From contig OZ059895.1 of assembly GCA_964057225.1 (NCBI GenBank), positions 10,602,001 through 10,666,000 on the forward strand: a DNA stretch of 64,000 bases, written 5' to 3'. The DNA comes from Auanema rhodensis. Its lineage: Eukaryota > Animalia > Nematoda. Under the pieces are notes generated by a model. That model saw nothing but the letters and a program-made list of their open reading frames with translations. It had not been told where the DNA came from and ran no database searches. Positions 1 to 64,000 of the stretch are shown one piece after another (position 1 is the first letter of the stretch; each line of letters opens with the position of its first letter). Position numbers and translations under genes: made by a program.

Positions 1-3000
1 TTTTGTTAGCACAGAACCATATTAATCATATTTTCCGGCGCGCTCAAATTGCTATTTTGTTCGATTTTTATGAAAAATTAAAAATTTTAAAATGTTTATT
101 TTTTAGCAATAGAAATACGTGCATCATCTTATTCAACTCAAAATCGACTGTTTGATAATATAATTTAGGTTTTGTAAGCATATATCCATAGTAATCATGT
201 TTTGCGGCTGGTTCAACTTGCTATTTCGTTTGATTTTATGAAAAACCAAATTTTTAAAATGTTTATTTTTAGCCCTAGAAATACGTGCTACATCTCATTA
301 AACTAAGAATTAGTTAATTAAAGAGCTAAAACAAATTTTGTTAGCACAGAACCATATTAATCATATTTTACGGCGGGCTCAAGTTGCTATTTTGTTCGAT
401 TTTTATGAAAAATTAAAAATTTTTAAATGTTTATTTTTAGCCCTAGAAATACGTGCAACACCTTATTAAACTCAAAATCGACTGTTTGATAATTTAAATT
501 TGGTTTTGTAAGCATATATCCATAGTAATCATGTTTTGCGGCGGGCTCTACTTGCTATTTCGTTTGATTTTCATGAAAAATTAAATATTCTAAAAATTTT
601 ATTTCTTGTCCGAGAAGTACGTGCTACATCTCATTTAAGGAAGACTTAGTTGATTGAGAAGGCAAAACAAATTTTGTTAGCACAGAACCATATTAATCAT
701 ATTTTCCGGCGGGCTCAAGTTGCTATTTTGTTCGATTTTTATGAAAAATTAAAAATTTTTAAATGTTTATTTTTAGCCCTAGAAATACGTGCAACACCTT
801 ATTAAACTCAAAATCGACTGTTTGATAATTTAAATTTGGTTTTGTAAGCATATATCCATAGTAATCATGTTTTGCGGCGGGCTCTACTTGCTATTTCGTT
901 TGATTTTCAAGAAAAATTAAATATTCTAAAAATTTTATTTCTTGTCCTAGAACTACGTGCTACATCTCATTAAACTAAGAATTAGTTGATTGAAAAAGCA
1001 AAACAAATTTTGTTAGCACAGAACCATATTAATCATATTTTACGGCGCGCTCAAGTTGCTATTTTGTTCGATTTTTATGAAAAATAAAAAAGTTTAAAAT
1101 GTTTATTTTTAGCCCTAGAAATACGTGCATCATCATATTCAACTTAAAATCGACTGTTTGATAATTTAAATTTGGTTTTGTAAGCATATATCCATAGTAA
1201 TCATGTTTTGCGGCGGGCTCTACTTGCTATTTCGTTTGATTTTTATGAAAAATTAAATATTCTAAAAATATTATTTTTTGTCCTAGAACTACGTGCTACA
1301 TCTCATTAAACTAAGAATTAGTTAATTAAAGAGCTAAAACAAATTTTGTTAGCACAGAACCATATTAATCATATTTTACGGCGGGCTCAAGTTGCTATTT
1401 TGTTCGATTTTTATGAAAAATTAAAAATTTTTAAATGTTTATTTTTAGCCCTAGAAATACGTGCAACATCTTATTAAACTCAAAATCGACTGTTTGATAT
1501 TTTAAATTTGGTTTCGTAAGCATATATCCATAGTAATCATGTTTTGCGGCGGGCTCTACTTGCTATTTCGTTTGATTTTCATGAAAAATTAAATATTCTA
1601 AAAATTTTATTTCTTGTCCTAGAACTACGTGCTACATCTCATTAAACTAAGAATTAGTTAATTAAAGAGCTAAAACAAATTTTGTTAGCACAGAACCATA
1701 TTAATCATATTTTCCGGCGCGCTCAAATTGCTATTTTGTTCGATTTTTATGAAAAATTAAAAATTTTAAAATGTTTATTTTTTAGCAATAGAAATACGTA
1801 CATCATCTTATTCAACTCAAAATCGATTGTTTGATAATATAAATTAGGTTTTGTAAGCATATATCCATAGTAATCATGTTTTGCGGCTGGTTCAACTTGC
1901 TATTTCGTTTGATTTTATGAAAAACCAAATTTTTAAAATGTTTATTTTTAGCCCTAGAAATACTTTCAACATCTTATTCATTTCAAAGTTGACTTTTTGA
2001 TAATATAAATTTGGTTTTGTAAACATATATCCATAGTAATCATGTTTTGCGGCGGGCTCAACTTGCTATTTCGTTTGATTTTATGAAAAACCAAATTTTT
2101 AAAATGTTTATTTTTAGCCCTAGAAATACGTGCAACATCTTATTCATTTCAAAGTTGACTTTTTGATAATATAATTTTGGTTTTGTGAGCATATATCAAT
2201 AGTAATCATGTTTTGCGGCGGGCTCAACTTGCTATTTCGTTTAATTTTTATGAAAAATTAAATATTCTAAAAATTTTATTTCTTGTCGGAGAAGTACGTG
2301 CTACATCTCATTTAAGTAAGACTTAGTTGATTGAGAAGGCAAAACAAATTTTGTTAGCACAGAACCATATTAATCATATTTTCCGGCGGGCTCAAGTTGC
2401 TATTTTGTTCGATTTTTATGAAAAATTAAAAATTTTTAAATGTTTATTTTTAGCCCTAGAAATACGTGCAACATCTTATTAAACTCAAAATCGACTGTTT
2501 GATAATTTAAATTTGGTTTTGTAAGCATATATCCATAGTAATCATGTTTTGCGGCGGGCTCAACTTGCTATTTCGTTTGATTTTCATGAAAAATTAAATA
2601 TTCTAAAAATTTTATTTCTTGTCCTAGAACTACGTGCTACATCTCATTAAACTAAGAATTAGTTAATTAAAGAGCTAAAACAAATTTTGTTAGCACAGAA
2701 CCATATTAATCATATTTTACGGCGGGCTCAAGTTGCTATTTTGTTCGATTTTTATGAAAAATTAAAAATTTTAAAATGTTTATTTTTAGCCCTAGAAATA
2801 CGTGCAACACCTTATTAAACTCAAAATCGACTGTTTGATAATTTAAATTTGGTTTTGTAAGCATATATCCATAGTAATCATGTTTTGCGGCGGGCTCAAC
2901 TTGCTATTTCGTTTGATTTTCATGAAAAATTAAATATTCTAAAAATTTTATTTCTTGTCCTAGAACTACGTGCTACATCTCATTAAACTAAGAATTAGTT

Positions 3001-6000
3001 GATTGAAGAAGCAAAACAAATTTTGTTAGCACAGAACCATATTAATCATATTTTACGGCGCGCTCAAGTTGCTATTTTGTTCGATTTTTATGAAAAATAA
3101 AAAAGTTTAAAATGTTTATTTTTAGCCCTAGAAATACGTGCATCATCATATTCAACTTAAAATCGACTGTTTGATAATATAAATTAGGTTTTGTAAGTAT
3201 ATATCAATAGTAATCATGTTTTGCGGCGGGTTCCACTTGCTATTTCGTTTGATTTTTATGAAAAATTAAATATTCTAAAAATTTTATTTCTTGTCCGAGA
3301 AGTACGTGCTACATCTCATTTAAGAAAGACTTAGTTGATTGAGAAGGCAAAACAAATTTTGTTAGCACAGAACCATATTAATCATATTTTCCGGCGCGCT
3401 CAAATTGCTATTTTGTTCGATTTTTATGAAAAATTAAAAATTTTAAAATGTTTATTTTTTAGCAATAGAAATACGTGCATCATCTTATTCAACTCAAAAT
3501 CGATTGTTTGATAATATAAATTAGGTTTTGTAAGCATATATCCATAGTAATCATGTTTTGCGGCTGGTTCAACTTGCTATTTCGTTTGATTTTATGAAAA
3601 ACCAAATTTTCAAAATGTTTATTTTTAGCCCTAGAAATACGTGCAACATCTTATTCATTTCAAAGTTGACTTTTTGATAATATAAATTTGGTTTTGTAAG
3701 CATATATCCATAGTAATCATGTTTTGCGGCGGGCTCAACTTGCTATTTCGTTTGATTTTATGAAAAACCAAATTTTTAAAATGTTTATTTTTAGCCCTAG
3801 AAATACGTGCAACATCTTATTCATTTCAAAGTTGACTTTTTGATAATATAATTTTGGTTTTGTGAGCATATATCAATAGTAATCATGTTTTGCGGCGGGC
3901 TCAACTTGCTATTTCGTTTAATTTTTATGAAAAATTAAATATTCTAAAAATTTTATTTCTTGTCGGAGAAGTACGTGCTACATCTCATTTAAGTAAGACT
4001 TAGTTGATTGAGAAGGCAAAACAAATTTTGTTAGCACAGAACCATATTAATCATATTTTCCGGCGGGCTCAAGTTGCTATTTTGTTCGATTTTTATGAAA
4101 AATTAAAAATTTTTAAATGTTTATTTTTAGCCCTAGAAATACGTGCAACATCTTATTAAACTCAAAATCGACTGTTTGATAATTTAAATTTGGTTTTGTA
4201 AGCATATATCCATAGTAATCATGTTTTGCGGCGGGCTCAACTTGCTATTTCGTTTGATTTTCATGAAAAATTAAATATTCTAAAAATTTTATTTCTTGTC
4301 CTAGAACTACGTGCTACATCTCATTAAACTAAGAATTAGTTAATTAAAGAGCTAAAACAAATTTTGTTAGCACAGAACCATATTAATCATATTTTACGGC
4401 GGGCTCAAGTTGCTATTTTGTTCGATTTTTATGAAAAATTAAAAATTTTAAAATGTTTATTTTTAGCCCTAGAAATACGTGCAACACCTTATTAAACTCA
4501 AAATCGACTGTTTGATAATTTAAATTTGGTTTTGTAAGCATATATCCATAGTAATCATGTTTTGCGGCGGGCTCAACTTGCTATTTCGTTTGATTTTCAT
4601 GAAAAATTAAATATTCTAAAAATTTTATTTCTTGTCCTAGAACTACGTGCTACATCTCATTAAACTAAGAATTAGTTGATTGAAGAAGCAAAACAAATTT
4701 TGTTAGCACAGAACCATATTAATCATATTTTACGGCGCGCTCAAGTTGCTATTTTGTTCGATTTTTATGAAAAATAAAAAAGTTTAAAATGTTTATTTTT
4801 AGCCCTAGAAATACGTGCATCATCATATTCAACTTAAAATCGACTGTTTGATAATATAAATTAGGTTTTGTAAGTATATATCAATAGTAATCATGTTTTG
4901 CGGCGGGTTCCACTTGCTATTTCGTTTGATTTTTATGAAAAATTAAATATTCTAAAAATTTTATTTCTTGTCCGAGAAGTACGTGCTACATCTCATTTAA
5001 GAAAGACTTAGTTGATTGAGAAGGCAAAACAAATTTTGTTAGCACAGAACCATATTAATCATATTTTCCGGCGCGCTCAAATTGCTATTTTGTTCGATTT
5101 TTATGAAAAATTAAAAATTTTAAAATGTTTATTTTTTAGCAATAGAAATACGTGCATCATCTTATTCAACTCAAAATCGATTGTTTGATAATATAAATTA
5201 GGTTTTGTAAGCATATATCCATAGTAATCATGTTTTGCGGCTGGTTCAACTTGCTATTTCGTTTGATTTTATGAAAAACCAAATTTTCAAAATGTTTATT
5301 TTTAGCCCTAGAAATACGTGCAACATCTTATTCATTTCAAAGTTGACTTTTTGATAATATAAATTTGGTTTTGTAAGCATATATCCATAGTAATCATGTT
5401 TTGCGGCGGGCTCAACTTGCTATTTCGTTTGATTTTATGAAAAACCAAATTTTTAAAATGTTTATTTTTAGCCCTAGAAATACGTGCAACATCTTTTTCA
5501 TTTCAAAGTTGGCTTTTTGATAATATAAATTTGGTTTTGTAAGCATATATCCATAGTAATCATGTTTTGCGGCGGGCTCAACTTGCTATTTCGTTTGATT
5601 TTCATGAAAAATTAAATATTCTAAAAATTTTATTTCTTGTCCTAGAACTACGTGCTACATCTCATTAAACTAAGAATTAGTTGATTGAAGAAGCAAAACA
5701 AATTTTGTTAGCACAGAACCATATTAATCATATTTTACGGCGCGCTCAAGTTGCTATTTTGTTCGATTTTTATGAAAAATAAAAAAGTTTAAAATGTTTA
5801 TTTTTAGCCCTAGAAATACGTGCATCATCATATTCAACTTAAAATCGACTGTTTGATAATATAAATTAGGTTTTGTAAGTATATATCAATAGTTATCATG
5901 TTTTGCGGCGGGTTCCACTTGCTATTTCGTTTGATTTTTATGAAAAATTAAATATTCTAAAAATTTTATTTCTTGTCCGAGAAGTACGTGCTCTATCTTA

Positions 6001-9000
6001 TTTAAGTAAGACTTAGTTGATTGAGAAGGCAAAACAAATTTTGTTAGCACAGAACCATATTAATCATATTTTCCGGCGCGCTCAAATTGCTATTTTGTTC
6101 GATTTTTATGAAAAATTAAAAATTTTAAAATGTTTATTTTTTAGCAATAGAAATACGTGCATCATCTTATTCAACTCAAAATCGACTGTTTGATAATATA
6201 AATTAGGTTTTGTAAGCATATATCCATAGTAATCATGTTTTGCGGCTGGTTCAACTTGCTATTTCGTTTGATTTTATGAAAAACCAAATTTTTAAAATGT
6301 TTATTTTTAGCCCTAGAAATACGTGCTACATCTCATTAAACTAAGAATTAGTTAATTAAAGAGCTAAAACAAATTTTTTTAGCACAGAACCATATTAATC
6401 ATATTTTCCGGCGGGCTCAAGTTGCTATTTTGTTCGATTTTTATGAAAAATTAAAAATTTTTAAATGTTTATTTTTAGCCCTAGAAATACGTGCAACATC
6501 TTATTAAACTCAAAATCGACTGTTTGATAATTTAAATTTGGTTTTGTAAGCATATATCCATAGCAATCATGTTTTGCGGCGGGTTCAACTTGCTATTTCG
6601 TTTGATTTTCATGAAAAATTAAATATTCTAAAAATATTATTTCTTGTCCTAGAACTACGTGCTACATCTCATTAAACTAAGAATTAGTTAATTAAAGAGC
6701 TAAAACAAATTTTTTTAGCACAGAACCATATTAATCATATTTTACGGCGGGCTCAAGTTGCTATTTTGTTCGATTTTTATGAAAAATTAAAAATTTTTAA
6801 ATGTTTATTTTTAGCCCTAGAAATACGTGCAACATCTTATTAAACTCAAAATCGACTGTTTGATAATTTAAATTTGGTTTTGTAAGCATATATCCATAGC
6901 AATCATGTTTTGCGGCGGGTTCAACTTGCTATTTCGTTTGATTTTCATGAAAAATTAAATATTCTAAAAATATTATTTCTTGTCCTAGAACTACGTGCTA
7001 CATCTCATTAAACTAAGAATTAGTTAATTAAAGAGCTAAAACAAATTTTGTTAGCACAGAACCATATTAATCATATTTTACGGCGGGCTCAAGTTGCTAT
7101 TTTGTTCGATTTTTATGAAAAATTAAAAATTTTAAAATGTTTATTTTTAGCCCTAGAAATACGTGCAACACCTTATTAAACTCAAAATCGACTGTTTGAT
7201 AATTTAAATTTGGTTTTGTAAGCATATATCCATAGTAATCATGTTTTGCGGCGGGCTCAACTTGCTATTTCGTTTGATTTTCATGAAAAATTAAATATTC
7301 TAAAAATTTTATTTCTTGTCCTAGAACTACGTGCTACATCTCATTAAACTAAGAATTAGTTGATTGAAAAAGCAAAACAAATTTTGTTAGCACAGAACCA
7401 TATTAATCATATTTTACGGCGCGCTCAAGTTGCTATTTTGTTCGATTTTTATGAAAAATAAAAAAGTTTAAAATGTTTATTTTTAGCCCTAGAAATACGT
7501 GCATCATCATATTCAACTTAAAATCGACTGTTTGATAATATAAATTAGGTTTTGTAAGTATATATCAATAGTAATCATGTTTTGCGGCGGGTTCCACTTG
7601 CTATTTCGTTTGATTTTTATGAAAAATTAAATATTCTAAAAATTTTATTTCTTGTCCGAGAAGTACGTGCTACATTTCATTAAACTAAGAATTAGTTAAT
7701 TAAAGAGCTAAAACAAATTTTGTTAGCACAGAACCATATTAATCATATTTTCCGGCGCGCTCAAATTGCTATTTTGTTCGATTTTTATGAAAAATTAAAA
7801 ATTTTAAAATGTTTATTTTTTAGCAATAGAAATACGTACATCATCTTATTCAACTCAAAATCGATTGTTTGATAATATAAATTAGGTTTTGTAAGCATAT
7901 ATCCATAGTAATCATGTTTTGCGGCTGGTTCAACTTGCTATTTCGTTTGATTTTATGAAAAACCAAATTTTTAAAATGTTTATTTTTAGCCCTAGAAATA
8001 CGTGCAACATCTTATTCATTTCAAAGTTGACTTTTTGATAATATAAATTTGGTTTTGTAAGCATATATCCATAGTAATCATGTTTTGCGGCGGGCTCAAC
8101 TTGCTATTTCGTTTGATTTTATGAAAAACCAAATTTTTAAAATGTTTATTTTTAGCCCTAGAAATACGTGCAACATCTTTTTCATTTCAAAGTTGACTTT
8201 TTGATAATATAAATTAGGTTTTGTAAGTATATATCAATAGTAATCATGTTTTGCGGCGGGTTCCACTTGCTATTTCGTTTGATTTTTATGAAAAATTAAA
8301 TATTCTAAAAATTTTATTTCTTGTCCGAGAACTACGTGCTACATCTCATTAAACTAAGACTTAGTTGATTGAGAAGGCAAAACAAATTTTGTTAGCACAG
8401 AACCATATTAATCATATTTTCCGGCGCGCTCAAATTGCTATTTTGTTCGATTTTTATGAAAAATTAAAAATTTTAAAATGTTTATTTTTTAGCAATAGAA
8501 ATACGTGCAACATCTTATTATCTAAGAAAATTTGAAAATTAAATAATTGAAAAAGTAAAACAAATTTTGTTAGCACAGAACCATATTAATCATATTTTCC
8601 GGCGGGCTCAAGTTGCTATTTTGTTCGATTTTTATGAAAAATTAAAAATTTTTAAATGTTTATTTTTAGCCCTAGAAATACGTGCAACATCTTATTAAAC
8701 TCAAAATCGACTGTTTGATAATTTAAATTTGGTTTTGTAAGCATATATCCATAGTAATAATGTTTTGCGGCGGGCTCAACTTGCTATTTCGTTTGATTTT
8801 CATGAAAAATTAAATATTCTAAAAATTTTATTTCTTGTCCTAGAACTACGTGCTACATCTCATTAAACTAAGAATTAGTTAATTAAAGAGCTAAAACAAA
8901 TTTTGTTAGCACAGAACCATATTAATCATATTTTACGGCGGGCTCAAGTTGCTATTTTGTTCGATTTTTATGAAAAATTAAAAATTTTAAAATGTTTATT

Positions 9001-12000
9001 TTTAGCCCTAGAAATACGTGCAACACCTTATTAAACTCAAAATCGACTGTTTGATAATTTAAATTTGGTTTTGTAAGCATATATCCATAGTAATCATGTT
9101 TTGCGGCGGGCTCAACTTGCTATTTCGTTTGATTTTCATGAAAAATTAAATATTCTAAAAATTTTATTTCTTGTCCTAGAACTACGTGCTACATCTCATT
9201 AAACTAAGAATTAGTTGATTGAAGAAGCAAAACAAATTTTGTTAGCACAGAACCATATTAATCATATTTTACGGCGCGCTCAACTTGCTATTTCGTTTGA
9301 TTTTATGAAAAACCAAATTTTTAAAATGTTTATTTTTAGCCCTAGAAATACGTGCAACATCTTATTCATTTCAAAATCGACTGTTTGATAATTTAAATTT
9401 GGTTTTGTAAGCATATATCCATAGTAATAATGTTTTGCGGCGGGCTCAACTTGCTATTTCGTTTGATTTTATGAAAAACCAAATTTTTAAAATGTTTATT
9501 TTTAGCCCTAGAAATACGTGCAACATCTTATTCATTTCAAAGTTGACTTTTTGATAATATAAATTTGGTTTTGTAAGCATATATCAATAGTAATCATGTT
9601 TTGCGGCGGGTTCCACTTGCTATTTCGTTTGATTTTTATGAAAAATTAAATATTCTAAAAATTTTATTTCTTGTCCGAGAAGTACGTGCTACATCTCATT
9701 TAAGTAAGACTTAGTTGATTAAGAAGGCAAAACAAATTTTGTTAGCACAGAACCATATTAATCATATTTTCCGGCGGGCTCAAGTTGCTATTTTGTTCGA
9801 TTTTTATGAAAAATTAAAAATTTTAAAATGTTTATTTTTAGCCCTAGAAATACGTGCAACATCTTATTAAACTCAAAATCGACTGTTTGATAATTTAAAT
9901 TTGGTTTTGTAAGCATATATCCATAGTAATCATGTTTTGCGGCGGGCTCAACTTGCTATTTCGTTTGATTTTCATGAAAAATTAAATATTCTAAAAATTT
10001 TATTTCTTGTCCTAGAACTACGTGCTACATCTCATTAAACTAAGAATTAGTTAATTAAAGAGCTAAAACAAATTTTGTTAGCACAGAACCATATTAATCA
10101 TATTTTACGGCGCGCTCAACTTGCTATTTCGTTTGATTTTATGAAAAACCAAATTTTTAAAATGTTTATTTTTAGCCCTAGAAATACGTGCAACATCTTA
10201 TTCATTTCAAAGTTGACTTTTTGATAATATAAATTTGGTTTTGTAAGCATATATCAATAGTAATCATGTTTTGCGGCGGGTTCCACTTGCTATTTCGTTT
10301 GATTTTATGAAAAACCAAATTTTTAAAATGTTTATTTTTAGCCCTAGAAATACGTGCAACATCTTATTAAACTCAAAATCGACTGTTTGATAATTTAAAT
10401 TTGGTTTTGTAAGCATATATCCATAGTAATCATGTTTTGCGGCGGGCTCAACTTGCTATTTCGTTTGATTTTCATGAAAAATTAAATATTCTAAAAATTT
10501 TATTTCTTGTCCTAGAACTACGTGCTACATCTCATTAAACTAAGAATTAGTTGATTGAAGAAGCAAAACAAATTTTGTTAGCACAGAACCATATTAATCA
10601 TATTTTACGGCGCGCTCAACTTGCTATTTCGTTTGATTTTATGAAAAACCAAATTTTTAAAATGTTTATTTTTAGCCCTAGAAATACGTGCAACATCTTA
10701 TTCATTTCAAAGTTGACTTTTTGATAATATAAATTTGGTTTTGTAAGCATATATCAATAGTAATCATGTTTTGCGGCGGGTTCCACTTGCTATTTCGTTT
10801 GATTTTTATGAAAAATTAAATATTCTAAAAATTTTATTTCTTGTCCGAGAAGTACGTGCTACATCTCATTTAAGTAAGACTTAGTTGATTAAGAAGGCAA
10901 AACAAATTTTGTTAGCACAGAACCATATTAATCATATTTTCCGGCGGGCTCAAGTTGCTATTTTGTTCGATTTTTATGAAAAATTAAAAATTTTAAAATG
11001 TTTATTTTTAGCCCTAGAAATACGTGCAACATCTTATTAAACTCAAAATCGACTGTTTGATAATTTAAATTTGGTTTTGTAAGCATATATCCATAGTAAT
11101 CATGTTTTGCGGCGGGCTCAACTTGCTATTTCGTTTGATTTTCATGAAAAATTAAATATTCTAAAAATTTTATTTCTTGTCCTAGAACTACGTGCTACAT
11201 CTCATTAAACTAAGAATTAGTTAATTAAAGAGCTAAAACAAATTTTGTTAGCACAGAACCATATTAATCATATTTTACGGCGGGCTCAAGTTGCTATTTT
11301 GTTCGATTTTTATGAAAAATTAAAAATTTTAAAATGTTTATTTTTAGCCCTAGAAATACGTGCAACACCTTATTAAACTCAAAATCGACTGTTTGATAAT
11401 TTAAATTTGGTTTTGTAAGCATATATCCATAGTAATCATGTTTTGCGGCGGGCTCAACTTGCTATTTCGTTTGATTTTCATGAAAAATTAAATATTCTAA
11501 AAATTTTATTTCTTGTCCTAGAACTACGTGCTACATCTCATTAAACTAAGAATTAGTTGATTGAAGAAGCAAAACAAATTTTGTTAGCACAGAACCATAT
11601 TAATCATATTTTACGGCGCGCTCAAGTTGCTATTTTGTTCGATTTTTATGAAAAATAAAAAAGTTTAAAATGTTTATTTTTAGCCCTAGAAATACGTGCA
11701 TCATCATATTCAACTTAAAATCGACTGTTTGATAATTTAAATTTGGTTTTGTAAGCATATATCCATAGTAATCATGTTTTGCGGCTGGCTCTACTTGCTA
11801 TTTCGTTTGATTTTCATGAAAAATTAAATATTCTAAAAATATTATTTCTTGTCCTAGAACTACGTGCTACATCTCATTAAACTAAGAATTAGTTAATTAA
11901 AGAGCTAAAACAAATTTTGTTAGCACAGAACCATATTAATCATATTTTACGGCGGGCTCAAGTTGCTATTTTGTTCGATTTTTATGAAAAATTAAAAATT

Positions 12001-15000
12001 TTAAAATGTTTATTTTTAGCCCTAGAAATACGTGCAACTTCTTATTAAACTCAAAATCGACTGTTTGATAATTTAAATTTGGTTTTGTAAGCATATATCC
12101 ATAGTAATCATGTTTTGCGGCGGGCTCAACTTGCTATTTCGTTTGATTTTCATGAAAAATTAAATATTCTAAAAATTTTATTTCTTGTCCTAGAACTACG
12201 TGCTACATCTCATTAAACTGAGAATTAGTTGATTGAAGAAGCAAAACAAATTTTGTTAGCACAGAACCATATTAATCATATTTTACGGCGGGCTCAAGTT
12301 GCTATTTTGTTCGATTTTTATGAAAAATTAAAAATTTTTAAATGTTTATTTTTAGCCCTAGAAATACGTGCAACACCTTATTAAACTCAAAATCGACTGT
12401 TCGATAATTTAAATTTGGTTTTGTAAGCATATATCCATAGTAATCATGTTTTGCGGCGGGTTCCACTTGCTATTTCGTTTGATTTTTATGAAAAATTAAA
12501 TATTCTAAAAATTTTATTTCTTGTCCGAGAAGTACGTGCTACATCTCATTTAAGGAAGACTTAGTTGATTGAGAAGGCAAAACAAATTTTGTTAGCACAG
12601 AACCATATTAATCATATTTTCCGGCGGGCTCAAGTTGCTATTTTGTTCGATTTTTATGAAAAATTAAAAATTTTAAAATGTTTATTTTTAGCCCTAGAAA
12701 TACGTGCAACATCTTATTAAACTCAAAATCGACTGTTTGATAATTTAAATTTGGTTTTGTAAGCATATATCCATAGTAATCATGTTTTGCGGCGGGCTCA
12801 ACTTGCTATTTCGTTTGATTTTCATGAAAAATTAAATATTCTAAAAATTTTATTTCTAGTCCTAGAACTACGTGCTACATCTCATTAAACTAAGAATTAG
12901 TTAATTAAAGAGCTAAAACAAATTTTGTTAGCACAGAACCATATTAATCATATTTTACGGCGGGCTCAAGTTGCTATTTTGTTCGATTTTTATGAAAAAT
13001 TAAAAATTTTAAAATGTTTATTTTTAGCCCTAGAAATACGTGCAACACCTTATTAAACTCAAAATCGACTGTTTGATAATTTAAATTTGGTTTTGTAAGC
13101 ATATATCCATAGTAATCATGTTTTGCGGCGGGCTCAACTTGCTATTTCGTTTGATTTTCATGAAAAATTAAATATTCTAAAAATTTTATTTCTTGTCCTA
13201 GAACTACGTGCTACATCTCATTAAACTAAGAATTAGTTGATTGAAGAAGCAAAACAAATTTTGTTAGCACAGAACCATATTAATCATATTTTACGGCGCG
13301 CTCAAGTTGCTATTTTGTTCGATTTTTATGAAAAATAAAAAAGTTTAAAATGTTTATTTTTAGCCCTAGAAATACGTGCATCATCATATTCAACTTAAAA
13401 TCGACTGTTTGATAATTTAAATTTGGTTTTGTAAGCATATATCCATAGTAATCATGTTTTGCGGCGGGCTCAACTTGCTATTTCGTTTGATTTTCATGAA
13501 AAATTAAATATTCTAAAAATTTTATTTCTTGTCCTAGAACTACGTGCTACATCTCATTAAACTAAGAATTAGTTGATTGAAGAAGCAAAACAAATTTTGT
13601 TAGCACAGAACCATATTAATCATATTTTACGGCGGGCTCAATTTGCTATTTTGTTCGATTTTTATGAAAAATTAAAAATTTTTAAATGTTTATTTTTAGC
13701 CCTAGAAATACGTGCAACATCTTATTAAACTCAAAATCGACTGTTTGATATTTTAAATTTGGTTTCGTAAGCATATATCCATAGTAATCATGTTTTGCGG
13801 CGGGCTCTACTTGCTATTTCGTTTGATTTTCATGAAAAATTAAATATTCTAAAAATTTTATTTCTTGTCCTAGAACTACGTGCTACATCTCATTAAACTA
13901 AGAATTAGTTAATTAAAGAGCTAAAACAAATTTTGTTAGCACAGAACCATATTAATCATATTTTCCGGCGCGCTCAAATTGCTATTTTGTTCGATTTTTA
14001 TGAAAAATTAAAAATTTTAAAATGTTTATTTTTTAGCAATAGAAATACGTACATCATCTTATTCAACTCAAAATCGATTGTTTGATAATATAAATTAGGT
14101 TTTGTAAGCATATATCCATAGTAATCATGTTTTGCGGCGGGCTCAACTTGCTATTTCGTTTGATTTTCATGAAAAATTAAATATTCTAAAAATTTTATTT
14201 CTTGTCCTAGAACTACGTGCTACATCTCATTCAACTAAGAATTAGTTGATTGAAGAAGCAAAACAAATTTTGTTAGCACAGAACCATATTAATCATATTT
14301 TACGGCGCGCTCAACTTGCTATTTCGTTTGATTTTATGAAAAACCAAATTTTTAAAATGTTTATTTTTAGCCCTAGAAATACGTGCAACATCTTATTCAT
14401 TTCAAAGTTGACTTTTTGATAATATAAATTTGGTTTTGTAAGCATATATCAATAGTAATCATGTTTTGCGGCGGGTTCCACTTGCTATTTCGTTTGATTT
14501 TCATGAAAAATTAAATATTCTAAAAATTTTATTTCTTGTCCTAGAACTACGTGCTACATCTCATTAAACTAAGAATTAGTTGATTGAAGAAGCAAAACAA
14601 ATTTTGTTAGCACAGAACCATATTAATCATATTTTACGGCGCGCTCAAGTTGCTATTTTGTTCGATTTTTATGAAAAATAAAAAAGTTTAAAATGTTTAT
14701 TTTTAGCCCTAGAAATACGTGCATCATCATATTCAACTTAAAATCGACTGTTTGATAATTTAAATTTGGTTTTGTAAGCATATATCCATAGTAATCATGT
14801 TTTGCGGCGGGCTCTACTTGCTATTTCGTTTGATTTTCATGAAAAATTAAATATTCTAAAAATATTATTTCTTGTCCTAGAACTACGTGCTACATCTCAT
14901 TAAACTAAGAATTAGTTAATTAAAGAGCTCAAACAAATTTTGTTAGCACAGAACCATATTAATCATATTTTACGGCGGGCTCAAGTTGCTATTTTGTTCG

Positions 15001-18000
15001 ATTTTTATGAAAAATTAAAAATTTTAAAATGTTTATTTTTAGCCCTAGAAATACGTGCAACACCTTATTGAACTCAAAATCGACTGTTTGATAATTTAAA
15101 TTTGGTTTTGTAAGCATATATCCATAGTAATCATGTTTTGCGGCGGGCTCAACTTGCTATTTCGTTTGATTTTCATGAAAAATTAAATATTCTAAAAATT
15201 TTATTTCTTGTCCTAGAACTACGTGCTACATCTCATTAAACTGAGAATTAGTTGATTGAAGAAGCAAAACAAATTTTGTTAGCACAGAACCATATTAATC
15301 ATATTTTACGGCGGGCTCAAGTTGCTATTTTGTTCGATTTTTATGAAAAATTAAAAATTTTTAAATGTTTATTTTTAGCCCTAGAAATACGTGCAACACC
15401 TTATTAAACTCAAAATCGACTGTTTGATAATTTAAATTTGGTTTTGTAAGCATATATCCATAGTAATCATGTTTTGCGGCGGGCTCAACTTGCTATTTCG
15501 TTTGATTTTCATGAAAAATTAAATATTCTAAAAATTTTATTTCTTGTCCTAGAACTACGTGCTACATCTCATTAAACTAAGAATTAGTTAATTAAAGAGC
15601 TAAAACAAATTTTGTTAGCACAGAACCATATTAATCATATTTTACGGCGGGCTCAAGTTGCTATTTTGTTCGATTTTTATGAAAAATTAAAAATTTTAAA
15701 ATGTTTATTTTTAGCCCTAGAAATACGTGCAACACCTTATTAAACTCAAAATCGACTGTTTGATAATTTAAATTTGGTTTTGTAAGCATATATCCATAGT
15801 AATCATGTTTTGCGGCGGGCTCAACTTGCTATTTCGTTTGATTTTCATGAAAAATTAAATATTCTAAAAATTTTATTTCTTGTCCTAGAACTACGTGCTA
15901 CATCTCATTAAACTAAGAATTAGTTAATTAAAGAGCTAAAACAAATTTTGTTAGCACAGAACCATATTAATCATATTTTACGGCGGGCTCAAGTTGCTAT
16001 TTTGTTCGATTTTTATGAAAAATTAAAAATTTTAAAATGTTTATTTTTAGCCCTAGAAATACGTGCAACACCTTATTAAACTCAAAATCGACTGTTTGAT
16101 AATTTAAATTTGGTTTTGTAAGCATATATCCATAGTAATCATGTTTTGCGGCGGGCTCAACTTGCTATTTCGTTTGATTTTCATGAAAAATTAAATATTC
16201 TAAAAATTTTATTTCATGTCCTAGAACTACGTGCTACATCTCATTAAACTAAGAATTAGTTGATTGAAGAAGCAAAACAAATTTTGTTAGCACAGAACCA
16301 TATTAATCATATTTTACGGCGGGCTCAAGTTGCTATTTTGTTCGATTTTTATGAAAAATTAAAAATTTTTAAATGTTTATTTTTAGCCCTAGAAATACGT
16401 GCAACATCTTATTAAACTCAAAATCGACTGTTTGATATTTTAAATTTGGTTTCGTAAGCATATATCCATAGTAATCATGTTTTGCGGCGGGCTCTACTTG
16501 CTATTTCGTTTGATTTTCATGAAAAATTAAATATTCTAAAAATTTTATTTCTTGTCCTAGAACTACGTGCTACATCTCATTAAACTAAGAATTAGTTAAT
16601 TAAAGAGCTAAAACAAATTTTGTTAGCACAGAACCATATTAATCATATTTTCCGGCGCGCTCAAATTGCTATTTTGTTCGATTTTTATGAAAAATTAAAA
16701 ATTTTAAAATGTTTATTTTTTAGCAATAGAAATACGTACATCATCTTATTCAACTCAAAATCGATTGTTTGATAATATAAATTAGGTTTTGTAAGCATAT
16801 ATCCATAGTAATCATGTTTTGCGGCTGGTTCAACTTGCTATTTCGTTTGATTTTATGAAAAACCAAATTTTCAAAATGTTTATTTTTAGCCCTAGAAATA
16901 CGTGCAACATCTTATTCATTTCAAAGTTGACTTTTTGATAATATAAATTTGGTTTTGTAAGCATATATCCATAGTAATCATGTTTTGCGGCGGGCTCAAC
17001 TTGCTATTTCGTTTGATTTTATGAAAAACCAAATTTTTAAAATGTTTATTTTTAGCCCTAGAAATACGTGCAACATCTTATTCATTTCAAAGTTGACTTT
17101 TTGATAATATAATTTTGGTTTTGTAAGCATATATCAATAGTAATCATGTTTTGCGGCGGGCTCAACTTGCTATTTCGTTTGATTTTTATGAAAAATTAAA
17201 TATTCTAAAAATTTTATTTCTTGTCGGAGAAGTACGTGCTACATCTCATTTAAGTAAGACTTAGTTGATTGAGAAGGCAAAACAAATTTTGTTAGCACAG
17301 AACCATATTAATCATATTTTCCGGCAGGCTCAAGTTGCTATTTTGTTCGATTTTTATGAAAAATTAAAAATTTTTAAATGTTTATTTTTAGCCCTAGAAA
17401 TACGTGCAACATCTTATTAAACTCAAAATCGACTGTTTGATAATTTAAATTTGGTTTTGTAAGCATATATCCATAGTAATCATGTTTTGCGGCGGGCTCA
17501 ACTTGCTATTTCGTTTGATTTTCATGAAAAATTAAATATTCTAAAAATTTTATTTCTTGTCCTAGAACTACGTGCTACATCTCATTAAACTAAGAATTAG
17601 TTAATTAAAGAGCTAAAACAAATTTTGTTAGCACAGAACCATATTAATCATATTTTACGGCGGGCTCAAGTTGCTATTTTGTTCGATTTTTATGAAAAAT
17701 TAAAAATTTTAAAATGTTTATTTTTAGCCCTAGAAATACGTGCAACACCTTATTAAACTCAAAATCGACTGTTTGATAATTTAAATTTGGTTTTGTAAGC
17801 ATATATCCATAGTAATCATGTTTTGCGGCGGGCTCAACTTGCTATTTCGTTTGATTTTCATGAAAAATTAAATATTCTAAAAATTTTATTTCTTGTCCTA
17901 GAACTACGTGCTACATCTCATTAAACTAAGAATTAGTTGATTGAAGAAGCAAAACAAATTTTGTTAGCACAGAACCATATTAATCATATTTTACGGCGCG

Positions 18001-21000
18001 CTCAAGTTGCTATTTTGTTCGATTTTTATGAAAAATAAAAAAGTTTAAAATGTTTATTTTTAGCCCTAGAAATACGTGCATCATCATATTCAACTTAAAA
18101 TCGACTGTTTGATAATATAAATTAGGTTTTGTAAGTATATATCAATAGTAATCATGTTTTGCGGCGGGTTCCACTTGCTATTTCGTTTGATTTTTATGAA
18201 AAATTAAATATTCTAAAAATTTTATTTCTTGTCCGAGAAGTACGTGCTACATCTCATTTAAGTAAGACTTAGTTGATTGAGAAGGCAAAACAAATTTTGT
18301 TAGCACAGAACCATATTAATCATATTTTCCGGCGCGCTCAAATTGCTATTTTGTTCGATTTTTATGAAAAATTAAAAATTTTAAAATGTTTATTTTTTAG
18401 CAATAGAAATACGTGCATCATCTTATTCAACTCAAAATCGACTGTTTGATAATATAAATTAGGTTTTGTAAGCATATATCCATAGTAATCATGTTTTGCG
18501 GCTGGTTCAACTTGCTATTTCGTTTGATTTTATGAAAAACCAAATTTTTAAAATGTTTATTTTTAGCCCTAGAAATACGTGCTACATCTCATTAAACTAA
18601 GAATTAGTTAATTAAAGAGCTAAAACAAATTTTGTTAGCACAGAACCATATTAATCATATTTTCCGGCGGGCTCAAGTTGCTATTTTGTTCGATTTTTAT
18701 GAAAAATTAAAAATTTTAAAATGTTTATTTTTTAGCAATAGAAATACGTACATCATCTTATTCAACTCAAAATCGATTGTTTGATAATATAAATTAGGTT
18801 TTGTAAGCATATATCCATAGTAATCATGTTTTGCGGCTGGTTCAACTTGCTATTTCGTTTGATTTTATGAAAAACCAAATTTTCAAAATGTTTATTTTTA
18901 GCCCTAGAAATACGTGCAACATCTTATTCATTTCAAAGTTGACTTTTTGATAATATAAATTTGGTTTTGTAAGCATATATCCATAGTAATCATGTTTTGC
19001 GGCGGGCTCAACTTGCTATTTCGTTTGATTTTATGAAAAACCAAATTTTTAAAATGTTTATTTTTAGCCCTAGAAATACGTGCAACATCTTATTCATTTC
19101 AAAGTTGACTTTTTGATAATATAATTTTGGTTTTGTAAGCATATATCAATAGTAATCATGTTTTGCGGCGGGCTCAACTTGCTATTTCGTTTGATTTTTA
19201 TGAAAAATTAAATATTCTAAAAATTTTATTTCTTGTCGGAGAAGTACGTGCTACATCTCATTTAAGTAAGACTTAGTTGATTGAGAAGGCAAAACAAATT
19301 TTGTTAGCACAGAACCATATTAATCATATTTTCCGGCAGGCTCAAGTTGCTATTTTGTTCGATTTTTATGAAAAATTAAAAATTTTTAAATGTTTATTTT
19401 TAGCCCTAGAAATACGTGCAACATCTTATTAAACTCAAAATCGACTGTTTGATAATTTAAATTTGGTTTTGTAAGCATATATCCATAGTAATCATGTTTT
19501 GCGGCGGGCTCAACTTGCTATTTCGTTTGATTTTCATGAAAAATTAAATATTCTAAAAATTTTATTTCTTGTCCTAGAACTACGTGCTACATCTCATTAA
19601 ACTAAGAATTAGTTAATTAAAGAGCTAAAACAAATTTTGTTAGCACAGAACCATATTAATCATATTTTACGGCGGGCTCAAGTTGCTATTTTGTTCGATT
19701 TTTATGAAAAATTAAAAATTTTAAAATGTTTATTTTTAGCCCTAGAAATACGTGCAACACCTTATTAAACTCAAAATCGACTGTTTGATAATTTAAATTT
19801 GGTTTTGTAAGCATATATCCATAGTAATCATGTTTTGCGGCGGGCTCAACTTGCTATTTCGTTTGATTTTCATGAAAAATTAAATATTCTAAAAATTTTA
19901 TTTCTTGTCCTAGAACTACGTGCTACATCTCATTAAACTAAGAATTAGTTGATTGAAGAAGCAAAACAAATTTTGTTAGCACAGAACCATATTAATCATA
20001 TTTTACGGCGCGCTCAAGTTGCTATTTTGTTCGATTTTTATGAAAAATAAAAAAGTTTAAAATGTTTATTTTTAGCCCTAGAAATACGTGCATCATCATA
20101 TTCAACTTAAAATCGACTGTTTGATAATATAAATTAGGTTTTGTAAGTATATATCAATAGTAATCATGTTTTGCGGCGGGTTCCACTTGCTATTTCGTTT
20201 GATTTTTATGAAAAATTAAATATTCTAAAAATTTTATTTCTTGTCCGAGAAGTACGTGCTACATCTCATTTAAGTAAGACTTAGTTGATTGAGAAGGCAA
20301 AACAAATTTTGTTAGCACAGAACCATATTAATCATATTTTCCGGCGCGCTCAAATTGCTATTTTGTTCGATTTTTATGAAAAATTAAAAATTTTAAAATG
20401 TTTATTTTTTAGCAATAGAAATACGTGCATCATCTTATTCAACTCAAAATCGACTGTTTGATAATATAAATTAGGTTTTGTAAGCATATATCCATAGTAA
20501 TCATGTTTTGCGGCTGGTTCAACTTGCTATTTCGTTTGATTTTATGAAAAACCAAATTTTTAAAATGTTTATTTTTAGCCCTAGAAATACGTGCTACATC
20601 TCATTAAACTAAGAATTAGTTAATTAAAGAGCTAAAACAAATTTTGTTAGCACAGAACCATATTAATCATATTTTCCGGCGGGCTCAAGTTGCTATTTTG
20701 TTCGATTTTTATGAAAAATTAAAAATTTTAAAATGTTTATTTTTTAGCAATAGAAATACGTACATCATCTTATTCAACTCAAAATCGATTGTTTGATAAT
20801 ATAAATTAGGTTTTGTAAGCATATATCCATAGTAATCATGTTTTGCGGCTGGTTCAACTTGCTATTTCGTTTGATTTTATGAAAAACCAAATTTTTAAAA
20901 TGTTTATTTTTAGCCCTAGAAATACGTGCTACATCTCATTAAACTAAGAATTAGTTAATTAAAGAGCTAAAACAAATTTTGTTAGCACAGAACCATATTA

Positions 21001-24000
21001 ATCATATTTTCCGGCGGGCTCAAGTTGCTATTTTGTTCGATTTTTATGAAAAATTAAAAATTTTAAAATGTTTATTTTTTAGCAATAGAAATACGTACAT
21101 CATCTTATTCAACTCAAAATCGATTGTTTGATAATATAAATTAGGTTTTGTAAGCATATATCCATAGTAATCATGTTTTGCGGCTGGTTCAACTTGCTAT
21201 TTCGTTTGATTTTATGAAAAACCAAATTTTCAAAATGTTTATTTTTAGCCCTAGAAATACGTGCAACATCTTATTCATTTCAAAGTTGACTTTTTGATAA
21301 TATAAATTTGGTTTTGTAAGCATATATCCATAGTAATCATGTTTTGCGGCGGGCTCAACTTGCTATTTCGTTTGATTTTATGAAAAACCAAATTTTTAAA
21401 ATGTTTATTTTTAGCCCTAGAAATACGTGCAACATCTTATTCATTTCAAAGTTGACTTTTTGATAATATAATTTTGGTTTTGTAAGCATATATCAATAGT
21501 AATCATGTTTTGCGGCGGGCTCAACTTGCTATTTCGTTTGATTTTTATGAAAAATTAAATATTCTAAAAATTTTATTTCTTGTCGGAGAAGTACGTGCTA
21601 CATCTCATTTAAGTAAGACTTAGTTGATTGAGAAGGCAAAACAAATTTTGTTAGCACAGAACCATATTAATCATATTTTCCGGCAGGCTCAAGTTGCTAT
21701 TTTGTTCGATTTTTATGAAAAATTAAAAATTTTTAAATGTTTATTTTTAGCCCTAGAAATACGTGCAACATCTTATTAAACTCAAAATCGACTGTTTGAT
21801 AATTTAAATTTGGTTTTGTAAGCATATATCCATAGTAATCATGTTTTGCGGCGGGCTCAACTTGCTATTTCGTTTGATTTTCATGAAAAATTAAATATTC
21901 TAAAAATTTTATTTCTTGTCCTAGAACTACGTGCTACATCTCATTAAACTAAGAATTAGTTAATTAAAGAGCTAAAACAAATTTTGTTAGCACAGAACCA
22001 TATTAATCATATTTTCCGGCAGGCTCAAGTTGCTATTTTGTTCGATTTTTATGAAAAATTAAAAATTTTTAAATGTTTATTTTTAGCCCTAGAAATACGT
22101 GCAACATCTTATTAAACTCAAAATCGACTGTTTGATAATTTAAATTTGGTTTTGTAAGCATATATCCATAGTAATCATGTTTTGCGGCGGGCTCAACTTG
22201 CTATTTCGTTTGATTTTCATGAAAAATTAAATATTCTAAAAATTTTATTTCTTGTCCTAGAACTACGTGCTACATCTCATTAAACTAAGAATTAGTTAAT
22301 TAAAGAGCTAAAACAAATTTTGTTAGCACAGAACCATATTAATCATATTTTACGGCGGGCTCAAGTTGCTATTTTGTTCGATTTTTATGAAAAATTAAAA
22401 ATTTTAAAATGTTTATTTTTAGCCCTAGAAATACGTGCAACACCTTATTAAACTCAAAATCGACTGTTTGATAATTTAAATTTGGTTTTGTAAGCATATA
22501 TCCATAGTAATCATGTTTTGCGGCGGGCTCAACTTGCTATTTCGTTTGATTTTCATGAAAAATTAAATATTCTAAAAATTTTATTTCTTGTCCTAGAACT
22601 ACGTGCTACATCTCATTAAACTAAGAATTAGTTGATTGAAGAAGCAAAACAAATTTTGTTAGCACAGAACCATATTAATCATATTTTACGGCGCGCTCAA
22701 GTTGCTATTTTGTTCGATTTTTATGAAAAATAAAAAAGTTTAAAATGTTTATTTTTAGCCCTAGAAATACGTGCATCATCATATTCAACTTAAAATCGAC
22801 TGTTTGATAATATAAATTAGGTTTTGTAAGTATATATCAATAGTAATCATGTTTTGCGGCGGGTTCCACTTGCTATTTCGTTTGATTTTTATGAAAAATT
22901 AAATATTCTAAAAATTTTATTTCTTGTCCGAGAAGTACGTGCTACATCTCATTTAAGTAAGACTTAGTTGATTGAGCAGGCAAAACAAATTTTGTTAGCA
23001 CAGAACCATATTAATCATATTTTCCGGCGCGCTCAAATTGCTATTTTGTTCGATTTTTATGAAAAATTAAAAATTTTAAAATGTTTATTTTTTAGCAATA
23101 GAAATACGTGCATCATCTTATTCAACTCAAAATCGACTGTTTGATAATATAAATTAGGTTTTGTAAGCATATATCCATAGTAATCATGTTTTGCGGCTGG
23201 TTCAACTTGCTATTTCGTTTGATTTTATGAAAAACCAAATTTTTAAAATGTTTATTTTTAGCCCTAGAAATACGTGCTACATCTCATTAAACTAAGAATT
23301 AGTTAATTAAAGAGCTAAAACAAATTTTGTTAGCACAGAACCATATTAATCATATTTTCCGGCGGGCTCAAGTTGCTATTTTGTTCGATTTTTATGAAAA
23401 ATTAAAAATTTTTAAATGTTTATTTTTAGCCCTAGAAATACGTGCAACATCTTATTAAACTCAAAATCGACTGTTTGATATTTTAAATTTGGTTTCGTAA
23501 GCATATATCCATAGTAATCATGTTTTGCGGCGGGCTCAACTTGGTATTTCGTTTGATTTTCATGAAAAATTAAATATTCTAAAAATTTTATTTCTTGTCC
23601 TAGAACTACGTGCTCTATCTCATTAAACTAAGAATTAGTTAATTAAAGAGCTAAAACAAATTTTGTTAGCACAGAACCATATTAATCATATTTTACGGCG
23701 GGCTCAAGTTGCTATTTTGTTCGATTTTTATGAAAAATTAAATATTCTAAAAATTTTATTTCTTGTCCGAGAAGTACGTGCTACATCTCATTTAAGTAAG
23801 ACTTAGTTGATTGAGAAGGCAAAACAAATTTTGTTAGCACAGAACCATATTAATCATATTTTCCGGCGCGCTCAAATTGCTATTTTGTTCGATTTTTATG
23901 AAAAATTAAAAATTTTAAAATGTTTATTTTTTAGCAATAGAAATACGTGCATCATCTTATTCAACTCAAAATCGACTGTTTGATAATATAAATTAGGTTT

Positions 24001-27000
24001 TGTAAGCATATATCCATAGTAATCATGTTTTGCGGCTGGTTCAACTTGCTATTTCGTTTGATTTTATGAAAAACCAAATTTTTAAAATGTTTATTTTTAG
24101 CCCTAGAAATACGTGCTACATCTCATTAAACTAAGAATTAGTTAATTAAAGAGCTAAAACAAATTTTGTTAGCACAGAACCATATTAATCATATTTTCCG
24201 GCGGGCTCAAGTTGCTATTTTGTTCGATTTTTATGAAAAATTAAAGATTTTTAAATGTTTATTTTTAGCCCTAGAAATACGTGCAACATCTTATTAAACT
24301 CAAAATCGACTGTTTGATATTTTAAATTTGGTTTCGTAAGCATATATCCATAGTAATCATGTTTTGCGGCGGGCTCAACTTGGTATTTCGTTTGATTTTC
24401 ATGAAAAATTAAATATTCTAAAAATTTTATTTCTTGTCCTAGAACTACGTGCTCTATCTCATTAAACTAAGAATTAGTTAATTAAAGAGCTAAAACAAAT
24501 TTTGTTAGCACAGAACCATATTAATCATATTTTACGGCGGGCTCAAGTTGCTATTTTGTTCGATTTTTATGAAAAATTAAATATTCTAAAAATTTTATTT
24601 CTTGTCCGAGAAGTACGTGCTACATCTCATTTAAGTAAGACTTAGTTGATTGAGAAGGCAAAACAAATTTTGTTAGCACAGAACCATATTAATCATATTT
24701 TCCGGCGCGCTCAAATTGCTATTTTGTTCGATTTTTATGAAAAATTAAAAATTTTAAAATGTTTATTTTTTAGCAATAGAAATACGTGCATCATCTTATT
24801 CAACTCAAAATCGACTGTTTGATAATATAAATTAGGTTTTGTAAGCATATATCCATAGTAATCATGTTTTGCGGCTGGTTCAACTTGCTATTTCGTTTGA
24901 TTTTATGAAAAACCAAATTTTTAAAATGTTTATTTTTAGCCCTAGAAATACGTGCTACATCTCATTAAACTAAGAATTAGTTAATTAAAGAGCTAAAACA
25001 AATTTTGTTAGCACAGAACCATATTAATCATATTTTCCGGCGGGCTCAAGTTGCTATTTTGTTCGATTTTTATGAAAAATTAAAAATTTTTAAATGTTTA
25101 TTTTTAGCCCTAGAAATACGTGCAACATCTTATTAAACTCAAAATCGACTGTTTGATATTTTAAATTTGGTTTCGTAAGCATATATCCATAGTAATCATG
25201 TTTTGCGGCGGGCTCAACTTGGTATTTCGTTTGATTTTCATGAAAAATTAAATATTCTAAAAATTTTATTTCTTGTCCTAGAACTACGTGCTCTATCTCA
25301 TTAAACTAAGAATTAGTTAATTAAAGAGCTAAAACAAATTTTGTTAGCACAGAACCATATTAATCATATTTTACGGCGGGCTCAAGTTGCTATTTTGTTC
25401 GATTTTTATGAAAAATGAAAAATTTTAAAATGTTTATTTTTAGCCCTAGAAATACGTGCAACACCTTATTAAACTCAAAATCGACTGTTTGATAATTTAA
25501 ATTTGGTTTTGTAAGCATATATCCATAGTAATCATGTTTTGCGGCGGGCTCAACTTGCTATTTCGTTTGATTTTCATGAAAAATTAAATATTCTAAAAAT
25601 TTTATTTCTTGTCCTAGAACTACGTGCTACATCTCATTAAACTAAGAATTAGTTGATTGAAGAAGCAAAACAAATTTTGTTAGCACAGAACCATATTAAT
25701 CATATTTTACGGCGGGCTCAAGTTGCTATTTTGTTCGATTTTTATGAAAAATTAAAAATTTTTAAATGTTTATTTTTAGCCCTAGAAATACGTGCAACAT
25801 CTTATTAAACTCAAAATCGACTGTTTGATATTTTAAATTTGGTTTCGTAAGCATATATCCATAGTAATCATGTTTTGCGGCGGGTTCCACTTGCTATTTC
25901 GTTTGATTTTTATGAAAAATTAAATATTCTAAAAATTTTATTTCTTGTCCGAGAAGTACGTGCTACATCTCATTTAAGTAAGACTTAGTTGATTGAGAAG
26001 GCAAAACAAATTTTGTTAGCACAGAACCATATTAATCATATTTTCCGGCGCGCTCAAATTGCTATTTTGTTCGATTTTTATGAAAAATTAAAAATTTTAA
26101 AATGTTTATTTTTTAGCAATAGAAATACGTGCATCATCTTATTCAACTCAAAATCGATTGTTTGATAATATAAATTAGGTTTTGTAAGCATATATCCATA
26201 GTAATCATGTTTTGCGGCTGGTTCAACTTGCTATTTCGTTTGATTTTATGAAAAACCAAATTTTTAAAATGTTTATTTTTAGCCCTAGAAATACGTGCAA
26301 CATCTTATTCATTTCAAAGTTGACTTTTTGATAATATAAATTTGGTTTTGTAAGCATATATCCATAGTAATCATGTTTTGCGGCGGGCTCAACTTGCTAT
26401 TTCGTTTGATTTTATGAAAAACCAAATTTTTAAAATGTTTATTTTTAGCCCTAGAAATACGTGCAACATCTTATTCATTTCAAAGTTGACTTTTTGATAA
26501 TATAAATTTGGTTTTGTAAGCATATATCCATAGTAATCATGTTTTGCGGCGGGCTCAACTTGCTATTTCGTTTGATTTTTATGAAAAATTAAATATTCTA
26601 AAAATTTTATTTCTTGTCCGAGAAGTACGTGCTACATCTCATTTAAGTAAGACTTAGTTGATTGAGAAGGCAGAACAAATTTTGTTAGCACAGAACCATA
26701 TTAATCATATTTTCCGGCGGGCTCAAGTTGCTATTTTGTTCGATTTTTATGAAAAATTAAAAATTTTTAAATGTTTATTTTTAGCCCTAGAAATACGTGC
26801 AACATCTTATTAAACTCAAAATCGACTGTTTGATGATTTAAATTTGGTTTTGTAAGCATATATCCATAGTAATAATGTTTTGCGGCGGGCTCAACTTGCT
26901 ATTTCGTTTGATTTTCATGAAAAATTAAATATTCTAAAAATTTTATTTCTTGTCCTAGAACTACGTGCTACATCTCATTAAACTAAGAATTAGTTAATTG

Positions 27001-30000
27001 AAGAGCTAAAACAAATTTTGTTAGCACAGAACCATATTAATCATATTTTACGGCGCGCTCAAGTTGCTATTTTGTTCGATTTTTATGAAAAATAAAAAAG
27101 TTTAAAATGTTTATTTTTAGCCCTAGAAATACGTGCATCATCATATTCAACTTAAAATCGACTGTTTGATAATATAAATTAGGTTTTGTAAGTATATATC
27201 AATAGTAATCATGTTTTGCGGCGGGTTCCACTTGCTATTTCGTTTGATTTTTATGAAAAATTAAATATTCTAAAAATTTTATTTCTTGTCCGAGAAGTAC
27301 GTGCTACATCTCATTTAAGTAAGACTTAGTTGATTGAGCAGGCAAAACAAATTTTGTTAGCACAGAACCATATTAATCATATTTTCCGGCGCGCTCAAAT
27401 TGCTATTTTGTTCGATTTTTATGAAAAATTAAAAATTTTAAAATGTTTATTTTTTAGCAATAGAAATACGTGCATCATCTTATTCAACTCAAAATCGACT
27501 GTTTGATAATATAAATTAGGTTTTGTAAGCATATATCCATAGTAATCATGTTTTGCGGCTGGTTCAACTTGCTATTTCGTTTGATTTTATGAAAAACCAA
27601 ATTTTTAAAATGTTTATTTTTAGCCTTAGAAATACGTGCTACATCTCATTAAACTAAGAATTAGTTAATTAAAGAGCTAAAACAAATTTTGTTAGCACAG
27701 AACCATATTAATCATATTTTCCGGCGGGCTCAAGTTGCTATTTTGTTCGATTTTTATGAAAAATTAAAAATTTTTAAATGTTTATTTTTAGCCCTAGAAA
27801 TACGTGCAACATCTTATTAAACTCAAAATCGACTGTTTGATATTTTAAATTTGGTTTCGTAAGCATATATCCATAGTAATCATGTTTTGCGGCGGGCTCA
27901 ACTTGGTATTTCGTTTGATTTTCATGAAAAATTAAATATTCTAAAAATTTTATTTCTTGTCCTAGAACTACGTGCTCTATCTCATTAAACTAAGAATTAG
28001 TTAATTAAAGAGCTAAAACAAATTTTGTTAGCACAGAACCATATTAATCATATTTTACGGCGGGCTCAAGTTGCTATTTTGTTCGATTTTTATGAAAAAT
28101 TAAATATTCTAAAAATTTTATTTCTTGTCCGAGAAGTACGTGCTACATCTCATTTAAGTAAGACTTAGTTGATTGAGAAGGCAAAACAAATTTTGTTAGC
28201 ACAGAACCATATTAATCATATTTTCCGGCGCGCTCAAATTGCTATTTTGTTCGATTTTTATGAAAAATTAAAAATTTTAAAATGTTTATTTTTTAGCAAT
28301 AGAAATACGTGCATCATCTTATTCAACTCAAAATCGACTGTTTGATAATATAAATTAGGTTTTGTAAGCATATATCCATAGTAATCATGTTTTGCGGCTG
28401 GTTCAACTTGCTATTTCGTTTGATTTTATGAAAAACCAAATTTTTAAAATGTTTATTTTTAGCCCTAGAAATACGTGCTACATCTCATTAAACTAAGAAT
28501 TAGTTAATTAAAGAGCTAAAACAAATTTTGTTAGCACAGAACCATATTAATCATATTTTCCGGCGGGCTCAAGTTGCTATTTTGTTCGATTTTTATGAAA
28601 AATTAAAAATTTTTAAATGTTTATTTTTAGCCCTAGAAATACGTGCAACATCTTATTAAACTCAAAATCGACTGTTTGATATTTTAAATTTGGTTTCGTA
28701 AGCATATATCCATAGTAATCATGTTTTGCGGCGGGCTCAACTTGGTATTTCGTTTGATTTTCATGAAAAATTAAATATTCTAAAAATTTTATTTCTTGTC
28801 CTAGAACTACGTGCTCTATCTCATTAAACTAAGAATTAGTTAATTAAAGAGCTAAAACAAATTTTGTTAGCACAGAACCATATTAATCATATTTTACGGC
28901 GGGCTCAAGTTGCTATTTTGTTCGATTTTTATGAAAAATGAAAAATTTTAAAATGTTTATTTTTAGCCCTAGAAATACGTGCAACACCTTATTAAACTCA
29001 AAATCGACTGTTTGATAATTTAAATTTGGTTTTGTAAGCATATATCCATAGTAATCATGTTTTGCGGCGGGCTCAACTTGCTATTTCGTTTGATTTTCAT
29101 GAAAAATTAAATATTCTAAAAATTTTATTTCTTGTCCTAGAACTACGTGCTACATCTCATTAAACTAAGAATTAGTTGATTGAAGAAGCAAAACAAATTT
29201 TGTTAGCACAGAACCATATTAATCATATTTTACGGCGGGCTCAAGTTGCTATTTTGTTCGATTTTTATGAAAAATTAAAAATTTTTAAATGTTTATTTTT
29301 AGCCCTAGAAATACGTGCAACATCTTATTAAACTCAAAATCAACTGTTTGATATTTTAAATTTGGTTTCGTAAGCATATATCCATAGTAATCATGTTTTG
29401 CGGCGGGTTCCACTTGCTATTTCGTTTGATTTTTATGAAAAATTAAACATTCTAAAAATTTTATTTCTTGTCCGAGAAGTACGTGCTACATCTCATTTAA
29501 GTAAGACTTAGTTGATTGAGAAGGCAAAACAAATTTTGTTAGCACAGAACCATATTAATCATATTTTCCGGCGCGCTCAAATTGCTATTTTGTTCGATTT
29601 TTATGAAAAATTAAAAATTTTAAAATGTTTATTTTTTAGCAATAGAAATACGTGCATCATCTTATTCAACTCAAAATCGATTGTTTGATAATATAAATTA
29701 GGTTTTGTAAGCATATATCCATAGTAATCATGTTTTGCGGCTGGTTCAACTTGCTATTTCGTTTGATTTTATGAAAAACCAAATTTTTAAAATGTTTATT
29801 TTTAGCCCTAGAAATACGTGCAACATCTTATTCATTTCAAAGTTGACTTTTTGATAATATAAATTTGGTTTTGTAAGCATATATCCATAGTAATCATGTT
29901 TTGCGGCGGGCTCAACTTGCTATTTCGTTTGATTTTATGAAAAACCAAATTTTTAAAATGTTTATTTTTAGCCCTAGAAATACGTGCAACATCTTATTCA

Positions 30001-33000
30001 TTTCAAAGTTGACTTTTTGATAATATAAATTTGGTTTTGTAAGCATATATCCATAGTAATCATGTTTTGCGGCGGGCTCAACTTGCTATTTCGTTTGATT
30101 TTTATGAAAAATTAAATATTCTAAAAATTTTATTTCTTGTCCGAGAAGTACGTGCTACATCTCATTTAAGTAAGACTTAGTTGATTGAGAAGGCAAAACA
30201 AATTTTGTTAGCACAGAACCATATTAATCATATTTTCCGGCGGGCTCAAGTTGCTATTTTGTTCGATTTTTATGAAAAATTAAAAATTTTTAAATGTTTA
30301 TTTTTAGCCCTAGAAATACGTGCAACATCTTATTAAACTCAAAATCGACTGTTTGATGATTTAAATTTGGTTTTGTAAGCATATATCCATAGTAATAATG
30401 TTTTGCGGCGGGCTCAACTTGCTATTTCGTTTGATTTTCATGAAAAATTAAATATTCTAAAAATTTTATTTCTTGTCCTAGAACTACGTGCTACATCTCA
30501 TTAAACTAAGAATTAGTTAATTGAAGAGCTAAAACAAATTTTGTTAGCACAGAACCATATTAATCATATTTTACGGCGGGCTCAAGTTGCTATTTTGTTC
30601 GATTTTTATGAAAAATTAAAAATTTTAAAATGTTTATTTTTAGCCCTAGAAATACGTGCAACACCTTATTAAACTCAAAATCGACTGTTTGATAATTTAA
30701 ATTTGGTTTTGTAAGCATATATCCATAGTAATCATGTTTTGCGGCGGGCTCAACTTGCTATTTCGTTTGATTTTCATGAAAAATTAAATATTCTAAAAAT
30801 TTTATTTCTTGTCCTAGAACTACGTGCTACATCTCATTAAACTAAGAATTAGTTGATTGAGAAGGCAAAACAAATTTTGTTAGCACAGTACCATATTAAT
30901 CATATTTTACGGCGCGCTCAAGTTGCTATTTTGTTCGATTTTTATGAAAAATAAAAAAGTTTAAAATGTTTATTTTTAGCCCTAGAAATACGTGCAACAC
31001 CTTATTAAACTCAAAATCGACTGTTTGATAATTTAAATTTGGTTTTGTAAGCATATATCCATAGTAATCATGTTTTGCGGCGGGCTCAACTTGCTATTTC
31101 GTTTGATTTTCATGAAAAAATTAAATATTCTAAAAATTTTATTTCTTGTCCTAGAACTACGTGCTACATCTCATTAAACTAAGAATTAGTTGATTGAAGA
31201 AGCAAAACAAATTTTGTTAGCACAGTACCATATTAATCATATTTTACGGCGCGCTCAAGTTGCTATTTTGTTCGATTTTTATGAAAAATAAAAAAGTTTA
31301 AAATGTTTATTTTTAGCCCTAGAAATACGTGCATCATCATATTCAACTTAAAATCGACTGTTTGATAATATAAATTTGGTTTTGTAAGCATATATCCATA
31401 GTAATCATGTTTTGCGGCGGGCTCAACTTGCTATTTCGTTTGATTTTCATGAAAAATTAAATATTCTAAAAATTTTATTTCTTGTCCTAGAACTACGTGC
31501 TACATCTCATTAAACTAAGAATTAGTTGATTGAAGAAGCAAAACAAATTTTGTTAGCACAGTACCATATTAATCATATTTTACGGCGCGCTCAAGTTGCT
31601 ATTTTGTTCGATTTTTATGAAAAATAAAAAAGTTTAAAATGTTTATTTTTAGCCCTAGAAATACGTGCAACACCTTATTAAACTCAAAATCGACTGTTTG
31701 ATAATTTAAATTTGGTTTTGTAAGCATATATCCATAGTAATCATGTTTTGCGGCGGGCTCAACTTGCTATTTCGTTTGATTTTCATGAAAAAATTAAATA
31801 TTTTAAAAATTTTATTTCTTGTCCTAGAACTACGTGCTACATCTCATTAAACTAAGAATTAGTTGATTGAAGAAGCAAAACAAATTTTGTTAGCACAGTA
31901 CCATATTAATCATATTTTACGGCGCGCTCAAGTTGCTATTTTGTTCGATTTTTATGAAAAATAAAAAAGTTTAAAATGTTTATTTTTAGCCCTAGAAATA
32001 CGTGCATCATCATATTCAACTTAAAATCGACTGTTTGATAATATAAATTAGGTTTTGTAAGTATATATCAATAGTAATCATGTTTTGCGGCGGGCTCAAC
32101 TTGCTATTTCGTTTGATTTTCATGAAAAATTAAATATTCTAAAAATTTTATTTCTTGTCCTAGAACTACGTGCTACATCTCATTAAACTAAGAATTAGTT
32201 GATTGAGAAGGCAAAACAAATTTTGTTAGCACAGAACCATATTAATCATATTTTCCGGCGCGCTCAAATTGCTATTTTGTTCGATTTTTATGAAAAATTA
32301 AAAATTTTTAAATGTTTATTTTTAGCCCTAGAAATACGTGCAACATCTTATTCATTTCAAAGTTCACTTTCTGATAATATAAAATTGGTTTTGTAAGCAT
32401 ATATCCATAGTAATCATGTTTTGCGGCGGGCTCAACTTGCTATTTCGTTTGATTTTTATGAAAAATTAAATATTCTAAAAATCTTATTTTTTGTCCTAGA
32501 AATACGTGCTACATCTCATTCAACTGAGAATTAGTTGATTAAAAAAGTGAAACAAATTTTGTTAGCACAGAACCATATTAATCATATTTTCCGGCGGGCT
32601 CAAGTTGCTATTTTGTTCGATTTTTATGAAAAATTAAAAATTTTTAAATGTTTATTTTTAGCCCTAGAAATACGTGCAACATCTTATTAAACTCAAAATC
32701 GACTGTTTGATAATTTAAATTTGGTTTTGTAAGCATATATCCATAGTAATCATGTTTTGCGGCGGGCTCAACTTGCTATTTCGTTTGATTTTCATGAAAA
32801 ATTAAATATTCTAAAAATTTTATTTCTTGTCCTAGAACTACGTGCTACATCTCATTAAACTAAGAATTAGTTGATTGAAGAAGCAAAACAAATTTTGTTA
32901 GCACAGAACCATATTAATCATATTTTACGGCGCGCTCAAGTTGCTATTTTGTTCGATTTTTATGAAAAATAAAAAAGTTTAAAATGTTTATTTTTAGCCC

Positions 33001-36000
33001 TAGAAATACGTGCATCATCATATTCAACTTAAAATCGACTGTTTGATAATATAAATTAGGTTTTGTAAGTATATATCAATAGTAATCATGTTTTGCGGCG
33101 GGTTCCACTTGCTATTTCGTTTGATTTTTATGAAAAATTAAATATTCTAAAAATTTTATTTCTTGTCCGAGAAGTACGTGCTACATCTCATTTAAGTAAG
33201 ACTTAGTTGATTGAGAAGGCAAAACAAATTTTGTTAGCACAGAACCATATTAATCATATTTTCCGGCGGGCTCAAGTTGCTATTTTGTTCGATTTTTATG
33301 AAAAATTAAAAATTTTAAAATGTTTATTTTTAGCCCTAGAAATACGTGCAACATCTTATTAAACTCAAAATCGACTGTTTGATAATTTAAATTTGGTTTT
33401 GTAAGCATATATCCATAGTAATCATGTTTTGCGGCTGGTTCAACTTGCTATTTCGTTTGATTTTCATGAAAAATTAAATATTCTAAAAATTTTATTTCTT
33501 GTCCTAGAACTACGTGCTACATCTCATTAAACTAAGAATTAGTTGATTGAAGAAGCAAAACAAATTTTGTTAGCACAGTACCATATTAATCATATTTTAC
33601 GGCGGGCTCAAGTTGCTATTTTGTTCGATTTTTATGAAAAATAAAAAAGTTTAAAATGTTTATTTTTAGCCCTAGAAATACGTGCATCATCATATTCAAC
33701 TTAAAATCGACTGTTTGATAATATAAATTAGGTTTTGTAAGTATATATCAATAGTAATCATGTTTTGCGGCGGGCTCAACTTGCTATTTCGTTTGATTTT
33801 CATGAAAAATTAAATATTCTAAAAATTTTATTTCTTGTCCTAGAACTACGTGCTACATCTCATTAAACTAAGAATTAGTTGATTGAGAAGGCAAAACAAA
33901 TTTTGTTAGCACAGTACCATATTAATCATATTTTACGGCGGGCTCAAGTTGCTATTTTGTTCGATTTTTATGAAAAATTAAAAATTTTAAAATGTTTTTT
34001 TTTAGCAATAGAAATACGTGCATCATCATATTCAACTTAAAATCGACTGTTTGATAATATAAATTAGGTTTTGTAAGTATATATCAATAGTAATCATGTT
34101 TTGCGGCGGGCTCAACTTGCTATTTCGTTTGATTTTCATGAAAAATTAAATATTCTAAAAATTTTATTTCTTGTCCTAGAACTACGTGCTACATCTCATT
34201 AAACTAAGAATTAGTTGATTGAAGAAGCAAAACAAATTTTGTTAGCACAGTACCATATTAATCATATTTTACGGCGGGCTCAAGTTGCTATTTTGTTCGA
34301 TTTTTATGAAAAATTAAAAATTTTAAAATGTTTATTTTTAGCCCTAGAAATACGTGCATCATCATATTCAACTTAAAATCGACTGTTTGATAATATAAAT
34401 TAGGTTTTGTAAGTATATATCAATAGTAATCATGTTTTGCGGCTGGTTCAACTTGCTATTTCGTTTGATTTTCATGAAAAATTAAATATTCTAAAAATTT
34501 TATTTCTTGTCCTAGAACTACGTGCTACATCTCATTAAACTAAGAATTAGTTGATTGAAGAAGCAAAACAAATTTTGTTAGCACAGTACCATATTAATCA
34601 TATTTTACGGCGGGCTCAAGTTGCTATTTTGTTCGATTTTTATGAAAAATAAAAAAGTTTAAAATGTTTATTTTTAGCCCTAGAAATACGTGCATCATCA
34701 TATTCAACTTAAAATCGACTGTTTGATAATATAAATTAGGTTTTGTAAGTATATATCAATAGTAATCATGTTTTGCGGCGGGCTCAACTTGCTATTTCGT
34801 TTGATTTTCATGAAAAATTAAATATTCTAAAAATTTTATTTCTTGTCCTAGAACTACGTGCTACATCTCATTAAACTAAGAATTAGTTGATTGAGAAGGC
34901 AAAACAAATTTTGTTAGCACAGTACCATATTAATCATATTTTACGGCGGGCTCAAGTTGCTATTTTGTTCGATTTTTATGAAAAATTAAAAATTTTAAAA
35001 TGTTTTTTTTTAGCAATAGAAATACGTGCATCATCTTATTCAACTCAAAATCGACTGTTTGATAATATAAATTAGGTTTTGTAAGCATATATCCATAGTA
35101 ATCGTGTTTTGCGGCTGGTTCAACTTGCTATTTCGTTTGATTTTATGAAAAACCAAATTTTTAAAATGTTTATTTTTAGCCCTAGAAATACGTGCAACAT
35201 CTTATTCATTTCAAAGTTCACTTTCTGATAATATAAATTTGGTTTTGTAAGCATATATCCATAGTAATCATGTTTTGCGGCGGGCTCAACTTGCTATTTC
35301 GTTTGATTTTTATGAAAAATTAAATATTCTAAAAATCTTATTTTTTGTCCTAGAAATACGTGCTACATCTCATTCAACTGAGAATTAGTTGATTAAAAAA
35401 GTGAAACAAATTTTGTTAGCACAGAACCATATTAATCATATTTTCCGGCGGGCTCAAGTTGCTATTTTGTTCGATTTTTATGAAAAATTAAAAATTTTTA
35501 AATGTTTATTTTTAGCCCTAGAAATACGTGCAACATCTTATTAAACTCAAAATCGACTGTTTGATAATTTAAATTTGGTTTTGTAAGCATATATCCATAG
35601 TAATCATGTTTTGCGGCGGGCTCAACTTGCTATTTCGTTTGATTTTCATGAAAAATTAAATATTCTAAAAATTTTATTTCTTGTCCTAGAACTACGTGCT
35701 ACATCTCATTAAACTAAGAATTAGTTGATTGAAGAAGCAAAACAAATTTTGTTAGCACAGAACCATATTAATCATATTTTACGGCGCGCTCAAATTGCTA
35801 TTTTGTTCGATTTTTATGAAAAATAAAAAAGTTTAAAATGTTTATTTTTAGCCCTAGAAATACGTGCATCATCATATTCAACTTAAAATCGACTGTTTGA
35901 TAATATAAATTAGGTTTTGTAAGTATATATCAATAGTAATCATGTTTTGCGGCGGGTTCCACTTGCTATTTCGTTTGATTTTTATGAAAAATTAAATATT

Positions 36001-36746
36001 CTAAAAATTTTATTTCTTGTCCGAGAAGTACGTGCTACATCTCATTTAAGTAAGACTTAGTTGATTGAGAAGGCAAAACAAATTTTGTTAGCACAGAACC
36101 ATATTAATCATATTTTCCGGCGCGCTCAAATTGCTATTTTGTTCGATTTTTATGAAAAATTAAAAATTTTAAAATGTTTATTTTTTAGCAATAGAAATAC
36201 GTGCATCATCTTATTCAACTCAAAATCGACTGTTTGATAATATAAATTAGGTTTTGTAAGCATATATCCATAGTAATCATGTTTTGCGGCTGGTTCAACT
36301 TGCTATTTCGTTTGATTTTATGAAAAACCGAATTTTTAAAATGTTTATTTTTAGCCCTAGAAATACGTGCTACATCTCATTAAACTAAGAATTAGTTAAT
36401 TAAAGAGCTAAAACAAATTTTGTTAGCACAGAACCATATTAATCATATTTTACGGCGGGCTCAAGTTGCTATTTTGTTCGATTTTTATGAAAAATTAAAA
36501 ATTTTAAAATGTTTATTTTTAGCCCTAGAAATACGTGCAACACCTTATTAAACTCAAAATCGACTGTTTGATAATTTAAATTTGGTTTTGTAAGCATATA
36601 TCCATAGTAATCATGTTTTGCGGCGGGCTCAAGTTGCTATTTTGTTCGATTTTTATGAAAAATAAAAAAGTTTAAAATGTTTATTTTTAGCCCTAGAAAT
36701 ACGTGCATCATCATATTCAACTTAAAATCGACTGTTTGATAATATA
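1..36746 (+). repeat. Tandem satellite array, ~168-bp monomer, mostly A/B dimers (~336 bp) with local higher-order repeats
   Basis: Monomers starting TTTTGTTAGCACAGAACC (type A) and TTTTGTAAGCATATATCC (type B) alternate every 166-169 bp (A starts at 1, 336, 672). Each carries a GC-rich core like TTTT(C/A/G)CGGCGGGCTCAA. The array runs off the left edge. Confidence 0.99.
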
Positions 36747-37770
36747 ATTTTTAATTTTTCATAAAAATCGAACAAAATAGCAACTTGAGCCCGCCGTAAA
36801 ATATGATTAATATGGTTCTGTGCTAACAAAATTTGTTTTGCTTCTTCAATCAACTAATTCTTAGTTTAATGAGATGTAGCACGTAGTTCTAGGACAAGAA
36901 ATAAAATTTTTAGAATATTTAATTTTTCATGAAAATCAAACGAAATACCAAGTTGAGCCCGCCGCAAAACATGATTACTATGGATATATGCTCACAAAAC
37001 CTAATTTATATTATCAAACAGTTGATTTTGAGTTGAATAAGATTTTGCACGTATTTCTAGGGCTAAAAATAAACATTTAAAAAATTTTAATTTTTCATAA
37101 AAATCGAACAAAATAGCAACTTGAGCCCGCCGGAAAATATGATTAATATGGTTCTGTGCTAACAAAATTTGTTTCACTTTTTTAATCAACTAATTCTCAG
37201 TTGAATGAGATGTAGCACGTATTTCTAGGACAAAAAATAAGATTTTTAGAATATTTAATTTTTCATAAAAATCAAACGAAATAGCAAGTTGAGCCCGCCG
37301 CAAAACATGATTACTATGGATATATGCTTACAAAACCAAATTTATATTATCAGAAAGTCAACTTTGAAATGAATAAGATGTTGCACGTATTTCTAGGGCT
37401 AAAAATAAACATTTTAAAAATTTGGTTTTTCATAAAATCAAACGAAATAGCAAGTTGAACCAGCCGCAAAAATGGTTCTGTGCTAACAAAATTTGTTTTG
37501 CCTTCTCAATCAACTAAGTCTTACTTAAATGAGATGTAGCACGTACTTCTCGGACAAGAAATAAAATTTTTAGAATATTTAATTTTTCATAAAAATCAAA
37601 CGAAATAGCAAGTGGAACCCGCCGCAAAACATGATTACTATTGATATATACTTACAAAACCTAATTTATATTATCAAACAGTCGATTTTAAGTTGAATAT
37701 GATGATGCACGTATTTCTAGGGCTAAAAATAAACATTTTAAACTTTTTTATTTTTCATAAAAATCGAACA
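36747..37770 (-). repeat. Inverted block of the 168-bp satellite
   Basis: Sequence switches to the reverse complement (TTGAGCCCGCCG, GGTTCTGTGCTAACAAAA) at ~36747 and back at 37771. There is an internal deletion at ~37471. Confidence 0.97.
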
Positions 37771-39107
37771 CGGCGGGTTCAACTTGCTATTTCGTTTGCT
37801 TTTTATGAAAATTTAAATATTCTACAATTTTTATTTCTTGTCCTAGAAGTACGTGCTACATCTCATTTGCCGCGTTCGATTTTTATGAAAAATAAAAAAG
37901 TTTAAAATGTTTATTTTTAGCCCTAGAAATACGTGCATCATCATATTCAACTTAAAATCGACTGTTTGATAATATAAATTAGGTTTTGTAAGTATATATC
38001 AATAGTAATCATGTTTTGCGGCGGGTTCCACTTGCTATTTCGTTTGATTTTTATGAAAAATTAAATATTCTAAAAATTTTATTTCTTGTCCGAGAAGTAC
38101 GTGCTAGATCTCATTTAAGTAAGACTTAGTTGATTGAGAAGGCAAAACAAATTTTGTTAGCACAGAACCATATTAATCATATTTTCCGGCGCGCTCAAAT
38201 TGCTATTTTGTTCGATTTTTATGAAAAATTAAAAATTTTTAAATGTTTTTTTTTAGCAATAGAAATACGTGCATCATCTTATTCAACTCAAAATCGACTG
38301 TTTGATAATATAAATTAGGTTTTGTAAGCATATATCCATAGTAATCATGTTTTGCGGCTGGTTCAACTTGCTATTTCGTTTGATTTTATGAAAAACCAAA
38401 TTTTTAAAATGTTTATTTTTAGCCCTAGAAATACGTGCAACATCTTATTCATTTCAAAGTTGACTTTCTGATAATATATATTTGGTTTTGTAAGCATATA
38501 TCCATAGTAATCATGTTTTGCGGCGGGCTCAACTTGCTATTTCGTTTGATTTTTATGAAAAATTAAATATTCTAAAAATCTTATTTTTTGTCCTAGAAAT
38601 ACGTGCTACATCTCATTCAACTGAGAATTAGTTGATTAAAAAAGTGAAACAAATTTTGTTAGCACAGAACCATATTAATCATATTTTTCGGCGGGCTCGA
38701 GTTGCTATTTTGTTCGATTTTTATGAAAAATTAAAAATTTAAAAAAGTTTATTTATAGCCTTAGAAATACGTGCAACATCTCATTAAACTCAAAATCGAC
38801 TGTTTGATAATTTAAATTTGGTTTTGTAAGCATATATCCATAGTAATCATGTTTTGCGGCGGGTTCAACTTGCTATTTCGTTTGATTTTTATGAAAAATT
38901 AAATATTCAAAAAATTTTATTTCTTGTCCTAGAACTACGTGCTACATCTCATAAAACTAAGAACTAGTTGATTGAAGAGGCAAAACAAATTTTGTTAGCA
39001 CAGAACCATATTAATCATATTTTACGGCGGGCTCAAATTGCTATCTTGTTCGATTTTTATGAAAAATTAAATATTTTTAAATTTTTATTTTTAGCCCTAG
39101 AAATACG
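37771..39107 (+). repeat. 168-bp satellite, forward orientation (end of main array)
   Basis: Forward monomers with more private substitutions, ending at ...CCCTAGAAATACGT where non-satellite sequence starts. Confidence 0.97.
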
Positions 39108-39660
39108 TAAACATAGATGCAAGCAGGATACTCATACTAAATTGAGTTGGGTTCGACGAATACAAAAATATTATTTACGATCATTACTTGCCATTGGGCT
39201 TGTGCATTATTAAATGATTATTTCCCACTGGGCTTGGAAAAGTAATCGGCTTTTGATATAGACCAACGCACCGTGCGCCAGTGGGACCATAGTTCATATT
39301 GTGAAAGAAAGTCGAATGAATTGGTACAAGTGCTCCGGAAAAGTAGTCGGCTCTTCTGAATCAAAAAAAAACTCTTCATTAAATTCGGACCGAGATTCAC
39401 TGGAAAGGCTTACATATTCCCGGCTAATAAACTGTTATTCGAAAAAATAACAGAAAAAAAAGGAGATGGATGCACAGTTCATTAAACATAAAAGAACACG
39501 CAAACCGGATGATAATAAGAAATAATAATCTGTGAAATCATGTGTTTTTTAATCAATTTTTTGTACATTTTTTCTGGCTTTCTTGTGATATTTAATAATT
39601 AATATTATTTCAATAAAATTTATCTATATTATTATTCTTATTTCATTTATTTTTGTATTT
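39108..39660. mobile_element. Rearranged second copy of the left end of the 47-56 kb Crypton-like element
   Basis: 39108-39238 is a direct copy of ~47103-47233. 39256-39658 is the reverse complement of ~47232-47633, with scattered substitutions. Confidence 0.9.
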
Positions 39661-39674
39661 TTTTTTATTTTTGT

Positions 39675-42608
39675 AAACAGCAACTTGAGCCCGCCGGAAA
39701 ACATGATTAATATGTGTCTGTGTTAACAAAATTTGTTTTACTTTTTCAATCAATTAATTTTTAGTTTAATGAGATGTAGTACGTGCTTTAAGGACAAAAA
39801 ATAAAATTTTTAGAATATTTATTTTTTCATAAAAACCAAACGAAATACCAAGTTGAGCCCGCCGCAAAACCTGATTACTTTGAATATATGCTTACAAAAC
39901 TTAATTTATATCACTTAACAGTTCATTTTGAGTTGAGTGAGATGTTGCACGTATTTCTAGGGCTATGAATAAACATTTTTAAATTTTTAATTTTTCTTGA
40001 AAATCAAACAAAACAGCAACTTGAGCCCGCCAGAAAACAGGATTAATATGTGTCTGTGTTAACAAAATTTGTTTCACCTTTTCAATCAACTAATTCTTAG
40101 TTGAATGAGATGTAGCTTGTACTTCTAGGACAAAAAATAAAATTTTAGAATATTTAATTTTTCATAAAAATCAAACGAAATACCAAGTTGAGCCCGCCGC
40201 AAAACCTGATTACTTTGAATATACGCTTACAAAACTTAATTTATATCCCTAAACAGTTCATTTTGAGTCGAGTGAGATGTTGCACGTATTTCTAGGGCTA
40301 AAAACAAAAATTTTAAAATATTTAATTTTTCATAAAAATCGAACAAAATAGCAAATTGAGCCCGCCGAAAAACATGATTATTGTGCTTCAGTGCTTACAA
40401 ATTTCGTTTTGCCTTCTCAATCAACTAATTCTCACTTAAATGAGATGTAGCACGTACTTCTAGGACAAGAAATAAAATTTTTAGAATATTTAATTTTTCA
40501 TAAAAATCAAACGAAATAGCAAGTTGAACCCGCCGCAAAACATGATTACTATTGATATATGCTTACAAAACCTAATTTATATTATCAAACAGTCGATTTT
40601 GAGTTGAATAAGATGATGCACGTATTTCTAGGGCTAAAAATGAACATTTTAAAATTTTTAATTTTTCATAAAAATTGAACAAAATAGCAACTTGAGCCCG
40701 CCGGTAAATATGATTAATATGGTTCTGTGCTAACAAAATTTGTTATACCTTTTCAATCGACTAATTTTTAGTTAAATGAGATGTAGCACGTACTTCTAGG
40801 ACAAGAAATAAAAATTGTAGAATATTTAAATTTTCATAAAAAGCAAACGAAATAGCAAGTTGAACCCGCCGCAAAACATGATTACTATGGATATATGCTT
40901 ACAAAACCAAATTTATATTATCAAACAGTCAACTTTGAGTTGAATAAGATGTTGCACGTTTTTCTAGGGCTAAAAATAAACATCATAAAAAATAAACATC
41001 ATAAAAATCGAACGAAATAGCAACTTGAGCCCGCCGGAAAATATGATTAATATATTTTTGTGCTTACAAAATTTGTTTTACTTTTTCAATCATTTTATTC
41101 TCAAACAAAATAGCAGATTGAGCCCGCCGGAAAACATGATTATTGTGCTTCAGTGCTTACAAAATTTGTTTTAGCTCTTTAATTAACTAATTCTGAGTTA
41201 AATGAGATGTAGCACGTACTCCTAGGACTAAAAATAAAAATTTTACATTTTGTAATTTTTCATAAAAATCGAACAAAACAGCAACTTGAGCCCGCCGGAA
41301 AACATGATTACTATTGATATATGCTTACAAAATCTAATTTATATTATCAAACAGTCGATTTTGAGTTGAATAAGATGATGCACGTATTTCTAGGGCTAAA
41401 AATGAACATTTTAAAATTTTTAATTTTTCATAAAAATCGAACAAAATAGCAACTTGAGCCCGCCGGAAAATATGATTAATATGCTTCTGTGCTAACAAAA
41501 TTTGTTATACCTTTTCGATCAACTAATTTTCAGTTGAATGAAATATAGCACGTATTTCTTGGACAAAAAATAAACTTTTTAGAATATTTATTTTTTCATA
41601 AAAATCAAACGAAATAGCAAGTTGAGCCCGCCGCAAAACATGATTACTATGGATATATGCCCACAAAACCAATTTTATTTTATCAAACAGTCAACTTTGA
41701 GTTGAATAAGGTGTTGCACGTATTTCTAGGGCTAAAAATAAACATTTTAAAATTTTTAATTTTTCATAAAAATCGAACAAAATAGCAACTTGAGCCCGCC
41801 GGTAAATATGATTAATATGGTTCTGTGCTAACAAAATTTGTTATACCTTTTCAATCGACTAATTTTTAGTTAAATGAGATGTAGCACGTACTTCTAGGAC
41901 AAGAAATAAAAATTGTAGAATATTTAAATTTTCATAAAAAGCAAACGAAATAGCAAGTTGAACCCGCCGCAAAACATGATTACTATGGATATATGCTTAC
42001 AAAACCAAATTTATATTATCAAACAGTCAACTTTGAGTTGAATAAGATGTTGCACGTTTTTCTAGGGCTAAAAATAAACATCATAAAAAATAAACATCAT
42101 AAAAATCGAACGAAATAGCAACTTGAGCCCGCCGGAAAATATGATTAATATATTTTTGTGCTTACAAAATTTGTTTTACTTTTTCAATCATTTTATTCTC
42201 AAACAAAATAGCAGATTGAGCCCGCCGGAAAACATGATTATTGTGCTTCAGTGCTTACAAATTTTGTTTTAGCTCTTTAATTAACTAATTCTGAGTTAAA
42301 TGAGATGTAGCACGTACTTCTAGGACTAAAAATAAAAATATTACATTTTGTAATTTTTCATAAAAATCGAACAAAACAGCAACTTGAGCCCGCCGGAAAA
42401 CATGATTAATATGTGTCTGTGTTAACAAAATTTGTTTTACTTTTTTAATCAACTAATTCTTAGTTGAATGAGACGTAGCACGGGCTTTAAGGACAAAAAA
42501 TAAAATTTTTAGAATATTTATTTTTTCATAAAAGCCAAACGAAATAGCAAGTTGAGCCCGCCGCAAAACATGATTACTGTGGATATATGCTTACAAAACC
42601 TAATTTTT
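39675..42608 (-). repeat. Older, more diverged 168-bp satellite block in reverse orientation
   Basis: Reverse-complement monomers with many private variants (e.g. TGTGTCTGTGTTAAC). Includes a ~1098-bp internal duplication (CCGGTAAATA at 40701 and 41799). Confidence 0.95.
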
Positions 42609-42610
42609 TC

Positions 42611-42680
42611 GTGATGCTTGTTTAGCCAAGTATCTTGTTCTTTTCCAGCAATCTTATGAACGTTACAAGACTACTATATG
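42611..42680 (-). mobile_element. Partial, diverged LTR related to the adjacent Gypsy LTRs
   Basis: GTGATGCTTGTTTAGCCAAGTATCTTGTTC...TACAAGACT aligns with the LTR segments at 42811 and 46561, then diverges. Confidence 0.75.
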
Positions 42681-42809
42681 CTCAAAAAGACAAAGTAACA
42701 AAACCTAGAATGATCCAACTACTTGAGAGTACTCAAAAAAAATTAAACGAGAATCTTGACAATTAATTATCAAACAATTTCATACCTTACAGCTTTGGTT
42801 CGGCCCCCA

Positions 42810-43026
42810 TGTGATGCTTGTCTAGCCTAGTATCTTGCTCTATTCCAGCAATCTTTTGAACATTACAAGACTTTATTATATAGAGATAACTCTCTAGTGT
42901 TAGTATTAATAAGTAACACAATTTAAATAACCCAATAAAACAAAATCAAAAACAATCAGAAAAAAAGGAGACCTTTGTCTCACCAGTGAGCCCGACTCAA
43001 CTGACTCCCGTCCTCCTCTTATAACA
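42810..43026 (-). mobile_element. Gypsy LTR (217 bp), a duplicate of the 5' LTR including PBS and outer flank
   Basis: Minus strand reads TGTTATAAG...GCATCACA and is similar to 46560-46776. It is followed by PBS TGGGGGCCGAACC and has the same 43-bp flank (TGAAAGTAGATCATGC...) as the other LTR. Confidence 0.92.
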
Positions 43027-43069
43027 TGAAAGTAGATCATGCAAAATTGAAAAGGTGAAACAAATTTTG

Positions 43070-45420
43070 AACTTAATATACGTGTTATGGTCTCTTATTT
43101 CAAAATTCGTTAAAGATTTGATTATCGAATTCTAATCCTTTGTCAGAAATGATTCTTTTCGGAATCTTGCGCCCATATCCTATCCACCTATCAGCAAACG
43201 CTCCAAGAACCGCCTCCGCCGATATTTCTTTTATAGGATAGATCTCACACCACTTAGAAAAAAAATCTACCACTACTAGCCCATACCGATTACCTTTCTG
43301 GCTCACGTTTAACTCTACCAGATCCATGCCAATCACTTCGAACGGACTTGAAGTTAATATAGGTTTTAAAGGCGGTACATTATGTTTGGTATAGTTCTCC
43401 ATAAAACAACTTTTTCTTTGTAGGCAGAATTTGACAATGTCTCTTCTCATACTTGGCCAAAAATACTTATTTTCAAGAGTTAGATAAAGTTTTTCTGAGC
43501 CAAAAAGACCAGACCATTGTCCACCGTGTTCCTCATTTAGAACTTTTTCCCTCTCACCTGGTGCTATTACTTCCCTAATTCTACCTTCCGGATCAGTGTA
43601 CCGCAATACATCATGTTGTAATGAAAAATCCGAACTCTCTACACAACAACCCTCTACCTTAATTCTGACTTTTGTTTCTTCCTTAATAGCTTTAAATAGC
43701 TCCTTCCAACCTTCTGCATTTTTGAACCAACAATGCTCTGCTCTTTCACTTCTAACCTCCGCTATCACAATTTCTTCTGCAAAAGAGAGCTTATCAATAA
43801 CTTCATTTTCCCATCTTAATGGTCCTCTACTGAGCTTATCGGCTACTCTATTAGCAGGTTCATTTATGTACTCCATTTCTATTTCGTACGCTCTCAATTT
43901 AACCGCCCACCTTGTTACTCTATTAGAGCAATCTTCCCCCCTAAACAGACATAACAACGGTTGATGATCCGTTCTCACAATCACCCGAACTCCATAAATA
44001 AAACAGTGAAACCGATCGCAAACGAAACACGATTGCTAACGCTTCTAGGTCTGTTATAGCATATTTTATTTCATGTTTGATTAAAGATCTAGAGCAAAAA
44101 GCTATAGGATGTAAATGTCCATCTACCCCTACTTGTGTAAGAACACCCCTCAGTTTTTCGTTTTAATTGGCGTTTCTGTTATTTTTTTCTTTAACGATTT
44201 CTTCTGTTGTTCCTTCCATTCAAATTTCACTCCTAATGCACATAAATCATACAACGGCCTGATTTCTGCAGCAAAGCCTTTTATAAACTTCCTGTAGTAT
44301 GACAGTGAACCTAAAAAAGATTTCAACTGGGTTGTATTCCTCGGAACCGGGTATTCTGATATGGCTGCAACTTTCATCGGAACTTTCAATTCTGGCTTGA
44401 AAAACTCACATTTCGACGGCTTTAACCGTAAATTAAATTTTCTAAAGGCTAAAAATAAGATCCTAAGTACCTGTAGATGTCTTGCTTGAGTGACTGTTGC
44501 CACTATTATATCATCCAGATAGACATGGATTTCGCTTCCAACTAGACCTGTTTCTGCTAAAACAGTATCGATCGCTCTTTGGAATATTGCAGGGCTATTA
44601 GCAATTTCAAAAGGCAGCCTGTTAAACTCATATAACCCTTTATGGGTTATGAAGGCTGTTTTTGGCTTGGCTTCTTTATCTAAGGGTAACTGCCAAAAGC
44701 CTCGTAAACAATCCACAGATGAAAAGAACTTAGCCCGTGCCAGATATTGTAAAATTACTTCTATATTTGGAAGTGGATATTTGTCACTTACAATCACCTT
44801 ATTCAATTCTCTGTAGTCTACGCATAGGCGAAGAGATTTATCTCTCTTTCTTACTAAAACAATAGGTGCTGCTCAAGGAGATTTGGACCTGCTTGTAATG
44901 CCCTCCCGTTCCATCTCCTCCAACAAACAACTCAATTCTTCCCTCAAGCTGGCTGGGACTGGCCGCACTTGTTGTGCTACGGGACGCGCCTTACTAGTAT
45001 CAATAGACGCTGGCTGCACTTTCATGCCGGCTAGGTTCTCTGCCTCACTGCTAAAAATCTCTGTGTACTCATTAATCACCTTGTCCAGCTGATATTTTTG
45101 ATCTTTTGGCAGGTGCCCCAACTTTACATCTTGAAACCCTCGATTAGGTTCCTTTATTTTAATTGTACTAACTATTGCCTCCCCCAACTGCAAAATTCTG
45201 GATCGCTTGATCAACTCTTAACCTAAAACCTCAAACGCTTTGAATCCCAAGATAATTTCCAAACTATTGGAGTTCCTCACAAAACAAGATATTACCGCTT
45301 TGTTCTCTGTGCTATAGAGTTCTATTTCTAGGTCAGCTTTACCAACTAAACTTAACTGTTCCCCATTTACCCCTGACAGTGTTTCTTCTGTCTCTTTAAC
45401 CACAACTTTCTTGCCCATCC
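43070..45420 (-). pseudogene. pol: Gypsy pol (protease remnant, RT, RNase H, integrase N-terminus and core)
   Basis: RT motifs SP*AAPIVLV, LRLCVDYRELN, YPLP, KTAFIT, LPF, VYLDD. RNaseH motifs VRTDHQPL and ADKLSR. Integrase motifs YFWPSM, IGMDL, VVVDFFSKW, ISDKGLEF. Broken into ORFs 44873-45214, 44150-44806 and 43100-43984; ends before the catalytic Glu. Confidence 0.95.
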
Positions 45421-46488
45421 TGTTCACTATGTTTTCTTCCACTGATAATGAAGTATAATATTTATCGTACAACCTGTCCAACTCTCTTATAAATTCAACA
45501 ACACTATTGTGACAATTAAAAATGGAAAGGTTTCTCAACCTTTTTTCATTTTCCAGTTTAAACATATCAAACTGATGCTGAAACAATGTTCCCAACCTTA
45601 TTAACTTTTCTTCAAATGGAAGCGCTTTTTTTATTGATTTGAACGTTTCTAACGCGAAACCCGATAGACTGCTAGCAAAATAAAACGATGCGCTTCTGTC
45701 GTCAAGTCTTTGATGCTCAAACTTGAATTTAAAAAGCTCAATATGATCAGCTAAACTTTCAAAACGCTTTTCTTCAGAAAAAGATGTCAGGACCACACTC
45801 TGTCTAGTTTTCGCAACCTTTTGCTCAGCTGCTACTTTTTCTTGGTTTCGCAGAAGGCTTTTGACCAGCGCTTCTAACCTGTAGGCATGCTCCAGCGGGC
45901 TAATAACCGTAGGTTGTTCTGCGCTAGACGGTGTGGCTGTATCTCTCTCCAGTTCAACAGATCTCTCTCTCGCTTGGCGCGGCAGCTCTGAGTTTTTTCC
46001 ATCAAAATATCTTTCTCCCTTTTTGCCTTATCTAATTTTCCTTTCTACTGATTAACCGCTATTGCCGTTTGATTCACTATAAAAATAGCTTCCTCGCATT
46101 TGGTATTTTTTTCCGATATCTCCTTCTCTTTCTCCTGAAAGACATGCTCTAAGCGCTTGCTCTCTCTCACTGCCTCATTTTCTCTCTGTTTCACCATAGC
46201 TAGCAACATGTTCAACTCGTTTTCGTCTGCCACATCATGTGTAGCTGAAACAGACGTAACGTTTTGTAGAAACGCAGGCACTCTCTCTTCCAAATGTAAA
46301 CTAAGACATTCTGAAAATAGCGATGAACTTACTGTTGTAACTGCCTCATTTATCAGACTGATAGCCTTATCCCCCACTTCCTGGAAATGACTTGCTTTTC
46401 GAAGTGCTACAACATTTCCTTTCATCTCTTTGATCTCCTGGACCTTAGTTTCTAAAAAATTCCGGAACTCATACTTGAGAGTACTCAA
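45421..46488 (-). pseudogene. gag: Gypsy gag-like region (coiled-coil N-terminus, capsid-like segment)
   Basis: Lies between PBS and pol. ORFs 46045-46488 (coiled-coil-like) and the first part of 45218-45796 (FASSLSGFALETFKSI) are interrupted and internally deleted. Confidence 0.7.
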
Positions 46489-46545
46489 AAAAAATTAAAC
46501 GAGAATCTTGACAAATAATTATCAAACAATTTTACCTTACAGCTT

Positions 46546-46559
46546 CGGTTCGGCCCCCA
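46546..46559 (-). promoter_or_regulatory. Primer-binding site complementary to tRNA-Pro 3' end
   Basis: Minus strand TGGGGGCCGAACCG lies directly after the LTR's terminal CA. It matches the nematode tRNA-Pro 3' end CGGTTCGGCCC-CCA as recalled. Confidence 0.85.
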
Positions 46560-46776
46560 TGTGATGCTTGTCTAGCCTAGTATCTTGTTCTATTCTAGCA
46601 ATTTTATGAACAATACAAGACTTTATTATATAAAAATATCTTTCTAGTTTCAATATTAATTAGTAACACAATTTAAATAACCCAATAAAACAAAATCAAA
46701 AACAATCAGAAAAAAAGGAGACCTTTGTCTCACCAGTGAGCCCGACTCAACTGACTCCCGTCCTCCTCTTATAACA
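46560..46776 (-). mobile_element. Gypsy 5' LTR (217 bp)
   Basis: TG...CA termini, adjacent PBS, and a second copy at 42810-43026. Confidence 0.93.
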
Positions 46777-46794
46777 TGAAAGTAGATCATGCAA

Positions 46795-47100
46795 AATTGA
46801 AAAGGTGAAACAAATTTTGTTAACACAGACACATATTAATCCTGTTTTCCGGCGGGCTCAAGTTGCTGTTTTGTTCGATATTCAAGAAAAATTAAAAAAA
46901 TTTAAATGTTTATTTTTAGCTCTAGAAATACGTGCAACATCTCATTCAACTCAAAATTAACTGTTCAATAATATAAATTAGGTTTTGTAACCATATATCC
47001 GTAGTAATCATGTTTTGCGGCGGGCTCAACTTGCTATTTCGTTCGATTTTTATTAAAAATTAAATTTTTTTTTAATTTTTTTTTTAGCCCTAGAAATGCG
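46795..47100 (+). repeat. About two diverged satellite monomers, forward orientation
   Basis: Contains CAAATTTTGTTAACACAGACACATATTAATC, CGGCGGGCTCAAG and TAGCCCTAGAAAT. Confidence 0.93.
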
Positions 47101-47173
47101 TAAAACATAGATGCAAGCAGGATACTCATACTAAATTGAATTGGGTCCGACGAATACAAAAATATTATTTACG

Positions 47174-47232
47174 ATCATTACTTGCCATTGGGCTTGTGCA
47201 TTATTAAATGATTATTTCCCACTGGGCTTGGA
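47174..47232 (+). repeat. Left (sub)terminal inverted repeat built from a 34-bp unit
   Basis: ATTACTTGCCATTGGGCTTGTGCATTATTAAATG followed by ATTATTTCCCACTGGGCTTG (period 34). Reverse complement at 56252-56300. Confidence 0.85.
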
Positions 47233-47365
47233 ATACAAAAATAAATGAAAAAAGAATAATAATATAGATAAATTTTATTGACTTAATATTAATTATTAAA
47301 TATCACAAGAAAGCCAGAAAAAATGTACAAAAAATTGATTAAAAAACACATGATTTCACAGATTA

Positions 47366-49373
47366 TTATTTCTTATTATTAGCCGGTTTGCGTGTTCTTT
47401 TATGTTTAATGAACTGTGCATCCATCTCCTTTTTTTTTCTGTTATTTTTTCAAAAAACAGTTTATTAGCCGGGAATATGTAAGCCTTTCCAGTGAATCTC
47501 GGTCCGAATTTAATGAAGAGTTTTTTGATTCAGAAAAGCCGATTACTTTTGCGGGGCACTTGTACCAATTCATTCGACTTTCTTTCACAATATGAACTAT
47601 GGTCCCACTGGCGCACGGTGCGTTGGTCTATATAAAAAGAGTAGTTTAATAATTGGTTTAAAAACCTTTTTCATCCGTGTACATATTATATATTTTTGTG
47701 TCCCCATCGTTATTTTTATTAGCCGTGAATGATACAGCATGGAGGGAAGTTGGAAATCGTGAAGCCGCTGTTGGAGATTGTGAAGATTGTGAAGCCGCTG
47801 ATAGAGATTCTGTAGTATTCATAGCCGAAGATATAGGTGTAACCGATCTTGAAGGTCTGCTAGAAGTAGATACCGATGGTTGACTGCAATTCGAAACCGA
47901 CGATTCAGACGAAGAACGCGATCGTGGAGTATCCAAGCTCAAAGTAATGTACTTCTAAAAAAATACTATACTATGATAAGTAATAAAGAATTAATTTTTT
48001 TTTGCCGGCGGCTCCGTACTCTGATCTTCTATAGCCCTAGTCGTTTTTGGGGTATTCATGCTCAAAGAAAAAACCTGTTTGAATTTATATAAGATGTTAT
48101 GTGTGGTTATAAAGCAACTAACCTGCTCTTGTGGTAATACCAAAACAGTGGGGGTGGCTAGGTGCATGCAAGCCGTACCGAGCTTTAATTAATACACAGT
48201 CATACTAACAATGGAGTTAACACTTACTAGACTATTGTCTAAACTTAGAAGTTGTGACATCAATCGTTTCTTGTATGTCCTCTGGTTTTTTTCATAAATG
48301 CCGGTTTAGTAGTACTTCGACAAAAAAAAATCCGTCTCATTTAATCTTTATTATCTGAATTATCTGGAGGTTTCTAAAAAAATATATTTATTAATAATAC
48401 CGAGATTCATTCAAATGAGTGATAAACTTACTATCGGATACAGAAACGTGTCGCACAGTCTTTCATTAAAAAAAATTCCTGCGTTGAGAAAGACTCAGCC
48501 GGTCTGCTTAAAGTATACAAGCCAATGAAACAACAATATTTACAAAATAAGAATGCTGCTGTAATCTGAGCCATGTTATAGACGAAGTTTTCATCTGAGA
48601 TTAGTGGTCTTAGATGAATAACATCACAATAAGTTGAGCCGTTTAAATATAGAACTGTTAAAGAAATAAAAAATTAAGGCTCACTGTTTTTGCCTGGCAG
48701 CCGTAGCGACCAAGACCTTTTCCATTACCACTGTTCTTGCAAGCCGTGGTAGGTATATGGTCATGTCCCCTTGTACATTTACACCGAACATAAGGCTTTG
48801 TTGACCCGATCTGAAAAAAGATATATGTTAAAAAACTATAACTAATAATATTCTACCTGTATTTCGATTTCAGTTTTATATAAAGAGGTGTCTCAAAAGC
48901 CTGCCGCGGAATCAATGTTTTAAAAATACAGCCGTCTCCCAAATAAGTCACCGGTTCCGCTAATTAAAACAGAGTTGAGAGAAAAGCAAGAAGCTGTATT
49001 GAATGTAGGGGCTGAAATGAATTAATTAAAATTAAAAAAAAATTGAATCTACATTATCCCTGCGCCATTCAAGAGTTTTATGCTCATAGCCGACAATTAT
49101 AAGATGATACTGTACTTAGAGAGTGAACCAAGTACAGACTTCTCCCTGCCTAGCCGATACAAGCGCAGCCGGTAGCTAAATGTTAATAATATAATAATAT
49201 AACAATAGTAATAAATTAATAATAATATAACATTTATGAATATAATAAGACCTTGCCACGAAAGTATTGCGCAGCCGTTTGTCCACATCATTGCCTATGA
49301 TCGCATAGGAAGTCGGTGATAGGTCGCGGAAGTAATATGAATGTAACTCTTTGAACAATAATTTTACATCCAT
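47366..49373 (-). pseudogene. Multi-exon gene of unknown function carried by the element (Ser-rich linker, basic C-terminus)
   Basis: TTCAG|ATG at 49373 (MDVKLLFKELHSYYFRD...). GC-richer exons are separated by short AT-rich GT-AG introns (exon peptides LAEPVTYLGDGCIFKTLIPRQAFETPLYIKLKSKY, SGQQSLMFGVNVQGDMTIYLPRLARTVV, LYLNGSTYCDVIHLRPLISDENFVYNMAQ). Ser-rich exon 47658-47942; likely end ...KHKRTRKPANNKK*. Several stops and frameshifts. Confidence 0.65.
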
Positions 49374-49403
49374 CTGAAGTTAGAAATTAAAATTAAAAAC
49401 AAT

Positions 49404-49436
49404 AAAAAAAAAAAATATATATATATATATATATTG

Positions 49437-49470
<34 letters not shown>
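49404..49470. repeat. Poly-A, (AT)n and (TAA)n microsatellite in the AT-rich spacer between the divergent genes
   Basis: Directly visible runs of about A12, (AT)10 and (TAA)11. Confidence 0.9.
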
Positions 49471-49473
<3 letters not shown>

Positions 49474-50905
49474 TAATATATAATAAAATATAATACAAAA
49501 CAATAATGATCAATAATTAGCATAGCTTATGTACATTCAATATTTAAATATTCAAAAGCGCCTCAAGACTCACTAAATTATAAATTATAACACTGCTGTA
49601 TAGATATTAATAGTTATGCTACATTTAATATGTCGTCTTGGGAAGAAAACTTATTTCATAATTATTCAATTATTACAATAAATTATTGATTAATTATTAT
49701 CAAATATATTCTGCTTTTCATTTAATTATTTTTATTTGAGTTTTTTTACATACAGTTCGGCCTCCTTTTTAAAATCATTTTGTATTTTATATTATGTTTA
49801 TTTATATTTTTTATTTATTTTAAGATGCAGTTAAGCAGTTGGGAGATACGAAGAAGTTACAGTTCGGCAAACTGGACTGGAAATAAAAAAAATTGGAATA
49901 GGACGAGGGTTTTTTAACTCTTTTGAAATTATTTTTATTTGTTTAGGAGTTTTCACGAAGAAAACATTTAAAAAAAATGTGGTAGTAACGGCTTATTATA
50001 TTAACAAAGATGAAAAACCAACGGAAGAGATGGATGATTATTCCATCTCTTTAACTACGGGCGGAACATCATACAACGGCTATCGAAAAGCGGTGGAGTT
50101 TAAAAAAGAAGACGGCTTCAGATATTACGGAAACCTTATTAGCCATGCCACGGGCAGTCATGCGAATACTCGGCTTTAAAATAAAACAAGACAGGGCGTG
50201 CGAATGATATTGGTAATTACAAAGCGGCTAATATATTGTGGAGAGCAGCTACTAATTGATTACTATGAGTTTGTTTTTTTCCCATGTTTTTTATATAGCC
50301 TTTACTCAGTGGTGGCGGACGTTGCTTGATAAGACATCAGTACGATTGTATTTGTTGTAAATGTCGGAATTCCTGGTGCTACTGTTATAAGCACGATGCC
50401 ATGCAACTCACGGCGGCTTTCGAAAGGTATATAAAATATAAAAATATCAGTATATAAAAAAAATCTCATGAATCTAAATTCAGTAAACTTATTGTATTTC
50501 CTAATAATGAAGCGGAATTGGGTGATGGAAAGGAAAAGCGGCTATGCCCATTTTGTATAAAAATTGTAGATCGGAAATTTAAGAGTTGTTACCGGGACCA
50601 TATAAAAAAAAACAGCGGCGGGATAGATAAGTTCAAAGAGTTTATTTCTTGGTATGTTTCTTTTTCATTATTAATTTTTTCACATTTCATTTGTGGGTGG
50701 CGGAAGAATAAACATTCTGGAATAGCCGCGGATCTATTAAAAAAGTTCTTGGAGGAAGAACAGAATAAAATACAACAGAAAAATACGGCTTCAACGGCTG
50801 ACATTGAGGATGATGACGACGGCGGCTTACCTCATTTGGTTAGTTCTTTTTTAGTTTTCAAAGGTTCTTTGGGACCCACTTAATTTTCAAAATAAATTAA
50901 GTGGG

Positions 50906-52750
50906 TGTCGTTCCATCCGGATGATCAATACGTAGCAGGCGGGTTAGAGCTAGACGACAAGAGACGAGAGGAGCTGAAACGCCCTTTAAATGGAACTCAG
51001 ACAGTTCTGTCTCATGGAATGACTAAGGATGGCTTGTCATCTCCTCGGAGCTCACCTATAGTTTATATCTCTTCATTTCTTATCGTAACTTATTGTAACC
51101 ATTATGTAGAATAAACCTTTCTTTTCATGAGTCTTATGTTTATCCATTATGCTCTATTAATACCGCTACATCTGAAACACTATATCGCACATCTTATAGA
51201 CTACATTGGTCTATAGGATAGATGCGAGAGCATAACGGAAGGTTGGAGGTTCCACCTCGAACGTTTCTTTTACTTTCTCTTATTTTCTTAAATTTTATTC
51301 ACTCTTGTAATAATCATTTTCTTTTTAACTTTCTCCTATTCATTGCCATCTTCTCCACGCTAAAACACAAAACGGAAGAGCCAACATCGTTATAGGGAAC
51401 AGATGCAAGGAACTCTCATAATAAGAGAGTAAAATTATACATTTTGGGAAGAATTTATTTTACTTGATCCCGTTGTTCACAATTTTGTCATGTCTGAAAA
51501 TAAGTCACATATCCTTGCTATTAACATCTGATTTATACTGTTACCCGACCTCGAAGCCACATGAGGACTTTAGGCTGAATTCGTGAACAGATTCACCTAA
51601 AGATTTTATATATTTTGACTATTACCCACACCATTCTCCTTTTTAGGATTAATTTCGGCTTTGATTAAAGAATAACTCCAGTTATTCCTTAAATTTTGTG
51701 GATGAAAAGCATGCCAATTTGAAATTTAAATAATTTTGCGATGAGGACTATTACATTTTGCGTTTAAAATCGTTCAGACAACCTTTAGCATTTACCATCC
51801 AAAAACATAACAAAACGCTTAAAAATTGTACGGGAAACCTCACAACAAGTGAGAGGATGTTTAATTTTAATAACTTATATTCGCTATAGTCCGAAAAATC
51901 CTGCGATATTCTTACAAACTGATCTCCCAATTTAAATTTATTCGTCAGGTCGAGTTGGCTTAAGCATATCAGTTTGGATTTTCTCCCTTTACTATATGTC
52001 ACCTTCCTCATACCGTTATTGTTGTTTTGAAGCATAAGACTCATTCCTAAACACCATAATTCTGTAAATATAGTTATTGTAATTTTTAGTCATCTATTTC
52101 TAGCCATAATTTTAAAACTAGATTTCTGATCATTATGGGACTACCGTACTCATTCGTTTTCTAAATTGCTTCCTCAAAGAGTAAGAGTGTCGCTATCATC
52201 AACGAAGAGACAGCAGAGGAGAAGCCGAACGTGGAAAAATTTTACACACCCCGCGCAGGTACGTTTTCTCCTTCAGAACATTCTAGTGATCCGGACTACA
52301 TACCATCTGGAGACGACGAGCGACCCTTGATCATAGACGAACAGACACCTAACCAATATAATCAAACAGAGCACATTACTCCTCAGGAAGTTCAAAATCT
52401 GCACATACAGTAATAGCTGTTCCGAAAAAAATGACTGAGCCCGCAACCAATTTACCCGGAGCGGGGAAAACAACAATTGCCCAAGTTTTGACAGCACCCT
52501 ACTGCCCTGTTTATGACGGTAGCCTCAATTTCCGCGACTTTACCGCTAAATTTAATGTCTTCGCTAATGCACTTGGCCTAGTGATACCTGAAAGGTTGAC
52601 TCTTCTGCCGTTGCTTCTTAAAAATGATGCGGCAAAAGAACCATACAAACAAACTCCTGAACACCTTAAAACATCGAGTTCATGAAACGATATATTGCAC
52701 ATCTTATAGACTACATTGGTCTATAGGATAGATGCGAGAGCACAACGGAA
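50906..52750 (+). mobile_element. Truncated LTR retrotransposon (5' LTR, long leader, gag fragment) inside an intron
   Basis: Putative LTR 50906-51170 (TGTCG...CTACA, AATAAA at 51110) and a gag-like peptide downstream. Lies between donor TTG|GTTAGT (50839) and acceptor TTTACAG (52786), which join in frame. Confidence 0.75.
52135..52685 (+). pseudogene. gag: Gypsy-like gag fragment
   Basis: CPVYDGSLNFRDFTAKFNVFANALGL...LLPLLLKNDA resembles the retrotransposon capsid N-terminal pattern. In-frame stops upstream. Confidence 0.7.
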
Positions 52751-53991
52751 TGGTCCCAACAATTTAAATAATTTTTACATTTACAGAAAGAAATCCAGTA
52801 TTGGAAAAGGGGAATCAGATGTAAATTGATAAAGGAACTCGCCTACTATCTACCCCAATCTGAGGTACATCCCATGTTAACGGCTTTCGAAAAAAACGAC
52901 GACGGCTTTCCCCTGAGCATGATGAAGAAAAAAAAGTACAAAGTTGAGGACAGTAGAGTATGTTATTATTAATTTACTATTTAAATTTGTTTTTTTACAG
53001 AGGCAAAAGGCTAACAAGGTTGAAACGGCTACTTTTAAAACTTAGTCCAGCTTTATATATTTCACTATGCGGCTGAAAAAATCCAGGAATGTTGATATTT
53101 TAGATATGTGAGGTTAAAAAAGTGTTCAGTATTTTTCTTTTTCTTTCAAATGTTTTTTTAAGGCTTCCAAAAAATTGATCGAAATTGTTCAACATCAAAT
53201 AACGGCTGTCAACAATAAATACTCTTTGTTGACATTTACGAACGATTTAGGTCGGGCTTTCAACACCTTGTCCAGGTTTGAATCAGAAGACGGCTTTCCT
53301 CAATTGGTGGCATCCATACGACGGCTGAAAAAAATAGTGGAACCTGTGAGTTAGGCTTTCATTTTCTCTCGGACGTAATTTTAGATTATAAAATTTAATG
53401 AAACTAACGAAAGCTCAAATGGAATTTACCGACGTTCTTCACCAGCTACAAAAAATTCCATAGCTTCGCTAGACCACGGCTGCAAAAACTGGTAGCGGAA
53501 TATAAAGATATTGATAAAGTAAGAAAATAAAAAATAATTTTTTTCTTTCAGATCGCGGAAAAAATAAAATTAATGAGGAAATGTTCGGTTTACCTATGCT
53601 TTCACTTACTATATAATCTCGGTGTCCAAAGTGAAATTTTTTACAAGATTAAAACTAACGATATGATGGCGGCTTTGGAGAGAAGATCTGATCAATATGA
53701 AACGGCTTTGGTACCTTTTTTTTCAAAGAACGGACAAACATTATACGTGGTGGTTAATCTGGAATTGATGGCTCTCTATGAATTTTACATGAAAGAGAGG
53801 TAGCAAATACTATTATATCTTTTATTCATTACTTCCAGAATTAAATTATTTCCGAATAAATTATATTTATTCGCTAACTCGGAGAGCGATAATCTGAACG
53901 CGGCTTGCAATAATATGGTAGAATCAGCTTCTGTATTTCCGGAATTCTTGCATACAATAGCTTATGAGTTGATATTATTTAGACGTACCTA

Positions 53992-55399
53992 CAGTCCTGT
54001 GCGAAATAGTTGGGACACCCTCAACTAAAAGACCCCAGAAACCCACTTCAAACTACAAAAAAAAATTTCAAAAAATTAATTTAGGTTTCAGGATCAAGTA
54101 TCAAGAGATATTGATTGAAAATAGACTTTAAAATGATGAAAACTGAATTTTTAAAAAATAATTTAAGTTTAAAATTGAATTTTATGCTGATTTCATTGTT
54201 TTGCATAATTAAAAATGAAAATTCATAATTTAAGATGGTTAGAGGCAAGAAAACTACCCCTGAAGTACAAAACATTGTTCTAAGCATGAAGAATAGAGGG
54301 TTCAGCGTACGGAAGATAAGTCAGCTACTGACTTTGCCGAAGAGTACGATTCAAAATATTTGGAAAGCTTCACAAGAACCATACCAAATGGAGACAAGAA
54401 GAAGAGGAAGAAAAACAACAGTAGGACAAGATAATGTATTAATTAAACTCGTAGAGCGGCATCCGGATATCACGTCATCCGAGTTAAGCCAACATCTTCT
54501 AAGAATGTTCAGGATTAGGCTTGATCCTTCGAATATTCGACGAAGATTGTTGGCGAGAAATCTAAGAGCTCGAGTTCCTGCACGAAAGCCTCTAATATCG
54601 GTTGGTAACAGGCAGAAGAGAATAGATTTTGCCCGAGAGCATTTAAACTGGACGTTCGAAGATTGGTCATCTGTAATATTCACAGATGAGAGCAAGTTCT
54701 GCCTGTTTGGAAACGATAGACCAGGATTTGTAAGAAGACCTCGAAATCAACGCTTCAACCCTAAATACATGCTACCCACGGTGAAGCATGGTGGCGGCAA
54801 CGTCATGGTTTGGGGCTGCTTTTGTGCTTCCGAAGTTGGCCCTCTTTTTCGTATAGAAGGCAGGATGTGTGCCGAAGATTACCAAAATATATTAGAAGAA
54901 TGTTTCCTGCCGTATGCTGTATCAAAATTTGGAACAAGAAATCGGTTCATTCTTCAACAAGATAATGATCCGAAGCACACTGCTCGTTCGACTACAAGGT
55001 TTCTGGAGGACAATCGCCTGAACGTGCTGAAATGGCCTAGCCAATCTCCAGATCTCAACCCTATTGAGCATCTTTGGAGGGACTTGGCCGACGTTCATCG
55101 CAATTCCCATGTTCGAACAAAGATGAGAAATTCAGAGTCCTACGAACACTCTGAAGAGAAATAACACCGACTCTTCTGAAGAAACTCGTCGAATCGATGC
55201 CCAGAAGACTTCAGGCAGTAATTGATAATTTTGGCTATCCTACTAAATATTAATAAACGTGTTAATTTCAATTTTTAATTTTAGATTTTTTTTTTAGAGT
55301 TTTTGAATACTCATCATATTTTTTTTCGATTTTTTTGTAGTTTGTTTCGAAAGATATGAGGGATTCTAGTAAGTGTCCCAACTATTTCGCACAGGACTG
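53992..55399 (+). mobile_element. Tc1 (DD34E) DNA transposon, 1408 bp
   Basis: Perfect 27-bp TIRs CAGTCCTGTGCGAAATAGTTGGGACAC (53992-54018 and 55373-55399). TA target duplication at 53990-53991 and 55400-55401. Confidence 0.98.
54235..55253 (+). pseudogene. Tc1 transposase with C-terminal frameshift and stop
   Basis: HTH N-terminus, WSSVIFTDESKF, VMVWGCF, QQDNDPKH-(34 aa)-SPDLNPIEHLW. The canonical end LVESMPRRLQAVIDNFGYPTKY* is in another frame after ~55117, with TGA at 55152. Confidence 0.95.
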
Positions 55400-56251
55400 T
55401 ATATAGGTGCGATAGATTCTTTTAATCCGGAATCAGAGGAAGCAAAACGGCTAATGAGGGAGACCCATGCTCAGGCTCAAGGACATTCATTGGCTGTAAG
55501 TTTTCATTCAATTTTAAATCACTAGTACTTACCTTCAGATACGGGCAAAAGAGTACAGCTATTTAACGGAAGAGAGTGCATTACTCTCTTTCTCACATTC
55601 CCTTGAATTAATGAACAAAGATTACCAGGCTGACCGAAGAAAATCAATTATCAACGAGATAAATAAGAATAGAGTACTGATTATACGGGAAAGGAGCACT
55701 CACAACGGCTGATTAAAATCGAAAAGGATATAGTGAAGATCACAGCTAAAAACAAGGAAATGGCTGAGAATTGTTTCCAATGCTGCATATGCTGCATCAT
55801 ATGGAAAGATATGATCACCATAATTCCGTGCGGTCACCAAATTTGTATTGATTGCGGCTTCAAAATCATGGAAACATCAAATAAACGGAACCCTGGTAAA
55901 TATTTGTGCCCAGTGGTAGGTAATCATTTTTAAACTTCTCTGATATAAGTATTGCAGTGTCGGCTACCTTTTAAGGACATCGTAAAGGATTTTTCAAAGG
56001 AAGAACGGACCCAATTGAAAAAAGAAATGTTTACGGCTGTGGAGATCCACAAAAGTGAGCATTCCTTTGCGGAATTGAAACAGTACATGAAAGGATGCGG
56101 AAGAAATGAGGAAAGGCTAGCACCCATATTTAGGGTTATTACAATCGATTAGAAATTTGTTTTATGGAAATATAAATGTTTTATTCTATTCTTGTTCTTG
56201 TGCACTACTTTTTTTGTTCAATCAATATATCAACCTATCTATTTATCTATA

Positions 56252-56300
56252 AAATAATCATTTAATTATGCACAAGCCCAATGGGAAGTAATCATTTAAT
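56252..56300 (-). repeat. Right (sub)terminal inverted repeat (34-bp unit)
   Basis: AAATAATCATTTAATTATGCACAAGCCCAATGGGAAGTAATCATTTAAT is the reverse complement of the left repeat. Confidence 0.85.
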
Positions 56301-56304
56301 CCAG

Positions 56305-57203
56305 TCCCGTGGAGTACGAGTGATAGTACGTACGGACCACCAACCGTTACTGACTCTTTTCAAAAGCGTAGCATCTTCTAATAATTTAACACGCTAGGCA
56401 CTTCAACTTTGTAGATATGAAATAGAAATTGAATATGTTAAAGGAGAGATAAACATTGTGGCTGATGCCCTCAGCCGAGGTCCTACACCAGACCCTGAAC
56501 ATACTCAGGAAGAGTCGCTTAGAGTAGCAGATGAGGAAATCATTGCAACAATACAAGCAGAAGATCATCCGGATAATTGGTTGGATTTACTAAGAAATGA
56601 ACAGCCATGGGATCAGGTGATACAAACAGTAGAGAGCAGAATTTTTAAAGAATGGAAACTAGGGAAGCTCAAAATCAAAAGTGAAATGTTCTTCATAAAC
56701 AGTGATAATTTAATTCTCACAGAAGAATCAGGGCGGACAAGAATGGTAGTTCCAGAAAAAAGCGTTTCGAATTAATCGAACTACTACACGCAGGTTATTG
56801 GTCAGGTCACTTTGGACCTAAAAAGCTGATCCAACAGCTTACAGAGAAGTATTTATGGACATCAATAACAAAACATCTATATTCATGGTATATACGATGC
56901 ATGCGTTGCTATCTAGACAAATATCAGAATACAAACAAACCACCGTTGAAACCAATACTCACGTCAAAACCGTACGAGATTATAGGTATGGATGTCGTTG
57001 AGTTGGGTAAGACAACAAGAAGGGCTCGATACGCATTCACAGTGGTAGAAAACTTTTCGAAATGGGCAGCTTTTTACCCCATACCAGATAAATCGTCTAA
57101 TACAATTCTTCAAACGTTTATGGAACGATGGGTAGGATATGGAGGTAGATTGCCTAAAAAGATTATTAGCCATAATGGGCTGGAATTCGACAATAAGGAA
57201 TTG
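56305..57203 (+). pseudogene. pol: Gypsy RNase H / integrase fragment related to the 43-46 kb element
   Basis: VIVRTDHQPL, TR*ALQL, NIVADALSR, HAGYWSGHFG, PPLKPILTSKPYEIIGMDVV, RWVGYGGRLPKKIISHNGLEFDN. Frameshifted. Confidence 0.93.
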
Positions 57204-57410
57204 AGATATAGCACGTGCCCGCCGCAAAACATGATTATTGTGCTTCTGTGCTTACAAATTTTGTTTTAGCTTCTCAATTGACCAATTTTGAGTCCAATGA
57301 GATGTTGCACGTATTTCTAGGACGAATAATAAAATTTTTAGAATGTTTTATTTTTCATAAAAATCAAACGAAATAGCAAGTTGAGCCCGCCGCAAAACAT
57401 GATTATTGTG
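57201..57410 (-). repeat. Diverged 168-bp satellite remnant, reverse orientation
   Basis: GCCCGCCGCAAAACATGATTA occurs twice ~168 bp apart, with GATGTTGCACGTATTTCTAGG between. Confidence 0.92.
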
Positions 57411-57503
57411 AGTTTTACTTAGATAGCTCAACCCACGGCAGCAAATTATCTTCAATCTTATTTCTATATTACAGTTATGAACCAGTAGTTAATGAACCTT
57501 CAT

Positions 57504-57602
57504 GGCCCGGTTAGTAGTTGGATCGGAGACGGCTTGAAAATCCCGTGTGCCGTAAGCTTTTCAAATTTTTTTAACGATCATAACACGTTGAAAGTACGCC
57601 AT
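57504..57602 (+). pseudogene. 5S 3'-half followed by a 5S 5' fragment (3' halves also at ~60757, 61003, 61743, 63937)
   Basis: GGCCCGGTTAGTAGTTGGATCGGAGACGGC...GTAAGC, T-run, then ACGATCATAACACGTTGAAAGTACGCCAT. Confidence 0.8.
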
Positions 57603-58507
57603 GCAGCTGATTTTTAATTTTATCTCTTCCGCAACAAATGTTTCCAATTTTCAAGCAATTTTACTTAGATAGCTCAACCCAAGGCAGCAAATTATCTTCA
57701 ATTTTATTTCTATATTACAGTTATAAACCAGAAGTTAATGAACCTTCATCTTAGCTTTACTGTTTCTCTCTATTTCCTATTGTAACAAACATTGTTTAAA
57801 CACTATACCACTGTGAAACCTTTTTTAATTTATTGTAGTTTGAGCTCATAAGATTTGATATCATCTAGGGATTCAGATAAAACGTGGAAAATTACATAAC
57901 TAGCACAGAAGCTCAAACAGTGGAAGACGAAAGAAAAAATGGAATCGCACTTTAACTACCTCATATAGGACCAATATGGGATATAATGATGACGAACTGG
58001 AAATGGATCATGCCGCTTGTAGCCGTGATTGCCGCTGTTATATACTTCCTCTCTACTTCTGCTTCATTCTTCATGCCAGCTCTTATATCGGTCATACTTT
58101 CCTACTACTGTTTGGAAAAAACCAGCAATCCCCCTGTTGCAATATCAGGAAATGCCTGATTAAATTACATTTCACCCATTGACCTAGTACATATATTAAG
58201 ATATCTGATTACAATATTAAGATATCTGAATACAATTTCAAGAAAATACCGATCATTATTTTATTATTGCGCAACACTAACCCTCCCATTGTATCAATTT
58301 TCTACACAACCTCAAACCATATATAAGCTCGAAGATACGAGCCATTTTTCACTCTTAATTTATTTTTACCACTGAACCTATAACGATCTTATAATAAACT
58401 CTTCTCATTTAACTAACTGTTTGGATTTGCCACTAACTCATATTATCCCCATTAACCGGGGAACAACCGAGTATAGACGCTTGTCATTGGGAACATTAAA
58501 ACACAAA

Positions 58508-58616
58508 CATACCACGTTGAAAGTACGCCATCCCGTCCAATCTGGCACGTCAAGCAAAGTTGGGCCTGGTTAGTAGTTGAATCGGAGACGGCTTCGGAAT
58601 CCCGGGTGGCGTAAGC
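58508..58616 (+). pseudogene. 5S rRNA-derived copy lacking ~9 nt at the 5' end
   Basis: CATACCACGTTGAAAGTACGCCATCCCGTCCAATCTGGCA...GGTTAGTAGTTGAATCGGAGACGGC...GTAAGC followed by a TTTT run. Closely follows nematode 5S, but the 5' GCTTACG is replaced by ACACAAA. Confidence 0.88.
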
Positions 58617-59566
58617 TTTTCAAATTTTTTTAACAATCTTAACACGTTGAAAGTACGCCATGCAGGTGATTTTCAATTTTATCTCTTCCGTAATAAATGT
58701 TTTCAATTTTCAAGCAGTCTTACTTAGATAGCTAAACCCAAGGCAGCAAATTATTTTAAATCTTATTTCTATATTACAGTTATAAACCGGTAGTTAATGA
58801 ACCTTCATCTTAGCTTTACTGTTTCTATCTATTTCCTATTGTAACAAACATTGTGTAAACACTATATAACTGTAAAACCTTTTTTAATTTATTGTATTTG
58901 GAGCTCATAAGATTTGATAACATCGAGGGATTCAGATGAAACGTGGAAAATTACATAACTAACACAGAAGCTCAAACAGTGGAAGACAAAAGAAAAAATG
59001 GAATCGCACTGGAACTACCTCATATAGGACCAATATGGGATATAATGATGACGAACTGGAAATGGATCATGCCGCTTGTAGCCGTGATTGCCGCTGCTAT
59101 ATACTTCCTCTCTACTTCTGCTTCATTCTTCATGCCAGCTCTTATATCGGTCATACTTTCCTACTGCTGTTTGGAAAAAACCAGCAATCCCCCGGTTGCA
59201 GTATCAGGAAATGCCTGATTAAATTACATTTCACCCATTTACCTAGTACATATATTAAGATATCTGATTACAATATTAAGATATCTGAATACAATTTCAA
59301 GAAATTACCGATCATTATTTTATTATTGCGCAACACTAACCCTCCCATTGTATCAACTTTCTACACAACATCAAACCATATATAAACTCGAAGATACGAG
59401 CCATTTTTCACTCTTAATTTAATTCTACCACTGAACCTATACCGATCTCATAATAAACTCTTCTCATTTAACTAACTGATTGGATTCGCCACTAACTCAT
59501 ATTATCCCCATTAACCGGGGAACAACCGAGTATAGACGCTTGTCATGGGGAACATTAAAACACAAA

Positions 59567-59675
59567 CATACCACGTTGAAAGTACGCTATCCTGTCCAAT
59601 CTGGCACGTCAAGCAAAGTTGGGCCTGGTTAGTAGTTGGTTCAGAGATGGCTTGGGAATCCCGGGTACCGTAAGC
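59567..59675 (+). pseudogene. 5S rRNA-derived copy lacking the 5' end
   Basis: Same sequence one repeat unit later, with extra substitutions. Confidence 0.85.
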
Positions 59676-62600
59676 TTTTCAAACTTTTTTAACGATCCTA
59701 ACACGTTGAAAGTACGCCATGCAGTTGATTTTCAATTTTATCTCTTCCGCAACAAATGTTTTCAATTTTCAAGCAGTTTTACTTAGATAGCTCAACCCAA
59801 GGCAACAAATTATCTTTAATTTTATTTCTATATTGCAGTTACGAACCAGTAGTTAATGAACCTTCATTTTAACTTTACTGTTTCTATCGTTTTCCTATCG
59901 TAACAAACATTGTTTAAACACTATACAACTGTGAAACCTTTTTTAATTTATTGTATTTTGAGCTCATAAGATTTGATATCATCGAGGGATTTAGATGGAA
60001 CGTGGAAACTTACATAACTAACACAGAAGCTCGAACAGTGGAAGACGAAGGAAAAAATGGAATCGCACTAGAACTACCTCATATAGAACTAATATATGAT
60101 ATAATGATGACAAACTGGAAATGGATCATGCCGCTTGTAGCCGTGATTGCCGCTGTTAAATACTTCCTCTCTACTTCTGCTTCATTCTTCATGCCAGCTC
60201 TTATATCGGTCATACTTTTCTACTGCTGTTTGGAAAAAACCAGCAATCCCCCTGTTGCAGTATCAGGAAATGCCTAATTAAATTACATTTCACCTATTGA
60301 CTTAGTAGATATTTTAAGATATCTGATTACAATATTAAGATATCTGAATACAATTTCAAGAAAATACCGATCATTATCTTATTATTGCGCAACACTAACC
60401 CTCCCATTGTATCAACTTTCTACACAACCAAAAACCATATATAAGCTCGAAGATACGAGCCATTTTTCACTCTTAATTTAATTCTACCACTGAACCTATA
60501 CCGATCTTATAATAAACTCTTCTCATTCAACTAACTGTTTGGATTCGCCACTAACTCATATTATTTCCATTAACCGGGGAACAACCGAGTATAGACGCTT
60601 GTCATTGGGAACATTAAAACACAAACATACCTCTTCCGTAATAAATGTTTTCAATTTTCAAGCAGTTTTACTTAGATAGCTCAACCCAAGGCAGCAAATT
60701 ATCTTCAATCTTATTCCTATATTACAGTAATGAACCAGTAGTTAATGAACCTTCATGGCCCGGTTAGTACTTGCATCGGAGACAGCTTAGAAATCCCGGG
60801 TGCCGTAAGCTTCTCAAATTTTTTTAACGATCATAACACGTTGAAAGTACGCCATGCAGCTGATTTTCAATTTTATCTCTTCCGTAATAAATGTTTTCAA
60901 TTTTCAAGCAGTTTTACTTAGATAGCTCAACCCACGGCAGCAAATTATCTTCAATCTTATTCCTATATTACAGTTATAAACCAGAAGTTAATGAACCTTC
61001 ATGGCCCGGTTAGTAGTTGAATCGGAGACGGCTTGGGAATCCCGGTTGCCTTAGCTTTTCAAATTTTTTTAACAATCATAACACGTTGAAAGTACGCCAT
61101 GCAGGTGATTTTCAATTTTATCTCTTCCGTAATAACGCTTGTCATTGGGAATATTAAATAGACGCTTGTCATTGGGAATATTAAAACACAAACATACCTC
61201 TTCCGTAATAAATGTTTTCAATTTTCGAGCAGTTTTACTTTTGCAGTATCAGGAAATGCCTAATTAAATTACATTTCACCTATTGACTTAGTAGATATTT
61301 TAAGATATCTGATTACAATATTAAGATATCTGAATACAATTTCAAGAAAATACCGATCATTATCGTATTATTGCGCAACACTAACCCTCCCATTGTATCA
61401 ACTTTCTACACAACCAAAAACCATATATAAGCTCGAAGATACGAGCCATTTTTCACTCTTAATTTAATTCTACCACTGAACCTATACCGATCTTATAATA
61501 AACTCTTCTCATTCAACTAACTGTTTGGATTCGCCACTAACTCATATTATCCCCATTAACCGGGGAACAACCGAGTATAGACGCTTGTCATTGGGAACAT
61601 TAAAACACAAACATACCTCTTCCGTAATAAATGTTTTCAATTTTCAAGCAGTCTTACTTAGATAGCTAAACCCAAGGCAGCAAATTATCTTCAATCTTAT
61701 TCCTATATTACAGTTATGAACCAGTAGTTAATGAACCTCCATGGCCCGGTTAGTAGTTGGATCGGAAACGGCTTGGGAATCCCGGATGGCATAAGCTTTT
61801 CAAATTTTTTTAACAATCATAACACGTTGAAAGTACGCCATGCAGCTGATTTTTAATTTAATCTCTTCCGTAACAAATGTTTTCAATTTTCTAGCAGTCT
61901 TACTTAGATAGCTAAACCCAAGGCAGCAAATTATCTTTAATCTTATTTCTATATAACAGCTATGAACCAGCAGTCAATGAACCTTCATCTTAACTTTACT
62001 GTTTCTATCTTTTTCCTATCGTAACAAACATTGTTGAAACACTATACAACTGTGAAACCTTTTTTAATTTATTGTATTTGGATCTCATAAGATTTGATAT
62101 CATCGAGGAATTTAGATGTAACGTAGAAAATTACATAACTAACACAGAAGCTCAAACAGTGGAAGATGAAGGAAAAAATGGAATCGCACTGGAACTACCT
62201 CATATAGGACCAATATAGGATGTAATGATGACGAACTGGAAATGGATAATGCCACTTGTAACCGTGATTACCGCTGCTATATACTTTCTCTCTACTTCTG
62301 CTTCATTCTTCATGCCAGCTCTTATATCGGTCATACTTTCCTACTGCTGTTTCGAAAAAACCAGCAATCCCCCTGTTGCAGTATCAAGAAATGTCTGATT
62401 AAATTACATCTCACCCATTGACCTAGTACATATATAAAGATATCTGATTACAATATTAAGATATCTGAATACAATTTCAAGAAAATAACGATCATTATTT
62501 TATTATTGCGCAACACTAACTCTCCCATTGTATCAACTTTCTAAACAACATCAAACCATATATAAGCTCGAATATACGAGCCATTTTTTACTCTTAATTT

Positions 62601-62746
62601 AATTTCACCACTGAACCTATACCGATCTTATAATAAACTCTTCTCATTCAACTAACTGTTTGGATTTGCCACTAACTCATATTATCCCTATTAACCGGGG
62701 AACAACCGAGTATAGACGCTTGTCATTGGGAACATTAAAACACAAA

Positions 62747-62855
62747 CATACCACGTTCAAAGTACGCCATCCCGTCCAATCTGGCACGTCGAGCAAAGTT
62801 GGGCCTGGTTAGTAGTTGGATCGGAGACGGCTTGGAAATCCCGGGTGGCATAAGC
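62747..62855 (+). pseudogene. 5S rRNA-derived copy lacking the 5' end
   Basis: Same sequence; GTTAGTAGTTGGATCGGAGAC control-region segment present, followed by a T-run. Confidence 0.87.
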
Positions 62856-63052
62856 TTTTCAAATTTTTTTAACGATCATAACACGTTGAAAGTACGCCAT
62901 GCAGCTGATTTTCAATTTGATCTCTTCCGTAACAAATGTTCTCAATTTTCAATCAGTTCTACTTAGATAGCTCAACCCAAGGCATCAAAATATCTTCAAT
63001 CTAATTTCTATATAACAGTTATAAACCAGCAGTCAATGAACCTTCATCTTAA

Positions 63053-63457
63053 CTTTACTGTTTCTATCTTTTTCCTATCGTAACAAACATTGTTGAAACA
63101 CTATACAACTGTGAAACCTTTTTTAATTTATTGTATTTGGAGCTCATAAGATTTGATATCATCGAGGGATTTAGATGGAACGTGGAAATTTACATAACTA
63201 ACACAGAAGCTCGAACAGTGGAAGACGAAGGAAAAAATGGAATCGCACTAGAACTACCTCATATAGAACTAATATGTGATATAATGATGACGAACTGGAA
63301 ATGGATAATGCCACTTGTAACCGTGATTGCCGCTGCTATATACTTTCTCTCTACTTCTGCTTCATTCTTCATGCCAGCTCTTATATCGGTCATACTTTCC
63401 TACTGCTGTTTAGAAAAAACCAGCAATCCCCCTGTTGCAGTATCAGGAAATGCCTAA
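63053..63457 (+). pseudogene. Transmembrane ORF fragment repeated in each 1059-bp unit, possibly an env glycoprotein C-terminus (also 58943-59218, 59951-60277)
   Basis: Open frame with no true start. ...LELPHI(GPIW/ELIC)DIMMTNWKWIMPLV(A/T)VIAAAIYFLSTSASFFMPALISVILSYCC...: aromatic stem, hydrophobic helices, Cys pair, short tail. Confidence 0.45.
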
Positions 63458-64000
63458 TTGAATTACATTTCACCTATTGACTTAGTAGATATTTTAAGAT
63501 ATCTGATTACAATATTAAGATATCTGAATACAATTTTAAGAAAATACCGATCATTATCTTATTATTGCGCAACACTAACCCTCCCATTGTATCAACTTTC
63601 TAAACAACCTCAAACCATATAAAAGCTCGAATATACAAGCCATTTTTTACTCTTAATTTAATTCTACCACTGAACCTATACCGATCTTATAATAAACTCT
63701 TCTCATTCAACTAACTGTTTGGATTCGCCACTAACTCATATTATCCCCATTAACCGGGGAACACCCGAGTATAGACGCTTGTCATTGGGAACATTAAAAC
63801 ACAAACATACCTCTTCCGTAATAATTGTTTTCAATTTTCAAGCAGTCTTACTTAGATAGCTAAACCCAAGGCAGCAAATTATCTTCAATCTTATTCCTAT
63901 ATTACAGTTATGAACCAGTAGTTAATGAACCTCCATGGCCCGGTTAGTAGTTGGATCGCAGACGGCTTGGGAATCCCGGATGGCATAAGCTTTTCAAATT

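Follow-up and report, generated by a model that had tools for sequence, protein, structure and literature searches.

Introduction

In bacteria, Chi sites, KOPS and DNA-uptake sequences work across the entire chromosome, with RecBCD/AddAB, FtsK or the uptake machinery as partners. Some animal recombinases are fused to a KMT5A-like SET domain. A precedent for element-specific motifs with an element-encoded reader is the VANDAL/VANC system of Arabidopsis Mutator-like transposons (PMC5735166, PMC10398659). VANC motifs are 8-9 nt long, lie in non-coding tandem repeats, arose via repeat expansion, and are absent from the coding probes tested (PMC5735166). Cryptons are described as lacking terminal inverted repeats (TIRs) and as having 4-6-bp direct repeats at their ends (PMC3212892, PMC13465315). 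In 2014, a survey that covered the genomes of nematodes and outgroups recorded a single Crypton, in Nematostella (PMC4157794).

Here we describe a transposable element of the nematode Auanema rhodensis, located in a 64,000-nt stretch of contig OZ059895.1 (the window, to which all positions refer), that carries a strongly oriented array of the pentamer CGGCT. The sequence-only reading had likened this array to VANDAL/VANC. The likeness holds for the many copies of a short, putatively family-specific word and for a possible reader of its own, but not for the arrangement: the CGGCT sites are dispersed, oriented 5-mers in coding sequence that would have arisen via point substitution, with 43 of 43 in predicted exons and not in non-coding tandem repeats. 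In addition, the element has a SET domain, no VANC domain, and an animal host. Like the bacterial words, CGGCT is short, enriched in coding sequence and present in several frames; it resembles Chi and KOPS in its polarity about a centre, and uptake sequences in altering the protein. Unlike them, it resides in a 5.9-kb eukaryotic element in which such enzymes were not identified. No precedent for an oriented, exon-confined pentamer array in a transposon was found in the literature searched.

A TIR-bounded element with two divergent genes

The element spans 47174-56300, slightly wider than the earlier estimate of 47340..56060. Its own DNA amounts to 5,873 nt after subtraction of two nested insertions. 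The left TIR (47174..47230, + strand) consists of two units of about 28 nt, one of them degenerate, and the inverted arms shared with the right TIR (56252..56300, - strand) match at 93% over 44 nt (pair I10) and at 93% over 28 nt (pair I19). Direct repeats at the candidate junctions match over 2 nt at most, and the exact ends are uncertain. To the right of the element, Gypsy RNase H/integrase sequence starts at about 56309, and this flank aligned to the other Gypsy copy with a score of 104 (shuffle maximum, 45). The possibility that the right-hand Gypsy resumes in the 65 nt next to the left TIR was rejected as not significant (score 24; shuffle mean, 25.5).

Two genes diverge from an AT-rich centre (49374..49825, 16% GC), which contains no CGGCT on either strand and is likely a bidirectional promoter region. 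Together they have 23 predicted exons, whose bounds were set by eye after the motif had been noticed, and 21-23 tiny, AT-rich introns. The left gene (47356..49373, - strand, about nine predicted exons) is decayed by frameshifts and stops. It encodes a CxCxxxHxH cluster, a Ser-rich stretch and, in its last exon, a region that we take, by eye, to be Tudor-like. Pfam and PHROGs gave no significant match for this gene, and the ESM Atlas no usable match for one of its ORFs.

The right gene (+ strand) begins with a SET domain in exons 1-2 (49826..50268; Pfam SET, E 8e-5). Its best 14 PDB matches were all KMT5A/SETD8 (E 2e-4 to 2e-3), and the H4K20 monomethyltransferase KMT5A/SETD8/PR-Set7 represents its closest solved relatives; the similarity is distant and, unlike KMT5A, the SET domain of the element is predicted to be fused to a transposon protein. 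This copy has an in-frame stop at 50177 that a sister copy lacks. The next part (50299..50838) encodes a Cys-rich post-SET stretch, a zinc finger and an acidic linker. The CxxC..H..H finger is BED/C2H2-like and a lead only, with Atlas scores of 0.84-0.86 to zf-BED/zf-C2H2_12 clusters, below the 0.9 level. A fragment of a high-copy LTR retrotransposon (50906..52750, repeat pair D8) is nested in the following intron. The middle exons (52787..53991), which contain frameshifts, likely encode the body of a tyrosine recombinase; by eye, Gln replaces the first catalytic Arg and an RRT motif lies at the end, and the first His of the R-H-R-Y tetrad was not seen. A Tc1 transposon (53992..55400, + strand, pair I14; DDE_3 and HTH_Tnp_Tc3_2) is inserted at a TA within an exon. 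The last exons (55401..56152, stop codon at 56150-56152) encode G-H-x8-Y, which we take to be tyrosine-recombinase-type spacing, and a C3HC4 RING (zf-C3HC4, E 2e-4, above its cut-off). On the basis of these motifs, the large right-gene protein is likely a tyrosine recombinase. Searches with exon-sized pieces and a read-through of the recombinase region found no match in Pfam or PHROGs and no homologue (0 of 243 candidates for the read-through).

In the element's own ORFs we recognised no reverse transcriptase and no DDE transposase, the sole DDE being that of the nested Tc1. Pfam and PHROGs likewise revealed no primase, helicase or polymerase gene in these ORFs, and no nuclease besides the putative recombinase was recognised in them; the earlier idea of oriented priming sites thus gained no positive support. 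Judged from sequence, the element is a decayed TIR-bounded DNA transposon with a KMT5A-like SET domain, a zinc finger, a RING and a likely tyrosine recombinase. It shares with Cryptons the nature of a DNA element, a likely tyrosine recombinase, introns and an apparent lack of reverse transcriptase (PMC3212892, PMC13465315, PMC8869645). In contrast to them, it has TIRs of 44-57 nt, no clear 4-6-bp direct repeat, SET, zinc-finger and RING regions on the putative recombinase, and a second divergent gene. This combination fits no family in the literature searched.

CGGCT is oriented and confined to predicted exons

Over the element's own 5,873 nt, outward-pointing CGGCT outnumbers inward-pointing CGGCT by 43:2 (binomial p 6e-11), which makes it the most strand-asymmetric 5-mer in this DNA. 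The first-order Markov expectation is 2.6, and local dinucleotide shuffles averaged 2.7-3.6 and reached 11 at most (3 x 500 shuffles). Our recount reproduced the counts of the sequence-only reading: 17 AGCCG versus one CGGCT in 47340-49380, and 27 CGGCT versus two AGCCG in 49800-56060, the latter becoming 26:1 after subtraction of one each in the nested LTR fragment. The nested Tc1 contains neither word, as had been reported. The earlier figure was about one site per 120 bp; the mean gaps are 112-118 nt, and the density is one per 137 nt overall and about one per 95 nt of exon.

The 17 sense sites of the left gene lie at 47381, 47467, 47537, 47721, 47763, 47793, 47823, 48171, 48497, 48637, 48699, 48742, 48930, 49088, 49152, 49167 and 49273. 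The right gene has five sites in exons 1-2 (49989, 50077, 50113, 50171 and 50225), five in the post-SET and zinc-finger region (50414, 50539, 50786, 50795 and 50823, with an inward site at 50724), 11 in the recombinase region (52881-53901) and five in the last exons (55448, 55706, 55855, 55961 and 56034), all on the + strand. The motif had been thought to cover the whole element. Instead, all 43 sites are in predicted exons and in the sense orientation, and 21 of the 23 exons carry at least one, the two empty exons being the shortest (82 and 63 nt). None occurs in the 1,705 nt of introns, centre and ends, where 12.5 would be expected if the distribution were uniform and 1.5 when scaled to the 20% GC of this DNA.

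The polarity does switch at the AT-rich centre, somewhere in 49277-49989, but this is the same spot at which the two genes diverge, so that a sense-strand rule explains the polarity equally well. Since both genes diverge from the centre, sense orientation and outward orientation are identical in this element.

The outward polarity could instead reflect a Chi-like or replication-polarity signal, which we consider improbable. On each arm the word would then read 5' to 3' toward the nearer end, so that any nuclease, helicase or recombination complex that loaded onto an excised or broken copy would meet a single orientation; the intermediate would be protected or recombined. The array could also have spread via biased conversion between copies, with no chromatin role. 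In bacteria, pentamer Chi sites with a polarity are known, as are uptake sequences that alter the proteins they lie in. On both arms of the element the word points exactly outward, the absence of sites from AT-rich DNA is what a drive restricted by mutational access would produce, and tyrosine-recombinase elements have been proposed to go through an excised circle (PMC3212892). However, outward equals sense here, which deprives the geometry of independent weight; the last 200-260 nt before each element end contain no site; and a helicase, a primase or a non-recombinase nuclease was not recognised in the element's ORFs. Nor are we aware of a resection or priming signal in eukaryotes that is sequence-specific in this way.

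The sites are spaced more evenly than random (CV 0.63, p 0.008 in spliced coordinates; CV 0.65, p 0.012 in genomic coordinates), with no helical or nucleosomal periodicity (best power 6.5; null mean 7.7). No longer consensus surrounds the 43 sites, apart from a weak tendency to A/G in front and to a base other than C behind, and the sites are not part of any tandem repeat. The CpG-decay neighbours showed no clear enrichment (CAGCT, 5 vs 3.5; TGGCT, 3 vs 3.8). Mimicry of the telomere repeat TTAGGC was rejected, the asymmetry of AGGCT being only 8:3.

CGGCT and codon choice

We compared the sites with the positions at which the protein sequence would permit CGGCT. In the right gene, the word fills 26 of 34 encodable positions (76%), the highest value among the 699 words that have 15 or more encodable positions (median 9%; words with four G/C, 3%), whereas 3,000 synonymous shuffles filled 5.4 on average and never more than 13. 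In the left gene it fills 12 of 19; this value covers only the frames free of stops, which make up 1,119 of about 1,660 exon nt, and 3,000 shuffles of them averaged 2.0 and never exceeded 7. The reverse word fills 1 of 16 positions in the right gene and 0 of 14 in the left gene, so orientation matters. Neighbouring transposon ORFs, all of them intronless, fill 0 of 40 encodable CGGCT positions.

Codon choice depended on the neighbouring residue. Where Leu follows, Arg is encoded by CGG in 8 of 9 cases, compared with 9 of 33 elsewhere, and NCG codons appear in 13 of 17 cases before Ala versus 21 of 127 elsewhere. Moreover, the right protein offers 34 encodable positions, and amino-acid shuffling reduces this to 19.6 +/- 4.0. 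It counts against a special status that, in amino-acid terms, CGGCT is only the 9th of 1,024 words (z 3.1), although most of the higher words overlap it. A dicodon-preserving shuffle is no valid test here, because 20 of the 26 right-gene sites lie within one codon pair and are fixed by construction. The earlier suggestion of a second code over the exons, caused by neither codon nor amino-acid usage, was thus borne out by synonymous permutation and neighbour-dependent codon choice. The sites occur in all three codon phases, as had been claimed, and split 8, 12 and 6 in the right gene.

It might be argued that the array simply follows from codon usage, from amino-acid composition or from local repeats, given that the gene often uses the codons CGG, GCT, GGC and ACG and that three left-gene sites are spaced 30 nt apart within a Ser-rich, repeat-like stretch. 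Yet these codons are picked mainly where they complete CGGCT, the enrichment persists under synonymous and codon-order shuffles, and the use of three phases, with neither long flanking consensus nor tandem repeat, also speaks against it. Unless the reading frames are badly wrong, the shuffles and the context-dependent codon choice refute this explanation, whose probability we regard as negligible. The patterns suggest that amino acids were apparently changed to make room for the array, and that it was likely built by selection and not by mutation bias. A one-orientation word that fills three quarters of its allowed positions would imply selection or drive on nearly every site, and selection or drive so visible is rare in eukaryotic coding sequence.

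A host factor might also read the word at the mRNA level, in splicing enhancement, export, stability or anti-silencing, the element being saturated due to its tiny AT-rich introns. The confinement to sense exons, nearly all of them occupied, and the fact that the unfilled control ORFs are intronless agree with this idea, and CGGCT may be common in ordinary host exons too. On the other hand, no preferred distance to splice sites was visible by eye, and 76% filling with a protein bias would be extreme for a splicing enhancer. CGG accounts for 16 of 48 Arg codons in the element versus 9 of 93 in neighbouring transposon ORFs, a tally taken from frames that include three misframed segments. An exonic CGGCU/GGCU motif in nematodes was not found in the literature searched. 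We consider a host signal rather unlikely; should the array be due to a host factor or to a Chi-like process, a host signal so far not known would come to light.

A possible self-tag for an element-encoded reader

We propose, with a probability of roughly 40%, that the 43 sense CGGCT sites are a selected, direction-sensitive self-tag, oriented with transcription, for a reader encoded by the element. One of the element's own proteins would likely read CGGCT during transcription, either on oriented DNA or on nascent RNA; the BED-like zinc finger and the Cys/His protein of the left gene are candidate readers. The putative reader would bring the KMT5A-like SET domain to the element's own chromatin and keep copies active, and H4K20 methylation might then protect them from silencing or license their excision. 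Every extra site would add slight occupancy, which could account for the even spacing and the saturation. The element carries chromatin-type domains, a point in favour of the self-tag. A recruiter of a histone modifier bound to double-stranded DNA need not respect orientation and could use non-coding DNA, which has no sites, and this counts against the self-tag.

A broader version, which we hold only tentatively, is that the coding sequence, including its amino acids, was rewritten into an oriented barcode by which the element's own protein would mark its copies and license them; sister families would then use words different from CGGCT. If so, a self-recognition code would be laid over the genetic code. 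If the element's own reader and SET domain are responsible, animals would have an equivalent of the anti-silencing by VANC in plants that is built differently, and the element would be a compact means of marking chromatin by sequence.

Copies and relatives

In the protein libraries, a full-library search with the SET ORF returned one match. Alignment of the SET region recovered only P0002 itself among 320 near-length candidates, and none among 1,629 longer ones. P0002, a relative, is 54% identical and has an intron at the same position. It can encode two sites where the matching exon of the element can encode six, and one of five aligned real sites. This inability to encode most sites suggests that the CGGCT array is lineage-specific, and, the intron being the same, it counts against a host signal. 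P0002 may come from another host, in which case the missing sites fit an element-specific or a host-specific word alike. No DNA loci of relatives, and so none with a different gene layout, were found in the metagenome and viral contigs searched.

A rearranged partial duplicate lies at 39105..39660 (+ strand). It begins with the satellite junction and left TIR as in the element, followed by the last 410 nt of the left gene in inverted orientation, and it keeps two of three CGGCT sites and loses one. A 17-nt stretch at its inversion junction matches the region around site 47537, a single event that is consistent with the Chi-like explanation.

The sister copy, compared on one contig, is 13% diverged (38 differences in 285 nt). 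It keeps all four assessable CGGCT sites, site 49989 being outside the assessable set. None of the 31 listed differences falls in the four sites (P about 0.04), with seven further differences near the ends unlisted. Both the nested LTR fragment and the nested Tc1 are absent from this copy.

Organization of the element and its predicted genes

The element is bounded by terminal inverted repeats (TIRs) at 47174-47230 and 56252-56300. An LTR fragment is nested inside one of its introns (about 50906-52750), and a Tc1 at a TA inside an exon (53992-55400); with both insertions removed, the element's own DNA amounts to 5,873 nt. Two divergent genes were predicted, a right gene on the plus strand (49826-56152, 14 exon pieces) and a left gene on the minus strand (49373-47356, about 9 exons), both of which are decayed in the window copy. 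The exon models were drawn solely from GT-AG boundaries and open frames, once the motif was known, and at some junctions the splice site is mutated or its position uncertain by 1-2 nt. The introns are 25-76 nt long and end in TTTCAG or TTTTAG, which may suggest a nematode-like host.

The predicted right-gene protein has a SET domain followed by a Cys-rich stretch and a zinc finger, then an acidic linker, a recombinase-motif region, and lastly a RING. The SET domain was detected by Pfam (E 8e-5), and the best 14 of 19 PDB matches were KMT5A/SETD8. A BED-like identity of the zinc finger is a lead only. The RRT and G-H-x8-Y motifs, seen by eye, are presumably of the tyrosine-recombinase type; profile searches of this region gave no match. 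The last exon of the left gene (47356-47627), split by a frameshift, looks Tudor/PWWP-like by eye, and Pfam gave no match to it. If the resemblance holds, this exon would set a reader of methyl-lysine alongside the SET writer.

According to two reports, Cryptons, a class of tyrosine-recombinase DNA transposons, have no TIRs and carry direct repeats of 4-6 bp (PMC3212892, PMC13465315), whereas our element has TIRs; we therefore did not class it as a Crypton, which it resembles at best in its mode of working. A nematode and outgroup genome survey records one Crypton, in Nematostella (PMC4157794), another report mentions CryptonV solely as microsatellite-targeting (PMC8869645), and nothing on our element was found in PMC12166591 and PMC5240408. 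In the open full-text literature, neither a SET-plus-recombinase transposon nor an oriented CGGCT array was found; fusions of animal recombinases to SET domains may be listed elsewhere, in Repbase Reports or in subscription journals. The element is undescribed or poorly described.

CGGCT is an oriented word of the predicted exons

In the element's own DNA, CGGCT reads outward from the centre 43 times and in the inverse orientation twice. Read from the centre outward, it ranks first among 5-mers for both enrichment and asymmetry; block-wise dinucleotide shuffles (50-300 nt) averaged 2.7-3.6, and the highest count in 1,500 was 11. The sequence-only reading had counted 17:1 for the left arm and, for the right arm without its insertions, 26:1, with 0:0 in the nested Tc1 and 1:1 in the LTR fragment, and our counts bore this out. 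The sense strands of two Gypsy pieces gave 0:3 and 0:1. All 43 sites lie on the sense strand of predicted exons; the introns, centre, and ends, together 1,705 nt, contain none. Judged against uniform placement (12.5 expected), this absence is strong, but it becomes weak with the 20% GC taken into account (1.5 expected after scaling). The right-gene sites are spaced more evenly than random (p about 0.01), with no periodicity.

Such an array requires some agent that profits from every added site and is sensitive to orientation. The orientation that counts is that of the sense strand or that toward the ends, and the two are identical in an element whose two genes diverge. On excised copies, a Chi-like signal or conversion drive might be that agent, and we consider it unlikely.

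On the sense strand another word, CGGAA, shows mild enrichment (16:5 across all exons; 15 in the right gene versus 6.3 under synonymous shuffling). ACG and CGT stand at 66:14 in the exons of both genes.

CGGCT exceeds the demands of the genetic code

Across 2,382 in-frame nt of the right gene, CGGCT fills 26 of the 34 positions where the protein allows it (encodable positions), the highest filling of 699 words (median 9%), and four of the eight unfilled positions are one substitution away. Synonymous permutation gave a mean of 5.4 and a maximum of 13 in 3,000, and codon-order shuffling gave 2.2. The left gene has 12 of 19 encodable positions filled (stop-free frames, 1,119 nt) versus a shuffled mean of 2.0 and a maximum of 7 in 3,000. 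The reverse word fills 1/16 and 0/14 positions in the right and left genes, respectively. The frequent codons of the word are conditionally chosen: Arg is CGG in 8/9 cases before Leu versus 9/33 elsewhere, and Gly is GGC in 6/7 cases before a T versus 6/29 otherwise. That the array is a codon artefact is extremely improbable, and we regard it as a real, unusually strong sequence feature. The dicodon-preserving shuffle proposed earlier would be an unfair null, because it would fix 20 of the 26 sites. The 34 encodable positions compare with 19.6 +/- 4.0 after residue shuffling of the right-gene protein (CGGCT ranking 9 of 1,024 words by this excess), which suggests that amino-acid changes favoured the word.

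Six transposon ORFs nearby (4,206 nt in total) have none of their 40 encodable positions filled. All six are intronless, which leaves room for a host exon or mRNA signal, a possible though doubtful source of the array.

Tentatively, with a probability of about 0.4, we favour CGGCT as a transcription-oriented self-tag: a putative element-encoded reader would recognize the word and bring the SET domain, perhaps the RING too, to the chromatin of its own element. What reads the word, in which molecule, and to what effect are all inferred. The self-tag is preferred because the element carries SET/RING-type domains, because CGGCT appears lineage-specific, and because VANC, the anti-silencing protein of Arabidopsis VANDAL elements, is a precedent for element-specific motifs. 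VANC motifs are 8-9 nt long and lie within non-coding tandem repeats (PMC5735166, PMC10398659). The remaining probability falls to mechanisms outside those weighed here, and the mechanism is directly testable.

Related copies and genomic surroundings

A sister copy in sequencing runs is about 85% identical and lacks both nested insertions as well as the stop at 50177. Its SET exon (one contig) has 38 differences in 285 nt. The 31 listed differences include 19 at third positions and spare all four assessable CGGCT sites (codon-position rates give P about 0.04; one of the sites is at the edge of the differences listed). P0002, the only homologue of the SET ORF found among 1.84 billion representatives, is 54% identical and reads through the intron shared with the right gene's SET exon. 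It has two encodable sites versus six in the right-gene exon, and can encode only one of five real sites; the array is thus probably younger than the split from P0002, whose host may differ.

A contig from X7, the run with the sister-copy contig, matches the left end up to 47252 and then continues into unrelated sequence, possibly representing a non-autonomous derivative or another family with a common terminus. The GGCT core recurs three times in the TIR unit, each time within GGGCTT and directed inward, opposite to the internal array; this may be chance.

A 168-bp satellite (1-42600), Gypsy fragments, and a 5S rRNA array make up the majority of the window. The first satellite array has 219 copies with a 336-bp dimer structure, variant monomers recurring about 1.68 kb apart suggest a higher-order repeat, and orientation switches several times near 36.7-42.6 kb. 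Within the satellite, a minus-strand Gypsy-type LTR retrotransposon (42611-46819) has interrupted frames and 287-nt direct repeats (95%). The 5S array (57413-64000) has units of about 1.06 kb with truncated 5S-like pieces in between; Rfam found no spliced-leader gene in this region. ACGGCTT, the most frequent longer form of the word in the element, also occurs near the 3' part of the 5S gene in several array copies. At 39105-39660 the left end of the element recurs as a partial, rearranged duplicate, in which the TIR is followed by the final 410 nt of the left gene, inverted, and two of three CGGCT sites are kept. Its junction carries 17 nt that match the surroundings of site 47537, CGGCT included, which resembles a templated insertion.

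Follow-up and report, generated by a model that had tools for sequence, protein, structure and literature searches.

Cryptons are DNA transposons that use tyrosine recombinases (Goodwin et al. 2003; Kojima & Jurka 2011) and, according to PMC3212892, have no terminal inverted repeats; the same paper relates that the host genes derived from them, which are characterized by DUF3504 (ZMYM2/3/4, QRICH1, KCTD1, KIAA1958, and woc), have lost most of the catalytic residues. A survey of nematode genomes recorded no Cryptons in any nematode surveyed and a single Crypton in the outgroup Nematostella; it also describes DIRS1-type elements as having inverted terminal repeats and PAT elements as occurring in nematodes (PMC4157794). 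Neither a RING nor a SET domain in Cryptons was retrieved by a term search of PMC3212892 or by literature searches.

In the window (the whole 64,000-nt stretch of Auanema rhodensis DNA analyzed here), we identified the degenerate copy of an animal gene, very rare and rich in introns, in which a recombinase-like module is joined to a RING finger. We found the combination of a RING at the C terminus of such a module described nowhere. A SET-like methyltransferase domain and a zinc finger are probably encoded upstream in the same gene. Taken together, the chances are somewhat better than even that the region is a pseudogene of a rare, conserved, intron-rich gene with SET-like, Zn-finger, recombinase-like, and RING regions, which forms the right arm of an inverted-repeat unit. 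The reconstructed gene has about 14 exons on the forward strand, and their order and common strand fit the single collinear gene proposed in an earlier note on this DNA. Short introns (42 to 57 nt) with TTTCAG-like acceptors would suit a nematode origin; a search for the SL1 22-mer found none.

The module starts with four exons (52787 to 52957, 53001 to 53108, 53163 to 53345, and 53385 to 53518) that are collinear with the intact relative L001 (tblastn E value of 2e-37). The next exon (53552 to 53799) carries a box I-like GVQSE motif and the lysine of an SKNG motif (53726 to 53728). It is followed by an exon (53839 to 55495) that extends from LFRRTY (53978) to QGHS (55481), with its host parts at 53839 to 53991 and 55402 to 55495 and a Tc1 element between them, and by an exon (55539 to 55690) with a candidate catalytic tyrosine in RAKEY (TAC, 55554 to 55556), after which a frameshift leads into the RING frame. 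The K, FRR, GHS, and Y motifs accordingly stand in the order first reported. The codon CAA at 53627 to 53629 in GVQSE places a glutamine where arginine is expected, and both relatives have GLR[SP]E at this point, bearing out the prediction that intact copies would have arginine at GVxSE.

A search of 1.84 billion proteins with the R-box exon matched only P0001 (E value of 2e-11) and P0002 (E value of 1.5e-5), and a cluster lookup added P0003, which belongs to the 90% cluster of P0002; all three come from short Logan contigs of two public sequencing runs, ERR11476990 and ERR11477541. Spliced at GT-AG sites and, in one case, at a GC-AG site, the relatives L001 and L003 give clean open reading frames (ORFs) of 339 and 417 aa, respectively; they align collinearly with positions 52787 to 56131 of the window and have intron positions in common with it. 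Positions 936 to 1517 of L003 form one 194-aa ORF that includes the RRSY, GHS, and KEY motifs together with the RING. As motifs and RING are held in one ORF, the fusion represents a real conserved gene, and the claim that both regions belong to one protein stands. The RING-HC domain and C-terminal tail occupy 55703 to 56152, with the RING at 55772 to 55915 and its last cysteine in the next exon at 55958; the intervening intron (55916 to 55957) splits CPV|CR as in L003, and a TAG stop is found at 56150. With a Pfam zf-C3HC4 cutoff of 21 bits, the window scores 21.4 bits and L003 23.4 bits, and RING domains in the PDB match at E values of about 1e-3, so that both Pfam and PDB back the assignment to the C3HC4 type.

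The SET-like exons (49836 to 50272) contain the motifs GIGRG, VFTKKTF..VVVTAYY, YGNLISH, and GEQLLIDYY. They are followed by a Cys-rich exon (50299 to 50426), in which CKCRNSWC at 50356 fits the post-SET CxCx4C pattern and whose two splice junctions are in matching phase, and by an exon coding for a zinc finger and an acidic linker (50484 to 50837), with CPFC-x10-C-x3-H at 50545 and a GTTAGT donor at 50838. These SET-like motifs, the Cys cluster, and the finger are present as the earlier note described them. Its identification of a SET domain is suggested by motif order (GIGRG, LISHA, GEQLLIDY, and CKCRNSWC, with the Asn and Cys of NHxC replaced in LISHA) but not by profile scores, all of which are below threshold. 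The segment from 50180 to 50272 has SET as its sole Pfam match, with an E value of 0.13 and 13.1 bits against a gathering score of 22.4 bits, over profile positions 82 to 104 of 105. The sole PDB match of this C-terminal piece is the SET protein 4LDG (E value of 0.89), which aligns over the ELxxDY block; the N-terminal piece matched nothing in Pfam or the PDB, and the zinc-finger exon had no significant Pfam match. SET8/PR-Set7 enzymes are not known to have a post-SET region, and the CxCx4C motif argues against the proposed SET8/PR-Set7 type. Canonical splicing was likewise borne out in part: phases fit at the three junctions leading from SET to finger to module, but the supposed GRG|VFT intron, a gap of 38 nt (49909 to 49948), does not preserve the frame and is either read through or one more lesion. 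The ATG at 49825 does not share the reading frame of the SET exon, for which we found no in-frame start codon.

The copy is dead, as had been concluded from its stops, its frameshifts, and the CAA at 53627. At least five lesions inactivate it: an in-frame TAA at 50177 to 50179 inside the SET-like exons, a TAG at 53043 to 53045, a 1-nt frameshift near 53405 and another frameshift near 55690, the Tc1 insertion, and the Arg-to-Gln replacement. The Tc1-family transposon (53992 to 55399, forward strand) has 36-nt inverted ends, a TA duplication (53990 to 53991 and 55400 to 55401), and a 309-aa transposase ORF (54235 to 55164) with DDE_3 and HTH_Tnp_Tc3_2 matches. It splits a codon, and removing it with one TA restores LFRRTY|IGAIDSF in frame; the element was correctly recognized at the outset, but it ends at 55399 and not at about 55409. 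Separate from these exon lesions, an insertion of about 1.9 to 1.95 kb of repeat DNA has swollen the intron at 50838 to 52786. It was originally labeled an LTR fragment, a label for which we found no support: it has only a 72-nt direct repeat (51173 to 51243 and 52683 to 52754), no Pfam match, and no similarity to the neighboring LTR elements.

The gene takes up the right arm of a unit of 9.1 kb (47174 to 56300). The second arm, a divergent unit on the reverse strand (47231 to 49380), has 17 sense-strand copies of CGGCT and, at 49373, a candidate ATG, with neither a Pfam match nor similarity to the right half. An AT-rich spacer (49381 to 49824; about 25% GC) that contains runs of (ATA)n and (TA)n separates the two. 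The left inverted repeat (47174 to 47230, forward strand) pairs through 47174 to 47217 with 56252 to 56295 and continues into a second, partial tandem copy of an approximately 30-nt unit; the right one (56252 to 56300, reverse strand) is adjoined by a truncated LTR-retrotransposon pol fragment at 56311 to 57270. The 44-nt arms, 93% identical, lie symmetrically about 100 to 125 nt beyond the ends of the two divergent units, and a 24-mer of the repeat has five matches within the window against 0 expected. Sense-strand CGGCT is about 17-fold over expectation across the 9.1 kb; it marks the unit in its entirety, the nested insertions excepted, with a density that is continuous over all exons. On the basis of the inverted repeats and the CGGCT pattern, we read 47174 to 56300 as one unit. 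No target-site duplication of the unit was found, nor, at its ends, a shared short direct repeat such as Cryptons have at their termini. Within the window there is no second independent copy; one extra fragment, at 39.2 kb, duplicates the left end of the unit with an inversion and, as it shares its flank with the unit, is best seen as a segmental duplicate. Satellite DNA is confirmed on both sides. In the surroundings, RVT_1 and rve matches are seen only in separate LTR elements of the integrase type, at 42720 to 46819 and at 56311 to 57270, outside the unit. The assignment to the Crypton class proposed earlier is contradicted by the 44-nt inverted repeats and by the lack of a Crypton-type profile match; DUF3504 was not matched by the window pieces, L001, or L003 at E values of up to 5 to 10. 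A DIRS-like retrotransposon was considered but does not fit, since the stretch enclosed by the inverted repeats has no reverse transcriptase (RT).

The identity of the module as a tyrosine recombinase is suggested by its motifs. In the window and relatives, the R-K-R-H-Y residues are spaced 32/33-73/72-31-9, as against 24-75-23-9 in XerD and 28-91-23-9 in Cre, and the H-to-Y spacing of 9, kept in the window and L003, equals that of XerD, Cre, and lambda Int. When the columns were shuffled 20000 times, a comparable residue chain among the conserved ones appeared in 63 shuffles, and the invariant residues cluster at exactly these motifs. It is nonetheless conceivable, though unlikely, that the module is no recombinase and that the protein is a RING E3 ligase with a helical/beta N-terminal domain in which the pattern is coincidental. 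The His-I of the R-H-R-Y tetrad is replaced by Met or Ile, and box I reads RxE in place of RxxE, a spacing off by one. The profile, PDB, and structure tests for a tyrosine recombinase were all negative: Pfam and PHROGs searches with exon-sized pieces and phmmer/hmmsearch comparisons with the PDB gave no match to one, and with an HMM of lambda-type integrases the scores of the family did not exceed those of shuffles. In hhalign comparisons with tyrosine recombinases, the probability stayed below 1%, including an alignment that places the family R, K, H, and Y on R148, K172, H270, and Y279 of XerD, and the alignment of R and K to R212 and K235 of lambda Int had a nonsignificant score. The profile or structural match on which the earlier note had staked its reading was therefore absent, in a test of low power because the queries were exon sized and the family has only three known members (Neff of 1.6). 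AlphaFold models (pLDDT of 36 and 59.5) were too poor for use, but a low-confidence one sets the lysine between two beta strands, as in recombinases. Overall, most of the initial sequence observations held up, as did the RING in the profile checks, but the recombinase and SET domains had no significant profile match and the LTR label found no support. A further doubt, of about the same weight, is whether the SET-like/Zn-finger exons form an upstream gene of their own, or are ORFs that arose by chance, and do not belong to the recombinase-like/RING gene. The link to the module is seen in this dead copy only, the relative contigs end short of this region, the SET scores are subthreshold, no in-frame start is apparent, and read-through of the donor at 50838 reaches a stop after 14 codons, so that a separate gene could end there. 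Against this, the exons are on the same strand with no stop before a canonical donor, a phase-0 donor matches a phase-0 acceptor across the swollen intron, and CGGCT density does not break between the two parts. Moreover, the first module exon has no start codon in the window and begins, before KEIQYW (52787), at an acceptor matching that before KSVRYE in L001; it therefore needs upstream exons, which must also exist in L001.

It is possible, if still on the improbable side, that we are dealing not with a mobile element but with a host gene family, a domesticated recombinase for example; the window copy would then be a paralogue inactivated in heterochromatin, and the inverted repeats would stem from local rearrangement. 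Such a gene would account for the many introns whose positions are conserved at only 38 to 46% protein identity and for the extreme rarity of the family (three proteins in the whole collection). It would also agree with there being one independent copy in the window and no target-site duplication, with the rearranged surroundings evident from the inverted duplicate at 39.2 kb, and with a CGGCT exon signature missing from the nested transposons. Conversely, CGGCT is absent from the relative contigs, the 44-nt repeats are placed symmetrically beyond two divergent units, two paralogues in one run are only about 40% identical, and the intact relatives keep R, K, R, H, and Y, whereas Crypton-derived host genes have lost most of theirs (PMC3212892). 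Returning to the inverted-repeat unit as a present or former mobile element, we propose that it would have used tyrosine-recombinase chemistry; its approximately 14 exons, an unusual number for a DNA transposon, count against this explanation. From the N to the C terminus, the predicted product would begin with a SET-like domain and its post-SET CxCx4C motif and continue with a zinc finger of the CPFC type and an acidic linker. Next would come a module of about 330 aa in which R(GLRxE)-K(SKN)-R(IRR[ST]Y)-H(QGHS)-Y(RAKEY) follows the catalytic pattern of tyrosine recombinases and topoisomerase IB, and then a RING of the C3HC4 type with a short tail. The module might cut and rejoin DNA via a 3'-phosphotyrosine, as is thought for Crypton-type elements, and the RING (through E2 recruitment) and SET-like domain (through lysine methylation) might modify chromatin or the recombination complex; an anti-silencing or targeting role is speculation. 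We think it rather improbable that recombinase-type module, RING E3 ligase, and SET lysine methyltransferase were united in one catalytically competent protein, an undescribed eukaryotic class either mobile or employed by the host, with CGGCT as a self-recognition or protection signal. Were this so, one protein would tie chromatin marking to the breaking and rejoining of DNA, and CGGCT would be a strict sense-strand pentamer recurring about once per 100 nt throughout the unit.

Among known systems, the unit resembles Cryptons in its eukaryotic R...K...R...H...Y pattern, the lack of a reverse transcriptase of its own, the introns in its coding region, and its presumed cut-and-rejoin chemistry, but differs from them in its 44-nt inverted repeats and in lacking both a DUF3504/Phage_integrase match and His-I. 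With DIRS, PAT, and Ngaro elements it shares a tyrosine recombinase-like component and, with the DIRS1 type, inverted terminal repeats, whereas those depend on an RT/RNase H encoded within the element itself. Like the DUF3504 host genes, this is an animal gene with introns in which a module putatively of recombinase origin is combined with zinc fingers or other domains that mediate protein interactions; unlike them, it has intact relatives that retain R, K, R, H, and Y and shows no DUF3504 sequence match. The SET-like part parallels SUV39/SET1/SET2-like methyltransferases with a post-SET region in the order and spacing of GxG, xSHx (in place of NHxC), GEQLLIDY, and CxCx4C, but it scores below threshold, has the NHxC Asn and Cys replaced, and is cut by a stop. 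Finally, the RING agrees with the RING-HC domains of E3 ligases (IAP, RING1B, and BRCA1) in C3HC4 spacing and in its Pfam and PDB matches but, in contrast to these, is situated at the C terminus of a recombinase-like module.

A conserved gene family in which a recombinase-like module is fused to a RING domain is the solid new fact from this region, and it is known only from the dead copy in the window and from three exon-sized fragments. A comparison of the module exon at 53531-53800 with 1.84 billion representative proteins recovered two matches and no more: P0001 (46% identity, E 2e-11) and P0002 (E 1.5e-5), encoded on the short Logan contigs L001 and L002 of run ERR11476990. A cluster mate, P0003, lies on the 1729-bp contig L003 from run ERR11477541, and L002 and L003 are identical over the 914 nt of L002. 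Word-indexed homologue searches with P0003 and with the family alignment retrieved only the fragments already known, and no relative turned up in two scans of metagenomes or in one of viral sequences. In public data the family thus consists of three exon-sized fragments among ~15 billion proteins; being nearly missing from public protein collections, it has therefore probably never been studied.

Splicing of L001 and L003 at GT-AG sites (with one GC-AG) yields clean ORFs of 339 and 417 aa, respectively, both collinear with 52787-56131 of the window (tblastn E 2e-37 for L001). The window copy and its relatives share intron positions before KEIQYW/KSVRYE; after ...SR/...NR, ...ILDM/...DIHQ, ...VEP and ...DIDK/...DSRG/...EELE; and within the RING at CP(V/L)|CR, where the last Cys pair of the window RING is split (CPV|CR). 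The L001 intron at 1043-1086 has a GC donor (AG|GCCTGT...TTGTAG) and corresponds in position and phase to the intron at 53800-53838 of the window; L003 is intronless at this place, and one of its introns falls within the IRR codons instead. Positions 936-1517 of L003 form a single uninterrupted ORF of 194 aa that runs from RRSY... through QGHS...RAKEY to a C3HC4 RING, the RING being recognized by Pfam (23.4 bits) and by the PDB RINGs of RING1B, IAP and BRCA1 (E ~1e-3). As this one ORF spans both the module motifs and the RING, the fusion belongs to an intact conserved gene and is not a stitching artefact. Of the SET/zinc-finger/tyrosine recombinase/RING fusion claimed in the earlier note, the intact L003 ORF thus bears out the link between the recombinase-like module and the RING, while the link to SET comes from the window copy alone.

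The window copy was read as 549 aa with an X at each break. As claimed, a mechanical ORF listing gives only short fragments across the gene, and the copy is dead: it carries a TAG at 53043, frameshifts near 53405 and 55690, the Tc1 insertion and a replacement of Arg by Gln in GVQSE (CAA at 53627-29), to which we add a TAA at 50177 in the upstream SET-like exon. The Arg predicted for intact copies is indeed present in P0001 and P0002, which have GLRSE and GLRPE. The nested Tc1 extends over 53992-55399, has inverted ends of 36 nt, is flanked on each side by TA and encodes a transposase with DDE_3 and HTH_Tnp_Tc3_2 domains; its exact end differs from that proposed before, and its removal with one TA joins ...LFRRTY in frame to IGAIDSF. 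The RING was confirmed by Pfam (zf-C3HC4, 21.4 bits against a cut-off of 21), as the sole match among ten window pieces. The introns, of 42-57 nt with TTTCAG-like acceptors, are nematode-like in look.

Other parts of the original gene model were not confirmed. The supposed LTR fragment in 50838-52786 (1.95 kb) is not recognizably LTR-derived, having neither a Pfam match nor similarity to either of the two nearby LTR elements. It is an insertion of ~1.9 kb lying within an intron; it contains a direct repeat of 72 nt (51173-51243 and 52683-52754), and its ORFs of 82 and 107 aa match no family. The proposed intron at GRG|VFT would be 38 nt long and does not preserve the frame, and the ATG at 49825 and the SET exon are in different frames.

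Within the module, invariant or nearly invariant residues cluster at GLRxE, SKN, IRR[ST]Y, QGHS and RAKEY. The spacings along the R-K-R-H-Y series are 32/33, 73/72, 31 and 9 in L003 and the window; those of known tyrosine recombinases are 24-75-23-9 (XerD), 28-91-23-9 (Cre) and 23-76-22-9 (lambda Int). When the columns were shuffled 20000 times, 63 shuffles produced an R-K-R-H/W-Y chain among conserved columns at spacings inside generous canonical windows. Alignments by hhalign, which are not significant, pair the R, K, H and Y of the family with R148, K172, H270 and Y279 of XerD and its R and K with R212 and K235 of lambda Int, and the module Lys sits in a β hairpin in the AlphaFold model of P0003 (low confidence, pLDDT 36). 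In place of the first His of the classical tetrad the family has Met or Ile, and box I reads RxE, not RxxE, a difference that made a recombinase motif pattern miss the family; this pattern was discarded as post hoc. The profile match to tyrosine recombinases expected earlier did not appear in Pfam or PHROGs, and PDB sequence and profile searches with exon-sized contiguous pieces recognized no recombinase. Comparisons by hhalign and hmmsearch with ten phage integrases plus Cre and with XerC/D were not significant (hhalign probability <1%), and an integrase HMM scores the family like shuffled sequences. These negative tests have little power because the queries are exon-sized and the family alignment has an Neff of 1.6. 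Structural support for the fold was likewise not obtained, the AlphaFold models of P0003 (pLDDT 36) and of the C-terminal half of L003 with the RING (59.5) being too poor. A PDB profile match to a designed WD40 protein was rejected, as it merely adds up weak matches of the repeats to 'GHS..V'. Taken together, the conserved motifs suggest that the module is quite probably a tyrosine recombinase.

Upstream of the module, the SET-like motifs GIGRG/VFT, YGNLISH and GEQLLIDYY are present in the right order and spacing, followed by CKCRNSWC (CxCx4C, a post-SET pattern) and a CPFC-x10-C-x3-H finger. When trimmed pieces were searched against Pfam at E <=10, the sole match was to SET, by the 31-aa stretch at 50180-50272 over profile positions 82-104 of 105 (E 0.13), and the only PDB match of this region is the SET-domain protein 4LDG over the same block (E 0.89). 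The proposed SET domain is accordingly weakly recognizable in its C-terminal piece and not in its N-terminal piece, with all profile matches below threshold; PDB phmmer searches with the N-terminal pieces returned noise, and a homologue search with the SET piece found nothing. The suggested SET8/PR-Set7 type does not fit the CxCx4C post-SET motif. The SET and finger exons lie on the same strand as the module and are stop-free up to a canonical donor at 50838; the swollen intron 50838-52786 has phase 0 at both donor and acceptor, and the phases match at two junctions upstream. The first module exon has an acceptor conserved between the window and L001, and in the window it lacks a start codon. 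It is less certain than the RING fusion, and suggested by the reading of the window copy only, that the SET and finger exons would be joined to the module in one gene.

The dead gene lies in repeat-rich eukaryotic DNA with no sign of a human origin. A 168-bp satellite occupies 1-42600 (219 copies, ~76% matches); at 36.7-42.2 kb it is reversed in orientation and organized in a higher-order form of 336 bp, with an interruption at 39109-39674. Further satellite lies at 46815-47108 and 57217-57413. On the minus strand at 42720-46819 is an LTR retrotransposon with RVT_1, Integrase_H2C2 and rve domains and ~350-nt LTRs that are 95% identical, and a truncated relative (45-64% protein identity) lies on the plus strand at 56311-57270. 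From ~58000 to 64000 runs a 5S rDNA array with a repeat unit of ~1060 bp, in which only three units retain a 5S gene by Rfam (58499, 59558 and 62747); the 5S unit does not contain the SL1 leader 22-mer, and the recurrent ORFs of 91-116 aa in most units are probably not genes.

Between the satellite tracts, inverted repeats of 44 nt (93%) at 47174-47217 and 56252-56295 bracket a unit of 9.1 kb, for which no target-site duplication was found. The RNase H/integrase fragment of the truncated LTR relative begins right at the right inverted repeat, and the unit looks as if it were inserted into, or joined to, that relative. Within the 9.1 kb, the SET-to-RING gene and a divergent minus-strand unit at 47231-49380 lie on either side of an AT-rich spacer (49381-49824). 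The minus-strand unit has a possible ATG at 49373 and no recognizable domains and is probably another decayed gene of the 9.1-kb unit; it contains a Ser-rich ORF of 98 aa at 47661-47954 with a 30-nt tandem repeat and no Pfam match. Both divergent units stop ~100-125 nt short of an inverted repeat. The left half is not an inverted duplicate of the right, there being no similarity outside the terminal repeat. The left repeat recurs at 39179-39236 with the same outside flank, and 47232-47639 comes after it in reverse complement; the whole of 39006-39659 comprises a duplicate of the satellite flank, the left inverted repeat and the inverted 47232-47639 (93-96% identity). An independent insertion was rejected because the outside flank is shared: this copy reflects a segmental duplication with an inversion, and the inversion breaks precisely at the repeat's inner edge.

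A separate puzzle is the strict pentamer CGGCT, superimposed on coding sequence: in both divergent units it favours the sense strand, occupies all three codon phases and lacks a flanking consensus. The plus-strand exons (49989-56038) contain 26 sense copies and 1 antisense copy (expected 1.5; maximum of 6 in 2000 dinucleotide shuffles), and the minus-strand unit (47381-49277) contains 17 and 1 (expected 1.05), so that sense-strand copies across the two are ~17-fold above the dinucleotide-shuffle expectation. There are none in the nested Tc1 or in the intact relatives L001-L003, and the LTR elements and the ~1.9-kb insertion have it at chance level. An origin of the motif as a leftover of CpG decay was rejected, as observed CpG is about that expected, and we found no description of such a motif in the literature.

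The finding is real and of greater interest than a chance mosaic, and it is less certain than in the earlier note: the recombinase identity, the SET domain, its link to the module and mobility all have candidate status. If the module works in the intact relatives, this would be, as far as we found, the first eukaryotic tyrosine-recombinase-type protein fused to domains of the ubiquitin-ligase and histone-methyltransferase types, and would offer a direct handle on the coupling of a DNA-rearranging enzyme to chromatin. That value would be the same for a transposon countering silencing or choosing its targets as for a host enzyme acting on repeat-rich DNA.

Among known systems, the DUF3504 host genes show that a recombinase module may be joined to zinc fingers in animal genes; they have lost the catalytic residues, whereas the recombinase-like/RING family keeps them. 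It is possible, if rather doubtful, that the family represents a host gene and not a mobile element. DIRS-type elements require a reverse transcriptase, whereas the 9.1-kb unit has none. The nearest mechanistic analogues are the Cryptons, which the earlier note had brought up. Cryptons are without terminal inverted repeats (PMC3212892), and a survey of nematode genomes recorded them in none of the nematodes covered, its sole Crypton being from Nematostella (PMC4157794). A term search of the main Crypton survey (PMC3212892) matched neither 'RING' nor a SET domain, and we found nothing in the literature on a Crypton with SET or a recombinase with RING. Membership of the Cryptons fails on two defining features, given the 44-nt inverted repeats and the lack of a Crypton/DUF3504-type match, and the gene is therefore not placed in any named family. 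By analogy, we would class it as a gene that may work as those of Crypton-type recombinases do, with accessory domains that are new.
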